Below, piece after piece: positions 1 through 64,000 of a stretch of 64,000 nt of DNA (positions are counted from its first letter, which is position 1; every line of letters begins with the position of its first letter). Origin of the DNA: Nannocystis pusilla (GTDB lineage: Bacteria; Myxococcota_A; Polyangia; Nannocystales; Nannocystaceae). The stretch covers positions 273,694 through 337,693 of the forward strand of contig NZ_JAIRAU010000002.1 in NCBI RefSeq assembly GCF_020073745.1. The letters are read 5' to 3'. The translations under genes and the position numbers were made by a program. The notes beneath the pieces were generated by a model. The model saw only the letters and a program-made list of their open reading frames with translations. It did no database searches and had not been told where the DNA came from.

Positions 1-449
1 CGCTCGACTGGCCGGCTGCGTCGTTCGATCTGCTGTGGTCGGAGGGAGCGGCGTACCACCTGACGTTCGCGGGCGCGCTGCAGCGCTGGCGGCCGTTGCT
101 GCGCGAGGGCGGGCTCGCGGTGATCTCGGAGGCGACGTGGTTCACCGAGACGCCGACGGCGGAGGTGCGGAGGTTCTGGGCGGCGGCGTACCCGGCGATG
201 GGGACGGAGGCGACGAACACGAGGCGGGCCCGCGAGGCCGGGTTCGAGGTGCTGGCGCTGCGGCGGCTGGCGGCGCAGGCGTGGTGGGACAGCTACTACG
301 GGCCGCTGCTGCGCCGGGTGGAGGAGGTCCGGGGGTCGGCGAGCGCGGCGATGCAGGCGGCGATTCGCGAGACGGAGGCGGAGGTGGCGCTTTTCCGCGC
401 GTTCAGCGACGCGTACGGCTACGTGTTCTACGTGCTGCGCGCGGTGTGA
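1..449 (+). CDS. Class I SAM-dependent methyltransferase, C-terminal fragment; the 5' end lies outside the window (codon phase starts at nt 3)
   Basis: The frame is open from nt 3 through the stop at 447-449. The translation (LDWPAASFDLLWSEGAAYHLTFAGALQRWRPLLREGGLAVISE...) resembles the C-terminal half of small-molecule methyltransferases. High GC3. Confidence 0.55.
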   Translation, partial: LDWPAASFDLLWSEGAAYHLTFAGALQRWRPLLREGGLAVISEATWFTETPTAEVRRFWAAAYPAMGTEATNTRRAREAGFEVLALRRLAAQAWWDSYYGPLLRRVEEVRGSASAAMQAAIRETEAEVALFRAFSDAYGYVFYVLRAV

Positions 450-526
450 GGCGGGTCGGAGGAGCGTGGGGGGGGGGCCTGCGTAAAAGGACAGGTGGTC
501 GCCGCCGCCGTGCGGTCGAGCCGGAT

Positions 527-640
527 GTCCTGGAGGACATGTCAGGGCCGGGCGGTGGAGTGTCCGGAAGGACAGGTCGTGGCGAGCGCCGGGGACGAGG
601 TGAATCTGCCCTTTTGGACATGTGATTCACGCGGCGCGGG
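527..640. repeat. REP-like palindrome cluster (GGACATGTC / GGACAGGTC / GGACATGTG) overlapping the 3' tail of the PHP gene
   Basis: ggaggacatgtcagg ... ggaaggacaggtcg ... ttggacatgtgatt. Confidence 0.6.
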
Positions 641-2269
641 CGAGCGACGGCGGCGCAGGAGCAGGAGGGCCAGCAGGACGGGGGAGGGCGGGGCGACGGA
701 GCGGCAGCCGCAGCCGGTCTCGGAGGGGGTCGCGCCGGCGCTGGTGCTCGCCGGATCGGTGTCGGAGCTGGCGGTGCTGTCGGGGCCGGTCATGGGCGCG
801 TCGGTGGTCGCGTCGCCGGTGGTCGGCGACTCGGTCGAGGGACGACCGATCCACAGGTGGTTGGTGACCGTGCGCGGGGCGCCGTCGACGAGGACCTCGG
901 CGCGCCAGCGCGAGCGGCCGGCCTCGGGCGGTTCGACGGTGAACTCGTGCTCGAACGGGTCGCCGGCGACGGGTACGGCGTCGAGCGGCCAGCGGTCGCG
1001 GACGAGGCGGACGCCGGCGCCCGCCGGGGCGCCGGTGACCCGCACCTTCAAGGTGGCGAGGTCGGCGTCGAACGTGTCCCCGGGGACATGTGTCCCGGAG
1101 GACAGCTCGAGCATCGGGTCGCCCGGGCCCTGCAGCTTGACGACGGTGCGGCCGGCGCGGAGGCCGGCGAGGATGGCGTCGACGCCGAGGGTGTCGGCGT
1201 ACACGAGGGTGGTCGGGTCGCCGATCGGGCTGTCGAAGCCGCCGAGGTCGACGCCGCCCTTGTGATCGTCGCTGCCGCCGAGCGGGGCGGGGTGGTGGCC
1301 GGCGTCGCACAGGTCGTCCCAGAAGCGCATGGCGTCGTCGGTGAAGAACATGCCGGCCTTGTCGAGGCCGCCGGTGGCGATCTCGACGGCGCCGAGGCGA
1401 GCGGGGTCGAGATCCAGCTCCCAGGCGCAGCCGATGCACAGGTCGCCGAGCGCGAGCGCGGGGTGATTGGCGCTCAGCACCGCGCCCTGGAGGTCGTAGG
1501 CGTCGGCGGCGGCGGTGATGGTGACGCCGGGCTGACCGAGCTTGTGGTCGACCCACGCGGTGGCGCCGATGGCGTTCATGTGGCCGGCGTAGGTGGTGAA
1601 CTCGCAGCCGGGGACGAACAGGAGGTCGGGGTGGCGGGCCTGGGCGTCGGCGAAGAAGTCGAGGTGCGAGGTGGTGTTGTGGTCGGTGACGACCACGAAG
1701 TCGAGGCCGCGGCCGCGCGCGAACCCGGCGATGACGTCGAGGCTCGGCGAGGCGTCGCCGCTGTCGCGCGAGTGGACGTGGAAGTCGCCGGCGTACCAGC
1801 GCGGCTCGCCGCCGAGGGCGGCGGGCTGATAGGGCGCGCGCTCGGGCTGGGGCGCGAGGGTCGGGGCGTCGCGCAGGGTCACGGTGATCTCGTATTCGCC
1901 GGGCGGCGCGGCGATCTTGGCCTTGCCGACGACGACGCTCCAGGTGCCCGGAGCGATGGCTCCGGGGAGGTACGAGCGAGTGGCGGCGGCCTCGCCGACG
2001 ACGGCGTTCTCGCCGTTGCCGCCGCCCCAGCCGCGGAAGACGCCGCGCGGGTCGACGAGGCCCCAGTCGAGGATGTTGTCGTCCGAGAGGTCGTCGTGGG
2101 CGATCTCGATCTCACGCGTGCCGGGCGGGACGTCGAAGGCGACGAAGAAGTGCTCAAGGCTGTCCATCGGGACCTGTCCCTTGAGCTCCTGGACGGTGTC
2201 GGCGGCGCGCGCCGCGGCCGGCAGGACGAGCGCCGTCGACAGGGCGAGGGTGAACCGGAGGCGGGGCAT
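542..2269 (-). CDS. Secreted PHP-domain metal-dependent phosphoesterase with N-terminal signal peptide and a MYXO-CTERM-like C-terminal sorting tail
   Basis: The start MPRLRFTLALSTALVLPAAARA is a signal peptide. PHP motifs are GDFHVHSRDSGDA and VVVTDHNT. The C-terminus is ...TGCGCRSVAPPSPVLLALLLLRRRR followed by a 33-aa extension. Start chosen at the in-frame ATG at 2267-2269. Confidence 0.7.
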   Translation of the reverse strand: MPRLRFTLALSTALVLPAAARAADTVQELKGQVPMDSLEHFFVAFDVPPGTREIEIAHDDLSDDNILDWGLVDPRGVFRGWGGGNGENAVVGEAAATRSYLPGAIAPGTWSVVVGKAKIAAPPGEYEITVTLRDAPTLAPQPERAPYQPAALGGEPRWYAGDFHVHSRDSGDASPSLDVIAGFARGRGLDFVVVTDHNTTSHLDFFADAQARHPDLLFVPGCEFTTYAGHMNAIGATAWVDHKLGQPGVTITAAADAYDLQGAVLSANHPALALGDLCIGCAWELDLDPARLGAVEIATGGLDKAGMFFTDDAMRFWDDLCDAGHHPAPLGGSDDHKGGVDLGGFDSPIGDPTTLVYADTLGVDAILAGLRAGRTVVKLQGPGDPMLELSSGTHVPGDTFDADLATLKVRVTGAPAGAGVRLVRDRWPLDAVPVAGDPFEHEFTVEPPEAGRSRWRAEVLVDGAPRTVTNHLWIGRPSTESPTTGDATTDAPMTGPDSTASSDTDPASTSAGATPSETGCGCRSVAPPSPVLLALLLLRRRRSPAPRESHVQKGRFTSSPALATTCPSGHSTARP

Positions 2270-2348
2270 GGGGCACGATAGCGCGTCGGCGAGGGGCGCG
2301 GACCCGGGCCGTCGCGGCGGGCCGGGGCGAGCGGTACACTGCGCCGCG

Positions 2349-3455
2349 ATGGCCGAGCGCGACCCTGAATCCCCCGTGGCCCTCGGCGAGGGCAAGCTGA
2401 CCTTCCCGTGCGAGCAGTGCGGCTCGGCGCTCGAATACTCGCCCGGCTCGGACCACCTGGGCTGCAACCACTGCGGCCACTCGCAGGCGATCCAGGGCGA
2501 GAAGGCGGTGCTGGAACATGACTTTCAGGACATGTTGCAGCGGATCGCGCGGGCGCCGGCGACGTCGCTCGGCGAGCACACGGTCCAGTGCGAGGGCTGC
2601 GGCGCGCAGGCGATGATGGCCGGCCAGGCGGGCCGCTGCGCGTTCTGCGGCGGGCCGGTGGTGATGGACGTGAAGGAGCTCGGCGAGATCGTGCCGCCGG
2701 AGTCGCTGCTGCCGTTCGGCATCGACGGCAAGAAGGCGCGCGAGGCGTTCCAGACGTGGGTCGGCAAGCTGTGGTTCGCGCCGGGCGACCTCAAGCGGCT
2801 GGCGCAGGTCCACGGGATCGACGGCGTCTACCTGCCGTACTGGACCTACGACTCGCAGACGACCACCCGCTACAAGGGGCTGCGCGGCGACCACTACTAC
2901 GTGACCGAGTCGTACACCGACGCGCAGGGCAACCGGCAGACGCGGCAGGTGCAGAAGACGCGCTGGAGCCCCGCCGGCGGGACGGTCGAGGTCGAGTTCG
3001 ACGACGTGCTGGTGTGCGCGTCGCCGACGCTGCCGCGGCCGTTGATCGAGAAGCTCGAGCCGTGGGACCTCGACAACCTGCGCGGCTTCGATGCCGCCTA
3101 CCTCAGCGGCTTCATCGCCGAGCGCTACCGGATCGGGCTCGAGGACGGGTTCCAGATCGCCGACGAGCGCATGCAGCCGCGCATCCGCTCCGCCATCCGC
3201 AGCGACATCGGCGGCGACGTGCAGCAGATCCTGTCGATGTCGGTGCGCCACGCGGAGGTGAAGTGCAAGCACGTCCTGCTGCCGCTGTGGATCTCGAGCT
3301 TCCGCTACAAGGAGAAGGTCTACCGCTTCATCATCAACGCCCGCACGGGCGAGGTCGCCGGCGAGCGGCCGTGGAGCGTGGCCAAGATCGTCCTGACGGT
3401 GCTGCTGGCGGCGGCGGCGATCGCGGCGATCGTGGTGCTGGTCAAGTCGCGCTGA
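2349..3455 (+). CDS. Hypothetical protein with two zinc-ribbon motifs (CEQCG...CNHCGH; CEGCG...CAFCGG) and a C-terminal transmembrane helix
   Basis: ORF 1884..3455 trimmed to the internal ATG (MAERDPES...) just downstream of the divergent neighbour. Paired CxxC motifs. Hydrophobic tail IVLTVLLAAAAIAAIVVLV. Confidence 0.55.
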   Translation: MAERDPESPVALGEGKLTFPCEQCGSALEYSPGSDHLGCNHCGHSQAIQGEKAVLEHDFQDMLQRIARAPATSLGEHTVQCEGCGAQAMMAGQAGRCAFCGGPVVMDVKELGEIVPPESLLPFGIDGKKAREAFQTWVGKLWFAPGDLKRLAQVHGIDGVYLPYWTYDSQTTTRYKGLRGDHYYVTESYTDAQGNRQTRQVQKTRWSPAGGTVEVEFDDVLVCASPTLPRPLIEKLEPWDLDNLRGFDAAYLSGFIAERYRIGLEDGFQIADERMQPRIRSAIRSDIGGDVQQILSMSVRHAEVKCKHVLLPLWISSFRYKEKVYRFIINARTGEVAGERPWSVAKIVLTVLLAAAAIAAIVVLVKSR

Positions 3456-3489
3456 CGCGGCCGCAGTCCTCGATCGCGCCCCGTAGCCG

Positions 3490-3545
3490 TCGGCTCCTGG
3501 GGACATGTCCTCAGGAGCATGGCCCCGGACACCTGTCCGTGAGGT
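3490..3545. repeat. REP-like palindromes between convergent genes
   Basis: ggggacatgtcctcaggagcatggccccggacacctgtccgtgagg. Confidence 0.7.
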
Positions 3546-4468
3546 CATCCGTGCGGGGAGCGGTGCCAGGTGTCGACGAGCGGGCGGATGGCGGCCAGGA
3601 TCTCGGCGTGGTGCGGGCCGTGCGAGGCGACGAGGCCGTTGTCGTGGCCGAGCCGGCGCGGGTCGTAGACCAGCGGGTTGCCCCATAGATCGGTGGCGAC
3701 GCCGCCGACGGCCCGCAGCAGGGCCCAGGGCGCGCAGGTGTCCCACAGCTTGGTGCCGCTGCGCGGGTGCACGTAGAGGTCGGCCTCGCCGCGGGCGATG
3801 GTGCCCACCTTCACGCCGACGGAGCCGAGTCGGAGGTTGCGCTCGGGCGGGATGCCCAGCGCCTGCATGACCTCGAGGGTCTTGGGGGAGGCGTGACTCA
3901 GGCTGCTGACGAGGCGCAGCTCGGCGAGCGAGCGCGCGCTGGTCCGCAGCGGGCTGGCCGCGCCGCCGTCGTCGAGGGTGAAGGCCTCGCGCCGGTCAGG
4001 CGTACAGATGCCCCAGGACAGTCGTCCGGCGCCCGCCTCGTGGACGACCCCGAGCACCGGTTCGCCGGCGACGCAGAGGCCGATCTGGATCGCCCAGCAG
4101 GTCTCGCCGCGCGCGTACTCGGCGGTGCCGTCGATCGGGTCGACGTACCAGCAGCGCGGCACGCCGGCGGCTGCTGCGGCGTCGTCGGAGGACTCCTCGG
4201 CGACCACGGCGTCGGCGGGGAACGCCGCCTTGAGCGCCGCGACCAGGCGCGCGTTGATCTCGGTGTCCGCGCGCGTCACCGGCCCGGCGTCGTCGGGCTT
4301 GTCCCGGGCCTGCATGACGTCGGCACCACCTGTCTGATAGGCCAGGGCAGTGGCGCCGGCTTCGCGAGCGAGAGAGAGGACGAGTCGGAGCTCATGGTCG
4401 AAAGTGGCCACGCGGAAACCCTTTCCGGCGCCCTCGGGCGCTCTCTGAACTGGCTGGAGAGATCTCAC
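3545..4468 (-). CDS. Inositol monophosphatase / CysQ-family 3'(2'),5'-bisphosphate nucleotidase
   Basis: Family motifs EESSDD, WYVDPIDGT and WDTCAPWALLRAVGG. GTG start at 4468; a later start is possible. Confidence 0.75.
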   Translation of the reverse strand: MRSLQPVQRAPEGAGKGFRVATFDHELRLVLSLAREAGATALAYQTGGADVMQARDKPDDAGPVTRADTEINARLVAALKAAFPADAVVAEESSDDAAAAAGVPRCWYVDPIDGTAEYARGETCWAIQIGLCVAGEPVLGVVHEAGAGRLSWGICTPDRREAFTLDDGGAASPLRTSARSLAELRLVSSLSHASPKTLEVMQALGIPPERNLRLGSVGVKVGTIARGEADLYVHPRSGTKLWDTCAPWALLRAVGGVATDLWGNPLVYDPRRLGHDNGLVASHGPHHAEILAAIRPLVDTWHRSPHG

Positions 4469-4469
4469 T

Positions 4470-4681
4470 GATGACCCGGCGAGAACCTGATTATCAGGGG
4501 ATGCCTGGCGGGTGGGCTGTTCATCTGTAACCTAGCGACAAAACAATGAAAATCAGCCCATGCCTGAGGCTGGCATTTTTCTCGCTGAACGGCATTTTTG
4601 GGGGTTACGAACCTTGTTCCAAGTTGCGCCCCCGGAAAATCCAAGGTTCCTTCGGACAAAAAAACCTGCTAGTCATGAGGA
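4470..4681. promoter_or_regulatory. Low-GC intergenic island containing the tetR-family gene promoter/operator region
   Basis: A marked GC dip (AT-rich runs such as ctagcgacaaaacaatgaaaatcagcc, tttttctcgctgaacggcatttttggggg) between two genes in an otherwise ~70% GC sequence, immediately 5' of the TetR CDS. Confidence 0.4.
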
Positions 4682-5293
4682 ATGTCACGTGTTCAGCGAG
4701 CAGGCCTACGACAGGGAATCATCCAAACCAGTCTCGAGATCGGGAGCGAACGCGGTGAAGAAGGGCTGACGATGCGCGGCATCGCAGCACGCCTCGGGGT
4801 CAGCGCCACGGCGCTTTATCAGCACTTCGAGAGTAAATCGAAGATCCTCCGCGAGATCCGGATCTACGGGGCCGAACTGCTGCAGAGCGAAGTATTGGAG
4901 CCCGCAGCGGCGACCGACGACCCGGCAGAGCGCCTCATCAACGCCGGCCGCAACTATGTGCAGTTCGCAAGATCGCACAAGTGGCTGTACTCGGTGATGA
5001 TGGGTAACGAGCAGATCGACTGGTCGCAGCACAACACCGAGGAGGTGGAGCTGCTCCTGCGTCCGCTCAAGACGTTCCAGGGGTGGCTGGAGGAGGGCGC
5101 GGCGCGCGGCTGTTGGCGCGGCGACGTCGACCTCTCGCTGGCGTCGTTCCGCATCTGGATGTCGCTGCACGGGCTGTGCACGATGCTGCTGTCGGGGCGC
5201 ATCAACGAGGGCCATCCGGCGTTCCCCCGCAAGGACGAGCAGAGCTTCGTCGACGAGTTCATCGCCTCGATGATCGCCTGTATGAAGCCCTGA
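4682..5293 (+). CDS. TetR/AcrR family transcriptional regulator
   Basis: N-terminal HTH LTMRGIAARLGVSATALYQHFESK. ~200 aa with a TetR-like C-terminal ligand domain. Confidence 0.85.
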   Translation: MSRVQRAGLRQGIIQTSLEIGSERGEEGLTMRGIAARLGVSATALYQHFESKSKILREIRIYGAELLQSEVLEPAAATDDPAERLINAGRNYVQFARSHKWLYSVMMGNEQIDWSQHNTEEVELLLRPLKTFQGWLEEGAARGCWRGDVDLSLASFRIWMSLHGLCTMLLSGRINEGHPAFPRKDEQSFVDEFIASMIACMKP

Positions 5294-5300
5294 GCCGGCC

Positions 5301-6140
5301 TCACGCGGGTACGAAGCAGGCCCCAGCGTTCTCGTAACCCGGGGCCGGAGCGGGGAACAGACTCTCACACAGCGAGGGCGACGCGCACTGGCCGTCGCCC
5401 TCGCTGATCTCGCACGTGGAGGTGCAGCAGCTGCTCGAGCCGCAATTGGGTACGAGAGCGCCGGGCATGCATACGTATGTCGGGGCGCACCCGCGGCCGT
5501 TGAACTCCGAGCAGTTGGTGCCCTCGGTGCCGATGTCGACGTCGAGCATCATGTCGCAGATGAAGCGGTCCTTGCCCTGCCGACAGCCGAGGCCGGGCGG
5601 ACAGGTGCCCACGAAGGGATCACAGCTGTCCGCGCAGAAGGTCGTGCCGGTGAACGGGCTGGTGCTGCACAGGCCGGGCTCGCAGTCGACGTCGTTGCGA
5701 CAGAGCGGGAAGCAGCGGCCCGCGAGCGGGTCGTCCTGGGTCGACGAGAGGCACACCGTGCCGGCGCCGCACTGGTCCTGGCCGCTCTCGGGCGCAGGCG
5801 TGCAGGGATCGAGCGGCAGCAGCGCGCTGTCGTCGGGGACGCACTTGAAGTGGTTCTGCAGGCCGCCGTCGCTGACGGCGGTGCACTTCTGTCCCATCGG
5901 ACATGCGGGCGTTCCGGACGGTTCACAGTCGAAGACCGGGGTGAAGTCGGGCGGCTGTTGCGGGCCGCCCGTCGGCTCGGTGTCGGACTCGGTCTCGCCG
6001 CCGCTGCTGCCGACCTCGTCGTTGCCGGCGCTGTCGCCGTCGTCGAAGGGGACGCGCTGACATGCCCCGGCGAGCATGAACACAAGGACAGGTGCGAGGC
6101 GAGCGGCGGCGACGCCGGGGCGGAGGTGCGCGGCGAACAT
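5301..6140 (-). CDS. Cys-rich secreted lipoprotein (about 40 Cys in 279 aa, acidic N-terminal linker)
   Basis: Start MFAAHLRPGVAAARLAPVLVFMLAGAC has a lipobox. Repeated CxxxxC/CxxGxxC patterns. The ORF-track ORF 5301..7028 was trimmed to this ATG. Confidence 0.6.
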   Translation of the reverse strand: MFAAHLRPGVAAARLAPVLVFMLAGACQRVPFDDGDSAGNDEVGSSGGETESDTEPTGGPQQPPDFTPVFDCEPSGTPACPMGQKCTAVSDGGLQNHFKCVPDDSALLPLDPCTPAPESGQDQCGAGTVCLSSTQDDPLAGRCFPLCRNDVDCEPGLCSTSPFTGTTFCADSCDPFVGTCPPGLGCRQGKDRFICDMMLDVDIGTEGTNCSEFNGRGCAPTYVCMPGALVPNCGSSSCCTSTCEISEGDGQCASPSLCESLFPAPAPGYENAGACFVPA

Positions 6141-6336
6141 GGGCTCACAGTAGCAGGTGAGCGCGTGCCCGGCCCGACGCCGGCAGGCGCGAGCCGAGCA
6201 CGTCCGATCGCGGACGGGTGGCGTGCTCGCTCCTGTGCGCAGGGAGGTCGAGCGATCGGACAGGCGGACGCTTGAGCGGACAGGTGGACGGCGGGGAGGA
6301 TGGCGATGCCCGACGTCGAGGTCATCGTCGGCGAGA

Positions 6337-6510
6337 GATCGCGGACGAACTGGTTTCGGTGGACGCGAGATCGCGGACGAACTGGTTTCGGTGGACGCGA
6401 CGATCGCGGACGAACTGGTTTGGCGGACGCGACGATCGCGGGCGAACTGGTTTCGGTGGACGCGACGATCGCGGACGACCTGGTTTGGCGGACGCGGCGA
6501 TCGCGGACGA
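6337..6510. repeat. Tandem direct repeat, 5-6 copies of a 32-33 bp unit (consensus gatcgcggacgaactggtttcggtggacgcgac)
   Basis: Read directly. Units start at about 6337, 6369, 6402, 6434, 6467 and 6499; the last is degenerate. Lies in the intergenic region between the HEPN gene's 3' end and the Cys-rich lipoprotein gene's 5' end. There are no spacers, so it is not CRISPR. Confidence 0.8.
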
Positions 6511-6568
6511 GTGCGTCCGTGCCGGATCGAACGGACGATGTCCCCGGCGGGAGCGCGGCGGGCGAACG

Positions 6569-7054
6569 CTACAGCGCGGCGGTCCGCAGGTCGTCGATCG
6601 CGGTCGCGCAGGCGTGGACGATGGCGCGCGCGTGGTCGAGGCCCTGCTGGGCGGCGTGGTTGGGGCCGCGGTGGAGCTGGACCAGGACCTCGGCGCCGGA
6701 GGAGCCGGCCGTGAGCACCACCGGGATGGCCATGAGGGCGCGGGCGGCCTCGGCGGCGCGGGTGGCGAGGGGGACCAGGTTCTCGGGGGTGCTGTCGCCG
6801 AGCAGCCGCAGGTGGTCGACGTAGCTGCGACCCCAGCGGGTCTCGGCGGCGGCGAGGGCGTCGGGGCTGCCCTGTGCGCGCGCCCAGGCGACCAGGACGG
6901 CGTTGAGGGCCATGCCGGCAGCCCGGCGGGCGTGGGTGAGGGCGGTGCGGCGGACGGCCACGTGGTCGGCCCCGGCCTCGAGCTCGCTGAGGGCGGAGCG
7001 CAGCCACGCGTCCGCGTCGAGGCGCCACAGCCAGTGGGCCTCGGCCTCGGTCAT
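6569..7054 (-). CDS. HEPN-domain protein
   Basis: 161 aa; R-x4-H motif (VRRTALTHARRAAGMALNAVL) in an all-helical context. The ATG overlaps the upstream gene's stop (ATGA). Confidence 0.55.
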   Translation of the reverse strand: MTEAEAHWLWRLDADAWLRSALSELEAGADHVAVRRTALTHARRAAGMALNAVLVAWARAQGSPDALAAAETRWGRSYVDHLRLLGDSTPENLVPLATRAAEAARALMAIPVVLTAGSSGAEVLVQLHRGPNHAAQQGLDHARAIVHACATAIDDLRTAAL

Positions 7055-7596
7055 CCCGAGCTCCCCGAGCTGGTCGAGTCGGTGTCGCCGGTCGAACCGG
7101 TGGTGGTCGTCGTCGTCGAGCCGGACGAGGTCGAGCCGGTGGTGGTCGTGCTCGTGTCGGTGGTCGAGGTGGTGTCGTCGGTCGTCGTCGAGGTCGACGT
7201 GGTCGTCGTGTCGGTCGTGCCGGTCATCGACGAGGCGGTGGTGCCGTCGGTCGGGCCGCTGTCGCTCTCGCTGAGGCTGTTGCTGCCGGGGCCGGCGAGG
7301 TCGCGCTTCGACGGCAGGTCGTCGCGCACGGGCATCTCGTCGAGCGGCTCGCCGGCGGAGTCGGTGTCGATGCTCTCGGCGACGACGCACTGACCGATGA
7401 CGCCGGGCTTGAAGCAGGCGTCGCCGGCGAGGACCTTCTCGCCCTCGGCGTAGCACTCGAAGCCGGCTCCGCAGTCGCTGGCGCAGCGGCACGGATCGCC
7501 GGCCTTGGTGCGGCAGGCCGCGAGCGCGAACAGGGCGGCCAGCGCGACGCCGGTGGCGACGTCGTGCGGCCTGCGGCGCGGGCGAGGCGACCTCAT
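7051..7596 (-). CDS. Lipoprotein with a Cys-rich domain and a long Thr/Ser-rich C-terminal tail
   Basis: Lipobox LAALFALAAC. Cys-rich segment CRCASDCGAGFECYAEGEKVLAGDACFKPGVIGQC. Poly-T/S tail. 4-bp overlap with the HEPN gene. Confidence 0.6.
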   Translation of the reverse strand: MRSPRPRRRPHDVATGVALAALFALAACRTKAGDPCRCASDCGAGFECYAEGEKVLAGDACFKPGVIGQCVVAESIDTDSAGEPLDEMPVRDDLPSKRDLAGPGSNSLSESDSGPTDGTTASSMTGTTDTTTTSTSTTTDDTTSTTDTSTTTTGSTSSGSTTTTTTGSTGDTDSTSSGSSG

Positions 7597-8077
7597 GAGA
7601 TGGCCTTGTACTCGACGTGGACGACCTCGTATTCCCGGTCGCCCTTGGGCAGCTTGACCAGGACCTCGTCGCCGACCCGCTTGCCCAGCATGGCGCGGGC
7701 GATCGGGGCGCCGAGCGAGATCTTGCCCTTGTCGGCGTCGGACTCGTCCTCGCCGACGATCCGGTAGACGACCTTCTGGTCGTTCTCGACGTCGAGCATC
7801 GTCACGGTGGCGCCGAAGGTGACCTTGTCTTCCTTGACGGTCTCGGGGTCGATGACCTGGGCCATGCCGATGCGCGACTCGAGGTAGCGCATGCGGGCGT
7901 CGAGCTGGGCCTGGCGCTCCTTGGCGGCGTGGTACTCGGCGTTCTCACGCAGGTCGCCGTGGCCGAGCGCGGTCTCGATGTCGCGGACGTTCTCGGGGCG
8001 GTCGACTTCCTTGATCTGCTTGAGCTCGGCGCGCAGCTTGGCGTACCCCGCGGGGGTCATCGGGATCTTCTGCTCGG

Positions 8078-8081
<4 letters not shown>
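7593..8081 (-). CDS. greA: Transcription elongation factor GreA
   Basis: Full-length GreA-like sequence ([26 protein letters not shown]...EYKAIS). Sits next to carB, as in many bacteria. Confidence 0.9.
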
Positions 8082-11332
<3,251 letters not shown>

Positions 11333-11336
11333 GACT

Positions 11337-12065
11337 TCAGCGCTCCTTGATGTGGGTGCCGTCGAAGGTGTGGTCGTTGCCGATGGCCTTGCTGACGACG
11401 TCGCGGTGGGCGCTGACGTCCCAGCCGAGACGCGCGAGGCCGGTGAGGATCCGGGTGCGGAGGCGCAGCGAGTCCTCCGCGGGGTTGCCGAGGCGGGCGA
11501 TCAGCGGGCCGAGCGAGCGCGGCTCGGCGATGTCGAGCAGCGCCTCGACGGCGAAGAAGCGCACGCCCTCGTCGGGGTCCTCGAGGTAGCCGGCGAGGAT
11601 GTCGGGGACCCGCTCGTCGTCGATCTCCTGCAGGTGCGTGAGCAGCTGCAGCTTGGCGCTCGGGTCGCGCTCGTAGCCCGGCGGGTGGTGGGCCAGCAGG
11701 GCGTCGAGGATGTCCCACTCCTGCTGCTTGCTCGCCAGCTCCTCGACCACGCGCAAGACCCACGCGATGTTGTCGCTCTGCAGGCAGAACTCCTTGGCGG
11801 CGGGCAGCACGGTGTCGACCGGGAGGCCGAGCAGGCGCTTGTAGAGCCAGCCCTTCTCCTCCTCGTCCTCGATCGACTTGCTGGCGTTCATCGTGAACCG
11901 CTTCATCAGGCCGACGATCGCCGGGATCTCCGCCAGCTCGAGCAGCTGTTCCATCGCGTAGTAGCGGTCGGCCGACTGCGCGTACTGGTTCTGGACGGTC
12001 TTGATGTGCTTGTCGAGCTTGCTCTTGCTGCGGCCCGCGCTGCTGAAGAGGTCCTTGAATCCCAC
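11337..12065 (-). CDS. Hypothetical helical-repeat (HEAT-like) protein, co-oriented with carB
   Basis: 242 aa predicted all-alpha protein. Its stop is 4 bp from the carB start. Good GC3. Confidence 0.5.
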
Positions 12066-12223
12066 GATCGTCCCCGTGTCGCTGTGGGGCCCGCGGGCCC
12101 GCTGGTGATGGCCCGGTCGGGCCGCATGGCAAGAGCCCCGGGAGGGGCTCCATCAGATCCGGCCGGAAGCGGCCGCGCGCAAGTGGCCCGTACGGGCGTG
12201 AAGGTAAATTCAAGCGGGCCGAC

Positions 12224-12622
12224 TCACGTGGATGCGTCGGCCGCGGAGTTGTCGCTGTCGGTGTCGGTGGAGGTTGTCCCGGCCGAGGAGGTTGCGCCCG
12301 TGTCGCCGGTGGTGTCGGTGCCGCCGCCGCTGCTGCCGCCGCTCGTCGTCGCGTCCTCGGTGGTCGGGTCGGGCGGGGTCGGCGGGCTGGTGAGCTGGGT
12401 GCCGCCGAGCTTGCACTCGCCGAGCGCGTCGTCGTCGGGGGTGTCGTCGCGGTGGCAGCAGCCGTCGATCCGGCACTCGTAGCCGTCAGGGCACTCGGGC
12501 GCGTCGTCGGGGTCGCAGGCGAATTGCACCGGATCGGCCGGGGGGTTGAAGCAGGCGCCGGCGAACATCACGGCCGGCCCGAGCAGCAGGGCGCGCGACA
12601 GGGTGTTTGCGACATGGCGCAT
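12224..12622 (-). CDS. Small Cys-rich lipoprotein with a Thr/Ser/Gly-rich tail
   Basis: Signal/lipobox LLLGPAVMFAGAC. Cys-rich segment CDPDDAPECPDGYECRIDGCCH. T/S-rich tail. The start could instead be the upstream ATG at 12643. Confidence 0.55.
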   Translation of the reverse strand: MRHVANTLSRALLLGPAVMFAGACFNPPADPVQFACDPDDAPECPDGYECRIDGCCHRDDTPDDDALGECKLGGTQLTSPPTPPDPTTEDATTSGGSSGGGTDTTGDTGATSSAGTTSTDTDSDNSAADAST

Positions 12623-12643
12623 GGGTCCTGTTCCTCGGGACAT

Positions 12644-13363
12644 CTAGAAGCGCACCTGCAGGCCGCCGGCGCCGGCCGTCACGCGGGCGGGTCGGCGCTT
12701 GACGCGGTCGGCGATGAACAGGCCGATGCCGACGGCGAGGGCGACGCCGCCGGCGGCGAGGAAGCTCTGGGCGAGGATGGCGTCGCGGCGGCCGCGGGCG
12801 AGGATGGCGTCGTATTCGCCCTTGACGTCGGCGAACTGCAGCGAGCTGCCGGTCTCGGGGTCGAGCTGGGAGACGAGGCGGAGGGCCTTGTCCTCCTCGG
12901 TCTCGGCCAGGCCGGCGAACACGCCGCCGGTGGAGGCGAGGGCGAAGCCGGCGAACACGGCCCACCAGCCGCCGCGCTGCAGCGGCGGCAGGCGCTCCGG
13001 GACGCCCTCGACCGGCTTGTCGCGCAGGGCGGTGCCCTCGAGCTCGGCCTTGGCCCGCTTGGCCTCGGGATCGGTGGTGGCGACGGTCGAGCCGAGACCT
13101 GCGCTCTGGGACACGTTGTTCGGCGGGGCCACGAGCTCGGCCTGCGGGGCCTCCGGCGGGGCGGTCGGCGGCTGGTCGGCGGGGCCGGGATCGTTGTCGT
13201 CCGCGGGCTTGGCGGGCGGGGGATCTTGGTTGGCGGGGGCCGGGGCAGGGGCAGGCCCGGGCTGCGGGCTCTGGGCGCGCACGGGCAGCGGTGCGCCGGC
13301 GACGGCGACGACGGCGACGAGGCCGAACGCTCGCGCTGGCAGGGTAGTGAGTCGTGCGCCCAT
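12644..13363 (-). CDS. Secreted Pro-rich protein with a C-terminal hydrophobic segment
   Basis: Signal peptide MGARLTTLPARAFGLVAVVAVAGAPLPVRAQ. PAPAPAPA linker. Ends ...GGLQVRF. Confidence 0.5.
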   Translation of the reverse strand: MGARLTTLPARAFGLVAVVAVAGAPLPVRAQSPQPGPAPAPAPANQDPPPAKPADDNDPGPADQPPTAPPEAPQAELVAPPNNVSQSAGLGSTVATTDPEAKRAKAELEGTALRDKPVEGVPERLPPLQRGGWWAVFAGFALASTGGVFAGLAETEEDKALRLVSQLDPETGSSLQFADVKGEYDAILARGRRDAILAQSFLAAGGVALAVGIGLFIADRVKRRPARVTAGAGGLQVRF

Positions 13364-13508
13364 CGCCGGGCGGGATTGTAGTCAGGTCGCTCGCGCGACG
13401 CTCGTGCGTTTCCGGCGCTCGCGTGCGCGACGAACGTGTGACTTTTGCCACCGCCAGGGGCCGGTCGAATCGCGTCGGATCCGGTGTTGTGCTGGCCAGG
13501 ATCCCCGC

Positions 13509-14015
13509 ATGGCTCGCCTCGTCGCCGCGCTCCTGCTCGCGCTCGCTGGTGGTTGCGAGCGCAGCGGCAGCTCTGGCGAGGCGGTCGACATCACGGCGCC
13601 GCGGCCCGAGGTCTACCCCGAGGGCGCGAGCGACTTCACCGGCGAGTGGGTCGGCGAGAGCGCGGGCATCTTCGGGACGCTGAGCATCCAGCGGCTGGCG
13701 AGCGATCGCTACTACGGCCGCTTCACCAGCGAGGACGGGCTGACCCGCTTCGTCGTCAACCTGCGCCAGGACCGGGCGACGCCGGCCGCGGGGGGGGCAA
13801 TGGAGCCCGGCAACCTGGTGCGGTTCACCTGGCAGGACGGCCGCGGCGGGCGGGGCGAGGGCTGGGTGCTGATCAACCGCGAGAACTCGGCGCTGTCCGG
13901 CGAGATCCGCTACGGCGGGCTGGGGGCGTGGGACTTCGTCCGCACCGACGCGCCCGACTTCGGGGTGCCCGGGGAGGCGCCCGGCGAGCGGGACGACGGG
14001 CGGGCGACGAGTTAG
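13509..14015 (+). CDS. Lipoprotein, hypothetical
   Basis: Start MARLVAALLLALAGGC has a lipobox; 168 aa. The upstream in-frame part of ORF 12699..14015 is antisense to the neighbouring gene. Confidence 0.55.
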   Translation: MARLVAALLLALAGGCERSGSSGEAVDITAPRPEVYPEGASDFTGEWVGESAGIFGTLSIQRLASDRYYGRFTSEDGLTRFVVNLRQDRATPAAGGAMEPGNLVRFTWQDGRGGRGEGWVLINRENSALSGEIRYGGLGAWDFVRTDAPDFGVPGEAPGERDDGRATS

Positions 14016-14089
14016 TGCCGCGAGCGTCTCGCCCACGTGCGCGGGGGCGGGGTGTCGGATCTCGGGGCCCTCGGCGGTGATGCGCCCGC

Positions 14090-14235
14090 ACGCGACCTCC
14101 GGGACAGGTGGCGAGGCGGGGCGCCGGTCGGGGCGCTGGTCAGTCCCGCGGGACATGTTCCAGGGGGCATGCGCATGAGGGCATGCCGGCATGAACATGC
14201 TCCCGCGGACAGGACCTTGGAGACATGCCCGAACG
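14090..14235. repeat. REP-like palindrome cluster between convergent genes
   Basis: gggacaggtgg...gggacatgttccagggggcatgcgcatgagggcatgccggcatgaacatgctcccgcggacagg...ggagacatgccc. Confidence 0.65.
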
Positions 14236-14236
14236 G

Positions 14237-15499
14237 TCAGGTGGAGCGCGGGGTCGGGCGCGGGAGGAGGCGGTGCTGGGTGAAGCAGAGGCCCCAGCCC
14301 TGCGGCTCGTCGGGCGGGCGGGCGCCGACGAGCCGCGGACCGTCGCTCGTGCGGGTCGGGCGTTCGCTGCCGCCCGCGGCGTGGACGCGCACGAGGGCGA
14401 TGTCGAGGTGGCCGCGGCCGTCCATGTCGAGCGGGAGCTCGGCGACGGTCTCGGCCTCGAGCGCGAGCGGGCCGCCGGGGGCCTCGATCGCCAGGCCGGT
14501 GCGGGCGGGGGCGCGGCCGGGGCGGCGCTCCTGGGTGACGCCGAGGTCGCGGAGCGGGACGACGCCGCCGGGGCGCTGGACGAAGCCGCCGGACAGGTTG
14601 ACCCACGGGAAGCGGGCGGTGTGCACGTAGGTCCGCAGCGGGCCGAGGGTCAAGAAGCACTGCATGGCGGCGTCGCTGGCGCCCCAGTCGCGCACGCCCC
14701 AGTTGTGGACGCGCAGGGCGGCGCCGCCGAAGGCCCGCAGGTCGCGGCCGAGCGTGATGGTGCCGTGGAGATCGCCGGCCTGGACGTAGCCGCGGAGCGG
14801 GTGGCGCCGCACGGCCCGCAGCAGGCGCGTGTCCCATTCGGCGGCGCCGAGCTGGCGGGCGACGAGGTCGGGGTCGTCGTCGGTGCCGGGGACGAACGGC
14901 AGCAGGCCGGCGAGGAAGGTGAGGTCGAGGCGGGCCTCGATCGACTCGGCGGGCGCGTCGCCGGCGGGGCGCAGCGGCCGCCCGCGGGGGTCGTGGACGT
15001 GGAGGGCGCCGCGGTAGCGCAGGGTCCAGGTGCGCAGCGGCTCGACGCAGTCGAAGGTGAGGCCGCCGACCGACCAGCCGCGCTCGCCGTCGCCGCGCAG
15101 CAGGGCCTGGCCGCCGGGGAGGCTGTAGATCGCGGTGGGCGTGAAGAGGGTGAGCCAGACGCGGTGGGCGTCGCGGCCCGGCAGCCACTCGATCCGCGCG
15201 AGCACGCCGAGCTCGGGCTGGACGGCGGTGAACACGAACTCCTCGGCGAAGTGCGGCCGGCCGTCCCAGGCGTGACGCGCCTCGTCCTGCGGGCGCGGCC
15301 ACTCGCTCGCCGGCCGGCGCAGGACGGCCCAGCGCGCGATCGCGGCCTTGACCCCGCGGCGCAGCAGGCCCGACAGGCCGGGCGTCGCGGCGCCGGCCAG
15401 CTCGGCGGCGGTCGGGCCGGGCTCGCGCGCGGGCTCGACGTGCGGGTGGAGCGGCCGCGGTCCGCGGGAGTCTTCGGAGTGGGGGTCGCGTCCGGACAT
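14237..15499 (-). CDS. Hypothetical protein (~420 aa); the N-terminus may start at a later codon
   Basis: Long ORF with high GC3 and no recognisable motif. Both ends are flanked by palindromic elements. Confidence 0.45.
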   Translation of the reverse strand: MSGRDPHSEDSRGPRPLHPHVEPAREPGPTAAELAGAATPGLSGLLRRGVKAAIARWAVLRRPASEWPRPQDEARHAWDGRPHFAEEFVFTAVQPELGVLARIEWLPGRDAHRVWLTLFTPTAIYSLPGGQALLRGDGERGWSVGGLTFDCVEPLRTWTLRYRGALHVHDPRGRPLRPAGDAPAESIEARLDLTFLAGLLPFVPGTDDDPDLVARQLGAAEWDTRLLRAVRRHPLRGYVQAGDLHGTITLGRDLRAFGGAALRVHNWGVRDWGASDAAMQCFLTLGPLRTYVHTARFPWVNLSGGFVQRPGGVVPLRDLGVTQERRPGRAPARTGLAIEAPGGPLALEAETVAELPLDMDGRGHLDIALVRVHAAGGSERPTRTSDGPRLVGARPPDEPQGWGLCFTQHRLLPRPTPRST

Positions 15500-15665
15500 C
15501 GGCCGAGGAAGGCCGGCATCGTATCATCCGCGCGCAGAGTCGGCCACCGGCCGGCGCCGGCGCGGACGGCCGATCGCCGTCCCCAACCCCCGTCACGGGC
15601 GCGGCCCTCGGCTCGCCCTTGTGCCGGCGGGCCGCCGCGTGATACCTCCGACGACGGAGGTCTCT

Positions 15666-16454
15666 GTGGTCCGTCTCGCCGCTTGCGCCCTGACCGTCGT
15701 CCTGACCGCTGTTTCGGTTCTCGCGCCCGCGTGCAACAACACGCCGGCGGTCGACCCCGCCGAGCAGGCGGCCCAGATCAAGAAAGACCTCGCCAACGCG
15801 GCCGCCCGCGTCAACGACGAGAAGTGGGAGGAGGCCAGGGCGATGCTGAAGCGCGTGCTCGAGGCCGAGCCCGCCAACACCGAGGCGCTCGCGCTGCAGG
15901 CCAAGGTGAGCCTGTTCGCCGACAAGGACGCGGCCAAGGCGCTCGAGCTCGTCGACCAGGCGATCGCGGCCAAGGCCGACGTCCCCGACTACCACGCGAC
16001 GCGGGCGTCCGCGCTCGAGAAGAGCGGCAAGGACGCCGACGCGGCCGCCGCGTGGGGCAAGGCCTCGCAGCTCGACCCCGACAACGGCAACTACGGGCTC
16101 CACCAGGGCCAGGCGCTGCGCCGCGCCAAGCAGCTCGAGCAGGCCGAGGGGGTGTTCCGCGAGGTCATCAAGAACGACGAGGCGGTCAAGTTCGTGTACA
16201 GCGAGCTCGGCGACGTGCTCCGCGAGCAGGGCAAGCTCGACGAGGCGCTCACGACCTACGCCAAGGCGATGATCAAGTACCAGGGCGACAAGACCGCCCA
16301 CGCCGGCGCCGCCCAGGTCTACGAGGCCAAGGGCGAGACGCAGAAGGCGATCGACGAGTGGTCGACGTACATCCGCATGGACTGCTGCTCGGAGTTCAGC
16401 AACAACGTCGCCAAGAAGCGGATCGCCGAGCTGCAGCAGGGCCGCGCCGGCTGA
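15666..16454 (+). CDS. TPR-repeat lipoprotein
   Basis: GTG start preceded by a ggagg RBS. Lipobox VLAPAC. TPR-like repeats (AEPANTEALALQAKV..., AWGKASQLDPDNGNYGLHQGQAL...). Confidence 0.7.
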   Translation: MVRLAACALTVVLTAVSVLAPACNNTPAVDPAEQAAQIKKDLANAAARVNDEKWEEARAMLKRVLEAEPANTEALALQAKVSLFADKDAAKALELVDQAIAAKADVPDYHATRASALEKSGKDADAAAAWGKASQLDPDNGNYGLHQGQALRRAKQLEQAEGVFREVIKNDEAVKFVYSELGDVLREQGKLDEALTTYAKAMIKYQGDKTAHAGAAQVYEAKGETQKAIDEWSTYIRMDCCSEFSNNVAKKRIAELQQGRAG

Positions 16455-16499
16455 GGCCGCGGTTCGTGCGTGAAGGATGACGGCTGCCCCGAGGGGCAG

Positions 16500-16580
16500 C
16501 CGGGCGGCGCGCGAAGGCTGTCCCGAAGGACAGGTGAGAGGCGACTGTCTTTGCGGACATGTGAGATGTCCGCAGAGACA
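16500..16580. repeat. REP-like palindromes between convergent genes, including gcggacat-gtgag-atgtccgc
   Basis: gaaggacaggtgagaggcgactgtctttgcggacatgtgagatgtccgcagagacagc. Confidence 0.65.
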
Positions 16581-16581
16581 G

Positions 16582-17703
16582 CTAGGCGCCGGGGGCGAGC
16601 TCGGGGCCGGCGATGGCGGCCAGGCTCTCGCGCAGGTAGCGGACGGCGAGCTCGACGGTCTGCTTGCCGCCGTCGCGGGCGAGCGGCGGGGCGACCTCGA
16701 CGACGTCGGCGGCGCACAGGCCGATCTCGCGGCCGAGCGCGCGGATCAGGTCGACGACGAAATCGGGCTCGAGGCCGTCGGGCTCGGGGGTGCCGGCGGC
16801 GTCGGCCCAGATCGAGTCGGTGCCGTCGATGTCGTTGGAGAAGTAGACCGAGCCGACGTCGAGCGCCTTGAGGTGGGCGACGATCGCCCGGATCGTGCCG
16901 GCCGGATCGGCCTTGACCTCGTCGGCCCAGAACTGACGCACGCCGAGGCCCTGCTCCCAGTGGCCGCGGTCGTACCGCGAGGCGCGCACGCCGACCTGGA
17001 CCAGGCGACCGTCGCGGCCGAGCAGCTCGTTGGCGTGGTACGACCAGGTGGCGAAGCAGATCTTGATGCCGAGCCGCTCGGGCAGCAGGTCGGTGTGGGC
17101 GTCGGGCTGGACGATGGCCCAGCGATCGCGCCGGTGACGGGCGAGGTTGGCGGCGACCGGCCAGGCGTTGGAGTGATCGCCGCCGAGGACGACCGGGACC
17201 ACGCGCGGGTTGAGCCGATAGACGAGGTCGAGCGCGCGCTCGGCGATCGACAGCGGCGAGACGGGCAGGTTCGCGGCTGTCTCTTCGGGCAGGTGGCCGT
17301 AGAGCGCGCGCCGGCTGGCCGCCAGCTGGGCGACGCTCAGCATGTCGTCGTGGAGCAGCTGCGGGATGACGAAGACGTCGCCGATGTCGACCACGCCGGC
17401 GGCGGCGGCCCGCGCCGGCCAGTCGCCGTCGCTGGCCAGGAGCGCGGTGCGGATCGCCTGCGGGCCGACGTTGGCGCCGCGCAGGAAGCCGGCGCCGACG
17501 TCGGACGGACAGCCGAGGACGACGACGCGCGCGTCGGCGATGGCCGCGAGGTTGCGCCGGAACGCCGCGTCGACGCCCGCCTCGTCGGTGACGCCGTAGA
17601 GCCGGCGCTGCATCGCCAGCTGGTCGGCCCGCCCGGTCGACACGAGGAAGAGCCCGCCGCCGGCCGGGCGGAGCAACGCCGCGAGTTCGTCGAGTGGGGA
17701 CAT
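16582..17703 (-). CDS. Arginase/agmatinase/formiminoglutamase-family hydrolase
   Basis: Arginase-fold signatures GGDHS, DAHTD and SNDIDGTD. Confidence 0.8.
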   Translation of the reverse strand: MSPLDELAALLRPAGGGLFLVSTGRADQLAMQRRLYGVTDEAGVDAAFRRNLAAIADARVVVLGCPSDVGAGFLRGANVGPQAIRTALLASDGDWPARAAAAGVVDIGDVFVIPQLLHDDMLSVAQLAASRRALYGHLPEETAANLPVSPLSIAERALDLVYRLNPRVVPVVLGGDHSNAWPVAANLARHRRDRWAIVQPDAHTDLLPERLGIKICFATWSYHANELLGRDGRLVQVGVRASRYDRGHWEQGLGVRQFWADEVKADPAGTIRAIVAHLKALDVGSVYFSNDIDGTDSIWADAAGTPEPDGLEPDFVVDLIRALGREIGLCAADVVEVAPPLARDGGKQTVELAVRYLRESLAAIAGPELAPGA

Positions 17704-18173
17704 GGGCCAAGGCTAGTCCCGGGCGCGGCGAATTTCGAGGGCGCACGGGTCGCGGCGATCGCCGCATGGCACAGCTCGGGCCGGTGGACCGGCGAGTTCG
17801 CGTCGAGGACCGAGGCTCGCACGCGCCGCTGCGAGGGGTGATCTTCGTCTCGTCGGGCACAGCAGCGGGGACTCGCGCGCGAGTTCAGGAGATGCGGGTC
17901 GCGAACCGGAAGGCGCGCGGCGCCACGAGGGAGGATCGCGGCCGGCGACCGGCAGCGGGCGGGGGTGAGGGGGAGGCAATTGGAGACATGTCCTTTGGGT
18001 CATGCCGCGGCGAGGCGTGCATGTCGCCGGCGGCGAGATTCGGGGGCGCGCTTCGGTGCGACGCGCGGTCGCGGCCGGGAGCGCCGCTCAGAATTCGGCC
18101 GTTGGCGAGAATCGGGCAGTCTTTGGCATTCGCGCCACTTGTCGGCGCGGGGGGCAGGTGCGAGCGTGCGGGC

Positions 18174-18878
18174 ATGACGAGCGAGCTGACGTTCCCCGCG
18201 CCGACCGAACCGTTCACCGTGGCGATGCTGCTGTTCCCGGGCTTCACATTGCTCGACCTGATCGGGCCGCACCAGGTGCTGATCGGGTCGGCGAAGGTGC
18301 ACCTGGTGGCGAAGACGCCGGCGCCGGTTACCAGCGACTCGGGGGTGCAGCTGGTGCCGACCTGCGCGCTGGAGGACTGCCCGCGCGACGTCGACGTGTT
18401 GTTCGTGCCGGGCGGCATGGGCACGTTCGCGGCGATGCAGGACGCCGAGCTGCTGGCGTTCCTGGCCGATCGCGGGGCGCGGGCGGGCCACGTGACGTCG
18501 GTCTGTACGGGCTCGCTGATCCTCGCCGCCGCCGGGCTGCTCGCGGGGTACCGCGCGGCGACTCACTGGTCGACGTACGACGTGCTGGCGGCGCTCGGCG
18601 TCGAGGGGGCGCACGAGCGGGTGGTCGTCGATCGCAACCGCGTGTCCGGCGGCGGGGTCACGGCGGGCATCGACTTCGGCCTGACGCTGCTGGCGCGGCT
18701 GCGGGGCGAGCAGGTGGCGAAGCTGACGCAGCTGTTGCTGGAGTACGGCCCGACGCCGCCGTTCTGCGCCGGCACGCCGGAGCAGGCGGGGCCCGAGTTG
18801 ACGGCGCAGGCGCAGGCGCTGCTCGCCGGGCTGGGGCGGCCGCCCCAGGAGGCGAGGGCGGCGCGAGCAGGAGGTTGA
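18174..18878 (+). CDS. DJ-1/PfpI family protein
   Basis: Nucleophile-elbow Cys in VCTGSLILAAAGLL; ~234 aa. Confidence 0.8.
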   Translation: MTSELTFPAPTEPFTVAMLLFPGFTLLDLIGPHQVLIGSAKVHLVAKTPAPVTSDSGVQLVPTCALEDCPRDVDVLFVPGGMGTFAAMQDAELLAFLADRGARAGHVTSVCTGSLILAAAGLLAGYRAATHWSTYDVLAALGVEGAHERVVVDRNRVSGGGVTAGIDFGLTLLARLRGEQVAKLTQLLLEYGPTPPFCAGTPEQAGPELTAQAQALLAGLGRPPQEARAARAGG

Positions 18879-18880
18879 CG

Positions 18881-19840
18881 ATGCGTCCGCACGTGGTCGC
18901 GGTGCTGGCGTTGCCGCGGGTGGTGGCGAGCGATCTGGCCACCCCGTGCGAGCTGTTCGGGCACGCCGAGGTGCCGGGGTGCCGGCAGCCGTACGAGGTG
19001 CGGGTGTGCGGCGAGGGCCGGCGCGTCGACGCGGGGGCGTTCGACGTCTCGCTGCGCTGGGACCTGTCGGCGCTGGCAAAGGCGCAGACGGTGATCGTGC
19101 CGGGGCTTCGCGCGCCGATGCAGCCGATCGCGCCGGCGGTGCTGGCGGCGTTGCGAGCGGCGGCGCGGCGGCGGGTCCGGATCGCGTCGATCTGCACCGG
19201 GGCGTTCGTGCTGGCGCAGGCGGGGCTGCTCGACGGGCTGCGGGCGACGACGCACTGGGTCGCGGCGAAGTTGCTGGCCGAGCAGTTCCCGGCGGTGACC
19301 GTCGATCCGAACGTGCTCTACGTCGACGACGGCCAGATCCTGACGTCGGCCGGGGCGGCGGCGGGGCTCGACCTGTGCCTGCACATGCTGCGCAACGACC
19401 ACGGGGCGGCGGTGGCGGCCCACGCGGCGCGGCTCGCGGTGGCGCCGCTCGAGCGCAGCGGGGGGCAGGCGCAGTTCATCGTCCACGAGCCGCCGACGGC
19501 GACGAGCAGCCTGGCGCCGCTGCTCGAGTGGATGACGGCGCACCTGCGCGAGGACCTCGAGCTGCCGACGCTGGCCCGCAAGGCGCGGATGAGCACGCGG
19601 ACGCTGAGCCGGCGCTTCCGCGAGCAGACCGGGACGACGCCGCTCAAGTGGATCCTCACCGCCCGGATCGCCCGCGCGCAGCAACTGCTCGAGTCGACGT
19701 CGCTGTCGCTCGAGGAGATCGCCGCGCACGCCGGCTTCGCGGCCGCGTCGACGCTGCGCAACCGGTTCGCGCAGGTGATGGGCACCTCGCCGACGAGCTA
19801 CCGCAAGCTGTTCCGCGGGGCAGGCGCGACGGCCGGCTGA
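18881..19840 (+). CDS. GlxA-type AraC family transcriptional regulator (DJ-1/PfpI-like N-domain plus AraC HTH)
   Basis: N-terminal ICTGAFVLAQAGLLDG. C-terminal AraC HTH (RMSTRTLSRRFREQTGTTPLKWI...IAAHAGFAAASTLRNRF). Start is 2 bp after the DJ-1 gene's stop. Confidence 0.85.
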   Translation: MRPHVVAVLALPRVVASDLATPCELFGHAEVPGCRQPYEVRVCGEGRRVDAGAFDVSLRWDLSALAKAQTVIVPGLRAPMQPIAPAVLAALRAAARRRVRIASICTGAFVLAQAGLLDGLRATTHWVAAKLLAEQFPAVTVDPNVLYVDDGQILTSAGAAAGLDLCLHMLRNDHGAAVAAHAARLAVAPLERSGGQAQFIVHEPPTATSSLAPLLEWMTAHLREDLELPTLARKARMSTRTLSRRFREQTGTTPLKWILTARIARAQQLLESTSLSLEEIAAHAGFAAASTLRNRFAQVMGTSPTSYRKLFRGAGATAG

Positions 19841-19842
19841 AT

Positions 19843-19905
19843 CCGGAAGGACATGTCCGATCGGTCCGGCGCGAAGGGACATGCTCCGGGGGGCATGTCC
19901 CACGG
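19843..19905. repeat. REP-like palindromes between convergent genes
   Basis: aaggacatgtccgatcgg...gggacatgc-tccgggggg-gcatgtccc. Confidence 0.7.
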
Positions 19906-19916
19906 TTCAGGCCCCG

Positions 19917-21383
19917 TCAGAAGTTCACGTCGAGGTAGATGTTGGTGAGGAAGATGTTCTGCTTGTAGACGCCGTCGGCGCTGGCCTGCTTGGTGGGCGC
20001 CTGGAACTTGTTGAGGACGTTGCGGCCCTTGGTGTCGACCTTGAAGTAGGCGATGTCGGTGAAGGTCACGCCGAGGTGGAGCCGCTGGTGCAGGCGGAAC
20101 CGGCCGCCGAGCGAGAAGGTCATCTTGTGGGAGTCGAGCAGGGCGGGCTCGATGGTCTGCACGGGGACGGCGCTGCTGTCGAAGCCGACGCCGGCGTACA
20201 GCTCGACCGGGTCGACGACCCAGTAGCTGGCGCCGAAGCGCACGCCGCCGGCCGGCTTCCAGAAGCGCGGGATGTGCTGGGTGACGCCCTTGGTGCCGTC
20301 ACCCTCGGCGCCGAACTCCTCGGGCTTGGTGAGGGCCGTGTCGGCGCCGGCGAAGTCGCACTTGCGACCCTCGATGCTGGCGTCGAGGACGCACTGCTTG
20401 TCCATGACCTTCCAGTTGGTGAAGTCGCCGAACAGGCGCAGCTCGAGCTTGGGCACCGGGCGGACGCGGAAGCCGAGGCGGACGATGTCGGGGAGGCGCT
20501 GCGTGAGCTCGATCGGGGTCGCGTCGGAGACGGGCGCGACGCCGAAGGCGTTGGTGAGCTCGCCCTTGAGCGTCATGTTGCCGGTGATGTTGGGCCGGCT
20601 GGTGTACGAGGCGCCGATCCACAGCTTGTCGCGCCAGTTCCAGATCGCGCCGATGCCGAAGCTGCCCTGCCAGCCGGACGCCTTGAGCCAGCTGCGGCCC
20701 TCCTTGAGGGTGCCGTCGGACAGCACGAGGTCGTCGGTGCCGTCGGAGTTGCGGGCGCGGATGGTGTCGATCTCGCTGCGGATGGCGCTGCCCGACAGGC
20801 CGATCGAGAGGCCGATCTTGGCGATGTTGAAGGCGACGGCGCCGGTGATGTACATCGAGCGCAGCTTGCCGTCGATGGTGTGCCAGCGCTGCACGCCGTC
20901 GACCGCGCCCGGGTAGTCCTGGCTGCCGCGGTACTTGTCGTTGGGCTTCCACGTCGACTGGCCGCCGAACGGGAAGTAGACCGCGGCGCCGGCCGAGAAG
21001 AACTTGGTGCCGAAGTCCGAGCTGGCGCCGGCGAACGGGCCGGCGATGAAGTTGGACAGCTTGGCGGTGCCGGCGTTGGCGTCGGTGGCCCCCTCCGGCG
21101 TGCCGGTCATGCTGCTGATGGCCGACTCCGGCCGGTCGTAGCTGACCCAGCGGGCGGCGAAGCTGCCGTCGACGAAGATGCGTGTGCCGGGCTTCAGCGC
21201 GATACCCGCGGGGTTGTAGTAGATCGCGGTGGGGTTGTCCGTGGTCACGTGACCGTGCTCGCCGCCGAATCGCGCGGTGCTGAGGCCGGAGGCCCGGGCC
21301 TCGCGTGCGCCGAGCAGAGCGGCGGTCATCAGGCCACAGGCGAGGAGGGTGCGCGAGCGAGACGCATGGCGGGCGAGCGACAT
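19917..21383 (-). CDS. FadL/OmpP1/TodX-family outer-membrane transport protein
   Basis: Signal peptide. FadL-like N-terminal hatch motif LSTARFGGEHGHVTTDNPTAIYYNPAGIA. Terminal F (...NIYLDVNF). Confidence 0.8.
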   Translation of the reverse strand: MSLARHASRSRTLLACGLMTAALLGAREARASGLSTARFGGEHGHVTTDNPTAIYYNPAGIALKPGTRIFVDGSFAARWVSYDRPESAISSMTGTPEGATDANAGTAKLSNFIAGPFAGASSDFGTKFFSAGAAVYFPFGGQSTWKPNDKYRGSQDYPGAVDGVQRWHTIDGKLRSMYITGAVAFNIAKIGLSIGLSGSAIRSEIDTIRARNSDGTDDLVLSDGTLKEGRSWLKASGWQGSFGIGAIWNWRDKLWIGASYTSRPNITGNMTLKGELTNAFGVAPVSDATPIELTQRLPDIVRLGFRVRPVPKLELRLFGDFTNWKVMDKQCVLDASIEGRKCDFAGADTALTKPEEFGAEGDGTKGVTQHIPRFWKPAGGVRFGASYWVVDPVELYAGVGFDSSAVPVQTIEPALLDSHKMTFSLGGRFRLHQRLHLGVTFTDIAYFKVDTKGRNVLNKFQAPTKQASADGVYKQNIFLTNIYLDVNF

Positions 21384-21479
21384 GAAGAAGACCTCGGACG
21401 GCGACGACAAACCGCCGCCACTTTACACCGAGGCCACTGCTTTACGGCGGACAAAATGCACGGCAGAGTGAGGCGCACG

Positions 21480-22133
21480 ATGTCCCGATTTCTCTCGGTG
21501 CTCGGCCTCTCGTCGCTTCTCGTGTCGCCCCTCGCCCTCGGGGGATGCCCCGACTCGGAGGCGAAGTTCAACGAATTCCTCGACAACACCAAGGACGACC
21601 GCGACTTCATGCCGCCGCCGCCTCCGGACGTGATGCCGGCGCAGGCCGACATCAGCGGCGACTTCTTGCTGGCAGTGTCGACGGTCATCGCCCCGGACCT
21701 GCCGATGCAGTTCATCGCCACCAATACGATGACGGTCGACGAGAACGGCGACACGCTGCTCGACACCTGCCTGCAGCCGCTCAGCCTCACGCAGGGCAAG
21801 GTCAACGTGCCGCGCGAGCCGATCGGCGATCCGCTGTGCTACGAGGCGGTCCCGATCGCCGACGGCAAGTTCGACGTCGACGCCGGGGAGGTGAACGTCA
21901 CCGGCGCGGCCAATCCGGTCACCGGCGGCGAGATCGTGGCGACCCTCAAGCTGATCGGCTCGATCATCGACGAGAACTTCTACTGCGGCGACATCGAGGG
22001 CGATGTCTCGAGCCCGCTCGTCGCCAACCTGAAGGGCTCGACGTTCGCGGCCGTCCGCCTCGAAGATCCCGCCGTGCTGCCGCTCGACGTGACGAAGAAC
22101 TGCAGCGGCGACACCATCCGCGACATGGATTGA
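21480..22133 (+). CDS. Lipoprotein, hypothetical (divergent from the fadL-like gene)
   Basis: Start MSRFLSVLGLSSLLVSPLALGGC has a lipobox; 217 aa. Confidence 0.6.
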   Translation: MSRFLSVLGLSSLLVSPLALGGCPDSEAKFNEFLDNTKDDRDFMPPPPPDVMPAQADISGDFLLAVSTVIAPDLPMQFIATNTMTVDENGDTLLDTCLQPLSLTQGKVNVPREPIGDPLCYEAVPIADGKFDVDAGEVNVTGAANPVTGGEIVATLKLIGSIIDENFYCGDIEGDVSSPLVANLKGSTFAAVRLEDPAVLPLDVTKNCSGDTIRDMD

Positions 22134-22221
22134 GCGCGAAGCCGCGCAGAATCACGCTAGATCACGCAGGAGGGGGCTGGTTTTTCGCTGGCCCGCGCCC
22201 GATCATCGCGGCCCGCGAACG

Positions 22222-23541
22222 ATGACAACGACGGTCTCGCCCCCCACGCCCGCCGGGCAGTGGTCCAAGGTCCGCAACGAGCTGCAGCAGCTGTGGCACA
22301 CCGAGCTGCGCGACTCCAACATCCGCACGGCGTACGTGGTGTGCGGGATGACCGGGACGGCGTACGGGATGGTGACGGCGGTCGTCGCGGTCTACCTGAA
22401 CAAGGTCCGCGGCATCGACGAGCTGACCATCGGCGAGCTGGCGATCTTCTTCTCGTTCGGCATCGCGGCGTTCAGCGTGCCGATGGGCATGCTGATCAAG
22501 AAGCTGTCGCCGCGGACGATGCTGTCGGTGGCGCTGCTCGTGTACGCGGCGGCGACGGCGATCTTCCCGTTCTTGCTCAGCTTCGGCGGCCTGGCGGCGG
22601 CGCGCGGCATCGACGGGGCGTTCTCGGTCGGCGTGTGGGTCAGCCTCGAGACGGTGCTGCTGATGCGGACGTCGACGGCGCACCGCGGGCTCATCACCAG
22701 CCTCTACACGATCTCGATGGCGACCGGCTACGGCATCGGCGCGGTGTTCGGCTGGGCGGTGATGCTGCTGTATCCGATGCAGATGGTGTTCGTGGCCGCG
22801 GGCCTGTTCGCCTCGTTGGCGGCGCTCATCGCCTACGTGTTCCTCGACCGCGAGATCCACCCGATCGCCGGCAGCGACCACGTCCACGAGGACGCGAGCC
22901 CGAAGCCGACGAACGCGGTCGAGGCCGGGCGGCCGCCGATCCTGTCGCTGTACTGGAAGATCAAGACGGCCTGCATCCCGACGTTCTGCTACGGCTACTT
23001 CCAGGCGTCCCTGGTGCTGTTCCTGCCGCTGTTCCTCATCGAGTCGCGCGCGGTGCCGAAGGAGGACACGAGCCTGCTGGTGGCGAGCTTCTCGATCGGG
23101 ATGGCGGCCAGCGTTGTGTTCGTCGGGCGGCTCGGCGATCGCTTCGGCCACCTGAAGACGGTGCGCACGCTGGTGGCGCTCGGGGTGGTGCTGACGGCGT
23201 CGCTGGTCTACCTGCCGACGTACGCGATGGTGGCGGTGGCGGTGCTGTTCGCGGGCGCCTCACTGGCGCCGATCTGGCCGATGAGCCTGGCGCTGCAGAG
23301 CCTCATCGTCGATCCCCGCGACTACAGCCGCAGCAACGCGCTGCTCAACGGGTCGTACGGGCTCGGCACGCTCGCGGGTCCGCTGGTGTCGGGCTACCTG
23401 TTCAAACACCACGGCGGCGAGACGATGTTCCTGCACATCGCGGTGCTGTGGGCGCTGGCGCTCCTGGCGACGCTGGCGTTCCGCCGCGACGATCCGAGCT
23501 TCCGCGCGCTCGCCCACGCGCGCGCCCGCGCGGCCGTGTGA
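22222..23541 (+). CDS. MFS transporter
   Basis: 12 predicted TM segments. MFS-like motifs (GMLIKKLSPR, loop RRDDPSFR). Confidence 0.85.
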   Translation: MTTTVSPPTPAGQWSKVRNELQQLWHTELRDSNIRTAYVVCGMTGTAYGMVTAVVAVYLNKVRGIDELTIGELAIFFSFGIAAFSVPMGMLIKKLSPRTMLSVALLVYAAATAIFPFLLSFGGLAAARGIDGAFSVGVWVSLETVLLMRTSTAHRGLITSLYTISMATGYGIGAVFGWAVMLLYPMQMVFVAAGLFASLAALIAYVFLDREIHPIAGSDHVHEDASPKPTNAVEAGRPPILSLYWKIKTACIPTFCYGYFQASLVLFLPLFLIESRAVPKEDTSLLVASFSIGMAASVVFVGRLGDRFGHLKTVRTLVALGVVLTASLVYLPTYAMVAVAVLFAGASLAPIWPMSLALQSLIVDPRDYSRSNALLNGSYGLGTLAGPLVSGYLFKHHGGETMFLHIAVLWALALLATLAFRRDDPSFRALAHARARAAV

Positions 23542-23588
23542 GGCGCGGCGGGGGCCTCGGCGCCGGGGCCCGGCGGCCCGCCGTTGTT

Positions 23589-24647
23589 ATGCTCGCGGGC
23601 ATGGGCCTGCTCCACCGCCTCTATGCCCGCGCCGCGCCCGAGGTCTGGGAGACCGAGACGCGCCTGCTGCACGCGCTCCGCCTGGTCCGCCGGCCGGTCG
23701 CGGTGCAGTGGATCGCCACCAACATGTGCGACCTCCGCTGCCCGCACTGTTACTCCGGCGCGGGCAAGCGGGCGGTCGGCGAGCTGACGACGCAGGAGGT
23801 GCTGCGCCTGGTGGTCGACGAGATGGTGGCGCTCGGCAAGCCGACCTTCGTGATCGCCGGCGGCGAGCTGCTGCTGCGCCAGGACATCGCCGAGATCGTC
23901 GCGTACGCGCGGGCGCAGGGGCTCGAGTGGGCCATGCACACGCACGGCGGACATGTCCCGAAGTTCAGGGCGATGTTCGAGCGCCACCCGCCGACGCTGG
24001 CGGCGATCAGCCTCGACGGCGAGCAGCGGCAGCACGACCTGTTCCGCGGGCGCCGCGGCAGCCACGCGGCCGCGCTGGCGGCGATCCGCACGCTGAAGGA
24101 GTGCGGCTGCCCGGAGGTGGTGGCGGGGACGACGGTGACGCGCGACAACGCCGACCGCCTGGCCGACCTGTTCCCGATCGTGGCGGCGTCGGGGGCCGAC
24201 TCGTGGGGGCTGCACCTGTTCGCGCCGGAGGGCCGCGGGGCGGAGCACACGGCGCTGTGCCCGACGCCCGAGCAGCTGCAGCGCGTGGCCGCGTTCGCCC
24301 GTCGCAAGCGCGAGCTGTTCCACGTCGAGCTGTGCAACGAGTGGGGCAGCGCGGGCGCCGACGATCGCTTCTACCGCGACCAGCCGTTCCTGTGCGGGGC
24401 GGGCCGGATCTCGTGCGTGATCGGGGCGACCGGGGAGGTGCTGCCGTGCACGACCACCGACCTGCGCGAGTCGGAGGGCAACCTGCGCGAGCGACCGCTG
24501 CGCGACATCTGGACCCGCGGGTTCACGCGCTTCCGCACCGCGGGGCCGCGCGAGTGCTCCGACGGGCGCGAGTGCTGGCTGCAGGCCCGCAACGGCAACC
24601 CGTGCCGCGAGCAGGCGTTCGGCGCCTGTCGCAAGGAGGCCGTGTGA
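23589..24647 (+). CDS. Radical SAM enzyme with C-terminal SPASM domain (likely peptide/protein-modifying maturase)
   Basis: CxxxCxxC cluster NMCDLRCPHCY. SPASM cysteines CGAGRISCVIGATGEVLPC ... CSDGRECWLQARNGNPCREQAFGAC. Confidence 0.85.
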   Translation: MLAGMGLLHRLYARAAPEVWETETRLLHALRLVRRPVAVQWIATNMCDLRCPHCYSGAGKRAVGELTTQEVLRLVVDEMVALGKPTFVIAGGELLLRQDIAEIVAYARAQGLEWAMHTHGGHVPKFRAMFERHPPTLAAISLDGEQRQHDLFRGRRGSHAAALAAIRTLKECGCPEVVAGTTVTRDNADRLADLFPIVAASGADSWGLHLFAPEGRGAEHTALCPTPEQLQRVAAFARRKRELFHVELCNEWGSAGADDRFYRDQPFLCGAGRISCVIGATGEVLPCTTTDLRESEGNLRERPLRDIWTRGFTRFRTAGPRECSDGRECWLQARNGNPCREQAFGACRKEAV

Positions 24648-25990
24648 AGCGCTGGTGGGTCGACCTGTGGGCGTTCGCGGCCGCGCTGGCGCTGGCGGCG
24701 GCGGTGCTCCTGCGCTGGCGCGGCGGCCAGGTGGCGCTGCTGTCGAGCACGGCGGCGCCGGCGATCCGCCTGCTGGCGCTGCTGGTCGTGTTCGTGCAGG
24801 GCTGCGCCGACCGGCTGCGCGGGCGCGAGGAGCCGGCCGGGCAGGGGGCGGCGCCGCGGCCGGCCGGGCAGGACGAAGGACAGGAGATGGCGGAGACGAC
24901 AGGTCTTTCGCAACATGGCGAGAAGGACCTGTCGGATGCGACAGGTCCTTCAGAACAGGGTGACGAGGACAGTGCCATGGGGACAGGTTCGCCGCCGGCC
25001 CCGGCGCTCGGGCCCGACGTGTTCCCGCTGGCCGACGAGGCGGCGCTGAACCGCTGGGCGCGCCTGGTCACCGACGACGCGTCCCTCCCGGCCCGGGCCA
25101 AGCAGCTCGCGCTGGCGCTGCTGCTGGTGCCCGAGGGGGCGCCGGCGCAGGACCCGGGGTGGTCGCAGGTCACGGCATCGCTCGACGCGCTGACCGAGGC
25201 GCAGGTGTTCCGGGCGCGCTGGCAGGCCCACGTCGAGGCGCGCCGGACGGGCGGCAAGGAGACGATCGCCGACGCGCTGGCGCTGCTCGCGGCCATGGAG
25301 GCGCTGCCGCTCTACCACGCGGGGCTGGCCGGGTACCTGTGGCGCCGGGCAGCGCCGCTGCCGGCGAGCGCGACGGAGCGGGCGGAGCTGCTGGGTCGGC
25401 TCGAGCGCCACCTGCGGGCCTGCGAGGCGCTGCGCCGGGCGCAGTTCGAGACGGGGCCGATCGAGTTCACGGCGTGGCGCAGCAAGGCGGCCCCGCCGGC
25501 CGGCTACTCGGGGCTGCGGGTGCCGCCGGGGCTGCTCGCGGCCGCGCGGAGCCACTACCCGAACAGCGACGCGGGCACGTGGGCGACGCAGGCGACGCTC
25601 GATCTGGCGGTGGCGACGCCCGGCGTCCACCTGCTGCGCGCCGGCCAGGCGAAGCCGCTGCAGCCGGGCCAGCGGGTGACGCTGCGCCGGCTCGACGTGC
25701 TGTGGGCCGAGCGGCCGGCGACGCTGCGCCACGATGAACTCGGGGACATGTCCCTGGGGGCAGGCGCGGTGGTGACGGCGTGGGACGTGGGGGCGCGGTT
25801 CGCGGCCGCCGGACGGGAACTGGTCCGCGAGCGGGTGGCCGCGGCCCGCGGCGGCGACGCGACGGCGCTGAAAGGGCTGGAGGCGATCCTGCCGGCCGCG
25901 CACGCGGAGATCCGCCGGGCGGTGGCCGAACAGGCCCAGGCCGCCGGGTCGCCGGGGCTGCGCACGCTGCTCGAGCTGTTCGACATGTGA
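24644..25990 (+). CDS. Membrane-anchored hypothetical protein, translationally coupled to the radical SAM gene (GTG overlaps its TGA)
   Basis: N-terminal TM helix WWVDLWAFAAALALAAAVLL. Contains an internal cluster of GGACAGGT-type palindromes (24880-24990) in a low-complexity linker. The gene model may actually be two genes. Confidence 0.45.
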   Translation: MKRWWVDLWAFAAALALAAAVLLRWRGGQVALLSSTAAPAIRLLALLVVFVQGCADRLRGREEPAGQGAAPRPAGQDEGQEMAETTGLSQHGEKDLSDATGPSEQGDEDSAMGTGSPPAPALGPDVFPLADEAALNRWARLVTDDASLPARAKQLALALLLVPEGAPAQDPGWSQVTASLDALTEAQVFRARWQAHVEARRTGGKETIADALALLAAMEALPLYHAGLAGYLWRRAAPLPASATERAELLGRLERHLRACEALRRAQFETGPIEFTAWRSKAAPPAGYSGLRVPPGLLAAARSHYPNSDAGTWATQATLDLAVATPGVHLLRAGQAKPLQPGQRVTLRRLDVLWAERPATLRHDELGDMSLGAGAVVTAWDVGARFAAAGRELVRERVAAARGGDATALKGLEAILPAAHAEIRRAVAEQAQAAGSPGLRTLLELFDM

Positions 25991-26050
25991 TTGAATGGAC
26001 ATGTCGTCGGCGACATGTTCTACCGGGCATGTCCTAAGCGACATGCCCGT
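25983..26050. repeat. Cluster of GGACATGTCC-family palindromes (REP-like) between convergent gene ends
   Basis: gacatgtgattgaatggacatgtcgtcggcgacatgttctaccgggcatgtcctaagcgacatgcccgtgagg. Confidence 0.7.
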
Positions 26051-26054
26051 GAGG

Positions 26055-27077
26055 TCAGCCAGGCTGCAGCGCGGTGTGGATCGCGTAGGCGAGGATCGCC
26101 AGCGGCAACAGGTAGATCGTGGCCCAGGCGGCGCCCCAGGCCAGCGAGCGGGCGAGCTCGCCCTTGCAGTCGTGGCGATCGCGGGCGACGCGGGCGAGGG
26201 CGCGGGTGACGAGCAGGTAGATCAGCAGGAACAGCAGCGGACCGGCGACCTCGACCAGCAGCCAGGCGGCGCCGAAGAACAGCAGGACGAGCGCGGCGAC
26301 GACGATCATGATCAGGCAGCCCTCGCCGTCGCCGCCCGGGAAGTCGGCGCCCGAGCAGCCGTCGCCGCAGCCGCGGCCCTTGCCCTCGCGCGGGCGGTTC
26401 CACGGGGCGAAGTAGAGCCAGTCGTCGACGAGGTGGAAGCCGCGGTGCAGCAACGCGGCGAAGGCGAGGGTGGACAGGGCCCACCAGGCGGCCAGGACGG
26501 CCTCGATCTCGAGCCAGCGGGGCAGGGCGAGCGCGTGCGGCAGCAACACGGCCGTCAGCGCGAAGGCCAGGCCGGCGACCACGGCGGCGGTGGTGCCCGA
26601 CAACTTGGGCGAGAGGGCGGAGACGACGCGACGACCGCGGCCGCGCAGCGGGTGCTCGGCGCCGTCCATCACGTGGTCGTCGTCGGCGGCGTCGTGTTCA
26701 CCCCGCGGCTGCACCGGCAGCGATGGTTCGAACGCGCTGTAGAGCAGGTAGGCGAACACGAGCAGGATGACGAGCGCGAACAGGCCGAGCGAGAGCTTGT
26801 AGTCCGGCCACAGCTGCCAGCGCAGCGCGACCAGGGGCGCGCTGCCTGCCGCGAGGGCGAGGAAGGCGAAGGCGAGGGCGAGGCGACGACCGCGGTGCGA
26901 GGTGGCGACGTAGGCACACGGGGCGCACGCGGGCCGATCGCAGGCGTCCAGGGCGGCGCCGCGACGGCCGACGCGGAAGCGCCAGCACTCGTCGCACATC
27001 GCGGCGCTGCACAGGCTGCAGCGAGCGACGGGGGAGCGATCGCGGTGGTGATGACAGGCCGAGGACGAGTCCGGCAC
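26055..27077 (-). CDS. Integral membrane protein with an N-terminal Cys-rich zinc-ribbon-like segment
   Basis: N-terminal motifs CSLCSAAMCDECW ... CDRPACAPC. At least 6 hydrophobic helices follow. Confidence 0.55.
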   Translation of the reverse strand: MPDSSSACHHHRDRSPVARCSLCSAAMCDECWRFRVGRRGAALDACDRPACAPCAYVATSHRGRRLALAFAFLALAAGSAPLVALRWQLWPDYKLSLGLFALVILLVFAYLLYSAFEPSLPVQPRGEHDAADDDHVMDGAEHPLRGRGRRVVSALSPKLSGTTAAVVAGLAFALTAVLLPHALALPRWLEIEAVLAAWWALSTLAFAALLHRGFHLVDDWLYFAPWNRPREGKGRGCGDGCSGADFPGGDGEGCLIMIVVAALVLLFFGAAWLLVEVAGPLLFLLIYLLVTRALARVARDRHDCKGELARSLAWGAAWATIYLLPLAILAYAIHTALQPG

Positions 27078-27152
27078 GACGCCCAGGATAACCGAGCGAG
27101 CGGGCCGGGTCGGGCGAACCGGTCGCGGGAACTACTGCGCGGTAGCGACGGA

Positions 27153-28349
27153 TCAGCCGGCGTCGACGACCACGCGGATCTCCGCCGCGGCCGCTTCGGC
27201 GCGCGCGCGGCACTCGGCGATGTCGTCGCCGTAGGCCAGCACCACGCCCATGCGCCGGTACTTGCGCGTGTCGGGCTTGCTGAACAGACGGACCTTGTTG
27301 CGCGGGTGGGACAGCGCCTTGACGACGCCGGTGAAGCGCGGGTTGGTGCCTGGCCGATCGGCCAGGATCACGGCGGAGGCCCCGGGCGCGCGGAGGATGA
27401 CCTGTCCGATCGGCAAGCCCAGGATCGCGCGGACGTGCAGCTCGAACTCGCTCTGATCCTGCGTGATCATGGTGACCATGCCGGTGTCGTGCGGGCGCGG
27501 GCTGACCTCGCTGAAGATGACGTCGTCGCCGACGATGAACAGCTCGACGCCGAACAGACCGGCGCCGCCGAGCGCCTCGGTCACGGCGGCGGCGATCTCC
27601 TGGGCGCGCGCGAGGGCCTTCGGCGCCATCGGGTGCGGCTGCCACGACTCCATGTAATCGCCGCGCTCCTGCCGGTGGCCGATCGGCGGGCAGAACAGGG
27701 TGCCCTCGCGGCGGGTGCGGATCGTCAGCAGCGTGATCTCGTAGTCGAACGGGACGAAGCCCTCGACGATGACGCGGGCCGAGCGGCCGCGGGCGCCCGA
27801 CAGCGCGTACTCCCACGCGGTCGCGACCTCGGCGGCGGTGCGGACGGTGCTCTGTCCCTTGCCGGAGCTCGACATGACGGGCTTGAGCACGCACGGCAGG
27901 CCGAGGCGCTGCACGGCGGCCTCGACCTCCTCGAGGGTGTCGGCGAAGGCGTAGGGGCTGGTCGGCAGTCCGAGCTGCTCGGCGGCGAGGCGGCGGATGC
28001 CCTCGCGATCCATGGTGAGTCGGGTGGCGCGGGCGGTGGGAATGACGGTCCAGCCCTCGCTCTCGAGCTCGACCAGCGCGTCGGTGGCGATGGCCTCGAT
28101 CTCGGGGACGATGTAGTGCGGCTGCTCGCGGGCGACGACGGCTCGCACGGCGTCGCGGTCCTGCATGTCGAACACGTGGCTGCGGTGGGCGACCTGCATC
28201 GCCGGGGCGTTGGCGTAGCGATCGCAGGCGACGACCTCGACGCCGAGGCGTATGGCCTCGATAGCGACCTCGCGGCCGAGTTCGCCGGATCCGAGCAGGA
28301 GCAGCCGCGTGGACGAGGGGGACAGTGGAGTGCCGAGCGTGAGATCCAT
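27153..28349 (-). CDS. purT: Formate-dependent phosphoribosylglycinamide formyltransferase
   Basis: [22 protein letters not shown] and an ATP-grasp core. Typical PurT length (~398 aa). Confidence 0.9.
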
Positions 28350-28578
28350 GGCGAGCGCGCGCAGGATAGTGGCGCACTGTCGCGCGCGGCAAGGCGGGCG
28401 CCGCGGGCGCGAGGTCACACTCGTCGGCCGGGCCGCGTAGACGCGGGTGGGCGCGGGCGCGGGGCTCACGCCGGTCGGAGTGCGGTGTTCACGCCGGTCG
28501 GCGCGCGGTGGTTCGCGCCGAGCACGGTCGATGGTGAGGGCCCGTCGCTCGGCGGCGTGGCCCGAAGGCGGGGTGCGT

Positions 28579-31500
28579 TCAGGTCCCGACGGGTTCGTGT
28601 CGGGCGCTGCCGTTGTACATGGCGCTCCACTGCGCGGGGCGGCGGATGGCCTGCGAGGCGAGGAACTGATCGGCCTGGGCGATCAGCTGGGCGCCGCCGG
28701 GGCCCATCAACTCGCCGCGGCGACGGCGGGCGCAGGCGGCGTGGATCCGCATGTCGGCGGTGTCGAAGCTGGCGGCGGCCGCCTCGAGGCGGACGAGCGC
28801 CTGCGGGATGTCGTTGTTCTGCGCGGCGATGCCGGCGCGGATCAGCGCGGCCATGGCGACCGAGTCGTAGCGCAGCGCGCGGTCCTCCTCGAGCTGGGCG
28901 GCGTCGCGTTCGGCGGCGGCGAGCAGGACGCCGGCGTTGTGCGGCTGCTCGCGCGCGGCCGCGATGGCGGCGAGGGCCCGCGCGTGGAGGAAGACGATCC
29001 GCTGGCCCTGCCAGCCGAGGATGTACGAGTTCTCGACGGCGACCCAGTTCTCGGCCAGTCGCTGCCACGCGGCGCCGCCTTGCCCCTGGTACAGGTCGCA
29101 GAAGGTCTCGAGCACGAGCGCGAGCATGTGCTGGAAGTGGAAGCCGTCGCGGGTCCAGCGGCGCATGGTGTTGCGGACGCGGTCGCGGGCGCTGTGGATG
29201 TCGTCGGCGCTGAGCAGCCCGTAGGCGCTGTAGAGCGACGACCAGACCTCGCCGCACAGGTCGCCGGTCTCCTCGGCCTCGCGCAGCCAGGCGTGGGCGC
29301 GGCCGCCGAGCTCGGCGAGCTCGCCGAGCATGTACAGCGCGCGCATCGAGCTCATGCGCGAGACGTCGAGCTCCCAGCCGACGCCGACGCAGCGGTCGAG
29401 GAGGATCTGGGCGCCTTGCTCGTTGCGCTCGAGCGCGCGCCGCCAGCGGCCGAGCGAGACGTCGGAGAGGCCGTCGATGATCTCGCACAGGCCGAGCAGG
29501 CGCGGGTCCGACAGCTGCTCGGCCAGCCGGCGCGCCTCCTTCAACAGGGTGGTGCCGCGGCCGACGGCGTTGGCGGTGCCGCGGCTGACGACCATCGCGC
29601 CGACGCCGGCGAGGGCGCGGGCGATCCGCTGCGGTTCACCTGTCTGAAGGGCCAGGAGCAGCCCGCGCTGGAAGAAGCTGTAGCCGCGGATCGGATCGAC
29701 GAAGGCGAGGCCGACGGCGGCCGACAGGCACACGTCGAGGCGCAGCAGGTCGGCCGGCGGGACCTGGTCCTCGCGCACGCTGACGAAGTTGAGCCCGCGC
29801 AGGCTGAGCTGGGTCGAACGTGTAATGATGGACATGTTCGCCCGGCCAGGTGTGGCGGGGTAGCCGAGGTCGACCTCGACCAGCGCGGGCCGCAGCAGCC
29901 GGATGCCCTGGTCGATGTTGCCGCTGACGAGGAACTGCTCGCCGGCGCGGCGGCGCAGCTCGAGCGACTCGGCCGGGGCGGCGCCCTCGGCCGCGCTGGC
30001 GTAGACGGGGGCGGCGGCGGCGCTGCGCCCGGCCTGGGCGAGCGCGTCGGCGCGGCGGCGCAGCAGGGCCCGGCGCTCGTCGTCGGGCAGATCGGAGGCC
30101 CACGCGAGGGCGCGCTCGTAGAGCTGGGCGGCGCGGTGGAACGCGAGCGCGGCCGCGGCCCGCTCGGCGGCGGCGACGGCGGCGGCGAAGGCCTCCTGGA
30201 GGGCGCCGGCGGCGTGCAGGTGATGCGCGAGCAGCTCGGGGTCGTCGGCGGACTGGGCGAGCGCGTCGGCGAGGGTGCGGTGCAGCCGAGCCAGGTGATC
30301 GGCGCCGAGCTGGGCCAGCACGGTGTCGCGGATCCGGTCGTGATAGCACTCGACCGTGTCGCCGCCGCGGGTGGCCAGCGTGCGCAGCAGGTGCTGCGCC
30401 TGCAGCTCGCCGAGGATGGAGCGATCGGTGACGCCCGAGGCGGAGAAGGCGAGGTTGGCGGGGATCGGCCGCCCGGCGACGGCGACGATCTCGAGCAGGC
30501 GACGACCCGCGGCGCGCAGGCCGGCGAGGCGCGTGCGCACGACGGCGTCGAGCGAGACCTCGGGCGGGGCGGCGCCGCGGTGACCGGCGACGTGACGCGC
30601 GAGCTCCTCGACGAACAGCGGGTTGCCGCCCGACTCGGCGGCGATCCGGCGCGCGTCGGCGCGGGTGCCGTCGGTGTCGCGGCCGAGGCGGGCCAGCGCG
30701 AGCTCCTCGGCCTGCTCGGCCGACAGCGGCTCGACCAGCAGATCGCGGACCAGCGCCTTGAGCTCGGGCCGCGCGCCGAGGCGCCGGAGCTCGCGCAGCA
30801 TCGGCGCGTCGTCCTCGTCGATCCGGTACGAGCCGATGAACAACAGCGCCGGCGGATCGGGCGGCGACAACAGCTCGGCCAACAGGCGCGCGCTGTCCTC
30901 GTCGCCCCACTGCAAGTCGGCGATCCGCAGGACCAGGGGGCGGCGATCGGCGATCCGCGCCAGCAGCTCCTTGAGCCCGCGGAAGGCCCGCCGCCGGGCC
31001 TCCTGCGGGTCGGGGGCGGCGAAGTTGCGCTGCGGCAGATCGGCGACCACGGCGGCGCGCGCGAGCACGGGGAACAGCCGGGTGAGCTCGTGGATCTCGC
31101 GCGGCAGCAGGGCCGCGGCCTCCTCGGCGGGCAGGTGCCGCAGGTGCTGCGCGAGCGCGTCGAGGACGCTGTCGAAGGCCTTGTACGGCACGCTCTCGCG
31201 CTCGAAGCAGCGGCCCTGGAGGACGAAGGCGCGGTCGGTGCGGCGCAGCTCGGCGATGAAGCGATCGATGAGGGCGGTCTTGCCGATGCCGGAGCGGCCG
31301 CGGACGTACACGCACACCGGCGAGCCGGCGAGCGCGAGCTGGAACGCGTCGCGCATGGCCGACAGGAGATCGTCGCGGCCGACGAAGCGGGCGCCGCTCT
31401 CGGCCGGGCCGAGCGGGGCCTCGCCGAGCGCCTCACGGATGTCGGCCCCGCCGAGCCGCGTCGCCGGGTCGCGCCGCAACAGGCCCATGCAAAGGGTCGA

Positions 31501-33444
31501 CAGCGCCGGATCGACGGCGGGCGCGAGCTGCTCCGGCGGGGCCGGATCGTCGTGCTGCTTGGCGTGGAGGATCAGCAGCGGCGGGCCGGTGAAGGGCAGG
31601 CGGCCGGTGAGCGCCTCGTAGAGCATGACGCCGACGGCGTACCAGTCGCTCGCGGGCGTGGCGGGGTTGCCGGCGGCCTGCTCCGGCGCCATCGTCGCCG
31701 GGGTGCCGAGCAGGCCGTCCTCGCCGCCCTCGGCGACGTCGTCGGCGGCGAGGCCGAAGTCGAGGATCGCGACGCGGCCCTCGGGCGTGACGAGCACGTT
31801 CGACGACTTGAGGTCGCGGTGCAGCTTGCCGGCGGCGTGCAGGGCGCTGACGCCGGCCGCCAGCTGCAGCAGGGCCGGCCGCAGCCGCTCGTGCAGCCGG
31901 CCGGCGTCGCGCGCGTCTGGCTCTTCGGACATGTCCTGACGGACATAATCGACGAAGCTGACGCCGTCGACGAACTCCATGGTGATGAACCACTCGTCGG
32001 CGTGCGAGACCAGCTGGTAGAGGCTGACGAGGTTGGGGTGCGACAGGCCGGCGGCGCTGCGGAACTCGTTCTTGAGGCGGAACAGCGCGCCGGGGTCGAG
32101 CTTGTGCAGGGTCTTGAGCGCGAGGGTGCGGCCGCTGTCGCGGTCGACGGCGGCGTAGACGACGCCCATGCTGCCCGAGCCGACCCGACGCACCAGCTCG
32201 TAGCGGCCGAGGGGACGCGGAAGGATGTCCTCAGGGACAGGTAGCGTCGCCGGCAGCGAAGCGCGGGCCTGGGGCTCGTCGGAGTTCAAGGGAGCGAGCG
32301 GATTATGCCACGCGGGCCGGCCCGCGGTCGCTTCGGCGGGCAGCGCCCCCGGCGGGACGCCGAGGCCGGGGCCGCGGGGCCGCGGCAGTTCGGGCGCGAG
32401 CCGGTCCTGGCTGCCCGGCGGCATGGGGTCGTCCAGCGTGAGCATGTGGGCGTCGAGGTCGGCCTCGTCGGCGAGACGGGACAGGGCGCTGGCGGCGGCG
32501 AGCCCGACGCGGGTCTCGATCATGCAGCCGAGGAGCACGCGCAGGCCCTCCCGCCGGGCCGCGGCGATCATCGCCAGCGCGGGCGAGATCCCGCCGCACT
32601 TCATCAACTTGATGTTGACGCCGGCGACGGCGCCCGCGAGGGCGATCACGTCGTCCGGCCCCTGCACGTCCTCGTCGGCGTAGATCGGGATGGGTGAGTC
32701 GCGCGCGAGCGCCGCGAGCAGGTCGGGCCGCCCCGCAGGCAGCGGCTGCTCGAGCTGCTCGACCCCGAGGTCGACCAGCAGGGGGATGAGCGCGCGGGCG
32801 TCCTCCGGGGTCCAGCCGCCGTTGGCGTCGACCCGCAGGCGGGCCCGCGGGGCCGCGGCCGCGACCGCACGCACCGCCGCGCGGTCGAACTCACGGGCGC
32901 GCCCGAGCTTGATCTTGAGCACCGGCAAGTGCGCGGCCGCGGCCGCCCGGGCGGCCATCGCCGGCAGCTCGTCGAGCGCGATCGTGTACGAGGTCACGGC
33001 CGCCCCCGATGTGGCCAAAAGGACATGACCGTCGACACCTGCCCGATCGAGCACGTCGGGGTCGGCCAGCCAGTCGGCGAGCGGCAGATCCCGGGCCCGC
33101 GCGGCGGCGTCCCACAGCGCGGTGTCGACGGCGCAGCGGGCCGCGGAGTGGGCCGGGGCGAGCTCGCGCATGCGCGCGCCAGCGGCCGTGATCGCGCGCG
33201 GGTCGCCGAGGATCGCCGGATCGAGCTCGGCGGCGATGGCGACGGCCAGCGGGGCCGCCGCCGGCGCCGACTGCCCGAGGTAGCGCACCGGGGCGGCCTC
33301 GCCGAGGCCGCGGCGCTCGCGACCGTCCGGCGATCCCGGGGGTTCGAGGCGCACCAGCAGGCTCGGCAGTTCGCTCACGGTCCCGCGCGACAGACCGAAC
33401 GGGTGGCGCAGGCGAAGCGTGACGAGGGCGGCGCGCAGGTCCAT
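28579..33444 (-). CDS. 1621-aa ORF: N-terminal enolase-superfamily dipeptide-epimerase-like domain fused in frame to a Ser/Thr protein kinase, AAA/NB-ARC-like ATPase and TPR region
   Basis: Epimerase motifs (KIKLG, DANGGW, EQP, YADE, KLMKCGG, C-terminal PGLGV) occupy about 33444-32346. The kinase G-loop [21 protein letters not shown] and APE come next. Then a Walker A GRSGIGKT and long helical repeats. No in-frame stop lies between the domains. Confidence 0.6.
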
Positions 33445-33493
33445 GGACTCCCCGGTGTACCACCGCCGAGGCGCCATTGTATCGTGACGGCGC

Positions 33494-35008
33494 ATGCCCA
33501 GTCGCCGCCCCGGAGGCTCGTCCCCCAGCGTCGCGCTCGATCGGCTGTTCGACCGCGATTCGCCGCTCTCGTACGAGGAGCGGCTCGAGGCCCTGATCTC
33601 GGCGGCGCTGCCCGACCAGGTGCCGCGGCTGTCGTTCGGCGCCGAGCTGGCCCGCGGCGGCATGGGCTCGGTGAGGCTCGCGTTCGACGAGGTGCTGCAG
33701 CGGCGGATGGCCGCCAAGACCATGCACGCGCGGACCTACGAGCACCTGATCCTCGTGCACGGGTTCCTGCGCGAGGCCCAGGTCACCGGCCAGCTCGACC
33801 ACCCCAACATCGTGCCGATCCACGAGCTCGGCCGCGACGAGCAGGGCCAGGTCTACTTCACGATGAAGCTGGTCGAGGGCCAGAGCCTGAAGGCCATGAT
33901 CGCCGGCGAGGCGGCGACCGACCACGAGCGCCTGGTCCACCGGCTCGAGATCTTCGTCAAGGTGTGCGACGCGCTGTCGTTCGCCCACAGCCGCGGGGTG
34001 ATCCACTGCGACCTCAAGTCGGCGAACGTGATGGTCGGCGCGTACGGCCAGGTCTACCTGATGGACTGGGGCGGGGCGCAGCTGCTGCCCCTTCGGCCAG
34101 GTGCCGACGAGAGCCAGTGGGTCCGCGACGCCCTGCCGCCGCTGCCGCCGTCGGAGACCGACGGGCTGGTGTTCGGCACGCCGTCGTACATGTCGCCGGA
34201 GCAGGCGATGAGCCATTCGCTCGACGAGCGCTCCGACGTGTTCTCGATGGGCGCGCTGCTGTACGAGGTGATGACCGGCAAGCCGCCCTACCAGGCCAAG
34301 ACGGCGATGGACGCGCTGCTACTGGCGCAGCAGGGCAACATCGCGCCGCCCGACTCGCACGTGGCGGTGCCGTTCCCGCGCGAGCTGGTCCGCATCGTCA
34401 TGAAGGCGCTGCGCCGCGACCCCGACGACCGCTACGCCAGCGTGGCGGCGCTCCAGCAGGACATCGTCCGCCTGCTGCGCGGCAGCGGCAGCTTCCAGAC
34501 GGTCCGCTTCGCCGCCGGCGACCACGTCATCCGCGAGGGCGAGATCGGCGACGCGGCCTACATCGTGCTGGGCGGCCGGCTCGAGGTCTACAAGCTCGAG
34601 GGCGGGCACCACGTGTCGCTGCGCTGGCTCGGGCCCGGCGACGTGTTCGGCGAGACTTCGATCTTCGCCGCGTCGCGCCGGACCGCCAGCGTGCTGGTGG
34701 TCGAGGAGGCGACGCTGACGAAGATCACCAGCGACCTGATCGAGGAGGAGCTGACGTCGATGAAGCCGTGGATGGGGGCGTTCGTGCGCACGCTCGCGGC
34801 CCGCTTCGCCGGCATCGAGAGCCGCAGCGCCAGGATGCCGCTGCTGGCCGATCGCCCGTCCGCGCCGCCCCCGCCGCGCAGCGCCCCGCCGAGCGCGGCG
34901 CCGACGTCGTCGGGCGGCGAGAGCGTGATCATCGACATCGACGAGCCGCTCGACGAGCAACACGCGGCCAGCGACACGCACGTGACGCTGCTGGCGCGCC
35001 GCGAGTGA
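33494..35008 (+). CDS. Ser/Thr protein kinase with C-terminal cyclic-nucleotide-binding domain
   Basis: Kinase motifs (GMGSVRLA, HCDLKSAN, DWG, SPEQ). cNMP-binding motif (FGETSIFAASRRTASVLVVEEATL). Confidence 0.85.
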   Translation: MPSRRPGGSSPSVALDRLFDRDSPLSYEERLEALISAALPDQVPRLSFGAELARGGMGSVRLAFDEVLQRRMAAKTMHARTYEHLILVHGFLREAQVTGQLDHPNIVPIHELGRDEQGQVYFTMKLVEGQSLKAMIAGEAATDHERLVHRLEIFVKVCDALSFAHSRGVIHCDLKSANVMVGAYGQVYLMDWGGAQLLPLRPGADESQWVRDALPPLPPSETDGLVFGTPSYMSPEQAMSHSLDERSDVFSMGALLYEVMTGKPPYQAKTAMDALLLAQQGNIAPPDSHVAVPFPRELVRIVMKALRRDPDDRYASVAALQQDIVRLLRGSGSFQTVRFAAGDHVIREGEIGDAAYIVLGGRLEVYKLEGGHHVSLRWLGPGDVFGETSIFAASRRTASVLVVEEATLTKITSDLIEEELTSMKPWMGAFVRTLAARFAGIESRSARMPLLADRPSAPPPPRSAPPSAAPTSSGGESVIIDIDEPLDEQHAASDTHVTLLARRE

Positions 35009-35026
35009 GCGCCGGTCATGGCCCAT

Positions 35027-35062
35027 GGGACATGCCCGGAAGGGCATGTCCCGGAGGTCATG
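35027..35062. repeat. Extended palindrome GGGACATGCCC-ggaa-GGGCATGTCCC (REP-like) between convergent kinase and cyclase genes
   Basis: gggacatgcccggaagggcatgtcccggaggtcatggg. Confidence 0.75.
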
Positions 35063-35077
35063 GGATCGAGCCGCCGC

Positions 35078-36304
35078 TCACGCCCGCAGCGGCAGGCCCT
35101 CGAGCAGCTCCGTGAGCGCGCGGGGCAGGGCGGTGAAGCGGACGACCACGCGGCCGGCGGTCGAGGCGACGACCTTGGCGTAGGCGTCGACGCCGGGCAG
35201 GGCGGCCAGCACGAGCTTGAGATCGGAGCGCAGGGGCACGACGGTCGTGACGTGCAGCTCGGCGTTGTGCAGGTCGTCGTACGCGACCAGCACGGCGGGG
35301 TTCTCCTGGCCGCCGGTGTCCTTGCCCTCGAGCGCGGTGAAGCTGAGCCGCTGCGGCTCGGCCAGGGCGCGCCACTGGGATGTCTCTTCGGCCATGTGAA
35401 TGGCGAACGGGCCGTCGACGCCGGTGACGTCGTGGATCGTGATCGGCTCGCGCACGCCCTTGGGCCGGACCTCGAAGCTGCCGCGGGTGCGCAGGCGGTC
35501 GCCGAGGGCCTCGGCGGCCGACCCGGAGATCAGGACCTGGCCGCCGACGGTGTAGCTCTCGATCCGCGAGGTGAGGTTGACGTGGCGGCCGACCACGCCG
35601 TACTTGGCGCGCCGGTTGGAGCCGATGTTGCCGACCACGACCTCGCCGGTGTGGACGCCGATGCCCATCTCGAGCGCGGGCAGGCCGTGCTCGGCCAGCT
35701 CGGCGTTGACGCGACCCATGGCCCGCTGCATGGCGATCGCGCAGGCGACCGCGCGCTCGGGGTGGTCCTCCTGCGGCACCGGGGCGCCGAACACGGCGAG
35801 GATGGCGTCGCCGATGAACTCGTTGATCGAGCCGCGGTACTCGCCGATGACGTCGGCCATGGCGCCGAGGTAGATGTTGAGGATCGCCACCACCTGCTCG
35901 GGGCCCAGCCCCTCGCACAGGGTCGAGAAGCCGCGCAGGTCGGAGATCAGGATCGTCAGCGTGCGCCGCTCGCCGCCGAGCTGGCGGCCCTCGGGCGAGG
36001 CCAGCAGGGTGTTGACGACCTCGTCGGTGACGTGGCGGCCGAACACCTGGCGGATGAAGGCGTTGCGCAGCTCGAGCTCGACCACCAGCGCCTCGACCTG
36101 CTCGATCTTGACGGCGAGCTGCTCCTCGATCTCGTTGGCGTGCTCGAGCGTGGAGTCGTGCAGCATCACGAGGTCGTCGTGCTCGGCCTGCAGCGCGGCG
36201 GCGGCGGCCACGAACTCGGCGCGCGCGGCCGCGTCGGCCAGGAGCGTGGCCGCGGCCTCGGGGTCGGCGAGCAGCTGCCGCCAGCGCGGGTCTTCCGGGA
36301 GCAT
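35078..36304 (-). CDS. Class III adenylate/guanylate cyclase (CHD domain) with N-terminal helical region
   Basis: CHD motifs TILISDLRGFSTL, FIGDAILAVFGAP and GIGVHTGEVVVGNIG. Confidence 0.85.
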   Translation of the reverse strand: MLPEDPRWRQLLADPEAAATLLADAAARAEFVAAAAALQAEHDDLVMLHDSTLEHANEIEEQLAVKIEQVEALVVELELRNAFIRQVFGRHVTDEVVNTLLASPEGRQLGGERRTLTILISDLRGFSTLCEGLGPEQVVAILNIYLGAMADVIGEYRGSINEFIGDAILAVFGAPVPQEDHPERAVACAIAMQRAMGRVNAELAEHGLPALEMGIGVHTGEVVVGNIGSNRRAKYGVVGRHVNLTSRIESYTVGGQVLISGSAAEALGDRLRTRGSFEVRPKGVREPITIHDVTGVDGPFAIHMAEETSQWRALAEPQRLSFTALEGKDTGGQENPAVLVAYDDLHNAELHVTTVVPLRSDLKLVLAALPGVDAYAKVVASTAGRVVVRFTALPRALTELLEGLPLRA

Positions 36305-36317
36305 GCGGGCGGCGCCG

Positions 36318-36692
36318 TCAATCGAGCGCGATGACGATGGGCGGCAGGAACTTCTTGAGGTTGGGCAGCGACTTGCCCTGCCACGGGATGGTCGACGAGC
36401 CGTGGACCTTGATCTCGGTGTCGCCCTTCTTGCGCGCGGCGATGGCGAACTTGTAGAGCATGTTGATGCCCGAGCTGTTGAGGAACGCCAGCTCGGTCAT
36501 GCGCAGGCCGAGCGCGGGGCTCTCGAGGAGGACGCGGTCGAGCATGTCCTCGATCGGCTTGTACTCGCTGGTGCTGAGGCGGAGGACGCCCTCGAAGTGG
36601 ATCGTGCGCGAGGGCGCGTCGAACCACACGCGATAGCCGGGGCCTTTGATGTCGGTGTCAGACCCGGAGGGTCGCGAAGTTGTATCCGTCAT
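36318..36692 (-). CDS. SiaC-like (DUF1987) partner-switch protein
   Basis: 124 aa. LAFLNSSGINMLYKFAI aligns with the SiaC core (LYLNTSSIKAMMDIL). 4-bp overlap with the upstream kinase gene. Confidence 0.6.
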   Translation of the reverse strand: MTDTTSRPSGSDTDIKGPGYRVWFDAPSRTIHFEGVLRLSTSEYKPIEDMLDRVLLESPALGLRMTELAFLNSSGINMLYKFAIAARKKGDTEIKVHGSSTIPWQGKSLPNLKKFLPPIVIALD

Positions 36693-37252
36693 GGGGATTT
36701 CACCTGTAGCCGGGCGGTGGTCTTGAGGAGCGCGTTGTCAGGATTGCCAGGCGCGGGGTCGAAGCGCCAGCCGAGCCGGGCCTTGTAGTCCGACAGCATG
36801 GTGAGAAATCCCAGGCCCGAGGTCGTCAGTTCGGGGTTGGCGGCGTTCTCCTCGACGCGCTGCATCAGGAGCTCCGCGGGATCGCCGTCGAGCAGCTCGG
36901 CGAACTTGACGCGCAGCCCGTCGACCGCGGCGCCGACGATCTGGTTGCTGACGACCACCACGAACTCGCCGGCCTCGACCCCGGCGTCGATCACGACGGT
37001 GCCGCCGGCGCAGAACTTGACCGCGTTCTCGATCAGCTCGTTGAGCACGTAGCCGACGCTGCCGACGAAGTCGCGCCGCTCGGCCTCCTCGACGAGCCCG
37101 CTGGCGCCGACGTCGGCGAAGTACTCGGCGAAGAAGTCGGCCGCCACGCTGCACTGGTTCCACTTCACCGGGAACGCCCCGGGGTAGAACACGAGCGTGA
37201 CGCGCGGTCCAGCGTCCGTGGGCTCCCTGTACTCGCCGATGATGCCGTCCAT
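36689..37252 (-). CDS. SiaB-like anti-sigma-factor-type GHKL Ser/Thr kinase
   Basis: N-box LNELIENAVKF, typical of the RsbW/SpoIIAB/SiaB kinase fold. 187 aa. GGAG RBS. Confidence 0.6.
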   Translation of the reverse strand: MDGIIGEYREPTDAGPRVTLVFYPGAFPVKWNQCSVAADFFAEYFADVGASGLVEEAERRDFVGSVGYVLNELIENAVKFCAGGTVVIDAGVEAGEFVVVVSNQIVGAAVDGLRVKFAELLDGDPAELLMQRVEENAANPELTTSGLGFLTMLSDYKARLGWRFDPAPGNPDNALLKTTARLQVKSP

Positions 37253-37275
37253 ACTCTCCGTCCGCCTCGGGCGCC

Positions 37276-39636
37276 TCAGCGCCGCTTGATCACCACCGTC
37301 GTGATGTCGTCGAAGACCTTCTGCGCGCCGATGAAGCGCATGACGTCGTCGATGATCGCCTGCTTGATCTCGGCCGCCGTCCGCTCGTGCACGCGGCGCA
37401 CCGCCTCGCACAGGCGCTCGATCCCGTACTGCTCGCCGTGGATGTCCTCCGCCTCGGTAATGCCGTCAGTGTACAGGACGACGACGTCGCCCGGCGACAG
37501 CCGCAGCTCGGTGTGGGCGATGAACGTGGCGATGTCGACCTCGAGCCCGACCGGCATGCCGAGGTCGACGGTGTCGATGCGCTCGATCGAGCCGCCCCGC
37601 CGCACGACCACGGCCTCCTCGTGCTGCCCCGTGAGGCGGAGCACCCCCTGCGAGTAGTCGAGCAGGACCAGGGTGGCGGTGCGGTCGAGACCGACGCGCT
37701 GGATGTTCTGGTAGAGGACCTTGTTGACGATGTTGAGGAAGCGCTCCGCGTCGCGCTCCTCCGCGGCCTGCAGGGTGCGCACCGCCGTCTGGATCATCAG
37801 CATCAAGACGCCGCTCTCGAGGCCGTGCCCGGTGACGTCGCCGATGCCGATCTTGACGCCGCCGGCGTGGCGCAGGACGTCGTAGTAGTCGCCGCCGACC
37901 TCGTCGGCCGGGCGCATGTAGCCGGCGACCTCGAGGCCGTCGAGCTCGGCCAGCTCGCGGTCGGGCGGCAGGACCATCAGCTGCAAGCGCCGGGCGACGT
38001 CGAGCTCGGCGCCGAGCCGCAGGTTCTCCTGCTTGAGCCGCTCGTTCAGCGCCATGATCTCGCGGCTGGCCCGCTGCAGCTCGGCGGTCCGCTGTTCGAC
38101 CAGGCTCTCGAGGTTGTGCGTATACGCGCGGATCTCCGCGGCCATCTGGTTGAAGGCGCGGCCGAGCGCGCCGAACTCGTCGCTGCTGCGCACGTCGACG
38201 CGCACGTCGTAGTCCTTCTGCGCGATCTTGCCGGCGCCGGCGGCGAGGTCGGACAGCGCGCTGGTCATGCGCCGCGAGACCAGGAAGATCCCGAGCATCA
38301 CCACCGCGAGCGCCACCAGCGTGATGACGATCTGGCTGGTGAGGATCCCGCGGCTGCTGGCGGCGATGGTGGCCTGGGCGTTGATCAGCGAGCTGTAGAT
38401 CTCGGCGGCCGGGACGACGAAGCCCAGCGTCCACCGCTCGGGCTTGATGTCGGCCGAGCCCGACCAGGCGTTGAACGGCTCGAGCCGCTTGAGCACGACG
38501 ACGTAGTCCTGGCCGCCGATCGCTACCGGGTCGCGGTAATCGACGGCGTCGCCGCTCGGCAGCGCGAGGGCGCGGATCGCCGGGTCGCGCGATTGATGGA
38601 GGAACTGCTGGAAGATGTCGACGCCGGCGCCCGACGAGCCGCTGATCTGCTGCAGGCCGAGGATGTCCTTGCCGTCGTCGTTGACGGCGAACACGTTGCC
38701 GTTCTCCTGGGCGAGGAAGGCGAAGCCCGAGCTGGCGAGCTGCAGGTCCTGGACGTGGCGGATCAATTGACTGAGCGTGACGTCGACGCCGACGGCCCCG
38801 GCGAACCGCGTGCGCGAGACGTCCCACAGCGGCTGGAACAGGGTCATGATGGCCCCGCTGCCGCCCGCGTCGGTGTACGGCGAGGTGCCGGTGACCTGCG
38901 CGGCGGGGTCGCGCATGCGCGCGGGGTCGCCGATCCAGCGCTGCCAGCCCTCGACGATGCCGGGGAAGTAGAAGCTCCAGAACGGGCTGGCGTTGTGCCC
39001 GGGGTACTGCTTGTCGGCGTGGCCGGCCGCGTCGGCCCACGGCGCGATCCGCAGGTACTCGGCGCCCGCGGGGCCGATGAAGTACATGGCCTGCTTCTCG
39101 GCCCCGTGCTGGAGGAGCGGCGGCAGCAGCAGGTCGAGCAGGGCGGTGCGCTCGACGGCGGCCCGGACCTCGGGCTTGATGTCCCGAAGGCCAGGTTTGT
39201 TCGGGTCGGCCGGGGCGTGCAGGTAGCCCCACACGGCGACCGCCGAGGGCTCGCCTTCAGCGGTCTGCGACCAGTCGCCGGCCGGGTCGTAGACCAGGGC
39301 GTCGCGCAGCGGCGAGGTCGTGGCTGCGGCGGCGGTCAGCGGCGCGAGCGCGTCCTGCTGGTCGATCAAGGTCTGGGCGACGGCCGCGAGCACGCCGAGC
39401 TCGGCGCGCGCGCGGCCGTGGTAGAACTCGACCCGCCGCGCGGTGTCCTCGATGTGATTGGTGAGGTACTCGCGACTGGCGCGCTCGAGGCCGTTGCGGA
39501 TCTCGTCGGAGGCGTCGCCGCCGAGCGAGCGGATGCCCTGCAGCGAGGCCAGCGCGGCGAGCGTCAGGCCGATCACCAGCCCGACCCCGGCGACGAGGAC
39601 GAACTTGGTGCGGAACCTGGAGCCCGTGATGGCCAT
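37276..39636 (-). CDS. Membrane sensor phosphatase with periplasmic domain, HAMP and PP2C (SpoIIE-like) domains; SiaA-like
   Basis: TM1 FVLVAGVGLVIGLTLAALASL. ~500-aa periplasmic region. TM2 IVITLVALAVVMLGIFLV. HAMP. PP2C motifs GDYYD, GDVTGHG and LYTDGITE. Confidence 0.8.
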   Translation of the reverse strand: MAITGSRFRTKFVLVAGVGLVIGLTLAALASLQGIRSLGGDASDEIRNGLERASREYLTNHIEDTARRVEFYHGRARAELGVLAAVAQTLIDQQDALAPLTAAAATTSPLRDALVYDPAGDWSQTAEGEPSAVAVWGYLHAPADPNKPGLRDIKPEVRAAVERTALLDLLLPPLLQHGAEKQAMYFIGPAGAEYLRIAPWADAAGHADKQYPGHNASPFWSFYFPGIVEGWQRWIGDPARMRDPAAQVTGTSPYTDAGGSGAIMTLFQPLWDVSRTRFAGAVGVDVTLSQLIRHVQDLQLASSGFAFLAQENGNVFAVNDDGKDILGLQQISGSSGAGVDIFQQFLHQSRDPAIRALALPSGDAVDYRDPVAIGGQDYVVVLKRLEPFNAWSGSADIKPERWTLGFVVPAAEIYSSLINAQATIAASSRGILTSQIVITLVALAVVMLGIFLVSRRMTSALSDLAAGAGKIAQKDYDVRVDVRSSDEFGALGRAFNQMAAEIRAYTHNLESLVEQRTAELQRASREIMALNERLKQENLRLGAELDVARRLQLMVLPPDRELAELDGLEVAGYMRPADEVGGDYYDVLRHAGGVKIGIGDVTGHGLESGVLMLMIQTAVRTLQAAEERDAERFLNIVNKVLYQNIQRVGLDRTATLVLLDYSQGVLRLTGQHEEAVVVRRGGSIERIDTVDLGMPVGLEVDIATFIAHTELRLSPGDVVVLYTDGITEAEDIHGEQYGIERLCEAVRRVHERTAAEIKQAIIDDVMRFIGAQKVFDDITTVVIKRR

Positions 39637-39644
39637 GCGCGGCG

Positions 39645-40817
39645 TCAACGCTCGGGTTTGCGGCCGGAGGCGACGTAGATCGGCCAGGTGGCGAAGCCGC
39701 GGCGGCTGCGGATCGCGTACACGTGATCGCGGAAGCCCATGCGCAGGCGCTCGACGACCTCGGGCGGCTGCTGCGTGGCCGCCGAGAGCTCGCCGGTGAC
39801 GTACTCCTCCCAGCTCTCGATCACCCGCGCGAAGTCGTCGATCGCGGTGTTGTTGTTGGTGATCGGGAGCTGCTCCATGCGCACGTCCTCGAGGCCCATG
39901 TCGGTGAGCTGCGAGAACATCTTCGGCCCGAAGTTCATGTCCATGCCGAGGCTCTGGGCGATCTTCACGGCCTGCTGGTACGTCCACGTGACCGACTCGT
40001 GGCGCGGGTAGCCGTAGTTGTGCGCGGTCATCTCGTTGGTCAGGTAGACCCGCCCGCCGGGTTTACAGATCCGCACCAGCTCGCGCAAGATGCTGGCCGG
40101 ATCGTTGAAGATCTGCAGCGCCAGGCGCGAGGTGACGAAGTCGAAGCTGTTCGACGGCAAGAACAGGTGGGTCGCGTCGCCGAACTGATACTCGATGTCG
40201 GTGATGCCGAACTCGCGGGCGATCTGCTGCGCGTATTGGAGGAACGGCCGCGAGTGATCGACGCCGACGATGTACTCGGGCTCGAACTCCTTGTAGACGA
40301 GCACCGCGAAGTCGCCGATCCCGCAGCAGATGTCGGCGATCCGCATGCGCTTGCCGAGGCCGTGGCGGCGCAGCAGCTCGCGCTCGTGCGACCACACGAT
40401 GTTAGTCTGGGTCCGCAGCACCGGCACCAGCTGATCGTTCTCGATCACGCCCTGGCCGGGGTAAAACGCCCTGTCGTACTGCTCGACGATGGTGTTGCCG
40501 AACTGCGCGCCGAGGAAGCCGAAGCGCAGCGGGGCCCACGGGACCACGCTCGAGACGACGAGCTTGAGCTTGAGCGCGGGGTGGCGCTGGGCGCAGGCGG
40601 CGATGAAGCGCGCGAGCTCGACGAAGCCGGTGTGGTTGAGGTAACGCAGGCGCTTGAAGTTGAGGTAGAGGACGCCGCGCACGGCGTCGGCGGCGTGGTC
40701 GAGGTGGGCGCGCACCGGCGCGAAGTCCTCGGGCCCGGCCGGGCGCAGCGACCCCGCGAGCGCGACCTCCTGGTCGTTCTCGTGGAAGCGGATCGAAAAC
40801 GGTTGCTCGTTCTCCAT
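39645..40817 (-). CDS. Fusion protein: N-terminal SiaC-like (DUF1987) domain plus C-terminal class I SAM-dependent methyltransferase
   Basis: N-terminal LYLNFKRLRYLNHTGFVELARFIAA (SiaC-like). MTase motif I ADICCGIGDFAV and post-I acidic residue. Confidence 0.7.
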   Translation of the reverse strand: MENEQPFSIRFHENDQEVALAGSLRPAGPEDFAPVRAHLDHAADAVRGVLYLNFKRLRYLNHTGFVELARFIAACAQRHPALKLKLVVSSVVPWAPLRFGFLGAQFGNTIVEQYDRAFYPGQGVIENDQLVPVLRTQTNIVWSHERELLRRHGLGKRMRIADICCGIGDFAVLVYKEFEPEYIVGVDHSRPFLQYAQQIAREFGITDIEYQFGDATHLFLPSNSFDFVTSRLALQIFNDPASILRELVRICKPGGRVYLTNEMTAHNYGYPRHESVTWTYQQAVKIAQSLGMDMNFGPKMFSQLTDMGLEDVRMEQLPITNNNTAIDDFARVIESWEEYVTGELSAATQQPPEVVERLRMGFRDHVYAIRSRRGFATWPIYVASGRKPER

Positions 40818-40829
40818 ACCCAGCTCGGC

Positions 40830-41336
40830 TCACTCATGCGGGACAGTAAGGACGATGACGCCGGCGCCGCCGGCCTCGCGGAGCCCGAGCTTGACGCCGT
40901 GCAGCGCGACCAGCTCGAGCAGGCCCGCCTCGGCCGGCGCGCGCGTGAGCATCGCCTGGAACTCGGCCTCGTAGCGCGCGCGCGCGTCCGGCTGCGAGAC
41001 CCGCCCGAGGTCGTCGCGCAGCCGGGCGGCCAGCGCCTCGTCGGCCGGCATCGTCAGCTCGGCGATGACGTGCTCGTCGGTGCGCCCGACCTCGACCACG
41101 ATCTCGCCGTCGCCCGGGCGAGCGCGGAAGACGTACTCGAGCACCTCGTTGAGATAGGTGGAGAGCCGCGTGGTCAGCTGCTCGGGGTCGAAGCGATCGG
41201 AGGCGACGAAGCGCGCGATGTAATCGGCCAGCCGCTGACAGTGGGTCCAGCTGTCGTAGAGCCCGCGGACGCTGATCCGGAGGGTGAGGATCGGGCTCGG
41301 ACCGGAGGGGGAGGGGGGCGCGGGTTCGGAGGTCAT
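40830..41336 (-). CDS. Second SiaB-like small kinase paralog (degenerate N-box)
   Basis: 168 aa. LNEVLEYVFRA sits in the N-box position. First gene of the six-gene minus-strand operon. Confidence 0.45.
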   Translation of the reverse strand: MTSEPAPPSPSGPSPILTLRISVRGLYDSWTHCQRLADYIARFVASDRFDPEQLTTRLSTYLNEVLEYVFRARPGDGEIVVEVGRTDEHVIAELTMPADEALAARLRDDLGRVSQPDARARYEAEFQAMLTRAPAEAGLLELVALHGVKLGLREAGGAGVIVLTVPHE

Positions 41337-41602
41337 GCCGGGGCCGGAGCGGGAGAGGGGCCGCAGGCGTACGCGCCCGGATCGGGGCACGATCGACGCC
41401 TGCAGCCACGGTATCACGAAGCCGGCGCAGGCGGCCGCAGGCCGCGGACGCGTGGCCGCAGCGGCGACGGCGGCGAGGGTCGAGTCCGCGCGCGGAGGTG
41501 CGCCGGCGCAGACGGCCCGGCGAGCGCGAAAAAAGCTCGCGGGCCTCGGGAACAAGCCCCAAAGCGGCGTGTCCGAGGCGCCACACGACCGGGGCAAGGA
41601 CG

Positions 41603-43702
41603 ATGACAACCACGAAGACGCTCGCCATCAAAGTGTTTTACGGCGATCAGCTCGTCGACACGCAGACGCTGACGCAAGACGTGATCAAGATCGGAAAACT
41701 CAAGAGTAGCCACGTCTGTTTGGATGACGAGGCCGTGGCCCGCATGCACGCCGTGATCGAGGTGTCCGGCGAAGAGGTGCGGGTGATCGATCTCGGGAGC
41801 GCCGCGGGGACCGTGCTGAACGGCCAGCGGATCGACAAGAACGCGGTGCTGCACGACGGCGACGCCCTGAACTTCGGGCCGTACCGGCTCGAGGTCGGCT
41901 TCTTGAAGCAGCAGGTCGCGGCCGCGCCGGCGCCGGCGCAGGTGGCGGCGCCGGTGGGGGTGGCGGCGGCCGTGGCGGCGGCGCCGGTGGCCGCGCCGAT
42001 GGCGACGCGCGCCCCGATCCAGATCGACCTCAGCGAGGTCGAGAATCAGAACGGCTCGCGGGTGGCCGAGGTCGTGGCGATGTACGGCACGACGGTGCTC
42101 GACGTGCAGCACGTCGGCCAGCTGAAGAACCGCAAGTCGCAGGCGCCGCTGTTCCTCGCCATCGGCGGGGTGATGCTGGTCGCCGGCGCGGCGGTGTTCT
42201 TCAGCGACGTGAACCAGGACTGGGCCGCCTACGGCAAGAAGGTCCAGGAGTCGATCGAGCAGGGCACGCCGCGGCCGACCCCGCCCGGAAACGGCCTGGC
42301 GGCGATCGGCATGCTGCTGGCGATCGCGGGCCTCGTGCCGTTCAGCATGGGCCTCATCCGCACCGGCGACTACGTCAACAAGAACTTCACGATCGGCGAG
42401 GGCCACGGGGCGTCGTTCCACGTGCCGCCGGCCGGTCTGCCGGAGCCCACCGGCTTCCCGCTGGTCCGCGGCAGCGACCACGAGTTCGCGCTCAACTTCA
42501 CGCAGAACATGAGCGGCGAGGTCACCTTCGACGGCCAGACGATCGCGCTGCAGCAGCTGGTCGCGACCGGTCGCGCGGGCTCGCAGGGCTCGTCGTACAG
42601 CTTCCCGCTGCCGCCCGGAGCGACCGCGCGGGTCAAGTACCAGGACGTCACCTTCTACGTGAACTCGGTCGCGCCGGGCGCGGTGATCAAGGGCGGCAGC
42701 GAGACCGACAAGCCGTTCTGGCTGTACAACGGTGCCTCGTTCGTCGTCATCGGCAGCCTGCTCGTGCTGACGCACCTCATCCCCAACGAGGCCGGCAACC
42801 TCAGCCTCGACGAGATGATGGAGGAGAACCGCTTCGTCGGTTACCTGAACCAGCCCGACAAGCCGCCGGAGGAGGAGGAGCCGCCGCCGGAGGACATGGA
42901 GAACTCCGACGACGAGGCCGGCGGCACCGGTCAGCGTCACAAGGGCGAGGAGGGCAAGATGGGCAAGCCCACCTCGAAGAACAAGTCCGGCCTCTACGCG
43001 ATGAAGGGCCCCAAGGACGCCATCCCGCAGATGGCCCGCAACTTCGACCCCGACATGGCCGCGCGCCAGGCCGGCATCCTCGGGGTCATGAGCGCCGAGA
43101 GCGGTCACTTCCTCGCCTCGCCGTACGGCGGCGCGTTCGCGGTCGGCAACGACGACGCGGACGTGTGGGGCGGCCTCACCGGCACGGAGATCGGTGAGGC
43201 GTACGGCGTCGGCGGCCTCGGCCTGGTCGGCACCGGCCGCGGCGGCGGTGGCACCGGCGAGGGCACGATCGGCCTCGGCAACACGGGTCTGATCGGCAAG
43301 GGCGGCGGCGGCGGCACGGGCTCCGGCTACGGCCGCGGCGCCGGCGCCGGCTTCGGCGGCCGCGGCACCCGCGTCCCCACGGTCCGTCAGGCCAAGGCCG
43401 AGGTCCAGGGCGCGCTCGACAAGGACATCATCCGCCGCATCGTCCGCGCCCACATCAACGAGGTCCGCTACTGCTACAACCAGGCCCTCGCGCGTGACCC
43501 CAACGCCAAGGGCCGCGTCGCCGTCCAGTTCACCATCGGCGGCACCGGCAAGGTGCCCACCGCGGTCGTCCAGGAGAGCACGATGAAGGACCCGGCCGTC
43601 GGCTCCTGCATCGCCCAGGCGGTCAAGCGCTGGACCTTCCCCAAGCCCGAAGGCGGCGGCTCGGTCATCGTCTCCTACCCGTTCGTCCTCGAGCCGGGCT
43701 GA
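41603..43702 (+). CDS. FHA-domain protein with TM segment, Gly-rich region and C-terminal AgmX/PglI-type domain
   Basis: N-terminal FHA (KIGKLKSSHVCLDDEAVARMHAVIEV...GTVLNGQRI). C-terminal RIVRAHINEVRYCYNQALARDPNAKGRVAVQFTIGGTGKV...SYPFVLEPG. Confidence 0.75.
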   Translation: MTTTKTLAIKVFYGDQLVDTQTLTQDVIKIGKLKSSHVCLDDEAVARMHAVIEVSGEEVRVIDLGSAAGTVLNGQRIDKNAVLHDGDALNFGPYRLEVGFLKQQVAAAPAPAQVAAPVGVAAAVAAAPVAAPMATRAPIQIDLSEVENQNGSRVAEVVAMYGTTVLDVQHVGQLKNRKSQAPLFLAIGGVMLVAGAAVFFSDVNQDWAAYGKKVQESIEQGTPRPTPPGNGLAAIGMLLAIAGLVPFSMGLIRTGDYVNKNFTIGEGHGASFHVPPAGLPEPTGFPLVRGSDHEFALNFTQNMSGEVTFDGQTIALQQLVATGRAGSQGSSYSFPLPPGATARVKYQDVTFYVNSVAPGAVIKGGSETDKPFWLYNGASFVVIGSLLVLTHLIPNEAGNLSLDEMMEENRFVGYLNQPDKPPEEEEPPPEDMENSDDEAGGTGQRHKGEEGKMGKPTSKNKSGLYAMKGPKDAIPQMARNFDPDMAARQAGILGVMSAESGHFLASPYGGAFAVGNDDADVWGGLTGTEIGEAYGVGGLGLVGTGRGGGGTGEGTIGLGNTGLIGKGGGGGTGSGYGRGAGAGFGGRGTRVPTVRQAKAEVQGALDKDIIRRIVRAHINEVRYCYNQALARDPNAKGRVAVQFTIGGTGKVPTAVVQESTMKDPAVGSCIAQAVKRWTFPKPEGGGSVIVSYPFVLEPG

Positions 43703-43761
43703 CGCGTCACTGGCTGTCTCGAAAGACAGCATGTCTCGAAAGACAGGAGGCCCGGCACCCG

Positions 43762-43790
43762 CCGGGCCTCGGCGTTTAAACATTTTATAG
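43762..43790 (+). terminator. Rho-independent terminator (GC hairpin ggcccggcacccgccgggcc plus T-run)
   Basis: Read directly. Preceded by two copies of the palindrome gtctcgaaagacag at 43706-43745. Confidence 0.7.
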
Positions 43791-43846
43791 AAGGTGTCGG
43801 GGCCACGGCGGCGAGGTCGGGGGCCGGCGAGCGTCGCGGATGACCC

Positions 43847-45307
43847 ATGAGACAGCCGCGCACGCCCGGACCCGGGCGTTCGCGCGAGGAACTTCTGCCG
43901 CCCGCCGAACTGCGCTATCTGTCGCCCATGCAGGCCCCCGACCCCTGGGGCGAGCGGCTCCCCCGCAAGCTCGGGCTCGCCAGCACCGTCGCGGTGCTGG
44001 TCGGCTCGACGATCGGCAGCGGCATCTTCCGCACCCCGGCGGTCATCGCCGGCCACATCGACGACCTGGCGCTGTTCATGGCGGCGTGGATCGCCGGCGG
44101 CGTGGTCGCGCTCGCGGGCGCGCTGACCGTCGCCGAGCTGGCCATCCTCTATCCCCGCAGCGGCGGCATCTACGTCTACGTGCGGGAGGCGTTCGGCAAG
44201 CTGCCGGCGTTCCTGTTCGGCTGGGCCGAGCTGCTGATCCTGCGGCCGGCCGCCTACGGGGCGATCGCGGTGACCTCGGCCGAGTACCTGCTGCGCACCT
44301 TCGGGGTCGCGGGCGGGGCCCCGGCGCTGGGGCCGCTGTCGCGGGCGCAGCTGGTGGCGGTCGCCATGATCGCGGTCGTCGCGGCGGTCAACCGCCGGGG
44401 CATCGAGTTCGGGGCGATCGTTCAGAACGTCAGCACGGCGCTGAAGGTCGCGGCGCTGCTCGGGCTGGTCGCGCTCGGGCTGCTGCTGTCGCCGGGCACC
44501 CCGGTCGCCGAGCCGGCGGCCGCGACGCCGGAGACCGGGGGCGCTGTCGTGCTGGCAATGGTGGCGATCCTCTGGGCCTACGACGGCTGGTGCGACGTCG
44601 GTTTCGTGAGTGGTGAGGTGCGTGATCCTCAGCGGGCGTTGCCGCGAGTCTTCATCCTCGGCACCGCGGCGGTCGTCGCGCTTTACCTCGCCGCCAACCT
44701 CGTGTACCTGCGCGTGATCCCGCTGGACCGCATGGCGGGGGCGCCGCTGGTGGCCGCCGAGGTGGCCTCGGCGCTGATCGGTCCGCTCGGGACTACGTTC
44801 GTCGCGGCGGCGGTCATGGTCAGCACGTTCGGCACGCTCAACGGCTCGATGATGACCGGACCGCGGGTGTTCTACGCGATGGCCGAGGACCGGCTGTTCT
44901 TCGAGCGCGTGGGCCGCGTCCACCCGCGCCACGGCACGCCCTCGGCCGCGATCGTCCTCAGCGCCGCGCTCGGCATCGTGTTCGTCTCGGTGCGCAGCTT
45001 CGCCGAGCTCGCCGAGCACTTCGTGATCGGGATCTGGCCGTTCTACGCGCTCAGCGTGGCGGCCGTGTTCGTGCTGCGGCGCAAGCGCCCCGATCTGCCG
45101 CGGCCCTACAAGACCTTCGGCTACCCGGTGGTGCCGCTGCTGTTCCTGGCCGCCTCGGTGTTCCTGCTCGCCAATTATGCGGCGTCGCAGCCGCGGGTGT
45201 TCCTCGCCGACTGCGCATTGGTGCTGTCGGGGGTGCCGGTATTCTGGCTGTGGTCGCGGCGCGCGCCGAATGCTGCAGATGCCGGCGGAACTGCCGCCGG
45301 TCCGTAG
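43847..45307 (+). CDS. APC-family amino acid permease
   Basis: GSTIGSGIF motif and 12 TM segments. The alternative start MQAPDP is at 43928. Confidence 0.85.
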   Translation: MRQPRTPGPGRSREELLPPAELRYLSPMQAPDPWGERLPRKLGLASTVAVLVGSTIGSGIFRTPAVIAGHIDDLALFMAAWIAGGVVALAGALTVAELAILYPRSGGIYVYVREAFGKLPAFLFGWAELLILRPAAYGAIAVTSAEYLLRTFGVAGGAPALGPLSRAQLVAVAMIAVVAAVNRRGIEFGAIVQNVSTALKVAALLGLVALGLLLSPGTPVAEPAAATPETGGAVVLAMVAILWAYDGWCDVGFVSGEVRDPQRALPRVFILGTAAVVALYLAANLVYLRVIPLDRMAGAPLVAAEVASALIGPLGTTFVAAAVMVSTFGTLNGSMMTGPRVFYAMAEDRLFFERVGRVHPRHGTPSAAIVLSAALGIVFVSVRSFAELAEHFVIGIWPFYALSVAAVFVLRRKRPDLPRPYKTFGYPVVPLLFLAASVFLLANYAASQPRVFLADCALVLSGVPVFWLWSRRAPNAADAGGTAAGP

Positions 45308-45738
45308 TAGAGGGAGATCTCTTCCCTGAAAAAACCTGTGAGCCTGGTGTGATGATCAGGCATTGCTGTGTCTGGTGGTGCTATCAATAGAGGAAGAATA
45401 TGTAATTTGATCTACAATTTTCTGGCGGGCGCCATGACCGCCGATTCAGCAATCGCGGCCAGTCTGCTCAGAACGTGTCTCGAGCGCGAAAAATTTGTAA
45501 TTCGGCTTTCGTCTGCGCGCGTCGGAAGTCCGGTCGTGCGGGTCCTCTGTGCTCGCAGTCTCACCGCAGAAAGGCGTGATCCACCCCTGCGTGTTTGGTT
45601 GCGCTGCGCAGGCGGCGACGACTATGGTGGTCCGGTCTCAGGTGAGCTGACCTGAGGCTGCCTCTCCGGCAATGTCCTTTTCACCATGGTCGTTCGGCCA
45701 GGGTCTTTAGATCCTGTCCGATGACCCCAGGGGGTCTC
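45308..45738. promoter_or_regulatory. Low-GC (~50%) island upstream of the M4 peptidase gene; presumed promoter/regulatory region
   Basis: AT-rich stretch gaagaatatgtaatttgatctacaattttctgg, plus hairpin ctcaggtgagctgacctgag. Confidence 0.4.
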
Positions 45739-47925
45739 ATGTCCGCGCGCCGTGTCATCGTCTCTGCCGTCTCCGCCTGTCTGCTGTCTGCCTGTCACGA
45801 GGGCGGGATCGCCGCCGATCCCGAGTCCCGCACCGTCACCGCCGAGGATGTCGCGGCGCTCGGCCCAGGTGAGGTGCTCGAGCTCGACCTCTCTGCCGGG
45901 GCGGTGCGCTTCGACCTGGTCGACGGCCCGATCGACTTCAGCCGCGTGTCCGTGCGCAGCGGCGACGAGCGGCCGGCGCTCGTGCAGGACCTGCTGGTCC
46001 GTCACGGCGACCGCTGGGGCGTGCAGACTGCCGGCGCGACCGCTGAATTCGCGTTCGAGCTCGACGCCGACATGGTGGCGAAGGCCCGCGCGTCGGGGAA
46101 GCTGGCGACCTTCGTGTGGTCGCAGAGCCAGGCCATCAGCCGCCTGCCGCGCGTCGACATGGTCGAGCCCGACGAGGCCGGCGTGCCGCGCTTCATCGCC
46201 GGGGACCTCGGGTCGCTGACCGGCGGCGGCGACGTGCGTGAGGCCGCCCGCGGCTACCTGGCCGAGCTGGCGCCCGTGTATCGCCTCACCGACGAGGCCG
46301 ACTTCGAGCCGGTCCGCGACACCACCGACACGCTCGGGGTGGTCCACGTCCGCTTCCAGCAGTACCTGCACGACCTGCCGGTGGTCGGCGGCGGGCTCAC
46401 CGTCCACGCCGACGCGGCCAGCGGTCAGGTCCACGCGGTCAGCGGGCGCTTCGTGCCCGCCGAGGCGCTGCCGCTGGCGCCGACGATCGAGCCCGAGCCG
46501 GCGATCGCGGCGGCGGCCGACGGCCTGGCCCGCGAGTGGAGCAGCGAGGAGGCGCCGGAGCTCGTCTACGTGGTGACCGACGCCGGGCCGCGGCTGGCGT
46601 GGCAGGCGGTGGTCGAGTACGCCGACGCCGAGGGCCCGCAGCGCGACATCGTGTTCGTCGACGCCCTCGGCGGCGAGCTGGTGGCCCGTCACCCGCAGAT
46701 CCACCACGCCCGCAACCGCAAGGTCTACGACGCCAACAACGGCAAGAAGCTGCCGGGCAAGCTGGAGATCAGCGAGGGCGGCGACACCAACGATTCGGTC
46801 GCCAAGGCCGCCTACGAGCTGTCGGGCGTGACCTACGACTTCTACTCGGCCACCTTCGGGCGCGACAGCTTCAACGGCAGCGGCGCGACCATCCACTCGA
46901 CGGTCCACTTCGACAAGAACTACGTCAACGCGTTCTGGAACGGCCAGCAGATGGTGTACGGCGACGGCGACGGCAAATACGCCAGCCCCTTCGCCAAGGA
47001 CCTCGACGTGGTGGCCCACGAGCTGACCCACGCGGTCACGCAGCACGAGGCCAGCCTCGTCTATCAGAACCAGTCGGGGGCGCTCAACGAGGCGATGTCG
47101 GACATCATGGCCGCGGCCGTCGACGCCTACAAGAACGGCGTGTCGAACAAGACCTGGCTGCTCGCCGAGACCTGCTGGACGCCGGGGGTCGCCAATGACG
47201 CGATGCGCTACATGTCCAACCCGACCAAGGACGGGTCGTCGCGCGATTACTACCCCGAGCGTTACACCGGTCAGCAGGACAACGGCGGCGTGCACATCAA
47301 TTCGGGCATCGCCAACCTCGCGTTCTACCTGCTGGTGCAGGGCGGCAAGCATCCGCGCAACAAGACGAACATCGAGGTGCCGGCGCTCGGCATGGAGAAG
47401 GCTGCGCAGATCTTCTACCGCGCGCTGACGAACTACCTCGATTCGAACGCGAAGTTCCAGGACGCCCGCAACGCGACGGCTCAGGCGGCGACCGACCTGT
47501 ACGGCGCCGAGGCGGCGACCGCGGTGCACGCCGCGTGGACGGCCGTCGGCGTGCCCGGTGCCCCCGCCGGCGGTGGCGGAGACGGTGGTGGCGACGGCGG
47601 CGGCGGCGACGGCGGGAGCTGCTCGGGCACGCCCTTCAGCGGCAGCCTGAGCGCCACCGGCGACTCGAAGCAGGAGCCGAACGGCACCTACTACTCCAGC
47701 AAATCGAGCGGCACGCACACCGGCTGTCTCACCGGGCCGGACGGCGTCGACTTCGACCTCTACCTCTACAAGTGGAACGGCTCGAAGTGGGTCAAGGTCG
47801 CCAAGTCCGAGGGCCCGACCAACAAGGAGTCGATCAGCTACGAGGGCGGCGCCGGCCACTACACCTGGGAGGTCGTGTCGGCCAAGGGCAAGGGCGGCTA
47901 CGAGCTGAAGCTCGCGGCCCCGTGA
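45739..47925 (+). CDS. M4 (thermolysin-like) secreted zinc metalloprotease with lipoprotein signal and C-terminal PPC-like domain
   Basis: Lipobox VSACLLSAC. HELTHAV....NEAMSD zinc-binding signature. Gly-rich linker and beta-rich C-terminal domain. Confidence 0.85.
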   Translation: MSARRVIVSAVSACLLSACHEGGIAADPESRTVTAEDVAALGPGEVLELDLSAGAVRFDLVDGPIDFSRVSVRSGDERPALVQDLLVRHGDRWGVQTAGATAEFAFELDADMVAKARASGKLATFVWSQSQAISRLPRVDMVEPDEAGVPRFIAGDLGSLTGGGDVREAARGYLAELAPVYRLTDEADFEPVRDTTDTLGVVHVRFQQYLHDLPVVGGGLTVHADAASGQVHAVSGRFVPAEALPLAPTIEPEPAIAAAADGLAREWSSEEAPELVYVVTDAGPRLAWQAVVEYADAEGPQRDIVFVDALGGELVARHPQIHHARNRKVYDANNGKKLPGKLEISEGGDTNDSVAKAAYELSGVTYDFYSATFGRDSFNGSGATIHSTVHFDKNYVNAFWNGQQMVYGDGDGKYASPFAKDLDVVAHELTHAVTQHEASLVYQNQSGALNEAMSDIMAAAVDAYKNGVSNKTWLLAETCWTPGVANDAMRYMSNPTKDGSSRDYYPERYTGQQDNGGVHINSGIANLAFYLLVQGGKHPRNKTNIEVPALGMEKAAQIFYRALTNYLDSNAKFQDARNATAQAATDLYGAEAATAVHAAWTAVGVPGAPAGGGGDGGGDGGGGDGGSCSGTPFSGSLSATGDSKQEPNGTYYSSKSSGTHTGCLTGPDGVDFDLYLYKWNGSKWVKVAKSEGPTNKESISYEGGAGHYTWEVVSAKGKGGYELKLAAP

Positions 47926-48042
47926 GCGCGCCCGCCCGCGGCGGCCGGAGCTCGTGCGCCGGCCGTCCGGGCCTGTCCCCAGGGACAGGACACGCGAGCG
48001 AGCCCGGCCAGGATCGCGAGATCACGGTGTAGGCACAAACAC

Positions 48043-48080
48043 GACGAGGACAAAAAAAGCGGGCACGGTCCTCATCCGTG
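48043..48080 (-). terminator. Strong rho-independent terminator, minus-strand orientation
   Basis: Minus-strand sequence: gcgggcacgg-atgagga-ccgtgcccgc followed by ttttttttgt. Confidence 0.7.
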
Positions 48081-49026
48081 CCCGCTCACGCCTCAACAAC
48101 ACACACCTCGAATCGACCGGACCTCCTCTCACCACGGCTCGCCGCCGTCGACCCATCAAGACCGAGATACTCGGGCTTGAATCCGCGGCCGGCAGCGGAA
48201 CGCACCGTGGTGCAGAGAGGAGGACCGACCGACGCTTCCATTCTTGTCCGTGTCGCCGGTGCTTGTCAAACCGAAAAAGCGAGCACAGCGGTGGCAACAT
48301 TATCGCCCGGTGCAGTTTCGCCGCGGGGCGGACTTTCATGCGGCCAACACTTGCGCACACACAGAAGCGCGCGGCCTCGCGGCGCCTGCTGCGGAGCGAG
48401 AGGGATGCGGCGAAATGCGGCGAACTACAGCGAATCGCCGCCGCCCTCCGGGTCTGCTCAGACTCCGCCGGATGACTCGGGACATGTCCCTCAGGTCATG
48501 TCGCGCGCGCGCCACTGTCAGTTGTTTTGCCGGCAGCGCGGTCATGATCGGCGCAGGCCGGGCCGCAAACGCGCCAGCCGTCCGCGCCGGCCGTCGCGCG
48601 TGCGAACGCGGAGGGCGCCGCGGATGCCGGCGGGGCTCGATCGACCCCGGGCGCCGGCGACGGGCAGCCGAGAGATCGCCCCCCGCGCGGGCCGGCCGGG
48701 CGCACGAGCGGACCTGCGAGCGAGGCTTCGCGGCGCGGACGGGAGGCCGCCGCGTTCGTGAACCGGATGCACGCGCGAGCAGGTGAGGTCCGCGGCGAGG
48801 GAGAGGTCGACGGCCGGGCGGTCCACGCCAGCGCCGACAAAGGAGGCCGTGGGTGGCCCGCGCGGACCGGGCACGCCGGCGCGACGGACTGCGGATGTTG
48901 CGGAGGTTCGCCGGGATCGGTCCTGCGCCCACCGGTCTCTGGGGACAGGCCCCATGCGATCGACGGAAGGGGTCTGGTTTCTCGGCGCACTCGCGCGGCT
49001 GTGCTAGTTTCGGAGGAGAGGAGACC

Positions 49027-51591
49027 ATGGCGCTGGTGAGCCACCGGAAGCGGATGTCTGCCCTGTCGCTGTGCACGGCGACCGCGGCGCTGCTCGCCTG
49101 TCGGCCCGCGGCGCTCACCCCCGAGGCCGAACAGGTGCATCCGGGGATCAATCAGATCCCGCTCAGCGCTCGTCCGCCGGTCACCCCCACCGAGACCGCT
49201 CGGGCCGAGGTCGCGTCGACGACCGCGCCCGCAGAGGTCTCGGCGGGCGCGCTGCTGGCCCGCGGCGAGCCGGAGGCGGCGCTCGCCCGCGTGGCTGCCG
49301 AGCCGGCCACCGCCGGTTCGCTGCAAGCCGCGGTGCAGCGCCTGACGACGGCCCGCGCGGCGCGCCAGCTGGGACGTCCGCGGGTCGCCGTCGAGGCGCT
49401 GGCCGAGCTGGCAGCGGAGCGCCGACCGGCGAAGTCGTGGCCGCACGAGGTGGTGCTGCACGAGTACGCCCAGGCGCTGATCGAGGCGGCGGCGACGGCC
49501 GCGGGCGCCGAGGCCGACGAGCTGCGCAAGCAGGCGGTGGCGGCCTGGGACCGGGCGATCGACCACGAGCCGGTGCGCAACGCGGCGCCGATGCGGGTCG
49601 CGCGGGCGCGGGCGATGGCGGCGCTGGGCGTCGACGGCTCGACCGGCGCCAGGCAACAGGCGGCGCGACGCGCCGTGAAGGCGCTGACCGAGGTGCTGCG
49701 CGACTACCCCGAGCACCCCGACGCGGCCGGGCTCGAGCTGCTGCGGGCGCAGGCGATCGTCCGCGAGGGCAAGACGGCCGACGGCGTCCGGGCGCTGCGC
49801 GCGGTGGCCATCGAGCGCGCCGGCACGGCGGCGGCCACCAGCGCCGAGGCGGCGCTGGCCGAGCTCGGGCGCCCGATCCGCTACACGGCGGCCGAACAGC
49901 TGGATCGCGCCGCGGCGGCCCGACGCTCGCGCGACATGGCGCTGTCGCGCCAGGTCCTCACCGACCTGGTCGAAGATTCCAAGAGCTCGGCGCAGCTCCG
50001 CGAGGCGGCGCTGCGCTCGCGCGCGTACACGGCCTCGCGCGCCCACGACTACGGCACGTGCGCGGATGACCTTTCGGTCCTGTACAAAAAGTCAGCCTCG
50101 GCCGACCTGCGCAGCGACCTGCTGCGCTGCCTCGACAAGGCCGGCCGCTACGACGAGGCGCTGGAGATCTGGACCGAACAGGCCGCGCGCAAGGGCGGGG
50201 CGGGCCGGGCGGCGCTGTGGGAGGCGATCCGTCAGGCGGTCCGCGGCGGCCGCTACGAGCGGGCGCGCGAGCTGCTCGGGCGCACGTCGGCGAAGGAGCG
50301 CCAGCGCGGCGAGGGGCTGTGGCTCGACGCCTGGCTCGACTTCCGCCTCGGCGAATTCGACGCGGCGGCCGCGGCGTTCGCCGCCGCCGAGCGCAAGCTG
50401 CCCGGCGATCAGGCGCGGGCGGCCCGGTACTTCCGCGCGCGGGCGCTGCTGGCCGGCAAGAGCGCGGCGGTCGGCGACGACGGCGGCGAGGCGGTCGCGG
50501 GCGATCGCCAGGAGGCCGAGCGCCTGCTGCGGCAGGTCGTCGCCGAGGAGCCGCTCGGCTACTACGGCTTGCAGGCGCGCCAGCGACTGCTCGACATCGG
50601 CGTCGATCCAGGCCCGGCGCCGACGCTCGCGCCGGTGGCGGCGGAGTCGAACCCGCCGCCCGACTTCGCGGACTCGCAGGCGACCTTCGACGCGCTGGCG
50701 AGCGAGTACGGCTGGGCCTTCCCGGCGCTGGCCCGCGGCGCGGCGCTGCACGCCGCCGGCCTGCTCGACGAGGCGCGGCGCGAGCTGCGGGTCGGCGTCG
50801 ACGCCTACGAGACGCTGTGGGGCCTCGACCGCGGCGGCTGGGTGCCGCGCCACGAAGACCTGGTGGTGGGCCTCAGCTGGAAGTCGACGTGGAAGCAGCC
50901 GCGCCTCGGCCTGCCGAAGGACGCGCGCAAGCTGGTGCGCGAGCGCGGGGCCGGCGAGACCCTGCGCGAGGGCCTGTTCGCATTGACGTGGGCGCTCGAC
51001 GAGCCGTACCGCCGCAGCCGCCTGATGCCGAGCTCGGCCGGGCCGTACAAGGCGCGCTGGCACCCGCGGGCGTTCCGCTCGACCGTCGAGCGCGAGGCCG
51101 AGGTCCGCGCCTTCGACCCGACCCACCTCTGGGCGCTGATGTACACCGAGTCGCGCTTCCGCCGGCACGTGGTGTCGTCGTCGGGGGCCCGCGGCGCCAT
51201 CCAGATCATGCCGTGGACCGGGCAGCAGTTGGCGGCCCGCCTCGGCGAATCGTTCGACGTCGACGCGCTGTTCGACGAGGAGCACAACGTCCGCCTGTCG
51301 GCCTACTACTTCGCCGAGCTGCTGCACAAGTTCCACGGCCAGGCCGCGCTGGCCTACGCCAGCTACAACGGCGGCCCGTTCAACGTCGCCCGCTGGCTGG
51401 CCGCCAAGGGCCAGGGCGCAGTCCCGCTCGAGCTCGACGTGTTCATCGCCGAGATCCCGTTCCGCGAGACCGCCAACTACACCCGCCGCGTGCTCGAGGT
51501 CCAGGCCGCCTACTCGCTGATGTACGACGGGTCGCTGCCCCGCTGGTCGAACACGGTCGACCTCCGCGTCGAGGACAACATCGACTTCTGA
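49027..51591 (+). CDS. Soluble lytic murein transglycosylase-like protein (superhelical N-domain plus SLT catalytic domain)
   Basis: Strong RBS ggaggagaggagacc-ATG. Lipobox. SLT motifs TESRF, GARGAIQIMP and ASYNGGP. Confidence 0.8.
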   Translation: MALVSHRKRMSALSLCTATAALLACRPAALTPEAEQVHPGINQIPLSARPPVTPTETARAEVASTTAPAEVSAGALLARGEPEAALARVAAEPATAGSLQAAVQRLTTARAARQLGRPRVAVEALAELAAERRPAKSWPHEVVLHEYAQALIEAAATAAGAEADELRKQAVAAWDRAIDHEPVRNAAPMRVARARAMAALGVDGSTGARQQAARRAVKALTEVLRDYPEHPDAAGLELLRAQAIVREGKTADGVRALRAVAIERAGTAAATSAEAALAELGRPIRYTAAEQLDRAAAARRSRDMALSRQVLTDLVEDSKSSAQLREAALRSRAYTASRAHDYGTCADDLSVLYKKSASADLRSDLLRCLDKAGRYDEALEIWTEQAARKGGAGRAALWEAIRQAVRGGRYERARELLGRTSAKERQRGEGLWLDAWLDFRLGEFDAAAAAFAAAERKLPGDQARAARYFRARALLAGKSAAVGDDGGEAVAGDRQEAERLLRQVVAEEPLGYYGLQARQRLLDIGVDPGPAPTLAPVAAESNPPPDFADSQATFDALASEYGWAFPALARGAALHAAGLLDEARRELRVGVDAYETLWGLDRGGWVPRHEDLVVGLSWKSTWKQPRLGLPKDARKLVRERGAGETLREGLFALTWALDEPYRRSRLMPSSAGPYKARWHPRAFRSTVEREAEVRAFDPTHLWALMYTESRFRRHVVSSSGARGAIQIMPWTGQQLAARLGESFDVDALFDEEHNVRLSAYYFAELLHKFHGQAALAYASYNGGPFNVARWLAAKGQGAVPLELDVFIAEIPFRETANYTRRVLEVQAAYSLMYDGSLPRWSNTVDLRVEDNIDF

Positions 51592-51616
51592 GCGGTCGTC
51601 TGTTCGCCTGGCCTGG

Positions 51617-51700
51617 AGGACATGCCCGCAGGGGCATGGTGCATTGTGCCTGGGCGAAGGGGCATGTTCGAGGGGACATGTCTCCCGAGTCATTGTCAGG
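51617..51700. repeat. REP-like palindrome cluster downstream of the transglycosylase gene
   Basis: ggaggacatgcccgcaggggcatggtgcattgtgcc...gaggggacatgtctcccgag. Confidence 0.65.
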
Positions 51701-51991
51701 TGCGTCGAGGTGGCACGATCGCCGACGGTGCGCCGGGCTCTGCCGCCGGGCGGAGCTCCCGAGGTCCGCCAGTGCCGGCGGACGCGCTCGGCGCCCGGCG
51801 AGCGCGCAGCGGCGGCGGCGCAGGCCCGCGAGCGCGGAACCGGCCGAGCGCGCGCAAGGCCGAGCCGAGGGCCACCGGCAGGCCGCGGCTTGTGGACGCG
51901 ACCGCCGCGGCGTTACCGTCGCCGTGGTGGCAGACGCCGCCCCGGCGGGAGCCGGACCTTTCGCCCTGACGGGCAGACACGAGGGGATGTG

Positions 51992-52507
51992 ATGAACGAG
52001 AGGCTGAACCAGCTCGGGCAGGCCGCGCAGCGGCTCAACGAGGGATCCGACCAGCTCAACGCGCTGATCTCGGCGATCGACAAGGCGCTCGGACGCCTGA
52101 TGATCGGCATGGACTACATCCACCCGCGACCGCTGCAGGAGACGATGTCGGTCGGCCGCGACGGCAAGCGGGTCATCGAGCTGTGCTTCCTCGGCTACCT
52201 GCGGATCCAGGGCGAGTACCACCTCGTCATCAAGACGGTGAAGATCCTCGAGTCGAAGGTCGCGCTGGCCTCGGAGACGCCGGGCAACGTGACGCCGCTG
52301 CTGCAGGCGCCGCGAGTGCTGCGGCACGCCGCCGTCGACCTGTTCCCCGAGCTGGTCCAGGTGCTGTCGAACCAGGTGGGCGACCTCGTGGCGCAGATGG
52401 AGCGCCGCTGCAACACCGCGAAGGGGCTGCTCGAGCAGCTCGAGGGCCTCGAGGCGCAGATCTCGGCCGCCCGCGAGTCGCTCAAGTCCGGTGAGACCAC
52501 GCCCTGA
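51992..52507 (+). CDS. Hypothetical cytoplasmic protein (coiled-coil rich)
   Basis: ATG with an upstream gagggg RBS; 171 aa; good GC3. Confidence 0.5.
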   Translation: MNERLNQLGQAAQRLNEGSDQLNALISAIDKALGRLMIGMDYIHPRPLQETMSVGRDGKRVIELCFLGYLRIQGEYHLVIKTVKILESKVALASETPGNVTPLLQAPRVLRHAAVDLFPELVQVLSNQVGDLVAQMERRCNTAKGLLEQLEGLEAQISAARESLKSGETTP

Positions 52508-52574
52508 CGGCCGGAACGCCCGTTTGGCGCGGTGATCGTCCCGCGGCGGGGCGAAGCGTGCTATAGGCGCCGCG

Positions 52575-54614
52575 ATGCCGCGCCGCGTCCTCGTCACCGC
52601 CGCTCTCCCGTACGCCAACGGTTCGCCGCACCTCGGGCACCTGCTCGAGTACATCCAGACCGATGTCCACGTGCGCGCCCGCAAGCTCGCCGGCGAGGAC
52701 GTGATCTTCATGTGGGCGGTCGACACCCACGGCACGCCGATCGAGCTGCGGGCCCGGCGTGAGGGCGTGGCCCCGGCCGACCTGGTCGCGCGCATGCACG
52801 CCGAGCACGCCGAGGTCTACCGCGACTTCGGCGTCGGCTCCGACATCTTCTACACCACGCACTCCGACGAGACCCGCCGCCACGCCGAGTTCATCTACGA
52901 GAAGATGCGCGAGGCGGGGCAGATCGAGACGCGGACGACGCGGCAGCTCTACTGTCCCAAGGACCAGATGTTCCTGCCGGACCGGTTCGTCAAGGGGACG
53001 TGCCCGTTCTGCGGCGCGACCGACCAGTACGGCGACGTCTGCGAGAAGTGCGGCCACACGTACAACCCGACCGAGCTGAAGGAGCCGCGCTGTGCGATCT
53101 GCGGGACGCCGCCGGAGCTGCGCGACTCGGAGCACCTGTTCGTGTCGCTCGGCCGCTTCGAGGGCTTCCTGCGCGAGTGGCTCGGCTCGGCCAGGCTGCA
53201 GCCCGCGGTCCGCAACTATGTGATGCGGTGGGTCGACGACGGGCTGCGCGACTGGGACATCTCGCGCGACGCGCCTTACTTCGGCTTCTCGATCCCGGGC
53301 TACGAGGGCAAGAAGTTCTTCTACGTGTGGTTCGACGCGCCGGTCGGCTACATCGGCGCGACGCAGAAGTGGTGCGACGAGCACCCGGACAGGGCCTCGT
53401 TCGCGTCGTACTGGCGCGCCGATCAGAGCCAGGACACCGAGATCGTCCATGTCATCGGCAAGGACATCGTCTACTTCCACACGCTGTTCTGGCCGGCGAT
53501 GCTGCGGTCCGCCGGCTACACCACGCCGTCGCGCGTGCACGTGCACGGCTGGCTGACGGTCAACGGCGAGAAGATGTCGAAGACCCGCGGGACGTTCATC
53601 CTCGCCCGCACGTACCTCGACCACCTGCCGGCCGATTACCTCCGCTACTACTTCGCGGCCAAGCTCGGGCCGGAGCAGGACGACATCGACCTCGACATGG
53701 CCGACTTCGTGGCGCGCGTCAATTCCGACCTCGCCAGCAAGGCGGCCAACCTCGCCAGCCGCTGCCACAAGTTCATCGTCGGCCGCCTCGAGGGCAAGCT
53801 CGGGGCCGCGCCGGCCGACGCCGAGCCGCTGATGGCGAAGGCCCGCGAGGCCCTGGCCCAGGTGCCGGCGCTGTACGCCAACTTCGAGTCGGGCAAGGCG
53901 CTGCGCCTGGCGCTCGAGATCTGCGGCGAATTCGACGCCTACATCACGGCGCAGGAGCCGTGGAAGGTGATCGCCAAGGACCCCGAGCGCGCGCGGGCGG
54001 TCTGCACCGCGGGGCTGTGGGCGAGCAAGGTGATCGCGGCGATCTTCAAGCCGGTGCTGCCGAAGTGGGCGGCGACGGTGGAGGAGGGCCTGCGCCTCGA
54101 GGCGCCGCTCGACTTCGTCAACGCGACCGCGCCGCTGCCCGAGGGCCAGACGATCGGCGCGTACGTCAACCTCGCCGAGCGCATCGACCCGAAGGTGCTC
54201 GAGGCGATCATCGAGGCGAGCAAGGACACGATGGGCGCGCCGCCGACCCCGGAGGCGCCGAGCTACACGGTCGAGCCGCTGGCGGCCGAGGCCGGCATCG
54301 AGGCGTTTTCACCGGTGGACCTGCGCGTCGGCAAGGTGCTCGCGGCCGCCCGCGTGAAGGGCTCCGACAAGCTGCTGCAGCTGACGATCGACCTCGGGCC
54401 GCTCGGCCAGCGCAACATCTTCAGCGGGATCGGTCCGTCGTACGCGCCGGAGCAATTGGTCGGCAAGCACGTGGTGGTGTTCGCCAACCTCAAGCCGCGG
54501 AAGATGCGGTTCGGCACCAGCGAGGGCATGGTCCTGGCCGCCGGCGCGAAGGACGACGCGATCACGGTGCTCGAGCTCGACCCGCGCAGCCTGCCGGGCG
54601 AGAAGATCAGCTGA
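52575..54614 (+). CDS. metG: Methionine--tRNA ligase with C-terminal tRNA-binding domain
   Basis: HIGH-type motif PHLGHLLEY, KMSKT, zinc knuckle CPFCG...CEKCGH, C-terminal Trbp111-like domain. Confidence 0.95.
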   Translation: MPRRVLVTAALPYANGSPHLGHLLEYIQTDVHVRARKLAGEDVIFMWAVDTHGTPIELRARREGVAPADLVARMHAEHAEVYRDFGVGSDIFYTTHSDETRRHAEFIYEKMREAGQIETRTTRQLYCPKDQMFLPDRFVKGTCPFCGATDQYGDVCEKCGHTYNPTELKEPRCAICGTPPELRDSEHLFVSLGRFEGFLREWLGSARLQPAVRNYVMRWVDDGLRDWDISRDAPYFGFSIPGYEGKKFFYVWFDAPVGYIGATQKWCDEHPDRASFASYWRADQSQDTEIVHVIGKDIVYFHTLFWPAMLRSAGYTTPSRVHVHGWLTVNGEKMSKTRGTFILARTYLDHLPADYLRYYFAAKLGPEQDDIDLDMADFVARVNSDLASKAANLASRCHKFIVGRLEGKLGAAPADAEPLMAKAREALAQVPALYANFESGKALRLALEICGEFDAYITAQEPWKVIAKDPERARAVCTAGLWASKVIAAIFKPVLPKWAATVEEGLRLEAPLDFVNATAPLPEGQTIGAYVNLAERIDPKVLEAIIEASKDTMGAPPTPEAPSYTVEPLAAEAGIEAFSPVDLRVGKVLAAARVKGSDKLLQLTIDLGPLGQRNIFSGIGPSYAPEQLVGKHVVVFANLKPRKMRFGTSEGMVLAAGAKDDAITVLELDPRSLPGEKIS

Positions 54615-54644
54615 GAGGAAGAAAGGCGCGGCGACGGCCGAACC

Positions 54645-54670
54645 CGGCAGACCGCCCGGCGGTCTGCGAG
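54645..54670. terminator. GC hairpin (cagaccgc-ccg-gcggtctg) between convergent metG and a lipoprotein gene
   Basis: Read directly; no T-tract, so terminator function is uncertain. Confidence 0.35.
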
Positions 54671-54696
54671 CTCGGCGCGCCGCCGCGCGGGGCGAA

Positions 54697-55086
54697 TCAG
54701 GTGTAGCCGCCCCAGCAGTAGTCGGTGACCTGGCCGAGACCGTTGGCCTCGCAGAAGTTCTGCGCGGCCGGGTCGCACTCGTGGTCGTCGAGCAGGCCGA
54801 GGTCCCAGCGGCGGACGCCGGAGCTGCTGCACTGGACGAGGCAGACGTCGGTGGGCTCGCTGCGAGCGCAGGTGACGTCGCCGCAGGCGTGACACTGCGG
54901 GGCAGGGAGCACGGCCGTGTCGCCGAGCGCGGCGAGCCGGCGCGGCGGCAATTGCGTGGCCGCGACCGGCTCGGGCGTGCGAATGATGGGACCGTCCGGA
55001 TCGGTGGGCCCGGGGCCCGGCGTGCAGGCCGCCAGCCAGGTGACGGCGAAGATCAGACAGATGAGGCGCGGAGGCGGGGTTCGCAT
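54697..55086 (-). CDS. Small Cys-rich lipoprotein
   Basis: Lipobox VTWLAAC; 12 Cys in 129 aa. Confidence 0.55.
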   Translation of the reverse strand: MRTPPPRLICLIFAVTWLAACTPGPGPTDPDGPIIRTPEPVAATQLPPRRLAALGDTAVLPAPQCHACGDVTCARSEPTDVCLVQCSSSGVRRWDLGLLDDHECDPAAQNFCEANGLGQVTDYCWGGYT

Positions 55087-55187
55087 CGTTGTCCCTCCGC
55101 CGGAGTTCTGGTCCGGGTCAGCCCGAGGAACAAGTCAAAAGGCCGTATCGCGCGCGCACCGCCCGCGCCAGCCCGAAAGAACATGTG

Positions 55188-55242
55188 CGATCGGACCTGC
55201 CCCGGAGGACCTGTCGGATCGCACATGAGCCCGGCCGGCGTC
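55188..55242. repeat. Long inverted repeat catgtgcgatcggacctg ... gacctgtcggatcgcacatg
   Basis: Read directly. Lies between two minus-strand genes, just 3' of the HTH-regulator gene. Confidence 0.6.
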
Positions 55243-55286
55243 CGAGCGGGCGGGGGCGGGGACGGCGCCGCCACGAGGACGCAGGT

Positions 55287-56090
55287 TCAGTTGACGGCGA
55301 CGGGGGCGGCGCCGCCGAACAGGCGCTCCTCGATGGCGGCCAGGCGGGCGCCGACGCGGCCCTCGCCGGCGATCCCGCGCAGGCGCGAGAACACGCGCGC
55401 GGCCGTCCGCTCGGCCAGACCGCGGACGCGGTAGCGCCAGCTCGAGCGCTCGTCGGCGGTGCCGATCAGGACCTGCAACGAGCCGAGCAGCTCGTGCTCG
55501 ATGCGGTCGACGAGCGGGGTCAGGTCGGGCTTGTCGTGGGCGACGTTGAAGTGGATGAGGTCGGTCAGCGCGGCGCATACCTGGGTGCGGGCGGCCCGGA
55601 AGCGCTCGGGCTGATCACCGAGATCGGCGTGGATCCCGTCGGCCAGCGCCTGGATGAAGCCGCGCAGGTTCTGCTCGGCGTCGCGGAGGTGGGTCGCGTC
55701 GCGGAGGTCGCGGCGGAGCTCGCCGAGCTCGGCCAGGAGATCGGCGGCGATGTGGAAGCTGTCGAGCGCGCGCACCGAGGGGGTGCCCGGGGGCAGGGCG
55801 CGGTCGAAGCGGAGGCGCGGACGCTCGGCCGACAGCGCGGCGTCGTCGTGCTCGAAGCCGTCGTCGTGGATGTCCTGGCTGTCGCTCGTCGACGCCCCGG
55901 CCTCGTGACCCTCGGCCGGCACCTCGTCGTCGCCCTGGCCGCTGTACTTGCCGGACATGAGGTCGTCGCGGTCGATGAGCCAGCGCGAGCCGACGCGGCG
56001 GGCCGGCAGGCGGCCGGTCTGGGCCATGTGCCGCACGGTGCGCTCGCTCTTGCCGAGCAGGTCGGCGGCGTCCTTGATCGAGATCTCCAT
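55287..56090 (-). CDS. MerR/excisionase-type HTH DNA-binding protein with an acidic helical C-terminal domain
   Basis: N-terminal MEISIKDAADLLGKSERTVRHMAQTGRLPARRVGSRWLIDRDDL. GGAGG RBS. The start was derived from ORF-table arithmetic. Confidence 0.6.
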   Translation of the reverse strand: MEISIKDAADLLGKSERTVRHMAQTGRLPARRVGSRWLIDRDDLMSGKYSGQGDDEVPAEGHEAGASTSDSQDIHDDGFEHDDAALSAERPRLRFDRALPPGTPSVRALDSFHIAADLLAELGELRRDLRDATHLRDAEQNLRGFIQALADGIHADLGDQPERFRAARTQVCAALTDLIHFNVAHDKPDLTPLVDRIEHELLGSLQVLIGTADERSSWRYRVRGLAERTAARVFSRLRGIAGEGRVGARLAAIEERLFGGAAPVAVN

Positions 56091-56377
56091 AGAGGTCCTC
56101 CTGTGTGCCGCGCACTCTAACCGAAGTCGGATCATGCGCCGCAAAATCGGCAGAAACTTTGCCGGTTGCGGCAGCGCCCCTTGCCGTTTCTGGATCCAGC
56201 AGCCAGTCTCCACCGGTGCGAAAACCCGAGCATCAATGGGAGACGCGCCGTTTCGTGGCCGTCCGCGCGACCGAGGTGCCGCGGCCACACGCGGCCGAGG
56301 AGGCGGTGCAGGCGTTCGAGCTCCGACGCCGCGGCGGAGGTGACGCACTGTCTGCGGTGTTCTCGCTGGGTCGGCAG

Positions 56378-57313
56378 ATGCTGCCCCGAGAGGCGGTGGC
56401 CGAGGACCCCGACCTGCTCCATGCGGCCCGCGCCTGGCTCGCCGCGCGAGGCTCTCGCAAGCTTCGTGCCGTCGATGAGGAAGTGGCGCCGATCTGCTCG
56501 GAACAATTCACGTTGTCGGACCTCGGGTCGAGCGCCGGGCAACCTGTCCGAAAGGTCATCACACTGGCGCCGTCGAATGCCGAGCTGGTGGCCAGCCTGG
56601 GCTGCTTCGACCGCGTGATCGCGTGCGAGGACTCGTCGGACTGGCCGCCGGAGACGGCCGACCGCGAACGCCTCGGGCCGGACCTCGGGCCGGATCTGGA
56701 TCGCGTGGCCGAGCTGCGACCTGACCTTGTGTTCAGCTCGCTGTCGGTGCCGGGGATGGAGCGGATCGTGACGGGACTGCGCGCACGCGGGGTGCCGCAG
56801 CGCGTGCTGGCGCCGCGATCGATCGCCGACGTGCAGGCCGAGGTCCGACTGGCCGGGGCCGACCTCGAGGTGCCGGGACGCGCAGAAGAAGTGGTGGCGC
56901 AGCTGGAGGCGGAGGCGGCGGCGCTGCGCGCGAGCCGGCCGCCGCGCCCGGCGAAGGTCTACCTCGAGTGGTGGCCGCGGCCGATGTTCACCCCGGGCGC
57001 GGCGTGCTTCAGCAACAACCTCATCGAGCTGGCCGGGGGAGTCAACGTGTTCGCCGACCGCCCAGGGGCGAGCGTGGAGATCACGGCGGAGGAGTTGGTC
57101 GCGGCCGACCCGGATATCTGCTTCGTGTCGTGGTGCGGAGTCGCGGTCGAGAAGCTCGACCCCGAGAACTTGATCACACGCGCAGGCCTCGAGTCGCTGC
57201 GAGCGGCCCGCGCCGGTCGGGTGCTCCGCCTCGACGAACGCTACTCCGGACGCCCTGGACCGCACATGCTCGAGGCAGCACGCATCATGGCGCGCGCGAT
57301 CGCCAGCTTGTGA
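56378..57313 (+). CDS. Periplasmic-binding-protein-like (BtuF/TroA-like, class III PBP fold) protein; N-terminus uncertain
   Basis: VITLAPSNAELVASLGCFDRVIACEDSSDWP, with a second lobe (YLEWWPRPMFTPGAACFSNNLIELAGGVNVF). Confidence 0.5.
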   Translation: MLPREAVAEDPDLLHAARAWLAARGSRKLRAVDEEVAPICSEQFTLSDLGSSAGQPVRKVITLAPSNAELVASLGCFDRVIACEDSSDWPPETADRERLGPDLGPDLDRVAELRPDLVFSSLSVPGMERIVTGLRARGVPQRVLAPRSIADVQAEVRLAGADLEVPGRAEEVVAQLEAEAAALRASRPPRPAKVYLEWWPRPMFTPGAACFSNNLIELAGGVNVFADRPGASVEITAEELVAADPDICFVSWCGVAVEKLDPENLITRAGLESLRAARAGRVLRLDERYSGRPGPHMLEAARIMARAIASL

Positions 57314-57368
57314 AACGAAGTGCGTCGATTTTTTGCGCGGCGGATCGAGGTGTGACAAGGCTGCGCCC

Positions 57369-57656
57369 ATGGTGTCGCTCGAACTGCAGGTCGCCCGCCT
57401 CGTCGATGAACTCGCGCAGTACCACGGCCATCGCACGCTGTGGCTCGATCGCCGCGGGTACCTGTGCCACGCGGAGCCGGAGGACGATTTCGAGGACATC
57501 GGCTACCAGTACGTGGCGACGATGTTCCGGCCGTCCGAGGACGAGCTGCGCAGCACGATCACGCACTTCACGGCGCGCCGCGCGGCTCGCCTCGGGGCTT
57601 GTCCGGTTCCGGGGGCGTTCCACATGCACCCGGTGCCGGTGCTGATGGCGATCTGA
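57369..57656 (+). CDS. Small hypothetical protein
   Basis: 95-aa ORF with reasonable GC3 and no known motif. Confidence 0.3.
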   Translation: MVSLELQVARLVDELAQYHGHRTLWLDRRGYLCHAEPEDDFEDIGYQYVATMFRPSEDELRSTITHFTARRAARLGACPVPGAFHMHPVPVLMAI

Positions 57657-57835
57657 TTCTTGGGACAGGGTGCGCTTCGCAGCGCGTGGCGAACATGGGG
57701 CGCTTCGAGTCGATTGGCTCGGGGCGCTTGTCGTCGCGGAGATGGACTCGGGGGCTCGCGGTGCGGAGATAGGCTGGAGGGGCTTCGCTGATTGCCGGAT
57801 GCGCCTCGCATGGGGTCCGGGGATGCCTCGGCCGC

Positions 57836-58700
57836 GAGTTCAGCGGGCCGATGACCCCGACTTCGTCGTGGTCATCTTGCCCTCGTATTCGCGTCCGAGG
57901 CATCCCCGGACCCCGAGCACGGCTCACCCGTGAAAAGCCGACCCGCCGTCGTCGGCTTCGATGGCGGCTGTCCTCTGGGACATGTCCTTTGCTGCCTGTT
58001 CGACGGCCTGGTCGGCCGCCGAACAGGCGCTTTCTCTCGTCAATACCGGCGGGTCATCTCCCGCGACGAGTCGCGGCCGCGCGGGCTCTGCGGTGTAGCG
58101 AGTTCAGCGGACCCATGACCCGACTTCGTCGTGGTCATCTTGCCGCGGCGAGTCGCGGGCGAGGCATCCCCGGACCCGAGCACGGCTCACTCGTGAAAAG
58201 CCGACCCGCCGTCGTCGGCTTCGATGTTGGCTGTCCTCCGGGACATGTCCTTTGCTGCCTGTTCGACGGCCTGGTCGGCCGCCGAACAGGCGCTTTCTCT
58301 CGTCAATACCGGCGGGTCATCTCCCGCGACGAGTCGCGGCCGCGCGGGCTCTGCGGTGTAGCGAGTTCAGCGGACGCATGACCCGACTTCGTCGTGGTCA
58401 TCTTGCCGCGGCGAGTCGCGGGCGAGGCATCCCCGGACCCGAGCACGGCTCACCCGTGAAAAGCCGACCTGCCGTCGTCGGCTTCGACGGGGGGCTGTCC
58501 TCCGAGACATGTCCTTTGCTGCCTGTTCGACGGCCTGGTCGGCCGCCGAACAGGCGCTTTCTCTCGTCAATACCGGCGGGTCATCTCCCGCGACGAGTCA
58601 TGGTTGCGCGCCGGCTCTGCGGAGGCGGAGGCGGGCGCCGAACAGGCGCTTTCTCTCGTCGATACCGGCGGGTCGTCTCCCGCGCCGAAGATGTCGGCCT
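57836..58700. repeat. About 3.3 tandem copies of a ~264-bp highly structured non-coding element
   Basis: Near-identical units begin at about 57841, 58105 and 58368, with a partial fourth. Each unit contains hairpins gatgacc-N13-ggtcatc, aagccgac-N8-gtcggctt, ggacatgtcc, ctgttcg-N17-cgaacag and cccgcgac-gag-tcgcgg. Confidence 0.85.
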
Positions 58701-58795
58701 GTGCGCCGGGACATGTCTCTGCTGGGTACCCGGAAGTAGGCTACTCGCGCCGAAGACGGTCTTTGGGACAGGTCCGAGAGGACCTGGGCTTCGAG

Positions 58796-60175
58796 TCATG
58801 CGCGGGCGCGGCGGCGGCGGGAGAGGGCGGCGAGCGTGAGGAGCAGCGCGAGCGGGGGGGCTGGTGGGCCGGGGGAGCGGCAGCCGCAGCCGGCGTCGGT
58901 GTCGACGCCGCCGCTGCTGCCGTCGCCGTCGCCGGTGGTGGGGCCGGAGGAGGAGGTGGTGGCGTCGGTGGTGGGGGCGGTGCCGGTGGTGGGCGGGTCG
59001 ACGGGGCCGCTGTCGGAGGCGCTGTCGGGCGGGTCACCGGTGGTGTCGTCGCCGCCGGTGCTGGTGCCGGCCTCGCAGAAGACGCCGGGGGCGATCGGGC
59101 CGGCGCTGAAGGTGCGGTTGATGATGCTGGCCCGGCCGCGGGTCTGGCCGACCCACATGGCGATCGAGCGATCGATGATCTCGTCGATGAGGGCGTACTC
59201 CTCCTCGCACAGGACCTCGCCGGGGCGCTTGACGAGGAGGAAGGAGATGCCGAACTCGTTGGGGGCGTCGGGGTAGGCGGGCACGCGCTCGCCCTCGGCC
59301 ATGATCACGTCGTCGATGGTGACGTCGCGGCGGGTGCCGCCGACGGTGAAGCTGTCGGCCTTGAAGAGGAAGGAACTGGCCGGGGGACACTCCTGGTTCG
59401 GCAGCGCGGAGTCGACGCAGTCGTGCGGATCCTCGATGACGAACCACGGCTTCACCTCGGACGGATCCATGAGCCCCATGAGGTAGAGGTCGAGGTCGCT
59501 GAACTCGAACTGCTCGAGCTTGGCGGCGGTGAAGGTGCCGTCACCGTTGTCGGTCCAGCGGTGACCCTCGACCGGCGAGCCGCCGCTGTGCATGTAGAAG
59601 CTCCAGTGGGCCTGCGAGCGCCCGAGCAACAGCTCGGTGTTGCCGCCGCCGGCGACGTGCGGGAAGGCCAGCCAGGCGTGCCCGAGCTCCTGACCGAACA
59701 CGAGCGAGATCCACCAGTCGTCGATCTCGGTGGTGCCGGTGAGGATGAACTTGCGCCAGTTGTTCATGTGCAACATGCCGATGAACTGGCTGTTCGGCGT
59801 GTCGTCGAAGAACTCGGCCGGGATCACCGGATCGAAGTCGGCGGCGTGGGAATAGCCGATGCCGGCGACGTCGTTGGCGAGCGACTGATAGAAGGCGCCG
59901 ACGCCGTCGACGAGATCGAAGGTGGAGTAGACGACGATGAACTGGCCGTCGTCGGGGTGAACCTCGAGGAAGCCGTCCTCGAGCGGGTAGTAGCCGCCGT
60001 AGAAGCCGGTGCGCGAGAACCAGTTGGCGTGCTCGACGGTGCCGTCGTCGTCGAACACCATGAAGTTCTTGCGCTGCTCGACGAACTGGACCGGACCGGC
60101 GTGCGCCGTGTCGAGGAGGAGGAGGTCGAGGCCGAGGACGAGGGCGAACGGTGCGACCAGGGCGAGGCGAGGCAC
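58796..60175 (-). CDS. Secreted hypothetical protein with MYXO-CTERM-like sorting tail
   Basis: GTG start. Signal peptide [27 protein letters not shown]-terminus ...[33 protein letters not shown]. Confidence 0.6.
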
Positions 60176-60258
60176 GAGCGCAGGATAGAAGCAGTTGCGC
60201 GGACCCCCAAGCGGATAAACGCCCGCGAGGCCCGAGGCGCCGGCCCCGGGCCGCGACG

Positions 60259-62178
60259 TCACGCCCCGGCTTCCGCGCTGCGCTGCTCGAGATCCTCCCA
60301 GCGCGCGACGAGGGCGGCGGCGCGCCGACGGGCCTCGTCGAGCTTGCGCACCAGCTCGGTGACCTTGTCGCCGCCGCCGCTGTAGACGGCCGGATCGCCC
60401 AGCCGCGCCTCGAGCTCCTGGACCTCGGCCTCGGCAGCCTCGATCTTGCCGAGGATCCCGTCGAGCTCGCGCCGCTCGGCGTAACTGAGACCCTTGCGGG
60501 CGACCGGCGCGCCGCTCTTCGCCGGCGCCGGCGCCGGCCGTGCGCTCGGCTGGGGTTCGGCGGCCGCTTCGGTCTCGGCCAGGCGCTCGAGGTAATCGCT
60601 GTAATTGCCGTGGTGCCGCACGACCTTGCCGTCGCCCTCGAAGGCGAGGATCGAGGTGGCGACACGATCGAGGAACCAGCGATCGTGGGTGACGATGATC
60701 GCCGCGCCGGTGAACTCGAGCAGCATCTCCTCGACGGCGCCGAGCGTGGCGACGTCGAGGTCGTTGGTCGGCTCGTCGAGGAGAACGAGGTTGGAGGCGC
60801 CGGACAGCAGGACGGCGAGGGCGACCCGCGCCCGCTCGCCGCCGGACAGCGAGCCGACCTTCTGCGCGTAGGCGGACGGATCGAACAGGAAGCGCTCGAG
60901 GTAGCGCGCGATGTCGAGCGGGTGGCCGCCGCCGAGGTCGAGGCCGCGGCGCCGCTCGGCGATGTTGTCGTAGACGCTGCGGCCGTCGTCGAGGCCGGAG
61001 CGGTTCTGGTCGAGGTAGGCGATGGCGGTGTGCTTGCCCCGGACGACCTCGCCGGCGGTGGGCGCGAGCTCGCCGGCGATCGAGCGCAGGAGCGTGGTCT
61101 TGCCGCTGCCGTTGGGCCCGACGACGCCGATCCGCTCGCCCTGGTTGAGCGCGAGGGTGAATTCGCGGACGAGCACGCGGCCGAGCTCGAGGGTGACGCC
61201 GCGCAGCTCGAGGATCGTCTTGCCGCTGCGAGCTGCCTCGAGAGACAGCTCGACCCGACGCTCGCGCGGCGGCCCGGACTTGGCCAGCTCGGCCTCGGCC
61301 CGGTTGACCCGCGCGGTCTGCTTGGTGGTGCGCGCCTTGGGTTGACGCCGCAACCACTCGAGCTCGCGGCGGAGGAAGTTCTGCCGGTTGGCCTCGGTGC
61401 GCTGGGCGTGGGCCATGCGCTCGGCCTTGGCCTCGAGGTAGGCGCCGAAGCCCCCGTCGTAGGCGTAGACGGTGCCGCGGTCGACCTCGAAGGTCCGCGT
61501 GCACACGCGATCGAGGATGTAGCGATCGTGGGTGATGAGGAGGACGGCGCCGCTGTAGTCCTCGGCGAGGTGACGCTCGAGCCACTCGATGGCGGCGACG
61601 TCGAGATGGTTGGTCGGCTCGTCGAGGACGGCGAGGTCGGGGCGGCGCGCGAGCAGGGCGGCGAGGGCGACGCGCCGGCGCTCGCCGCCGCTGAGCCGCT
61701 CGGTCGCTGCAGAAGGATCGCGGACGCCGAGGCGCGCGAGGTAGGCCTCGGCCTCGGCCGCGCGCCCCCACCCGCCGCAGCGCTCGATCTCCGCCGCGGC
61801 CGCCGCCTGCTCGGCCACGAGAGCGTCGACCGCGGCCGATCCCGCGGCCTGCTCGAGACCCGCCGTGGCGGCGTCGTAGCGGGCGCGGGCGGCAGACCAC
61901 TGGCCGAGGCCGGCGAGGACCGCTTCGAGGGCGGTGAGGCCGGGTGGGAGCCGCGGCTCCTGTTCGAGATAGGCGATCGCGGCGTCGCGGCGGAGGACGA
62001 CCTCGCCGGCGTCAAGGGCGTCCAGGCCGGCCAGAATCCGCGCCAGGGTGGTTTTTCCCGAGCCGTTGTTGCCGACCAGCCCGACGCGTTCGCCGGTCAT
62101 CAGCGTGAGGTTGACGCCGTCGAGGACGCGGCGCACGCCGAAGCTCTTCTCGACCTGGCGCAGGCTTGCGATGGGCAC
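60259..62178 (-). CDS. ABC-F family ATPase (two ABC domains plus a C-terminal coiled-coil)
   Basis: Walker [10 protein letters not shown] and GPNGSGKTT. Signature LSGGE twice. Linker between the domains. GTG start [13 protein letters not shown]. Confidence 0.9.
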
Positions 62179-62618
62179 GGCCCGGGACTGTACCCTCGCC
62201 CGGGTCCGCCGCGCGGCAATTGTGGGGGAGGACACGCCCACCCGGCCGGCGCCCGCCTCCCCGAGCAAGGATGCGATCCTCCGGGCCGAGGCCGCCGCGG
62301 CCGCCACCCCCGGGCCGGCGGATTCCAGGGGGTGAGGTGAATTTCAGGCGCCCCGGCGCGTGAGGTGAAATCGCCGCCGGAGGGGCGGGTGGAGGTTGAC
62401 AGGTCCCGGGGCGAGGGCGGATCCTGCTCCGGGTCATGACCTCAATCGGCACTCACGGAGCCCGTCGGGTCGCAGCCGGCCTCGCTCCGGTCGCGTCGCG
62501 CGTGTGCGTCCGGCGTGTCGCTTGTGGAGTGTCGACGCAACGACGCGGTCCCGCTCAGGGCGCCGCGAGCCACGGCCGACGTGGCGTGCAGTGAAGAGAG
62601 AATAGGAGAGAGACAGAA

Positions 62619-63131
62619 GTGAAAATTTTCGTCGGTGGACTGGCGTGGGCGACGGGCGACGAGAGCCTGCGCGCGGCCTTTGAACCCTTCGGTAAGGTCG
62701 ACGAGGCGATCGTCGTCAAGGACAAGGAGACCATGCGCAGCCGTGGCTTCGGGTTCGTGACGTTCGCCGATGAGGCGGCCGGTCGTGCCGCGCTCGAGGC
62801 GATGAACGGCGCGGTGCTCGACGGGCGGACCATCCGCTGCGACGCCGCGGTCGAGCGCGCCCGCAGCGATCGGCCCTCGCGGCCCTTCGTCGAGCGTGCG
62901 CCCTCGGGCGGCTTCCAGGGCGGTGGCGGCGGTCCCCGCGGTGGCGGCGGCGGCGGCGGCGGTCGTGACTGGGGCGGCGGCGGCGGTGGTCGCGGCGGTG
63001 GCGGCGGCGGCGGCGGCTGGGGCGGCGGCGGCGGCGGCGGTGGTCGCGGCGGCGGCGGCGGCGGCGGTGGTCGCGGCGGCCGTGGCGGTCGTGGCGGCCG
63101 GCGGCGCGACGACGACGACTACGGCGACTGA
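62619..63131 (+). CDS. Glycine-rich RNA-binding protein with N-terminal RRM
   Basis: RNP2 KIFVGGL and RNP1 RGFGFVTF, then a GGGRGG-repeat tail. GTG start with a gagaga/aggag RBS region. Confidence 0.85.
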
Positions 63132-63433
63132 ATCCTGCGTCGAACCCTGAGCAGTGCGCCGCCACGGGCCCCGGCCCGCGGCGGCGCTCCTGTTTGGTCG
63201 GTGCGATGCGTGTGGAGCTGTCCGAAGAGACAGCCTGCGAGCCGCGCGGCGAATGGCGCGAAGGGCATGTCCGAAGAGACAGGCTCTTCACGCCAGCGGT
63301 GCGGATGCAGGCGCTCAGCCGGCGTGAAGTTCGGCGTCGAAGCTGGCTGAAAGGACAGGCAGGCGCAGAGGTGCGGGGGAGGCGCGCCGCCGCGGCGGGC
63401 GGCCGACCTGTCCCGAGCGACCGGTCGGGAGCG

Positions 63434-63946
63434 TCAGGCCGGGACCTCGATCACCGCGGGGATCACCAGCTCGTGGCGGATGACCGCGCCGTCGGGCTTG
63501 AAGTAGAGCTCGTGCAGGCGCCCGCCGGCCTCGAACTCGATCTCGTACTCGTCGCCGGCGCCGGTGAGGGTCTTCTTCTCGACCTCCTTGATCGCCGCGC
63601 CGGGGTGAGCCTTGTCGAAGGCGGCGCGCACCGGCTCGGGCAGGGCCTTGGCGTCGATGTGACACTCGGTGTAGAGGACGCCGCCGTCGGCCTTGGCGCT
63701 CAGCTCGCAGCTCTGCTTGTCGGCGGTCTCGACCTCGACCTCGAACAGGCGGCCGTGCGGGGCCACGAACTCGGTCTCGTAGCGGAGCGCCCTGGCGCCG
63801 GGATAGACGGCCTCGACCTGCTTGCGCACCGGCTCCGGCAGGGACGCGGCGTCCTGGTGGTAGACGGAGAAGTAGCGCAGCGAGCCGTCGGCCTCGACCT
63901 CGAGCTTGATCTTCTCGACGCCCTGGGCCGTGCCGGCGGTGCGCAC
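63434..63946 (-). CDS. PepSY-like repeat protein; the N-terminus may continue beyond the window
   Basis: Two ~80-aa repeats with the pattern LPEPVR...FDKAHPGA...E.E......YE.EF. Confidence 0.5.
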   Translation of the reverse strand: MRTAGTAQGVEKIKLEVEADGSLRYFSVYHQDAASLPEPVRKQVEAVYPGARALRYETEFVAPHGRLFEVEVETADKQSCELSAKADGGVLYTECHIDAKALPEPVRAAFDKAHPGAAIKEVEKKTLTGAGDEYEIEFEAGGRLHELYFKPDGAVIRHELVIPAVIEVPA

Positions 63947-64000
63947 GAGGTCGGCGTCGAGCTGCCCGGGGCCGGAGGCCGCGGGGGGCGGCGCGGGCTT

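Follow-up and report, generated by a model that had tools for sequence, protein, structure and literature searches.

Among radical SAM enzymes of the SPASM/Twitch group, some modify proteins before they are exported: anSME (AtsB/ChuR-type) acts on sulfatases in this way, and QhpD acts on QhpC. AhbD and NirJ are tetrapyrrole radical SAM/SPASM enzymes, and SkfB, BlsE, DesII, and BtrN are Twitch-type enzymes, with one auxiliary cluster. The radical SAM/SPASM family TIGR04133 is paired with a lipoprotein gene. (Its short name, rSAM_w_lipo, points to this association.) DarE, StrB/SuiB, and WgkB crosslink Trp and Lys in peptides; DarE, a radical SAM/SPASM enzyme, is described as making a Lys-Trp carbon-carbon crosslink (PMC9055067).

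In the window that we analyzed (a stretch of 64,000 nucleotides from Nannocystis pusilla), a gene for an enzyme of this group lies between the genes for an MFS transporter and for a 448-amino-acid protein, its partner. All three have the same orientation, as a sequence-only reading had noted; they are on the forward strand and have coding-type GC3 (0.94–0.98). The transporter gene (22222..23541; 439 amino acids) matches Pfam MFS_1 with 150.6 bits, and its product reaches the cutoff of no NCBIfam model. The next 59 nt (23542..23600) are too short for a precursor ORF. They include a weak terminator-like hairpin (23571–23583), which is not significant (one such site versus 1.1 expected by chance). 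The enzyme gene (23601..24647; 348 amino acids) most likely starts with the ATG at 23601 and not with the ATG at 23589, which would yield 352 amino acids, because its homologues begin with MG(L/I)LHRL and have 344–371 amino acids. The partner gene follows (24644..25990). Read directly from the sequence, the junction (24633..24647) has a ribosome-binding site (AAGGAGG, 24633–24639) and then GTGA, in which the partner's GTG start (24644–24646) overlaps the enzyme's TGA stop (24645–24647), just as the earlier reading had it. The two genes are translationally coupled.

The enzyme matches Pfam's Radical_SAM (61.2 bits) and SPASM (33.1 bits) models, both above their gathering cutoffs, and has over 235 homologues at 59–96% identity. 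Its CX3CX2C motif for the SAM-cleaving [4Fe-4S] cluster (C43, C47, and C50, numbered from the start at 23601; 23727..23750), which had already been recognized as NMCDLRCPHCY, is present in 57/57 homologues. The best structural matches for its AlphaFold2 model (pLDDT 91.2, pTM 0.90) are SkfB, CteB, BlsE, DesII, SuiB, PqqE, and anSME. The enzyme is a cytoplasmic member of the SPASM/Twitch group with the standard motif for a SAM-cleaving cluster, and its nearest relatives by sequence or structure include modifiers of peptides or proteins (SkfB, CteB, SuiB, PqqE, anSME, MftC, and StsB).

We then examined the C-terminal cysteines, which the sequence-only reading had described as a full SPASM array. 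The auxiliary-cluster domain (24393..24629) does have seven cysteines (C265-X6-C272-X10-C283 ... C319-X5-C325-X9-C335-X7-C343), but the second half, CX5CX9CX7C, departs from the canonical CX2CX5CX3C...C, and this degenerate half is also a difference from anSME. Among 57 homologues, C265, C283, and C325 are conserved in 100%, C335 in 95%, C272 in 81%, C319 in 35%, and C343 in 5%; a further 37% have a cysteine three residues before C325. This C-X2-C-X9-C resembles the spacing of C310, C313, and C323 in PqqE. In a profile alignment, the family's conserved cysteines correspond to C248, C268, C313, and C323 of PqqE, but equivalents of PqqE's C325 and C341 are missing. Only four of the C-terminal cysteines are at least 95% conserved, which is as many as one auxiliary cluster needs and recalls the Twitch-type enzymes. 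Unlike those, the enzyme matches Pfam's SPASM model above the cutoff, and most family members retain five or six cysteines, so a second auxiliary cluster may be present. To judge from the sequences, the SPASM array is degenerate, with a reduced set of auxiliary-cluster cysteines.

Profile classification, which the earlier reading had proposed, placed the enzyme in no described family: it reaches the cutoff of none of NCBIfam's radical SAM models. Five of its ten best matches are tetrapyrrole enzymes: AhbD (129 bits versus a cutoff of 500), NirJ2 (120), NirJ (99), NirJ1 (96), and AhbC (93). Could it be a tetrapyrrole-modifying enzyme of a haem or related cofactor pathway, with a partner that handles the cofactor at the membrane? 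A gene for porphobilinogen deaminase does follow the enzyme-partner pair directly in one locus (L075). Nevertheless, we consider this very unlikely. The scores for AhbD and NirJ, although the highest, come to about one-fourth of the equivalog cutoffs (500–650 bits), and the AhbD alignment spans mainly the radical SAM core (residues 39–223). L075 is a single instance among about 60 contexts, and the surroundings of the enzyme loci show no conserved ahb, nir, or other haem gene. Also, no His or Cys that could ligate haem is strongly conserved in the partner. The earlier reading had allowed that the enzyme might turn out to be of a housekeeping type; its scores indicate that it is not, and we saw no sulfatase gene adjoining the pair.

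Other described families are also similar to the enzyme but distinct from it. PqqE and MftC are among the few near full-length matches (PqqE over residues 30–341, MftC over residues 34–329), but the scores are under the curated cutoffs (84 versus 381 bits for PqqE and 112 versus 265 for MftC), and this locus has no PqqA- or MftA-like peptide, no RRE of the PqqD/MftB kind, and no further pqq or mft genes. SkfB is the best match with a solved structure (E = 6e-26 by sequence; E = 3e-17 and a TM-score of 0.68 by Foldseek), but an SkfA-like peptide and an N-terminal RRE are missing here. TIGR04133 aligns over nearly the full length (residues 38–320), but its 111 bits are far below the cutoff of 425, and the partner matches no NCBIfam model. 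Among the Trp-Lys crosslinkers, SuiB matches the predicted structure (TM-score of about 0.65–0.68), but WgkB scores just 49 bits versus a cutoff of 650.

The sequence-only reading combined the three genes into an operon and leaned towards a RiPP or cofactor cluster. In such a cluster, a small precursor peptide that has escaped annotation would be matured by the enzyme, and the product would leave the cell through the MFS protein. Many SPASM-type enzymes do mature RiPPs, and in Nannocystis the three genes run in one direction with short gaps between them. But a homologue of the MFS gene is upstream of the enzyme in only 5 of 50 loci (L007, L008, L009, L013, and L052). All five are from Nannocystis, with enzymes at least 87% identical to ours, and the gene is already missing from Nannocystis MAGs at 82% identity. 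So, of the proposed operon, the coupling of enzyme and partner stands, while the synteny of all three genes in related genomes does not: the MFS gene is a lineage-specific neighbor, confined to Nannocystis, outside the conserved module. As for a precursor, the earlier reading had found no small ORF nearby; in our comparison, any small ORFs within 600 nt of the pair are conserved at most within single clades, and the intergenic gaps at the window's locus are just 59 nt and 64 nt. An RRE or PqqD domain is missing from the enzyme (its radical SAM core starts after only about 35 residues), which also reaches no curated cutoff for a RiPP maturase. Its identity of 55–60% between phyla would be atypically high for a RiPP maturase. 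The synteny comparison largely refutes this explanation, which we now find highly improbable; the enzyme-partner locus is not a classical RiPP cluster. (The window does contain ORFs for Cys-rich lipoprotein-like proteins, which had been said to bracket the locus, but they are 16 kb away (5301–6140; 27 cysteines in 279 amino acids) and 29 kb away (54697–55086; 10 cysteines in 129), and the adjacent lipoprotein (21480–22133) has only 5 cysteines in 217 amino acids.)

Enzyme and partner together make up the actual unit, a module of two genes. Among genome loci found with the enzyme that had enough downstream DNA, the partner is immediately downstream in 45/46. Conversely, the enzyme is immediately upstream of the partner in all 13 metagenome loci that were found with the partner and had upstream DNA. 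The pair is thus obligate in both search directions, and we found it across Myxococcota and Planctomycetota. The 4-nt overlap of stop and start is present in 28 of 38 unfused loci and in 7/7 gene-called contexts. In at least six genome loci, the two genes form one reading frame (the in-frame fusions are L015, L016, L021, L025, L038, L053, and L066/L067); P0140 (783 amino acids) and nine cluster representatives of at least 650 amino acids are further fusions. No other neighboring gene is conserved outside single clades. With nothing else conserved beside the pair, the substrate must be either a product of the module itself or a common cell component.

The partner is a membrane-anchored protein from a previously undescribed family, with no relatives in Pfam, NCBIfam, or the PDB. 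The sequence-only reading had suggested an N-terminal transmembrane anchor, and the anchor holds up, but with two hydrophobic segments instead of one. These surround an Arg/Lys-rich loop (24653..24805; segment 1 at amino acids 4–24, the loop at 24–42, and segment 2 at about 40–54, ending in VQGC) and are followed by a low-complexity linker (24821..25003; amino acids 60–120) and a confidently folded domain. The linker is predicted to be disordered (pLDDT 34–39); across homologues it varies in length and cannot be aligned. Of 102 unfused representatives, 84 have two hydrophobic segments. In the loop, the median is six Lys/Arg and no Asp/Glu, versus about one Lys/Arg before segment 1, and the loop is conserved across phyla. 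From this charge distribution and four architecture variants, we infer that the loop faces the cytoplasm and that the linker and the conserved domain of about 320 residues are probably outside it. Some partners (P0229, P0253, and L023) have just an N-terminus like that of a signal peptide or a lipoprotein.

The partner's most conserved motif is T-A-W-R-S-K-A-A-P-P-A (25469..25501; family consensus R-A-W-M/R-S-K-A-G-P-P), in a coil region by DSSP with pLDDT of 80–85. Across 99 cluster representatives, conservation is 98% for W278, 84% for S280, 95% for K281, 81% for A282, and 88% for P284; Ser280 is never replaced by Cys. Trp278 and Lys281 are the only invariant columns in a 41-sequence alignment. 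No Cys or His is conserved among the 99 representatives, so the partner has no obvious catalytic or metal site. The suggestion that the enzyme belongs to a Myxococcales family of maturases for Cys-rich peptides finds no support in the partner, with no conserved Cys, or in the enzyme's profile scores.

What does the partner do? The earlier reading offered "substrate, or a partner," and an obligate, sometimes fused pair fits this. The main rival to our favored explanation is that the partner is a subunit, whose charged cytoplasmic loop holds the enzyme at the inner membrane. In that case, the enzyme's substrate would be a lipid, a lipid-linked intermediate, or a common metabolite, and the role of the extracytoplasmic domain would be to bind the product or to sense a signal. 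Gene fusions normally unite subunits of a complex, and the fusions and the 4-nt coupling imply 1:1 stoichiometry. The fusions lose segment 1 and retain the charged loop and segment 2, and the loop's conservation across phyla and the strong conservation of the enzyme fit as well. Among the structural neighbors are BlsE and DesII, which are Twitch enzymes for small molecules, and GDGT-MAS, a lipid enzyme. A long disordered spacer that leads to a globular domain is typical of proteins that span the envelope. However, the pair has no other conserved neighbor with a role in biosynthesis, transport, or regulation; the partners that resemble cleaved secreted proteins or lipoproteins would have no cytoplasmic part to hold the enzyme; and we are aware of no case in which a periplasmic domain controls a radical SAM enzyme or is coupled to one. 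On balance, we think that a subunit role is possible but somewhat unlikely.

Several observations suggest instead that the partner is the substrate: the obligate pairing, overlap, and fusions, with nothing else conserved nearby; the relatives that modify peptides or proteins; one short, near-invariant motif in a coil of lower pLDDT; and the signal-peptide-like and lipoprotein-like partners, whose conserved domain the enzyme could meet only before export. As in anSME, the enzyme is a SPASM-group protein of about 350–370 amino acids with no RRE, and beside its gene is one whose product is (here, probably) located outside the cytoplasm and carries a short conserved target motif (here, a candidate); the enzyme's predicted structure matches anSME, with a TM-score of about 0.64. 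But sequence similarity to anSME is weak (E of about 1e-5, in the core only), the partner is not a sulfatase, and in place of C/S-x-P-x-R it has A-W-x-S-K-A-x-P. The crosslinkers offer another parallel, as conservation in the partner is highest for a Trp and a Lys that lie in a loop, three positions apart, although those enzymes mostly carry an RRE and act on short leader-containing peptides, and the candidate here is a 448-amino-acid membrane-anchored protein.

There are caveats. An enzyme fused to a substrate that it uses once would be unusual, and the loop that the fusions keep suits a stable complex equally well. The enzyme is far more conserved than the partner (55–70% versus 25–35% identity between phyla), and its nearest relatives also include the small-molecule enzymes BlsE, DesII, AhbD, and NirJ. 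Trp278 and Lys281 could simply bind a ligand. Also, in anchored and fused forms the membrane comes to separate the enzyme from the conserved domain, so modification would have to precede or accompany translocation. To our knowledge, no fusions of anSME to sulfatases are known.

Our tentative preference is that the enzyme is a dedicated maturase and that the partner is its target protein, modified before export. The enzyme would reach the chain before this has folded, at the membrane's inner face, and its target would most likely be the near-invariant A-W-x-S-K-A-x-P loop. By analogy with the related DarE, StrB/SuiB, and WgkB, the chemistry may be a Trp-Lys carbon-carbon crosslink; or, it may be an oxidation of Ser280.

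The window DNA is about 72% GC, and positions 22222-25990 hold three forward-strand genes whose third-position GC is of the coding type. The first (22222-23541) encodes an MFS transporter (Pfam MFS_1, 150.6 bits). The second (23601-24647) encodes a 348-aa protein with Pfam Radical_SAM and SPASM matches, which we call the enzyme. The third (24644-25990) encodes a 448-aa membrane-anchored protein, the partner, which is identical (100%) to a hypothetical protein of N. pusilla. The overlap between the last two genes had been noticed from the sequence alone and is there: GTGA at 24644-24647 combines the GTG start of the partner with the TGA stop of the enzyme. (A ribosome-binding site, AAGGAGG, lies at 24633-24639.) The enzyme most likely starts at the ATG at 23601 rather than at 23589, because its homologues open with MG(L/I)LHRL, and we number its residues from 23601. 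The spacer ahead of it contains a GC-rich hairpin, CGGCG-GCC-CGCCG (23571-23583), followed by TTGTTATGCT; this resembles a terminator, and one such site is the chance expectation for the region.

Enzyme and partner form an obligate two-gene module, which is sometimes fused. Scanning one genome per species with the enzyme, we obtained 50 loci and searched all of their reading frames with profiles. These loci span Myxococcota (Nannocystaceae, Polyangia, and Kofleriaceae) and Planctomycetota (Gemmataceae, Pirellulales, and Phycisphaerae). A homologue of the partner lies directly downstream of the enzyme in 45 of the 46 loci with sufficient downstream DNA. (The exception, L027, is a 4.2-kb contig from a Gemmataceae MAG, with the enzyme at 785-2029 and no partner within 2.2 kb downstream.) At another locus (L042:918-4675), about 1.3 kb is inserted between the two genes. 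We also scanned metagenomes with the partner. An alignment of 41 partner sequences had no stretch conserved enough to seed such a scan, and a 4-sequence alignment was used; the enzyme is directly upstream in all 13 of the resulting loci that have upstream DNA. Independent gene calls agree, with the enzyme, a 4-nt overlap, and then a 340-465-aa protein without a Pfam match in 7 of 7 contexts. The 4-nt overlap of stop and start is found in 28 of 38 unfused loci. Elsewhere the two proteins share a single reading frame, with the enzyme first (L015, L016, L021, L025, L038, and L053, and likewise L066/L067). One fusion, the 783-aa protein P0140, was called as one gene with Radical_SAM and SPASM domains, and among the cluster representatives listed, nine are fusions of at least 650 aa.

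The MFS gene is not part of this module. The sequence-only reading had taken all three genes as one operon, but an MFS gene is upstream in just 5 of the 50 loci, as compared to 45 of 46 for the pair. Those five (L007, L008, L009, L013, and L052) are all relatives of Nannocystis with at least 87% identity in the enzyme; in Nannocystis MAGs at 82% identity, an aldehyde dehydrogenase gene takes the MFS position. When we clustered the neighbourhood ORFs all against all, nothing else was conserved past single clades, apart from generic protein kinases. Kinase genes occur in 16 of 51 neighbourhoods, which we judged to be the background of kinase-rich phyla, and we rejected a link to the module. The neighbours in the window (an arginase-family protein, an AraC/DJ-1 regulator, a FadL-type outer-membrane protein, a lipoprotein, PurT, and kinases) are functionally unrelated. 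The gene for the FadL/TodX-type transporter (19917-21410, reverse strand) is divergent from that for the lipoprotein (21480-22133, forward strand; 217 aa, no family match), and both adjoin the MFS gene in a conserved fashion within Nannocystis only. Two neighbours, each seen at one locus, may be clues to function: in L075, a porphobilinogen deaminase gene (8486-9556) lies directly downstream of the two genes, and in L003, an ECF sigma factor gene (7032-7664) lies directly upstream of them.

The window has other unusual features. Over both strands there are 22 occurrences of the palindrome GGACATGTC(C), as compared to 0.35 expected from shuffles. Its sites are at 535, 3501, 17985, 19849, 23949, 25744, 25997, 31927, 48480, 51674, 57978, 58241, 58506, and 58709. 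Most of these are intergenic and have extra GACATG/CATGTC half-sites close by, and the palindrome could be a regulatory site used throughout the genus, or else a short interspersed repeat. The 64-nt spacer just past the partner's stop (25991-26054) coincides with a cluster of six GACATG/CATGTC hexamers (25982-26045). At 57834-58622, a 263-bp unit is present in three tandem copies (94% matches), each with the palindrome GGACATGTCC. Convergent to the pair is a gene (26055-27077, reverse strand) for a 340-aa membrane protein without a Pfam or NCBIfam match, whose Cys/His-rich N-terminus resembles a zinc-finger motif (CHHH...CSLCSAAMCDEC...). Further along, a 1714-aa protein (28579-33723, reverse strand) has an unusual combination of mandelate racemase/enolase-type, Ser/Thr protein kinase, and AAA_16 ATPase domains.

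The enzyme belongs to the radical SAM superfamily (PF04055, 61.2 bits with a cutoff of 29.5). The CxxxCxxC cluster motif that had been recognized in the sequence (C43-X3-C47-X2-C50) is conserved without exception in the 57 homologues compared. The SPASM model PF13186 matches as well (33.1 bits with a cutoff of 21.5; residues 269-329 if counted from 23589), and it flags some homologues weakly or not at all. The family is large and unusually conserved: we found over 235 homologues, and the best 120 are 59-96% identical. No radical SAM model in NCBIfam reaches its cutoff for this protein. The tetrapyrrole equivalogs score 129 bits (AhbD, cutoff 500), 120 bits (NirJ2, cutoff 500), and 99 bits (NirJ, cutoff 515); a tetrapyrrole role for the enzyme has little support, and we consider it very unlikely. 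Other best matches are TIGR04053 (117 bits, cutoff 395) and TIGR04133 (111 bits, cutoff 425), and the scores for MftC (112 bits, cutoff 265) and PqqE (84 bits, cutoff 381) also fall short of equivalog membership. Overall, the enzyme is a member of a known superfamily but of no described family. It is one among many uncharacterised radical SAM families.

By sequence, the best solved relatives are SkfB (core only) and PqqE (near full length). The AlphaFold2 model, built with 57 homologues, has a pLDDT of 91.2 and a pTM of 0.90. Comparing it to known structures with Foldseek gave SkfB, CteB, BlsE, DesII, SuiB, PqqE, and anSME, with TM-scores of 0.57-0.68, which places the predicted structure among SPASM/Twitch enzymes of mixed substrate type. 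Ahead of the barrel there is just one conserved helix, about 25 residues long. Among the PADLOC defence models, the enzyme resembles viperins by generic similarity of the radical SAM core only.

We then asked how many auxiliary clusters the enzyme could hold. The sequence-only reading had described a full SPASM cysteine array, and the window protein does have seven C-terminal cysteines, C265-X6-C272-X10-C283 ... C319-X5-C325-X9-C335-X7-C343. However, they do not fit the canonical two-cluster motif, CX9-15GX4C ... CX2CX5CX3C ... C. The first half is present (C272-X10-C283, including G-X4-C), but the second half is replaced by C319-X5-C325-X9-C335-X7-C343. Also, across 57 homologues, only C265, C283, and C325 (100% each) and C335 (95%) are conserved at 95% or more; C272 is at 81%, C319 at 35%, and C343 at 5%. 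(An additional 37% of homologues have a cysteine three residues ahead of C325, which gives a PqqE-like CX2CX9C spacing.) Because of this pattern of conservation, one auxiliary cluster is well supported as a prediction and a second is uncertain. In the fused protein P0140, a Pro/Arg-rich insertion of about 40 residues (approximately 312-355) lies within the auxiliary-cluster domain, just ahead of a conserved CWLQ motif.

If the enzyme matured a precursor peptide and the MFS protein exported it, as the sequence-only reading allowed, then we might expect to see the precursor. We found no small ORF within 600 nt of the pair, on either side, that is conserved beyond single clades (52 loci). (A cluster of small ORFs from 44 loci was a low-complexity artefact and was gone once filtering was applied.) Nor does the enzyme have an RRE/PqqD-like peptide-recognition domain, either as a Pfam match or in the predicted structure, and peptide and chaperone genes of the PqqE/MftC type were not found among the neighbours of the pair. 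Such a peptide-plus-exporter system has little support and strikes us as hardly plausible. The partner is not a sulfatase awaiting an anSME, either: it has no match to Pfam's Sulfatase, and its conserved motif is A-W-x-S-K-A-x-P, not C/S-x-P-x-R. Membership in a Myxococcales family of SPASM maturases that act on Cys-rich peptides had also been suggested, but no NCBIfam radical SAM cutoff was reached and the partner has no conserved cysteine. The Cys-rich lipoprotein-like ORFs that were said to bracket the locus (5301-6140, reverse strand, 27 Cys in 279 aa; 54697-55086, reverse strand, 10 Cys in 129 aa) lack NCBIfam matches, and they are too distant from the radical SAM gene (16 kb and 29 kb) to flank it in a functionally meaningful way.

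The partner has no match in Pfam, NCBIfam, PADLOC, or the sequences of the PDB, and scanning 41 diverse partner sequences against Pfam, with E values up to 1, gave no recurring family. When 1.84 billion cluster representatives were searched exhaustively with a profile, only about 210 partner clusters came up, which makes the family small and closed. (A further search with a diverse alignment, whose reach was limited by the word index, added three distant members.) The AlphaFold2 model (pLDDT 80.8) has N-terminal helices at 2-26 and 35-58, a disordered linker at 60-120, and a folded domain, mostly with pLDDT above 90, of a helical part (132-307), seven short strands (319-371), and four helices (388-447). 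Conservation among 99 representatives falls on Arg, Trp, Lys, and Asp residues and on no Cys or His. A-W278-x-S280-K281-A-x-P284 (W278 98%, K281 95%, S280 84%) stands out as the strongest motif; it lies in a coil of somewhat lower model confidence, and Ser280 is never replaced by Cys. Another motif, R349-L-D, is conserved at 100%, 96%, and 92%.

On which side of the membrane would this domain lie? Two N-terminal hydrophobic segments are present in 84 of the 102 unfused representatives; 16 others have a single segment, and 2 lack them altogether. In partners with two segments, the median counts for the loop between them are 6 Lys/Arg and 0 Asp/Glu, there is about 1 Lys/Arg before segment 1, and the stretch after segment 2 is about neutral. 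Given this charge and the positive-inside rule, we infer that the loop is cytoplasmic, which would put the linker and the conserved domain outside. Three other architectures agree with this topology. The single-segment variants L003 and L028 have a highly basic N-terminus; P0229, P0253, and L023 have an N-terminus like that of a signal peptide or a lipoprotein; and the fusions, which have lost segment 1, still have the basic stretch and segment 2 to join the cytoplasmic enzyme to the conserved domain. We rejected the idea that partners are lipoproteins in general. Just 3 of 112 members have a strict lipobox at the right position; with a relaxed pattern, segment 2 is followed by a lipobox-like Cys (as in VQGC of the window protein) in 23 of 112, which makes it a clade feature. 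In the Nannocystaceae clade (24761-24805 in the window; L010-L012, L017, L031, and L038), the end of segment 2 resembles a lipobox (L/V-x-G/A/S-C), and this holds for fused proteins too (LSAC in L038). One possibility is that in Nannocystaceae, the exported domain is cleaved off and lipid-anchored.

We tentatively favour the partner as the enzyme's target, a candidate relationship with several arguments behind it. First, the module is self-contained. Second, peptides or proteins are the substrates of several of the enzyme's closest relatives. Known protein modifiers of this enzyme group, anSME and QhpD, work in the cytoplasm, and their target proteins are exported afterwards, as the partner would be. 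Third, the partner lacks catalytic-looking residues yet has one near-invariant loop. Fourth, the variants with only a signal peptide could meet the enzyme only before export. As to the reaction, StrB/SuiB and WgkB make Trp-Lys crosslinks. DarE makes them too (PMC9055067). The partner's near-invariant Trp and Lys, three residues apart, recall the crosslinks in the targets of these enzymes. We view a crosslink between W278 and K281 as a lead, not a result.

The main alternative is that the partner serves as a membrane-tethering or sensing subunit, with a lipid or a metabolite as the substrate of the enzyme. The fusions, the conserved cytoplasmic loop of the partner, and the very high conservation of the enzyme favour this explanation, which we consider possible but somewhat less likely than the first. 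The fused or coupled forms could even be a transmembrane radical SAM machine, in which an envelope event (ligand binding or damage) gates intracellular radical chemistry, or the reverse. In such a machine, a single membrane segment would connect the radical SAM catalytic domain in the cytoplasm with an extracytoplasmic domain that has a new fold. We know of no precedent for a signalling or effector device of this kind, and we think it unlikely. Less radically, and in line with the partner as target, a dedicated enzyme may put a protein-level Trp-Lys crosslink or a protein-derived cofactor into an exported protein.

Our literature searches turned up no description of this family, and the family of the partner, its obligate pairing with the enzyme, the fusions, and the probable split across the membrane all appear to be undescribed. 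Overall, a speculative three-gene peptide cluster has narrowed to a two-gene, sometimes one-gene, module of Myxococcota and Planctomycetota, in which neither protein is covered by a curated family and the partner has no recognisable fold relative. This is a small and well-defined problem in radical SAM enzymology that involves two genes or a single natural fusion. Should the partner be the substrate, then SPASM-type radical chemistry would no longer be confined to short peptides and sulfatases but would include a new class of proteins that are exported and membrane-anchored, and the near-invariant W-x-S-K loop would be a precise site for mass spectrometry. If it is a subunit, then this would be the first radical SAM enzyme that is physically coupled to an extracytoplasmic domain.

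Follow-up and report, generated by a model that had tools for sequence, protein, structure and literature searches.

Dipeptide epimerases of the enolase superfamily hold the ammonium group of their dipeptide through a DxD motif that follows the last barrel strand. Fused open reading frames are well known to arise by frameshift read-through near a stop codon, which is also a common artefact of annotation where the G+C content is high. PknK-type Ser/Thr kinases fall within the MalT clade of STAND NTPases (PMC4381067). Here we describe a locus of Nannocystis pusilla in which an enolase-superfamily protein and a PknK-like kinase share one reading frame. Comparison of the window (the whole stretch of 64,000 nucleotides analysed) with related loci shows that this fused frame is due to a one-base deletion specific to one Nannocystis assembly.

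A stop-free frame with two complete parts

Translation from the ATG at 33444 gave a stop-free frame of 1621 aa on the minus strand (33444..28579), within an ORF at 28579..33723 of the same strand that contains no stop at all. The start at 33444 reads MDLR, as it does in all orthologues, and the exact 1621-aa protein is already public (MBZ5709063.1 / WP_224190840.1, labelled Nannocystis pusilla). Four Pfam domains were found, at the following positions of the 1621-aa frame:

aa 11-125, MR_MLE_N (PF02746), 6.9e-10
aa 163-363, MR_MLE_C (PF13378), E = 1.2e-34
aa 415-668, Pkinase, E = 1.7e-41, covering profile positions 1-256 of 263
aa 686-870, AAA_16, E = 1.7e-23

The preliminary description, made from the sequence, had reported a 1621-aa product with no stop between the enolase-superfamily catalytic set and the kinase G-loop, and the translation agrees. 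All the motifs quoted there (KIKLG, DANGGW, EQP, YADE, KLMKCGG and PGLGV, and the kinase G-loop) are present, with the G-loop following PGLGV after 50 residues rather than about 45. The epimerase and kinase parts are both complete in the fused frame and retain their catalytic residues.

Two ordinary component genes

The frame resolves into two genes and their domains as follows:

32303..33444, minus strand, ancestral dipeptide-epimerase-like gene (enolase superfamily, MLE subgroup), from Pfam, PDB relatives and orthologues
28579..32289, minus strand, native PknK-like STAND Ser/Thr kinase gene, 1236 aa, from Pfam and orthologues
32289-32287, minus strand, kinase start codon TTG, conserved
about 31441-32202, minus strand, kinase domain (Pfam Pkinase)
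about 30835-31389, minus strand, AAA_16 NTPase (Pfam)
28582-30834, minus strand, unassigned C-terminal region, helical, about 750 aa
28581-28579, minus strand, kinase stop codon

The ancestral epimerase is 380 aa long in the closest relatives. Its orthologues have 380 or 384 aa, and all eight that were aligned end in RVA followed by the stop. The best solved relatives in a PDB sequence search are dipeptide epimerases (3iji, 3.6e-38; 1jpd, YcjG, 1.7e-30). Residues K177-I-K179, D206, E232, D257 and K279/K282 are invariant in the orthologue alignment and align to motifs of 3IJI, and the segment EADLDAH, with D329 and D331 invariant among orthologues, aligns with FADLDGN of that structure. NCBIfam equivalog scores fell short of their cut-offs, at 195 versus 400 bits for DgcA and 126 versus 343 bits for the YcjG type. 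By its domains and catalytic motifs, the protein can be placed in the family, though not identified with the characterised YcjG or DgcA.

On the kinase side, the translation contains the Hanks-type features (G-loop, VAIK Lys, HRD..N catalytic loop, DFG and APE), followed C-terminally by the AAA_16 domain with its Walker A motif, GRSGIGKT. Orthologues of 1228-1343 aa, down to about 58% identity, have a common M-(N/K)-x-D-(E/D)-P-Q N-terminus; that of N. radixulma is a 1236-aa ORF that also starts at TTG (7157..10867). Two homologues are named PknK by NCBI. No Pfam match, TPR included, was obtained in the last 740 aa of the kinase. A TTG near 32289, proposed earlier as a possible independent start, is indeed present and, judged by orthologue N-termini, is the conserved native start of the kinase.

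A single missing base at the junction

Related loci were compared at the DNA level, and the two genes were separate in 10 of 10. Such loci include N. radixulma, N. sp. SCPEA4, a JGI metagenome contig, N. bainbridge, an ENA MAG and four more distant ones. Source annotations likewise list the epimerase (380/384 aa) and the kinase (1228/1236 aa) as two genes in about 12 Nannocystis genomes, among them N. exedens, four other N. pusilla assemblies, ILAH1, RBIL2 and N. punicea. The comparison of orthologous loci that had been suggested as a check therefore returned separate genes in every relative examined. In five loci aligned to the window, the epimerase has a conserved RVA-TAA end and the kinase starts 13-14 nt further on, from a conserved TTG of its own that is replaced by GTG in the most distant locus. 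N. radixulma was the sole close relative among the contig matches listed for generic epimerase patterns, the other Nannocystis loci having come from protein look-ups.

Two features mark the junction of the window:

32330..32331, minus strand, one-base deletion site, where the window reads GAAG then CGAC and five relatives have GGC (GAAGGCGAC in the three closest)
32290..32302, minus strand, former intergenic spacer TCCGCTCGCTCCC, 13 nt, now linker-coding

In the DNA alignments, one G is missing from the window at 32331/32330, where relatives read GAAGGCGAC and the window reads GAAGCGAC, and this is the sole difference between them at the junction. The missing G lies 25 nt upstream of the epimerase TAA, so that the last nine epimerase codons are shifted and the TAA, still present at 32305-32303, is put out of frame; accordingly, the window epimerase departs from its orthologues exactly after PAE. 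Stops are rare at 75% G+C, and the shifted frame therefore contains none. The block CGCGTGGCATAATCC, which spans RVA and the stop, is invariant in 6 of 6 aligned sequences, window included. The rest of the junction, TAA and TTG among it, is the same as in N. radixulma and N. sp. SCPEA4, in which the identical 13-nt spacer is non-coding. Over 10.9 kb aligned to N. radixulma (97.5% identity), the missing G is the only indel in coding sequence. With the genes separate in all relatives, the alignments show that the deletion is the derived state.

Two explanations had been offered for the fused frame, namely fusion of formerly separate genes through loss of the stop, and a frameshift or sequencing error. 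The separate origin and the frameshift both hold, whereas the stop was not lost. Programmed frameshifting in the relatives was weighed as well and found no support. A ribosome translating the deleted epimerase would read 14 novel residues, cross the out-of-frame TAA and the 13-nt spacer, and enter the kinase frame exactly at its own TTG, read as Leu, to yield 1621 aa with both parts intact.

A palindrome in the kinase coding sequence

The linker had also been said to encode a palindrome of a family that otherwise marks gene ends, with the suggestion that an intergenic element had become a linker. The site in question lies at 32223-32241, one base off the coordinates given earlier, and its core is:

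32226..32239, no strand assigned, TGTCC-TCAG-GGACA, a 5-bp inverted repeat in kinase codons 17-22 (PVPEDI), found as a core match

The family resemblance stands in part. The window contains 11 exact copies of the core, TGTCC-N4-GGACA, where 0.05 would be expected, and this core matches the one between units in the GGACATGTCC array family. In arrays of this family, at least two 10-nt GGNCATGNCC units follow one another with a spacing of 14 nt and form a hairpin of 10-12 bp between gene 3' ends. The junction palindrome is weak, with a stem of only 5 bp, and a repeat search at seed 6 reported nothing there; it has 6 mismatches in 16 positions, counted by eye, to the double-unit consensus GGNCATGNCC-N4-GGNCATGNCC, and was not recovered with that pattern at up to three mismatches. 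By these features it does not appear to be a member of the GGACATGTCC 14-nt-period (REP-like) arrays. Nor did the idea of an intergenic element turned linker survive, as the palindrome belongs to the kinase's own N-terminal coding sequence. The same nucleotides are found in N. radixulma and N. bainbridge, in both of which the genes are unfused, and the palindrome is thus unrelated to the fusion.

The fused architecture is a singleton

Searches through 5.8 and 1.84 billion proteins found none that joins an epimerase to a kinase. With the full-length query against 5.8e9 proteins, the best 120 matches reached at most 77% coverage and none contained MR_MLE, while an N-terminal 485-aa query matched only proteins of 292-446 aa. 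A phmmer search with aa 1-680 against 1.84e9 representatives was headed by single-domain or multi-kinase proteins, and none of the eight candidates checked from it had MR_MLE. Metagenome contigs scanned for the exact junction patterns held neither allele, and an exact look-up of the fused and TTG-start products on contigs returned no record, so no independent assembly of the strain is on record. The fused architecture occurs in one assembly only, among about 13 from Nannocystis.

These results bear on the reading in which the epimerase domain was recruited, in an evolved functional fusion, as a sensor or input module of the STAND kinase. Both parts are complete and, from their residues, appear catalytically intact in frame, and the conservation of the pair as neighbours across the clade makes a functional link plausible; such a fusion would be an event of the Rosetta-stone type. 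Against this, the fusion is confined to one assembly, its closest relatives (95-97% identity) have the two genes unfused, and no further MR_MLE-Pkinase protein came out of the searches. Moreover, the linker is a frameshifted tail plus spacer, and the relic TAA, spacer and TTG are unchanged relative to N. radixulma and SCPEA4, so it bears no sign of later change. We consider an evolved fusion very improbable, and the unusual sensor architecture envisaged earlier, with no second example in billions of proteins, is not supported. The entry WP_224190840.1 matters nonetheless, as surveys of domain architectures would count it as a new epimerase-kinase combination that our comparison traces to one missing base.

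Mutation or assembly error

The best explanation of the locus is that two ordinary adjacent genes were merged by loss of a single G, and we lean towards a genuine, very recent and strain-specific mutation. Such a mutation would most likely be neutral or mildly deleterious, falling in the C-terminal tail of the epimerase, where constraint is weak. We infer that the organism itself, and not just its assembly, has the deletion, that it makes the fusion protein, and that translation of the kinase can still start independently at the TTG.

A sequencing or assembly error is a serious contender, if a somewhat doubtful one. On this reading the organism has GAAGGCGAC, as its relatives do, and two separate products, an epimerase of 380 aa and a kinase of 1236 aa, and the fusion is confined to the deposited consensus and its automatic annotation. 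The change affects one base of a GG dinucleotide in 75% G+C DNA, where loss of one G is a plausible consensus error; the remainder of the junction is identical to that of two relatives, with TAA and TTG intact; and the fused protein, a singleton among the Nannocystis assemblies, has NCBI-derived sources only. The same locus is broken in other Nannocystis assemblies, which have a kinase fragment of 964 aa and an epimerase of 289 aa, and one assembly with a broken gene here, that of N. pusilla Na p29T, is a Nanopore assembly (PMC10435759).

Other evidence argues against an error. No further coding indels occur in the 10.9 kb aligned to N. radixulma, and real frameshifts are not rare between strains at about 2.5% divergence, with a C-terminal tail tolerating them best. 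A GC-frame screen of the 64 kb produced three same-strand frame switches that were followed up. Two were rejected as frameshifts, Pfam matches placing normal gene boundaries at about 18850 (a DJ-1/PfpI gene, then a DJ-1-AraC regulator) and at about 23540/24600 (a radical-SAM/SPASM gene and its neighbour); the third, at about 7235, had no Pfam match. The rest of the window shows no convincing frame break. Since the 10.9 kb contain one coding indel and two of the three frame switches are normal, the assembly does not look prone to indels. If the deletion is real, as we favour, the locus offers a natural example of operon neighbours fusing in a high-G+C genome.

A conserved gene pair

Irrespective of the fusion, a dipeptide-epimerase-like gene with a PknK-like STAND kinase gene directly behind it was found in 10 of 11 clade loci, with both flanks changing. 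The pair, as separate genes, is conserved across a Nannocystaceae-like clade, and the two genes, which are co-oriented, are probably co-transcribed. A scan of 32150-33600 for sigma-70 promoters and intrinsic terminators gave no matches. TGGCATAAT, around the stop, was considered as an extended -10 box; it is conserved, and was dropped for lack of support. No Rfam family was found in the whole 64-kb window. The pair is flanked by:

27153..28469, minus strand, PurT-type ATP-grasp enzyme, downstream neighbour (Pfam ATP-grasp and PurT_C)
33494..35008, plus strand, Ser/Thr kinase with a cNMP-binding domain, divergent upstream neighbour (Pfam Pkinase and cNMP_binding)

The divergent arrangement of the cNMP-binding kinase is the same in four loci. 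The PurT-type gene lies downstream of the pair only in loci of the genus Nannocystis. As a dipeptide ligase partner the ATP-grasp protein was ruled out, being PurT and not beside the pair outside the genus.

The gene pair may be a functional module in which the kinase C-terminal domain senses, as its ligand, a compound that the epimerase makes or removes; this would be an N-acyl amino acid or a dipeptide containing a D-amino acid, with peptidoglycan of the cell wall or of prey as one conceivable source, with the window strain carrying a genuine, fresh Rosetta-stone fusion; we regard this combination as unlikely. The conserved pairing is a testable hint to the small molecule that orphan STAND kinases of this kind may sense.

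Comparison with known systems

The epimerase part resembles the L-Ala-D/L-Glu dipeptide epimerases 3IJI (Bacteroides thetaiotaomicron), 1JPD (E. coli YcjG) and 1JPM/1TKK (B. subtilis YkfB) in its two-domain MR_MLE signature, and has in common with them the KxK motif, the metal ligands D206/E232/D257, the second-lysine motif KLMKCGG and the DxD (D329-L-D331). It differs from 3IJI by an insertion of about 15 residues and from known dipeptide epimerases, in this assembly only, in that its own stop codon is absent from the frame. The kinase part is like PknK of M. tuberculosis, of the MalT clade of STAND NTPases, in having an N-terminal Hanks kinase, then AAA_16 and a long helical C-terminus, and is a putative member of that clade; it differs in that its C-terminal 952 aa gave no match to solved structures in the PDB sequence search. 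As a read-through fusion, the locus follows the known pattern, with a single-base indel just upstream of a stop and the next gene in frame, and is unusual only in that both partners are fully intact.

A continuous reading frame in one assembly

The minus-strand frame 28579..33723 contains no stop codon in a mechanical ORF list of the window, and translation from the ATG at 33444 gives a 1621-aa protein in which Pfam recognizes four domains.

Pfam domains of the 1621-aa frame (minus strand, 33444..28579)
aa 11-125: MR_MLE_N
aa 163-363: MR_MLE_C
aa 415-668: Pkinase
aa 686-870: AAA_16

The preliminary description of this locus was therefore correct that enolase-superfamily and kinase motifs share one frame with no stop between them. 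The protein exactly matches MBZ5709063.1 / WP_224190840.1, labelled Nannocystis pusilla and encoded on a contig of 364,603 nt. At the 70-80% G+C of this region, long stop-free frames are cheap. Collectively, our results indicate that the deposited sequence truly contains this ORF, but that it arose in one assembly through a single derived deletion of one base or through an error, and is not a new sensor architecture.

A single missing base at the junction

We aligned the junction DNA of six sequences: the window, N. radixulma, N. sp. SCPEA4, a JGI contig, N. bainbridge and an ENA MAG of 76% identity. At window 32331/32330, GGC in each of the five relatives corresponds to GC in the window (context GAAGGCGAC in the three closest relatives, GAAGCGAC in the window). 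No base of the 15-nt block CGCGTGGCATAATCC (Arg-Val-Ala-stop; minus strand, 32297-32311) differs among the six, which reach down to 76% protein identity, and the block is better conserved than the flanking coding sequence. With this block unchanged and the G missing, the window retains an intact TAA (32305-32303) that is out of frame, read as ..CAT AAT.., and the shifted frame joins the kinase at its native TTG (32289-32287). Consistent with this, ...RVA* terminates 8 of 8 orthologous epimerases in the protein alignment, and the window departs exactly after PAE. The spacer and the kinase start TTGAA (GTGAA in the ENA MAG) are also conserved, and kinase orthologues to ~58% identity begin alike at the native TTG, with M-(N/K)-x-D-(E/D)-P-Q. 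A TTG near 32289, proposed earlier as a possible independent start, is thus the conserved kinase start. The block CGCGTGGCATAATCC resembles an extended -10 box (TGnCATAAT); a consensus promoter scan found no match there.

Of the two origins first proposed, fusion of separate genes by loss of a stop holds for the separate genes but not for the stop, which is present out of frame, and a frameshift or sequencing error agrees with the single G missing relative to five relatives.

Orthologues are encoded by separate genes

A query of aa 1-485 (epimerase, linker and kinase start) retrieved 709 proteins, the best 120 of which were 292-446 aa long, with none covering more than 78% of the query; Nannocystis proteins were the closest among these. 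N. bainbridge encodes a 384-aa epimerase (TAA), then 14 nt, then a 1228-aa TTG-start kinase in a different frame. N. radixulma, among the matches listed in a genome scan, has 97.5% DNA identity to window 28576-39450; its epimerase ORF extends to 7143 and is followed by a 1236-aa kinase ORF with a TTG start at 7157. The clusters that hold the fused protein also contain unfused epimerases of 380 or 384 aa and unfused kinases of 1228 or 1236 aa, from N. exedens, four further N. pusilla assemblies, ILAH1, RBIL2, SCPEA4, N. radixulma, N. punicea and N. bainbridge. The comparison of orthologous loci suggested at the outset thus finds a stop between the two genes in relatives.

No second fused protein appeared among the best 120 matches of the full-length query against 5.8e9 proteins (coverage at most 77%, no MR_MLE). 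A phmmer search with aa 1-680, in which any two-domain protein would be expected at the top, returned single-domain or multi-kinase proteins and no two-domain fusion at the top of 1.84e9 cluster representatives. Eight phmmer candidates with an internal kinase domain were all tandem-kinase proteins. The unusual sensor architecture first proposed is not borne out, the fused frame being found in one assembly, and a selected epimerase-kinase fusion seems very improbable.

Although labelled N. pusilla (WP_224190840.1), the window matches N. radixulma NCELM at 97.5% DNA identity. At the protein level, the epimerases of N. radixulma and N. sp. SCPEA4 share 95% identity with that of the window, against only ~84-85% for N. 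exedens, N. punicea and the other N. pusilla genomes, so that the species label looks inconsistent with other genomes bearing it.

Mutation or error

The missing G is the only coding indel in 10.9 kb relative to N. radixulma, the others lying in an intergenic repeat array (35017-35074) and two further non-coding stretches. Screening all 64 kb by GC frame flagged three same-strand frame switches for a closer look; two are normal gene boundaries by Pfam, and for the third, near 7235, Pfam gave no match. The consensus is thus not apparently indel-prone, which favours a real mutation, and the deletion lies in the poorly conserved last 10 epimerase codons, a stretch that would tolerate a genuine frameshift. 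On balance, we consider a real strain-specific one-base deletion slightly more probable than not. A sequencing or assembly error in the consensus is a serious possibility, if a somewhat doubtful one given how clean the consensus looks: exact contig look-ups of the fused and TTG-start products found no independent assembly, a pattern scan of metagenome contigs matched neither allele of the junction, genus assemblies elsewhere are damaged at the same locus (a 964-aa kinase fragment, a 289-aa epimerase), and one N. pusilla genome is a Nanopore/Flye assembly (PMC10435759).

Palindrome arrays and the junction site

The motif GGACATGTCC occurs at 26 sites in the window with at most one mismatch (1.9 expected). 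In the genuine elements, which form arrays, a 10-nt near-palindrome, GGNCATGNCC (core GGACATGTCC), is repeated 2-6 times with a strict 14-nt period; double units number 36 against 0.62 expected.

Arrays of GGNCATGNCC in the window
14151-14230, 19849-19914, 25997-26048, 35014-35065, 51604-51683: arrays
3501-3524, 17984-18007, 48480-48503: further arrays

Gene 3' ends flank the larger arrays, which for the most part separate convergent pairs, in agreement with the initial view that such palindromes mark the ends of genes. Adjacent units are complementary to each other, and four of five folded arrays form very stable 10-12 bp hairpins (z -4.1 to -5.6; 35005-35080 folded on both strands); the fifth, 19840-19920, reached only z = -1.4. 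The arrays had no Rfam match. The family is enriched in Nannocystis loci (3-5 per 10 kb), with none in 818 kb from other phyla, and resembles a REP-like or bidirectional-terminator element specific to the genus. The array at 35017-35074, which separates a cNMP-kinase gene from a guanylate-cyclase gene, holds 8 of 9 gap openings in 10.9 kb relative to N. radixulma, an indel hot spot implying that arrays evolve by unit-scale rearrangement.

What the junction site (32226-32239) has in common with the arrays is limited to the inter-unit core TGTCC-N4-GGACA, present 11 times in the window (0.05 expected), and the site folds as a 5-bp stem. One explanation first offered was an intergenic palindrome now encoding a linker; instead, the site falls within the native kinase gene, at codons 17-22, outside the 13-nt former spacer, and relatives whose genes are unfused carry the identical nucleotides. 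The palindrome had no part in the fusion.

Double-unit matches also occur inside the kinase CDS (31927-31950, codons ..VRQDMS..) and the epimerase CDS (33007-33044), the latter in a ~15-residue insertion of the Nannocystis enzyme that the solved dipeptide epimerase 3IJI is without. The former recurs at the corresponding position in L001 (N. bainbridge), L002 (N. radixulma), L085 and L090, and the latter in L002, L090 and L091; either codon-usage chance or an element domesticated in frame may account for them. A tandem repeat at 57834-58622 (263-nt unit, 3.0 copies, 94% matches) carries a GGCTGTCC-N4-GGACATGTCC site in every copy. Two further tandem repeats lie at 6337-6510 and 62919-63106, one with a 32/65-nt unit (5.4 or 2.7 copies, 92-93% matches) and the other with a GGC-rich 27-nt unit (~7 copies).

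A conserved epimerase-kinase gene pair

The conserved feature is the gene pair, as separate genes, and not the fusion.

Spacers between separate epimerase and kinase genes, in that order, at related loci
L002, L090, L091: 13 nt
L001, L085: 14 nt
L083/L084: 24 nt
L082: 111 nt
L089: 117 nt
L087: 427 nt

Both flanks vary: within Nannocystis the pair lies between a cNMP-binding kinase and PurT, and more distant members have an amino-acid permease upstream and variable downstream genes. The pair was absent at 53% identity (L088) and from 79 more distant epimerase loci examined. Its retention despite changing flanks suggests an operon-level functional link within the clade. The epimerase substrate may be an N-acyl amino acid or small peptide connected with the signal that the STAND kinase senses. 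Further downstream, a few kb beyond the kinase and PurT, lies a radical-SAM/SPASM gene (22260-24647) that N. bainbridge shares (L001 14695-15155).

Comparison with known enzymes and kinases

The N-terminal part is nearest to DgcA (N-acetyl-D-Glu racemase) and L-Ala-D/L-Glu epimerase, below equivalog cut-offs (NCBIfam), and aligns over its full length with the solved dipeptide epimerases 3IJI (3.6e-38), YcjG (1JPD, 1.7e-30) and YkfB (1JPM). The KxK, D/E/D metal ligands, KLMKCGG and DxD of these enzymes all align in the window epimerase, including the ligands whose absence would have told against an enolase-superfamily domain, and these motifs are invariant among orthologues. The domain is a known kind of epimerase. 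The translated kinase has every Hanks motif and an AAA_16 NTPase with Walker A GRSGIGKT; its C-terminal ~750 residues had no Pfam or PDB match. Several homologues are named PknK, whose arrangement of kinase, AAA_16 and long C-terminal region is like that of the window kinase and is typical of STAND proteins in the MalT branch (PMC4381067). By its predicted domains, the kinase is thus a known kind of STAND kinase.

Follow-up and report, generated by a model that had tools for sequence, protein, structure and literature searches.

In Pseudomonas aeruginosa, the SiaABCD system consists of a PP2C phosphatase (SiaA), a kinase (SiaB), a DUF1987 switch protein (SiaC), and a diguanylate cyclase (SiaD). 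The slr1658/slr1659 (DUF6272/STAS-like) family is widespread and biochemically uncharacterized; in Synechocystis PCC 6803, the gene beside this pair, slr1657, encodes an XXX-GGDEF protein. The sole genetics for the family come from an slr1658 knockout in Synechocystis, which showed poor recovery from iron starvation and ∼1000-fold up-regulation of pgr5. A literature search revealed no described partner switch with a cAMP/cGMP-type cyclase as output. The locus analyzed here lies in a 64-kb stretch of Nannocystis DNA (the window). We consider it fairly probable that it is a Nannocystis member of the slr1658/slr1659 partner-switch family controlling a Cya2-like cyclase by the mechanism proposed below. 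The ORF map contained six minus-strand ORFs exactly where the original prediction had placed them, and these are listed here together with their immediate surroundings:

41337..41497, no strand assigned: divergent intergenic region between K2 and an FHA gene, presumed from the ORF map to be the operon promoter region
40830..41336, minus strand: K2, 168 aa, a predicted pseudokinase distantly paralogous to slr1658-type GHKL kinases
39645..40817, minus strand: S2::MT, 390 aa, a fusion of an slr1659-like STAS-type domain and a class I SAM methyltransferase
37276..39636, minus strand: membrane sensor phosphatase with TM, periplasmic dCache-like domain, TM, HAMP, coiled coil, and PP2C (SpoIIE)
36689..37252, minus strand: K1, a predicted 187-aa anti-sigma-type GHKL Ser/Thr kinase of the slr1658 superfamily (DUF6272)
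36318..36692, minus strand: S1, a 124-aa STAS/SiaC-like switch protein of the slr1659 superfamily
35078..36304, minus strand: output cyclase, a soluble class III enzyme of the Cya2 type (Guanylate_cyc, 3.4e-26)
33494..35008, plus strand: candidate receiver kinase, a Ser/Thr protein kinase fused to a cNMP-binding domain and convergent with the cyclase

From K2 to the cyclase, the spacings were 12, 8, and 23 bp, a 4-bp overlap (K1/S1), and 13 bp, close to the 4 to 23 bp given originally. Together with the opposite-strand flanking genes (the divergent plus-strand FHA gene at 41498-43702 and the convergent kinase gene), they bore out a tight six-gene unit. The layout likewise agreed with the order siaA-B-C-D, except that a class III cyclase stands in for the GGDEF enzyme. 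GC3 was 0.88-0.96 in five of the six genes in a screen for coding-like GC3, while the 36689-37252 gene was absent from the filtered list. Consensus scanning detected nothing terminator-like on the operon strand, nor any sigma-70-type promoter-like site, including in 41337..41497.

The domain calls for a periplasmic-sensor HAMP-PP2C phosphatase held, with HMM matches to SpoIIE (6.8e-39), HAMP (6.1e-14), and, weakly, dCache_1 (2e-7, below cut-off), and the PP2C metal-binding motifs GGDYYD, IGDVTGHG, YTDGITE, and FDDITTV were intact. In K1, the N-box LNELIENAVKF (E72/N76) and the G2-like SGLGFLT were conserved, both being invariant in the alignment. Kinase activity of K1 is nevertheless only plausible, because Asn103 occupies the position expected for the G1-box Asp, as read from the alignment rather than from a residue-level superposition. 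The predicted phospho-acceptor of S1 is Ser73 in FLNSSGIN (window 36462-36485), where N72, S73, G75, I76, and N77 were invariant and S74 nearly so. The FLNSSG segment aligned with LNT68 of SiaC and DS58 of SpoIIAA, placing Ser73 at the position of SiaC Thr68. A layout of PP2C phosphatase, GHKL kinase, and STAS-like target was supported, as was conservation of the acceptor position.

The family assignment, by contrast, had to be changed. The original prediction had placed the small proteins with SiaB and SiaC (DUF1987). Of the domains expected there, SpoIIE, Guanylate_cyc, and Methyltransf_11 were matched, whereas no operon protein matched the DUF1987 or HATPase_c_2 HMM. All SiaB, SiaA, and SiaC family cut-offs were missed by a wide margin: SiaB_fam gave 23.5 bits (3.3e-5) against a cut-off of 85, and the SiaA model covered only aa 431-781 of the phosphatase (118.8 bits against 700). 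K1 and S1 exceeded the NCBIfam cut-offs for the slr1658 and slr1659 superfamilies, and by these profiles they belong there and not to the SiaB/SiaC families. The closest predicted folds were SiaC/STAS antagonists for the switch proteins and RsbW/SiaB kinases for the kinases.

K2 scored 34.7 bits (1.1e-8) against slr1658_superfam, under the cut-off of 100. As foreseen, its N-box, LNEVLEYVFR (window 41124-41153), is degenerate: Tyr replaces the Mg-binding Asn, which was changed to Y, L, A, V, F, T, or I in every aligned lineage. The adjacent protein is indeed a fusion with a SAM methyltransferase (Methyltransf_11, 1.4e-18, aa 160-260; methyltransferase region aa ∼128-270; SAM motif IADICCGIGDF), but its N-terminal domain (aa 5-94) is slr1659-like, not DUF1987, and paralogous to S1 (slr1659_superfam, 1.8e-11 and 2.6e-35, respectively). 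The acceptor position of S2 is His (YLNHTGF), and H, F, N, S, or V followed LN across lineages. A five-gene core, K2–S2::methyltransferase–PP2C–K1–S1, occurred in the same order at 60 of 80 loci and spanned Myxococcota, Alphaproteobacteria, Desulfobacterota, and Verrucomicrobiota. S2 and the methyltransferase were contiguous in tblastn matches at every locus where both were detected. K2/S2 were only 25-30% identical to K1/S1, and catalytic and acceptor residues were retained in K1/S1 but not in K2/S2. Instead of the local duplication first suggested, the cross-phylum conservation and low identity therefore point to an ancient one, the former also implying that K2/S2 would branch apart from the Nannocystis K1/S1 clade, and we infer that K2 and S2::MT are a catalytically dead paralogous pair of an ancestral five-gene core.

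The output cyclase comprises an N-terminal acidic motif (the EH motif, described below), a coiled coil, a cyclase transducer element (CTE; FGRH, aa 88-91), a catalytic core (aa ∼108-290), and an uncharacterized C-terminal extension of ∼118 aa. It was 57.5% identical to Cya2, a Synechocystis guanylate cyclase (2w01), over 200 aa (E 2.6e-71, 244 bits) and has the same specificity pair, Glu162/Gly236. Adenylate cyclases have Lys and Asp/Thr at these positions. The E488K exchange turns Cya2 into an adenylate cyclase. The call of a class III CHD cyclase stood, but its description as an adenylate cyclase became doubtful: because of the identity to Cya2 and the common Glu/Gly pair, cGMP is the more likely product. 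The product is uncertain all the same, since Ser246 replaces a Tyr that strongly boosts guanylate cyclase activity in Cya2, and since two orthologues (L050 and L053) have Asp instead of Glu at the specificity position.

These features bear on whether the locus might be a SiaABCD-family module with a cAMP-making adenylate cyclase as output and a recently duplicated kinase/target pair, the target fused to a methyltransferase. The gene order, the presence of SiaC and SiaB among the best structural matches, and the weak SiaB_fam and partial SiaA matches would fit, as would the adenylate-type K/T or K/D pairs in module-adjacent cyclases of other lineages and the missing Tyr, which leaves room for some adenylate cyclase activity. 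We regard this as unlikely, however, given the lack of a DUF1987 match alongside passed slr1658/slr1659 cut-offs, a specificity pair matching that of Cya2, in which adenylate cyclase activity requires a Glu-to-Lys exchange, and the cross-phylum conservation of the divergent K2-S2::MT pair with the core.

The convergent kinase gene (Pkinase, 2e-37; cNMP_binding, 5.6e-17) adjoined the cyclase gene at each of the nine Nannocystis loci, with 62-97% identity, and its product is the likely receiver of the cyclase signal. Both this gene and the N-terminal motif shared by output enzymes had been overlooked in the original prediction. That the two genes are instead a Pycsar-like antiphage pair (cyclase plus cNMP-sensing effector) merely lying beside a signaling operon is highly improbable. 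The cyclase did match PADLOC PycC models (best 4e-28, 96.6 bits), and the neighbor combines a cNMP-binding domain with a kinase domain that matched PD-T4-6 models. Yet the PADLOC matches were generic and at the domain level, far weaker than the match to Cya2; the supposed effector is not a TM or TIR protein encoded in an operon but a Ser/Thr kinase encoded on the opposite strand; the whole locus, rather than being a variable island, was syntenic in more distant MAGs as well as in six named Nannocystis species; and the cyclase bears the module-specific EH motif.

36107..36184, minus strand: EH motif, an acidic helix, cyclase aa 41-66, EHDDLVMLHDSTLEHANEIEEQLAVK

The motif (…LEHxxxIExxL…) spans ∼26 residues N-terminal to the catalytic domain, 8 of them acidic and 1 basic. 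An HMM of it matched one ORF each in ∼60 of 82 sources (the window and 81 loci), scoring 46-70 bits, and no further matches appeared up to E=10 in 1.3 Mb of flanking DNA. In every locus with an examined gene map, the matching ORF was the gene adjoining the module; in the 64-kb window, it was the cyclase alone. The motif occurred on three CHD subtypes (E/G, K/T, and K/D) and on extra PP2Cs, and a database-wide profile search added GGDEF and HisKA-HATPase-REC proteins, including a motif-GGDEF-DUF6272 fusion (P0162). Reciprocal look-ups from motif proteins found adjacent module genes in five of seven interpretable contexts. Membership in slr1658/slr1659 was HMM-confirmed in two (L084 and L085) and, for the slr1659 partner, in L087, whereas L088 and L092 were assigned from DUF6272 matches plus an unscanned ∼113-aa neighbor; two motif proteins had no K/S neighbor within the available DNA. 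No PDB chain matched the motif, including 7e6g, which we take to be the SiaD structure entry. We propose that this newly recognized feature of module-adjacent output enzymes is a putative docking site for the switch proteins; it appears to mark interchangeable outputs of the slr1658/slr1659 module in many bacteria.

A different arrangement, with the methyltransferase as the real conserved output and the cyclase as an independent or loosely coupled lineage-specific neighbor, appears quite unlikely. It would account for the presence of S2::MT in the core while cyclase position and type vary, and for ∼19 loci that had the core but no motif-bearing neighbor within 8 kb. It accounts poorly for the restriction of the EH motif to module-adjacent enzymes across the 1.3 Mb of flanking DNA, for cyanobacterial-type contigs in which K1, S1, and a motif-bearing output follow in this order without a methyltransferase, and for the retention of catalytic and acceptor residues in K1/S1.

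In the slr1658/slr1659-type switch that we favor, the membrane dCache-HAMP-PP2C protein would sense a periplasmic ligand and dephosphorylate S1 at Ser73, and K1 would rephosphorylate S1 with ATP. The phosphorylation state of S1 would set which partner occupies the acidic EH helix, and since this helix lies directly upstream of the CTE, binding would turn the cyclase dimer on or off. By analogy to SiaC on the SiaD stalk, unphosphorylated S1 is the favored occupant; in the main variant, K1 would bind there like a classical anti-factor. The product, most likely cGMP, would be read by the adjacent cNMP-binding kinase. More speculatively, the methyltransferase would be a second output, probably tethered or gated by K2 and the nonphosphorylatable S2 domain.

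A fully classical polarity, in which K1 (and/or K2) inhibits the cyclase at the EH helix, dephosphorylated S1 sequesters K1, and S1 never contacts the cyclase, is possible but on the unlikely side. K1 has the fold of the anti-sigma kinases RsbW and SpoIIAB, which bind their outputs directly; P0162, which joins a K-like DUF6272 domain to a motif-bearing GGDEF domain, fits a K-binds-output arrangement equally well; and Polyangiaceae have an extra K-like gene directly after a motif-PP2C output. Net charges weakly favor S1 as the binder, however: K1 (−12) is strongly acidic like the motif, while S1 (+2) is slightly basic and contains invariant Arg and Lys residues. K1::S1 fusions also exist, and in the closest structurally characterized system the cyclase stalk is bound by the STAS-like SiaC rather than by SiaB.

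The favored switch shares with SiaABCD the phosphatase-kinase-switch-cyclase order, a membrane-bound HAMP-PP2C protein, a kinase with the RsbW/SiaB-type GHKL fold, a SiaC/STAS-fold switch protein whose acceptor occupies the matching LN-[T/S] position, and an output with an N-terminal helical stalk. It differs in its class III CHD rather than GGDEF output, Sia HMM scores below cut-off, the added pseudokinase and STAS::methyltransferase pair, the dCache-like sensor domain, and an EH motif that matched no PDB chain, the presumed SiaD entry included. HsbA-HsbD of P. aeruginosa and BgrU/W/V-BgrR of Sinorhizobium meliloti, STAS-based switches that act on diguanylate cyclases, similarly govern an enzyme output by protein-protein interaction instead of through a sigma factor. 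Like RsbU/V/W and SpoIIE/AA/AB, they resemble the present module in pairing a phosphorylatable STAS protein with a PP2C and an anti-sigma-type kinase. In contrast to these STAS switches, S1 remained below the Pfam STAS HMM threshold (13.9 versus 22.6 bits), no sigma factor gene is encoded near the operon, and the output is a cAMP/cGMP-type cyclase. As in slr1657-slr1658-slr1659, the superfamily pair adjoins a nucleotide cyclase, here of CHD rather than GGDEF type, with a single instead of a tandem EH motif and with the K2-S2::MT pair and membrane PP2C inside the operon. Apart from the features given above, Cya2 (Synechocystis, PDB 2W01) and the window cyclase have in common the metal Asp residues, the Asn/Arg pair, the FGR[HY] transducer element, and an uncharacterized C-terminal extension. 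The window enzyme, with Ser246 in place of the boosting Tyr, is soluble and carries the EH motif, whereas Cya2 belongs to the CHASE2 membrane receptor cyclases.

All six minus-strand open reading frames that the original prediction had placed at 35078-41336 were present in the ORF map. Their spacing, given there as gaps of 4-23 bp, was measured as 12, 8 and 23 bp, a 4-bp overlap and 13 bp. The operon is bounded upstream by a divergent and downstream by a convergent gene:

41498-43702, plus strand: FHA-domain gene, divergent, upstream boundary of the operon
40830-41336, minus strand: K2, predicted pseudokinase (168 aa)
39645-40817, minus strand: S2::MT, slr1659-like domain (S2) fused to a methyltransferase (390 aa)
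37276-39636, minus strand: PP2C, membrane sensor phosphatase (786 aa; PP2C domain at aa ~560-786)
36689-37252, minus strand: K1, predicted GHKL-type kinase (187 aa)
36318-36692, minus strand: S1, predicted STAS/SiaC-like switch protein (124 aa), predicted phospho-acceptor Ser73
35078-36304, minus strand: class III (CHD) cyclase (408 aa)
33494-35008, plus strand: protein joining a Ser/Thr kinase to a cyclic-nucleotide-binding domain (504 aa), convergent, downstream boundary of the operon

The GC content of the window is ~70%. GC3 was 0.88-0.96 in the five of six operon genes that passed the GC3 screen, and the 36689-37252 gene was absent from the filtered list. A consensus scan found no terminator-like site between the genes on the operon strand, sigma-70/terminator scans being uninformative at 70% GC. 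In N. radixulma, the closest genome locus fetched, protein identity was 97-100% over all six genes, and the sole exact match to S1 was a 682-bp metagenome contig. The 734-aa FHA protein was kept in six close Nannocystis genomes (92-98% identity); since FHA domains bind phospho-Thr, a link between this protein and the module is conceivable. At 28579-33723 (minus strand), a 1714-aa ORF has an unusual architecture in which an enolase-superfamily enzyme (MR_MLE_N, MR_MLE_C), a Ser/Thr protein kinase domain and a STAND-type ATPase (AAA_16) are combined in one polypeptide.

Pfam searches bore out the domain content predicted for the three larger proteins: Guanylate_cyc in the 408-aa protein, SpoIIE and HAMP with a weak dCache match in the 786-aa protein, and Methyltransf_11 within the last two-thirds of the 390-aa protein. 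The phosphatase scored 134.2 bits on the PP2C/SpoIIE model (PF07228; cut-off 25), and its metal-binding motifs were intact (GGDYYD, IGDVTGHG, YTDG and FDD). Sia assignments fared differently. Neither the 124-aa protein nor the N-terminal domain of the methyltransferase, both predicted to be DUF1987/SiaC-like, matched DUF1987 in Pfam at E≤0.1, and no operon protein had a Pfam match to HATPase_c_2. The small kinase, originally called SiaB-like, reached 23.5 bits on SiaB_fam (NF038262; cut-off 85), and the phosphatase 118.8 bits on the SiaA equivalog (NF038263; cut-off 700), aligning over HAMP and PP2C only (aa 431-781). K1 and S1 exceeded the cut-off of 100 bits for the slr1658 (142.7 bits) and slr1659 (121.1 bits) superfamilies, respectively (NCBIfam NF047703/NF047705 pair). 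K2 (34.7 bits) and the S2 domain (44.3 bits) stayed below 100 on these models and are therefore distant paralogues only. Because the Sia models scored far under their cut-offs and K1 and S1 passed those for slr1658/slr1659, the small proteins are, by profile score, not Sia family members, and the Sia membership that the original prediction had itself staked on this placement falls. Direct searches of the PDB with S1 and K1 returned only noise, a profile built from K1 yielded no more than N-box similarity to histidine kinases, and SiaC was not retrieved from the PDB by phmmer or profile searches.

STAS anti-sigma antagonists are marked by a PF01740 score above the gathering threshold, the STAS fold and a Ser in a DS(S/T)G-type loop, and RsbW/SpoIIAB-type GHKL kinases by an N-box Glu/Asn, a G1 Asp, a G2 glycine loop and the Bergerat fold. 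Judged by these marks, S1 and K1 are candidate members of the two groups. The S1 family showed 60% mean column identity across phyla, and within its FLNSSGIN motif N72, S73, G75, I76 and N77 were invariant. In profile alignments, for which the SiaC sequence was confirmed against the PDB, Ser73 aligned with Thr68 of SiaC (LN-T) and Ser58 of SpoIIAA (D-S). A putative PP2C/kinase/phospho-STAS switch, which would act on the predicted acceptor Ser73, is well supported by homology.

Scanning the genome collection with an S1 profile identified 462 loci, 80 of which were fetched. According to tblastn with the six window proteins, 60 of these 80 share one gene order, K2–S2::MT–PP2C–K1–S1, and most of the loci without the full five-gene core were cut by contig ends. 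Core-bearing lineages comprised Nannocystis, Polyangium, Sorangium, Chondromyces and Byssovorax; Mesorhizobium, Rhizobium, Parvibaculum and Acetobacteraceae; and Desulfobacteraceae and Chthoniobacteraceae. Wherever both were detected, the S2 and methyltransferase matches were contiguous, consistent with one fused gene. In all lineages aligned, the K2 N-box had a hydrophobic residue or Thr instead of the Mg-binding Asn, and the S2 acceptor position varied between H, F, N, S and V. These alignments indicate that K2 and S2::MT are an ancient, conserved pair of a pseudokinase and a non-phosphorylatable STAS::methyltransferase, predicted to be catalytically dead. Since the pair is both conserved and degenerate across lineages, and the same-order core spans phyla, the earlier view of the first two genes as a duplicated kinase/target pair cannot refer to a recent duplication. 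As a guess, the pair might constitute a tethered or gated second output.

Several loci departed from this layout. In divergent Nannocystis MAGs (L008-L010), the order was K2–S2::MT–K1–S1–cyclase, with no membrane PP2C between methyltransferase and K1 and a PP2C-like gene upstream on the opposite strand. Proteins P0271-P0278 (e.g., from Chondromyces apiculatus) were apparent K1::S1 fusions of 305 aa (DUF6272 plus STAS), either true fusions or read-through gene calls. In Polyangiaceae, a soluble PP2C carrying the N-terminal motif described below was added to the core (L015:8394-9886 and equivalent Sorangium/Polyangium loci, e.g., L028:8361-9392). A third K-like gene (168 aa; weak DUF6272 and slr1658_superfam matches) came next in L015, the only such locus to be scanned, giving a cluster of seven genes.

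The output enzyme is a class III cyclase (PF00211, 92.4 bits; cut-off 21.9), whose metal-binding D122 and D166 and transition-state pair N243 and R247 aligned with Cya2 and CyaB. Its best solved relatives were 2W01 (E 2.6e-71), the Synechocystis guanylate cyclase Cya2, and 6FHT, a phytochrome fused to the E488K adenylate-cyclase variant of Cya2; identity to Cya2 was 57.5% over 200 residues. The substrate-specifying positions are Glu162 and Gly236, and the 2W01 and 6FHT sequences showed their E-to-K difference exactly at the Glu162 position. The Lys plus Asp/Thr of an adenylate cyclase, the activity originally predicted, is thus absent. Published work on Cya2 describes an E-G pair for that enzyme and reports that the Tyr preceding its catalytic Arg, where the window protein has Ser246, greatly enhances guanylate cyclase activity. 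Orthologues from two MAGs had Asp instead of Glu at the specificity position. Judged from these residues, the cyclase probably prefers GTP, although we hold this with some reserve. An FGRH cyclase transducer element lies at aa 88-91, and a C-terminal extension of ~118 aa (aa 291-408; 35078-35434, minus strand) had no Pfam match. The extension was 78-97% identical within close Nannocystis and 30-38% in L050 and L008, and had no match in L053, L009 or L010; Cya2 likewise has an uncharacterized C-terminal extension.

In all nine Nannocystis loci, the kinase::cNMP-binding gene was kept beside the cyclase gene, which makes its product (33494-35008; phosphate-binding cassette FGETSIFAASRRTASV) a plausible receiver, i.e., a candidate cGMP/cAMP-dependent kinase. 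Matches to PycC in PADLOC had raised the possibility of a Pycsar-like defence pair of cyclase and cNMP-binding neighbour. In Pycsar systems, which typically reside in variable defence islands, the PycC cyclase shares an operon with a TM or TIR effector that binds cNMPs. Here the gene next to the cyclase is convergent and encodes a kinase-cNMP protein, and synteny of the locus extends across the genus Nannocystis. The PADLOC matches reflected generic domain homology only, and the defence reading was rejected.

Placement of the cyclase gene relative to the core varied: it followed S1 in Nannocystis, and other lineages had it upstream, divergent or convergent; in further lineages an extra soluble PP2C adjoined the core instead. 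The module-adjacent CHD enzymes comprised E/G, D/G, K/T and K/D subtypes, the K/T or K/D pairs occurring in lineages other than that of the window. Common to these cyclases and extra PP2Cs was an acidic N-terminal segment of ~26 residues (EH motif; …DLxxLxxxxLEHxxxIExxL…), which in the window reads EHDDLVMLHDSTLEHANEIEEQLAVK (cyclase aa 41-66) and in which His55, Glu60 and Leu63 were invariant. When a motif HMM was searched against all six-frame ORFs of 81 loci and the window, one ORF matched in each of ~60 of the 82 sources (46-70 bits), with no other match up to E=10. In every locus with a gene map examined, this ORF was the gene adjoining the module. In the 64-kb window, the cyclase was the only motif match. 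Given this specificity, coincidental adjacency of the cyclase was rejected. We also considered that the methyltransferase is the true output of the module. A CHASE2 cyclase beside the core in L056 was not counted as an output because it lacks the motif. The motif had no match in the PDB.

Querying a word index with the motif alignment (45 residues) recovered just eight short N-terminal fragments and was therefore uninformative on attached domains. The profile search used instead, run exhaustively over 1.84 billion representatives, gave 81 motif matches. Full-length proteins among them carried SpoIIE, Guanylate_cyc (one PAS-PAS-CHD), GGDEF, GGDEF-CHD or HisKA-HATPase-REC domains; one motif-GGDEF-DUF6272 protein had the output fused to a K1-like domain, and cyanobacterial-type proteins had the motif in tandem. 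As a reciprocal check, K1-like and S1-like neighbours were sought in contigs encoding motif proteins. Of seven contexts that could be interpreted, five had module genes next to the motif protein, the ~113-aa neighbours in L088 and L092 being putative ones:

L084: slr1658–slr1659–GGDEF; both families HMM-confirmed
L085: slr1658–slr1659–histidine kinase; both families HMM-confirmed
L087: GGDEF with an slr1659 gene nearby; slr1659 partner HMM-confirmed
L088:6001-9382 (metagenome contig): EH motif::GGDEF::DUF6272 (K-like)–114-aa gene–512-aa SpoIIE phosphatase; K part by DUF6272 match
L092: K–113-aa gene–GGDEF–PAS histidine kinase–REC-EAL; K part by DUF6272 match

L086 and L094 had no K1/S1-like neighbour within the available DNA. 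The L088 arrangement resembles a minimal three-gene version of the module. In L086 (188-2338), two genes of the Npun_R2821/R2822 family, not K1/S1, stand upstream of the PAS-PAS-CHD cyclase (P0174) that bears the motif.

In the window cyclase, the EH motif directly precedes a coiled coil and the transducer element, whose N-terminal side is the usual sensor-domain input to class III cyclases. In the most economical model, PP2C, regulated by a periplasmic ligand, would set the state of Ser73 against K1, and the phosphorylation state of S1 would determine occupancy of the EH helix and hence cyclase activity. Under the classical polarity, the alternative, K1 would bind the output and S would relieve inhibition, a polarity with which the fusion of an output to K and the additional K-like genes would be compatible. 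Net charge is +2 for S1, with invariant Arg/Lys, and -12 for K1, and the motif has eight acidic residues and one basic residue; because the motif is acidic, S1 slightly positive and K1 strongly negative, S1 is weakly favoured as the predicted binder. Taken together, and at somewhat less than even confidence, we propose that the slr1658/slr1659 pair may be the core of a widespread, undescribed partner-switch class in which a portable, acidic EH helix serves for docking and lets one output be exchanged for another, the helix having been grafted onto at least three cAMP/cGMP cyclase subtypes, diguanylate cyclases, PP2C phosphatases and hybrid histidine kinases. Nannocystis would then have a complete cGMP pathway, running from periplasmic sensor through Ser73 switch and Cya2-like guanylate cyclase to a cGMP-binding Ser/Thr kinase, and a parallel, pseudokinase-tethered methyltransferase output.

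Partner switches have long been regarded as sigma-factor regulators. To our knowledge, cGMP signalling in bacteria is poorly documented, and the locus provides a candidate for a regulated guanylate cyclase in bacteria, close to a candidate cGMP receptor. The locus and its relatives suggest a broader plug-and-play logic, from Myxococcota to cyanobacteria, in which one kinase/STAS-like/PP2C core would couple to different signalling enzymes via a short common docking motif; the EH motif might predict outputs of orphan modules and serve as an engineering handle. A conserved pseudokinase/pseudo-STAS::methyltransferase pair was identified as well. In Synechocystis, the GGDEF protein slr1657, listed as XXX-GGDEF, adjoins slr1658/1659. 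Because cyanobacterial-type contigs have the same K1-S1-output layout, we expect Slr1657 to carry the EH motif, which would provide a molecular hypothesis for the slr1658 phenotype. Literature on slr1658 yielded a genetic phenotype only, with "no details known about the signalling chain", and a search for DUF6272 returned no papers. Since NCBIfam and Pfam already have names for the families, the components themselves are not unknown; literature searches found no description of the conserved set of five genes, the presumably dead pair K2/S2::MT, the portable motif of the outputs or a Cya2-type cyclase output.

Described partner switches control diguanylate cyclases (Sia, Hsb and Bgr) and, in one case, a glycosyltransferase; full-text literature searches turned up no example that acts on a class III cyclase. 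We considered the originally predicted reading, a Sia-family module with an adenylate cyclase output, against SiaABCD itself. The predicted SiaC fold and a phosphorylatable Thr/Ser after a conserved LN recur in S1. The output of SiaABCD, SiaD, is a GGDEF diguanylate cyclase, whereas that of the window matches Guanylate_cyc (PF00211) with no GGDEF match. SiaC binds the stalk of SiaD, and the EH motif occupies the analogous position of the window cyclase.

Follow-up and report, generated by a model that had tools for sequence, protein, structure and literature searches.

REP sequences are 20-40 nt long, carry a conserved GTAG-type head and occur in hundreds per genome, and REPINs are mobilised by RAYT transposases. 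In enterobacteria and pseudomonads, REP/BIME sequences are extragenic and palindromic, often lie between convergent genes and form composite clusters that grow by local tandem duplication, with hairpin arms that co-evolve; they are thought to act as 3'-end stabilisers, terminators and protein-binding sites. In Enterobacteriaceae, transcribed intergenic regions carry ERIC (IRU) elements, imperfect palindromes of 127 bp. These and the Correia/NEMIS elements of Neisseria reach tens to hundreds of copies, vary in presence between related genomes and can supply terminators or processing sites, and Correia elements have defined TIRs and a TA target duplication. The MIRUs of Mycobacterium tuberculosis are 46-101 bp long, not strongly palindromic, and are found inside operons at about 40 loci. 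A repetitive intergenic sequence of Myxococcus xanthus with an 87-bp core was reportedly described by Fujitani, Komano and Inouye (J Bacteriol, 1991).

The locus described here lies in a 64-kb stretch of Nannocystis pusilla DNA (the window) and consists of about 3.2 copies of a 263/264-bp unit. We assign a probability of roughly 0.6 to the reading that the array arose when an internal segment of 263 bp was amplified in tandem, in a strain-specific and VNTR-like manner, within a ~300-bp palindrome-rich non-coding element (ERIC/MITE/BIME-like), which is present at low copy number in convergent spacers of some Nannocystis lineages. Like REP/BIME sequences, the element is extragenic, palindromic and located between convergent genes, shows coordinated change in hairpin arms and grows by local tandem duplication, and by analogy it may share some of their proposed 3'-end roles; it differs from them in size (unit 263 bp, element ~300 bp), in having two known loci and in having no GTAG-type head. 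With ERIC/IRU and Correia/NEMIS it has in common a long (about 130-nt) imperfect palindrome, an intergenic and probably co-transcribed position, and variable presence between related genomes. It has no sequence relationship to those families, which come from a different phylum, neither their high copy number nor clearly defined TIRs with a TA target duplication, as in Correia elements, were found here, and tandem 263-bp arrays are atypical of them. Head-to-tail intergenic units at several loci, with copy number differing between close strains, recall MIRU-VNTR; a further parallel is that MIRUs extend over stop and start codons of their neighbouring genes, and the first repeat at the second locus overlaps a stop codon. 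The period (263 bp here, 40 nt at the second locus), the richness in hairpins, the convergent-gene site and the two known loci are unlike MIRU-VNTR. The M. xanthus repeat is likewise a short repeated intergenic element in a myxobacterium, but that organism belongs to a different suborder, and its repeat is set apart by its description, which gives a different sequence.

The array occupies a non-coding spacer of 1,139 bp between a 95-aa gene and a convergent MYXO-CTERM protein gene, in agreement with an earlier note that had placed it in a non-coding region of about 1 kb, 3' of a small plus-strand ORF and 3' of a minus-strand MYXO-CTERM gene. The features of the locus are as follows.

57369-57656, plus strand: 95-aa conserved hypothetical gene (ORF), 3' end facing the array, GC3 0.885
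57657-57762, no strand: proximal spacer with degenerate ~29-nt repeats (GGGGCGCTTCG..GCGGAGAT.GGCTC), as read from the sequence
57763-58097, plus strand: first complete element copy (left end, palindrome A, hairpins B, C, D and E)
57796-57930, no strand: module A, a near-perfect palindrome of 135 nt whose arms measure 66 nt; no inverted repeat in the window is longer
57834-58097, plus strand: unit 1, 264 bp
57935-57958, minus strand: module B, hairpin AAGCCGAC-N8-GTCGGCTT, -18.7 kcal/mol on the minus strand, repeated in units 2 and 3
57969-57987, plus strand: module C, TGTCC-N4-GGACA hairpin overlapping the GGACATGTCC palindrome, terminator-like in a consensus scan
57994-58028, plus strand: module D, 35-nt hairpin GCCTGTTCGACGGCC-TGGTC-GGCCGCCGAACAGGC, then GCTTTCTCTC, the most conserved part of the element
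58047-58076, no strand: module E, CGGCGGGTC (58047-58055) and the palindrome CCGCGAC-GA-GTCGCGG (58061-58076)
58098-58360, plus strand: unit 2, 263 bp
58361-58624, plus strand: unit 3, 264 bp
58632-58688, plus strand: incomplete fourth copy of 57 nt, made up of E and the right arm of D, 93% identical to 58013-58069
58689-58795, no strand: spacer tail, with a C-like motif (58699-58717) and the hairpin AGGTCC-GAGA-GGACCT (58770-58785)
58796-60175, minus strand: convergent gene for a 459-aa secreted protein with a MYXO-CTERM sorting signal (TIGR03901, 24.7 bits, cut-off 20 bits), GC3 0.956

The array is by a wide margin the strongest tandem repeat of the window (TRF: 57834-58622, period 263, 3.0 copies, 94% matches, 1% indels, score 1377). 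Three tandem copies and a partial fourth, as the earlier note had described, are present; the unit starts given there (57841, 58105 and 58368) denote the same TRF array with the phase shifted by 7 nt, and its figure of more than 90% identity is essentially right. By BLAST, units 1 and 2 are 94.0% identical, units 2 and 3 94.7% and units 1 and 3 90.5%; with gaps counted the values are 94.0%, 93.6% and 89.6%. When the units are aligned with the copy in a metagenomic relative (L005) and one from a second locus (L027), unit 1 matches both in columns 49-63, while units 2 and 3 share a derived patch. Unit 1 is, by this agreement, the apparent ancestral copy. A 29-nt sub-repeat (GGTCATCT..CCGCGRCGAGTCGCGG) is present twice in unit 2 and twice in unit 3, and the E palindrome of unit 3 is degraded by four clustered transitions and a CC insertion.

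The stem-loops noted earlier in each unit are real: the unit folds with z = -3.9 on the plus strand and -4.0 on the minus strand relative to dinucleotide shuffles. The largest structure, palindrome A, had been overlooked; it consists of the start of unit 1 and the preceding 38 nt, its left arm lies outside the repeated segment, and only the first unit has both arms. Its folding energy is -100.8/-104.8 kcal/mol (z = -10.5/-11.8), and a covariance model of A scores 157.7 bits at 57796-57930, compared with only 33.8 bits in unit 2 and 28.6 in unit 3. The 66-nt arms are 76% complementary. Homology between the two loci extends well past A on both sides, and the common part is 57763-58070. Between the copies, six pairs in A are changed on both sides, against 2.0 in shuffles (2/500), and no such double changes were found in the other hairpins. 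Palindrome A is kept by compensatory changes and looks constrained.

Hairpin D (CTGTTCG...CGAACAG) has z = -5.8 on the plus strand and -8.1 on the minus strand, where it is the more stable, and has conserved flanks (TTTGCTG and GCGCTTTC). The window, L005 and L027 share an invariant run of 35 aligned columns around it (57991-58026); invariant runs in shuffled alignments average 12 columns and never exceed 29, and 0/20,000 reach 35. Hairpin D, too, looks constrained. In the sister species N. radixulma, a single change in D produces a G-T pair (G-U on the plus strand only). Termination alone does not explain such strict conservation, which includes the loop and an A-C mismatch and points to sequence-specific recognition by a protein. 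The remaining modules are less uniform. A hairpin at the position of B is also found in L005 and L027, in a different register; C is kept in L005 and not in L027, with a related copy in the spacer tail at 58699-58717; and the E palindrome differs between the loci. CGGCGGGTC in module E (58047-58055) is complementary to GACCCGCCG (57940-57948), forming a long-range 9-bp complement that brackets C and D and is invariant in 5/5 copies.

At the second locus (L027 and L032-L036), the ~300-bp element lies in a 707-bp spacer between convergent YCII and SAM-methyltransferase genes; positions 1743-1436 of L027 align with 57763-58070 of the window at 83.8% identity over 309 nt. The corresponding site in Nannocystis sp. 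SCPEA4 is a 200-bp spacer without the element, which is also absent there from L041. Comparison of L032 with SCPEA4 places the beginning of the extra DNA immediately 3' of the methyltransferase stop codon. An E-like module is repeated 6.9 times at this locus with a 40-nt period, the first repeat overlapping a stop codon, and an E-like module is also duplicated within the partial copy of the window. Thus, module E is the amplification-prone end of the element, and this end has been amplified independently at both loci (263 bp three times here, 40 nt 6.9 times at the second). Taken together, the two loci present convergent spacers in myxobacteria as hot spots for the gain, loss and amplification of palindromic DNA.

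At the first locus, the number of copies ranges from 0 to 3 among close relatives. At the syntenic site of N. radixulma the flanks are 92-95% identical, but the spacer measures 372 bp and retains just 99 bp of the unit: D and E are kept, and A to C are lacking, as are two thirds of the unit. L005 contains one unit, about 78% identical, followed by different sequence. The spacer of the more distant P0002 lineage is 93 bp long and has no element, and that of the P0004 lineage is unrelated. The array is therefore strain-specific, and one copy, a fragment or none in close relatives marks an ordinary, fast-changing intergenic repeat whose head-to-tail units vary in number as those of VNTR or MIRU-like loci do. 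With 0 to 3 copies among genomes and well-conserved flanks, it offers a ready-made VNTR marker for strain typing in Nannocystis. We also considered whether contigs that break after the 95-aa gene (L003, L004, L006, L028 and L031) indicate a multi-copy repeat and rejected the argument, because a long palindrome alone breaks de Bruijn assemblies.

Slipped-strand or unequal recombination may have produced the amplification, with the hairpins and the 29-nt sub-repeat favouring it, and the element itself may have spread through rare transposition or recombination. If it affects the host at all, it would probably do so by terminating transcription in both directions and insulating the converging gene pair. 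On the plus strand the terminator would be hairpin D, terminator-like in appearance and followed by a U-rich tail; on the minus strand the stem of B is followed by UUUU, so that B would be terminator-like for the MYXO-CTERM gene. A consensus terminator scan flagged only hairpin C, in units 1 and 2, and left B and D unflagged. Three units would provide three stacked terminator pairs, and the extra copies are probably neutral.

Among the three proposals of the earlier note (a tandem multi-copy structured sRNA, a BIME-like composite REP array and a protein-binding scaffold), the BIME-like array comes closest in behaviour: the element is palindrome-rich, extragenic and between convergent genes at both known loci, occurs at at least two loci, is absent from the corresponding sites of relatives and is amplified locally in tandem. 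Membership of the REP/BIME class itself is unsupported. Although hairpin D is REP-sized (35 nt), no conserved GTAG/GTGG-type REP head was found in the element; GTAG occurs only where unit 1 meets unit 2 and unit 2 meets unit 3, and neither L005 nor L027 has it. Nor were tens to hundreds of dispersed copies found in the window, the related loci or an exact 21-mer scan, and "dispersed" here refers to two loci only, found in different lineages. Beyond the copies described, searches with nhmmer (a five-unit profile) and the covariance model of A detected none in the 64-kb window or across some 125-190 kb from related loci. Hits at 11657-11766, 39365-39432 and similar positions (E 0.007 or worse) are GC-rich hairpins in coding regions and were discarded. 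In an exact scan of a genome collection, the unit 21-mer GAACAGGCGCTTTCTCTCGTC occurs once in the N. radixulma representative and is absent from the other Nannocystis representatives; a match in a Desulfobacteraceae MAG (L002) was attributed to chance, with nothing in common beyond 24 nt. Whole genomes were covered by exact patterns, so diverged copies may exist. Plasmid and phage collections gave no blastn match, a scan of viral contigs found no hairpin D, and the literature yielded nothing relevant on REP or MITE elements of Nannocystis or other myxobacteria.

A first alternative, which we regard as unlikely, is that the element is a non-autonomous mobile element (MITE or REPIN-like) and the array a by-product of its activity, with the arms of A serving as terminal inverted repeats or D as the site of a transposase acting in trans (Y1/RAYT, IS200-type). 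Presence and absence at two unrelated convergent spacers, the start of the second-locus DNA directly after a stop codon, the compensatory changes that keep palindrome A between loci, and an invariant D hairpin, as expected of a recognition site, all fit such an element. Several observations speak against it: (i) Neither a target-site duplication nor a clean boundary emerged when the window was compared with N. radixulma and L032 with SCPEA4. (ii) About 250 kb of Nannocystis DNA contained no further copies, and the exact 21-mer had its single match in the N. radixulma genome. (iii) The copies are only 75-78% identical, which indicates no recent burst. (iv) The retention of D and E without A to C in N. 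radixulma is more readily explained by deletion of an unstable palindrome than by clean excision. The three element lineages are roughly equidistant at this level of identity, which fits old paralogy as well as mobility. A more specific version, in our view still less probable, would be an undescribed kind of low-copy mobile DNA in Nannocystis that lands precisely at 3' ends between convergent genes, carries its own bidirectional terminator pair, tends to amplify at its E end and has D as the putative site of a trans-acting recombinase or transposase. Were D such a protein recognition site, the element might be a small new example of hairpin-dependent mobile DNA in Myxococcota.

The units could also be tandem genes for structured sRNAs, or the 3' UTR of the 95-aa gene could be processed into sRNAs, with D closing each unit. 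Folding below that of shuffles (z about -4) would suit this idea, as would the highly conserved D followed by GCUUUCUCUC, which resembles an intrinsic terminator, and the N. radixulma change in D that leaves a G-U pair on the plus strand only. Yet the unit folds equally strongly on the minus strand, on which D is the more stable, and a scan detected no promoter-like site on either strand, with readings of sigma-54 and sigma-70 sites by eye unconvincing. The Rfam comparison suggested in the earlier note gave no match when the complete window was scanned at gathering scores; a looser search of 57300-59000 by E-value returned only sub-threshold hairpin models, the best of them eukaryotic miRNA precursors, which reach 35 bits where 137 is the gathering score. 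RNAalifold gives an unfavourable covariation term (+3.48), and the double changes are confined to A, which is equally a DNA palindrome. A copy number of 0-3 in close relatives and the loss of two thirds of the unit in the sister species also argue against an RNA gene. Thus, there is no evidence for a new RNA gene, and we consider the sRNA proposal improbable.

We hold even less to the proposal of a DNA-level protein-binding scaffold, in which a regulator or nucleoid protein would attach to the palindromes (TGTCC-N4-GGACA, GGACATGTCC, CCGCGACGAGTCGCGG and hairpin D), whose number the array would raise. Each unit has several perfect short palindromes, D is conserved in sequence with its loop, and the structure is strand-symmetric, as expected of double-stranded DNA sites. 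A position between two gene 3' ends is unusual for operators, however; palindrome C is not kept in L027, palindrome E varies from locus to locus and shows decay in unit 3, and copy number is not conserved. The genes nearby, which encode an excisionase-type HTH protein, a periplasmic binding protein and an ABC-F ATPase, include no candidate binding protein.

The element is non-coding. Within the array, GC by codon position is 0.61-0.75 in every frame, without periodicity, compared with a GC3 of 0.86-0.96 in the flanking genes. Indels between units are not multiples of three, and because periods of 263 and 264 occur in one array, a reading frame cannot be kept by both. As the earlier note had observed, the small ORFs lose their frame in the third copy: 45-aa ORFs lie at 57961-58098 and 58224-58361, and their counterpart in copy 3 has no ATG and one additional base. 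Open frames of 176 and 195 aa cross the array, but long open frames are common by chance at 68-72% GC. The 176-aa ORF has no homologs among 5.8 billion proteins in a word-indexed search; an exhaustive HMMER search of 1.84 billion representatives returned one match for the 195-aa ORF, a 613-aa repeat protein (E = 5.6e-4), which we rejected as unrelated, a spurious artefact of RRFL-type repeats. In Pfam, no domain scores above its cut-off for the array ORFs, the only hit being SEP with 20.3 bits against 27. The earlier note had named a degraded protein-coding gene with detectable homologs as one finding that would refute its proposals. Decay of a coding gene, or of part of one, after tandem duplication would account for the two long open frames, but it is effectively refuted by the protein, Pfam, codon-position GC and indel results. 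For annotation, the amplified element explains about 1.1 kb of "empty" spacer, in which ORFs of 45 to 195 aa should not be called.

Outside the element, a possible origin of module E from the 3' end of the MYXO-CTERM gene (common CGAGTC..GCGCGGGC) was considered and dropped, as the match is too short and GC-rich. The ortholog of that gene in the P0002 lineage encodes 453 aa. The tail hairpin at 58770-58785 adjoins its stop codon, and the spacer tail is conserved in N. radixulma, where the ~29-nt repeats of the proximal spacer are clearer than in the window; the L003/L004/L005 lineage has a different, 15-16-nt repeat in the proximal position. An exact look-up of the 95-aa protein gave no record; it has eleven homologs with 60-96% identity, all without Pfam domains, and in relatives its gene always follows a Peripla_BP_2 gene.

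The spacer between the gene for a 95-aa protein and a convergent MYXO-CTERM gene holds a non-coding, palindrome-rich, low-copy intergenic element of ~300 bp, polymorphic in presence and copy number and amplified locally in tandem.

57369–57656, plus strand: gene for the 95-aa protein
57796–57930: palindrome A, 135 nt
57834–58097: unit 1
57935–57958: hairpin B
57969–57987: hairpin C
57994–58028: hairpin D
58047–58076: hairpin E
58098–58360: unit 2
58361–58624: unit 3
58632–58688: partial fourth copy, 57 nt, 93% identical to 58013–58069
58796–60175, minus strand: MYXO-CTERM gene

The tandem repetition described in the earlier note was confirmed by TRF as a single array at 57834–58622 (period 263, 3.0 copies, 94% matches, score 1377); no other tandem repeat in the 64-kb window, a piece of Nannocystis genome with a GC content of 72%, comes close to it in strength. 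Stop codon to stop codon (57656 for the 95-aa gene, 58796 for its minus-strand neighbor), the spacer measures 1,139 bp; the product of the neighbor carries a MYXO-CTERM sorting signal (TIGR03901, 24.7 bits; cut-off 20). BLAST identities between units are 94.0% (1 and 2), 94.7% (2 and 3) and 90.5% (1 and 3). Because the units thus differ at ~6–10% of positions, an assembly artefact, either collapse or duplication, was ruled out. A GCGGAG microrepeat (x2.7, 58619–58634) marks the precise 3' border of the array, where unit 3 gives way to the partial fourth copy.

The flanking genes have GC3 values of 0.86–0.96 and GC2 values of 0.44–0.53, compared with 0.61–0.75 in every frame of the array, where all frames are broken between units by the periods of 263 and 264 and by single-base indels. 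A search of 5.8 billion proteins returned no homolog (E ≤ 0.01) of a 176-aa ORF in the array, and a 195-aa ORF has one match (E = 5.6e-4) among 1.84 billion representatives, which we rejected as spurious because the matched protein is unrelated and internally repetitive. Against Pfam, the array ORFs gave nothing above the cut-offs. This evidence argues against coding, as the earlier note had done from the loss of frame in the third copy, and the reading that the note said would refute it, a degraded gene with homologs, is therefore not borne out.

The predicted stem-loops are real: the unit folds with z = −3.9 on the plus and −4.0 on the minus strand, and hairpin D with z = −5.8 and −8.1, respectively, being more stable on the minus strand. 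Equal structure on both strands, with D better on the minus, is what one would expect from DNA palindromes rather than from a strand-specific RNA. A tandem small RNA, one of the earlier suggestions, is left without support, since both strands fold equally, no sigma-70-like promoter was found on either strand, and no Rfam family reached its gathering score in the whole window; in a permissive mode only eukaryotic miRNA-precursor models matched the long palindrome, at 35 bits vs a gathering score of 137. That palindrome, A, comprises part of unit 1 and the preceding 38 nt, is nearly perfect (−100.8 kcal/mol, z = −10.5) and is the longest inverted repeat of the window. Its covariance model (R1) scores 157.7 bits for the first copy and finds weak versions in units 2 (33.8) and 3 (28.6), because the left arm is not part of the segment that is repeated.

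Between the window and L027, a metagenomic contig carrying the element at a second locus, 49 of the 54 pairs in palindrome A are unchanged, three have changed on both sides and still pair, and two are broken. Across three sequences, double changes occur in six pairs of A vs 2.0 in shuffles (2/500), and in 0–2 with the partners slid; none occur in B, C or E. Hairpin B is retained in L027 and in L005, a contig of the closest lineage, only via a register shift, and the RNAalifold covariation term for the whole unit is unfavorable (+3.48). Hairpin D shows no variation over 35 alignment columns in the three lineages; when invariant and variant columns of the alignment were permuted, the mean was 12, the maximum 29, and none of 20,000 shuffles reached 35. 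A 9-bp long-range complement bracketing C and D, GACCCGCCG / CGGCGGGTC, is invariant too, which counts neither for nor against constraint.

A search of the species-representative genome collection for a 21-mer from the unit gave one occurrence, in N. radixulma (NZ_JAQNDN010000023). This locus is syntenic, with flanks 95.2% and 92.4% identical, and window positions 57806–58636 are replaced by 34 bp. Of the element, its 372-bp spacer holds just one stretch of 99 bp, which matches 57984–58082 (modules D and E) at 94%; modules A to C are missing, as is any tandem repeat. Homologs of the 95-aa protein are also present in metagenomic contigs. The closest of these lineages is P0001 (96% amino-acid identity), whose contig L005 has a single complete unit at 78% identity and then runs into unrelated sequence. 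The spacer of lineage P0002 (84%) is 93 bp long and has no similarity to the element, that of P0004 is different and gives no BLAST match, and in P0005 the 95-aa gene has a different gene (ABM) after it. Copy number at this locus therefore varies between zero and 3.2, with a fragment and one copy as intermediate states, and the three-copy state is specific to the window's strain.

Several other features of this neighborhood were observed. The upstream spacer (57690–57790; N. radixulma locus L001, 6900–7010) has its own short degenerate tandem repeats of ~29 nt, replaced in the L003/L004/L005 lineage (L003, 2640–2788) by a different 15–16-nt unit, CTCGAGRTTCGGGYG; in that lineage palindrome A has a right arm complementary to this unit. 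The short-read metagenomic contigs L003, L004, L006, L028 and L031 stop 7–170 bp past the 95-aa gene, L003 exactly at the start of palindrome A. These ends probably reflect assembly breaks at the palindrome or repeats, and such loci are therefore under-represented in metagenome assemblies. The minus-strand gene at 55287–56096, divergent from a periplasmic-binding-protein gene, encodes a protein of 269 aa with an HTH of the excisionase family (TIGR01764, 40.2 bits); it holds the same position in all relatives and was therefore discounted as an indication of mobile DNA at this site.

Scanning metagenomes for the D-hairpin pattern returned one contig, L027, 83.8% identical to 57763–58070. There the element is flanked by a YCII-family gene and a gene for a class I SAM methyltransferase, which again converge, and its orientation with respect to the pair is as at the first locus. 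Five other samples (L032–L036) have this locus with an identical element. In Nannocystis sp. SCPEA4, source of the nearest named relative of the methyltransferase (86%), the spacer between these two genes is 200 bp long and lacks the element vs 707 bp in L032, where the extra DNA starts immediately 3' of the stop codon. The E-like end forms a tandem array of its own (L032, 1405–1679; same in L027 and L033–L036; 40 nt x 6.9, 77% matches), whose first copy in L032 takes in the last codons and stop of the methyltransferase gene; copies of this gene end, CGCGACGGCTGA, recur in the repeats that follow. The element thus occupies at least two unrelated sites, is missing there in relatives, and has had its E end amplified independently at both. 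The three lineage copies are about equidistant (78.4, 78.5 and 75.5%); the element has not undergone a recent burst. Neither a profile HMM built from five units nor the covariance model of palindrome A found an extra copy in the window or in ~125–190 kb of related DNA, and plasmid, phage and viral collections gave nothing.

In alignment columns 49–63, unit 1 resembles L005 and L027, and units 2 and 3 have a common derived patch resembling module E, a pattern which indicates that unit 1 is ancestral and that units 2 and 3 arose later, one from the other. The patch, ~15 nt in the right arm of palindrome A (58133–58161 and 58396–58424), is absent from unit 1, L005 and L027; with it, the arm resembles the module E palindrome (58052–58079 and 58315–58342; 86% identity across 29 nt), as though E had been the donor in a conversion. 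Units 2 and 3 each contain two copies of a 29-nt sub-repeat (in unit 2 at 58133–58161 and 58315–58342, 86% identical). Amplification may have proceeded by slippage or unequal recombination, favored by the hairpins and this sub-repeat. The E palindrome of unit 3 has already begun to decay, having acquired four clustered transitions and an insertion of 2 nt.

The element behaves like REP/BIME, ERIC, Correia-type and MIRU-VNTR elements. The earlier suggestion of a BIME-like REP array thus stands as to behavior but not as to REP membership, given no GTAG head and no high copy number; nor is there the target-site duplication of a MITE. We have therefore filed it as a palindromic intergenic repeat with VNTR behavior, outside every named family, and literature searches returned no description of such repeats in Nannocystis.

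For the host, the likeliest effect would be bidirectional termination: on the plus strand, D has a 15-bp GC-rich stem followed by GCUUUCUCUC, and on the minus strand B has a stem followed by UUUU. This terminator role is put forward tentatively; a simple terminator scan flags hairpin C alone. The strict sequence conservation of D hints instead at sequence-specific recognition. A hairpin-recognizing mobile element that targets 3' ends seems improbable.

The window contains other repeats. A second intergenic tandem array lies at 6337–6510 (32-nt unit GATCGCGGACGAACTGGTTTCGGTGGACGCGAC, 5.4 copies, 92% matches, or period 65 x2.7), within a ~2-kb stretch (6061–8077) that has no strong codon-position GC signal, and a weaker repeat (39 nt x2.5) at 7074–7170. 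GC-rich short-period repeats occur at 62919–63106 (27-nt GGC-rich unit x6.9) and 58925–58993 (18-nt unit x4), the latter inside the low-complexity linker preceding the MYXO-CTERM signal.
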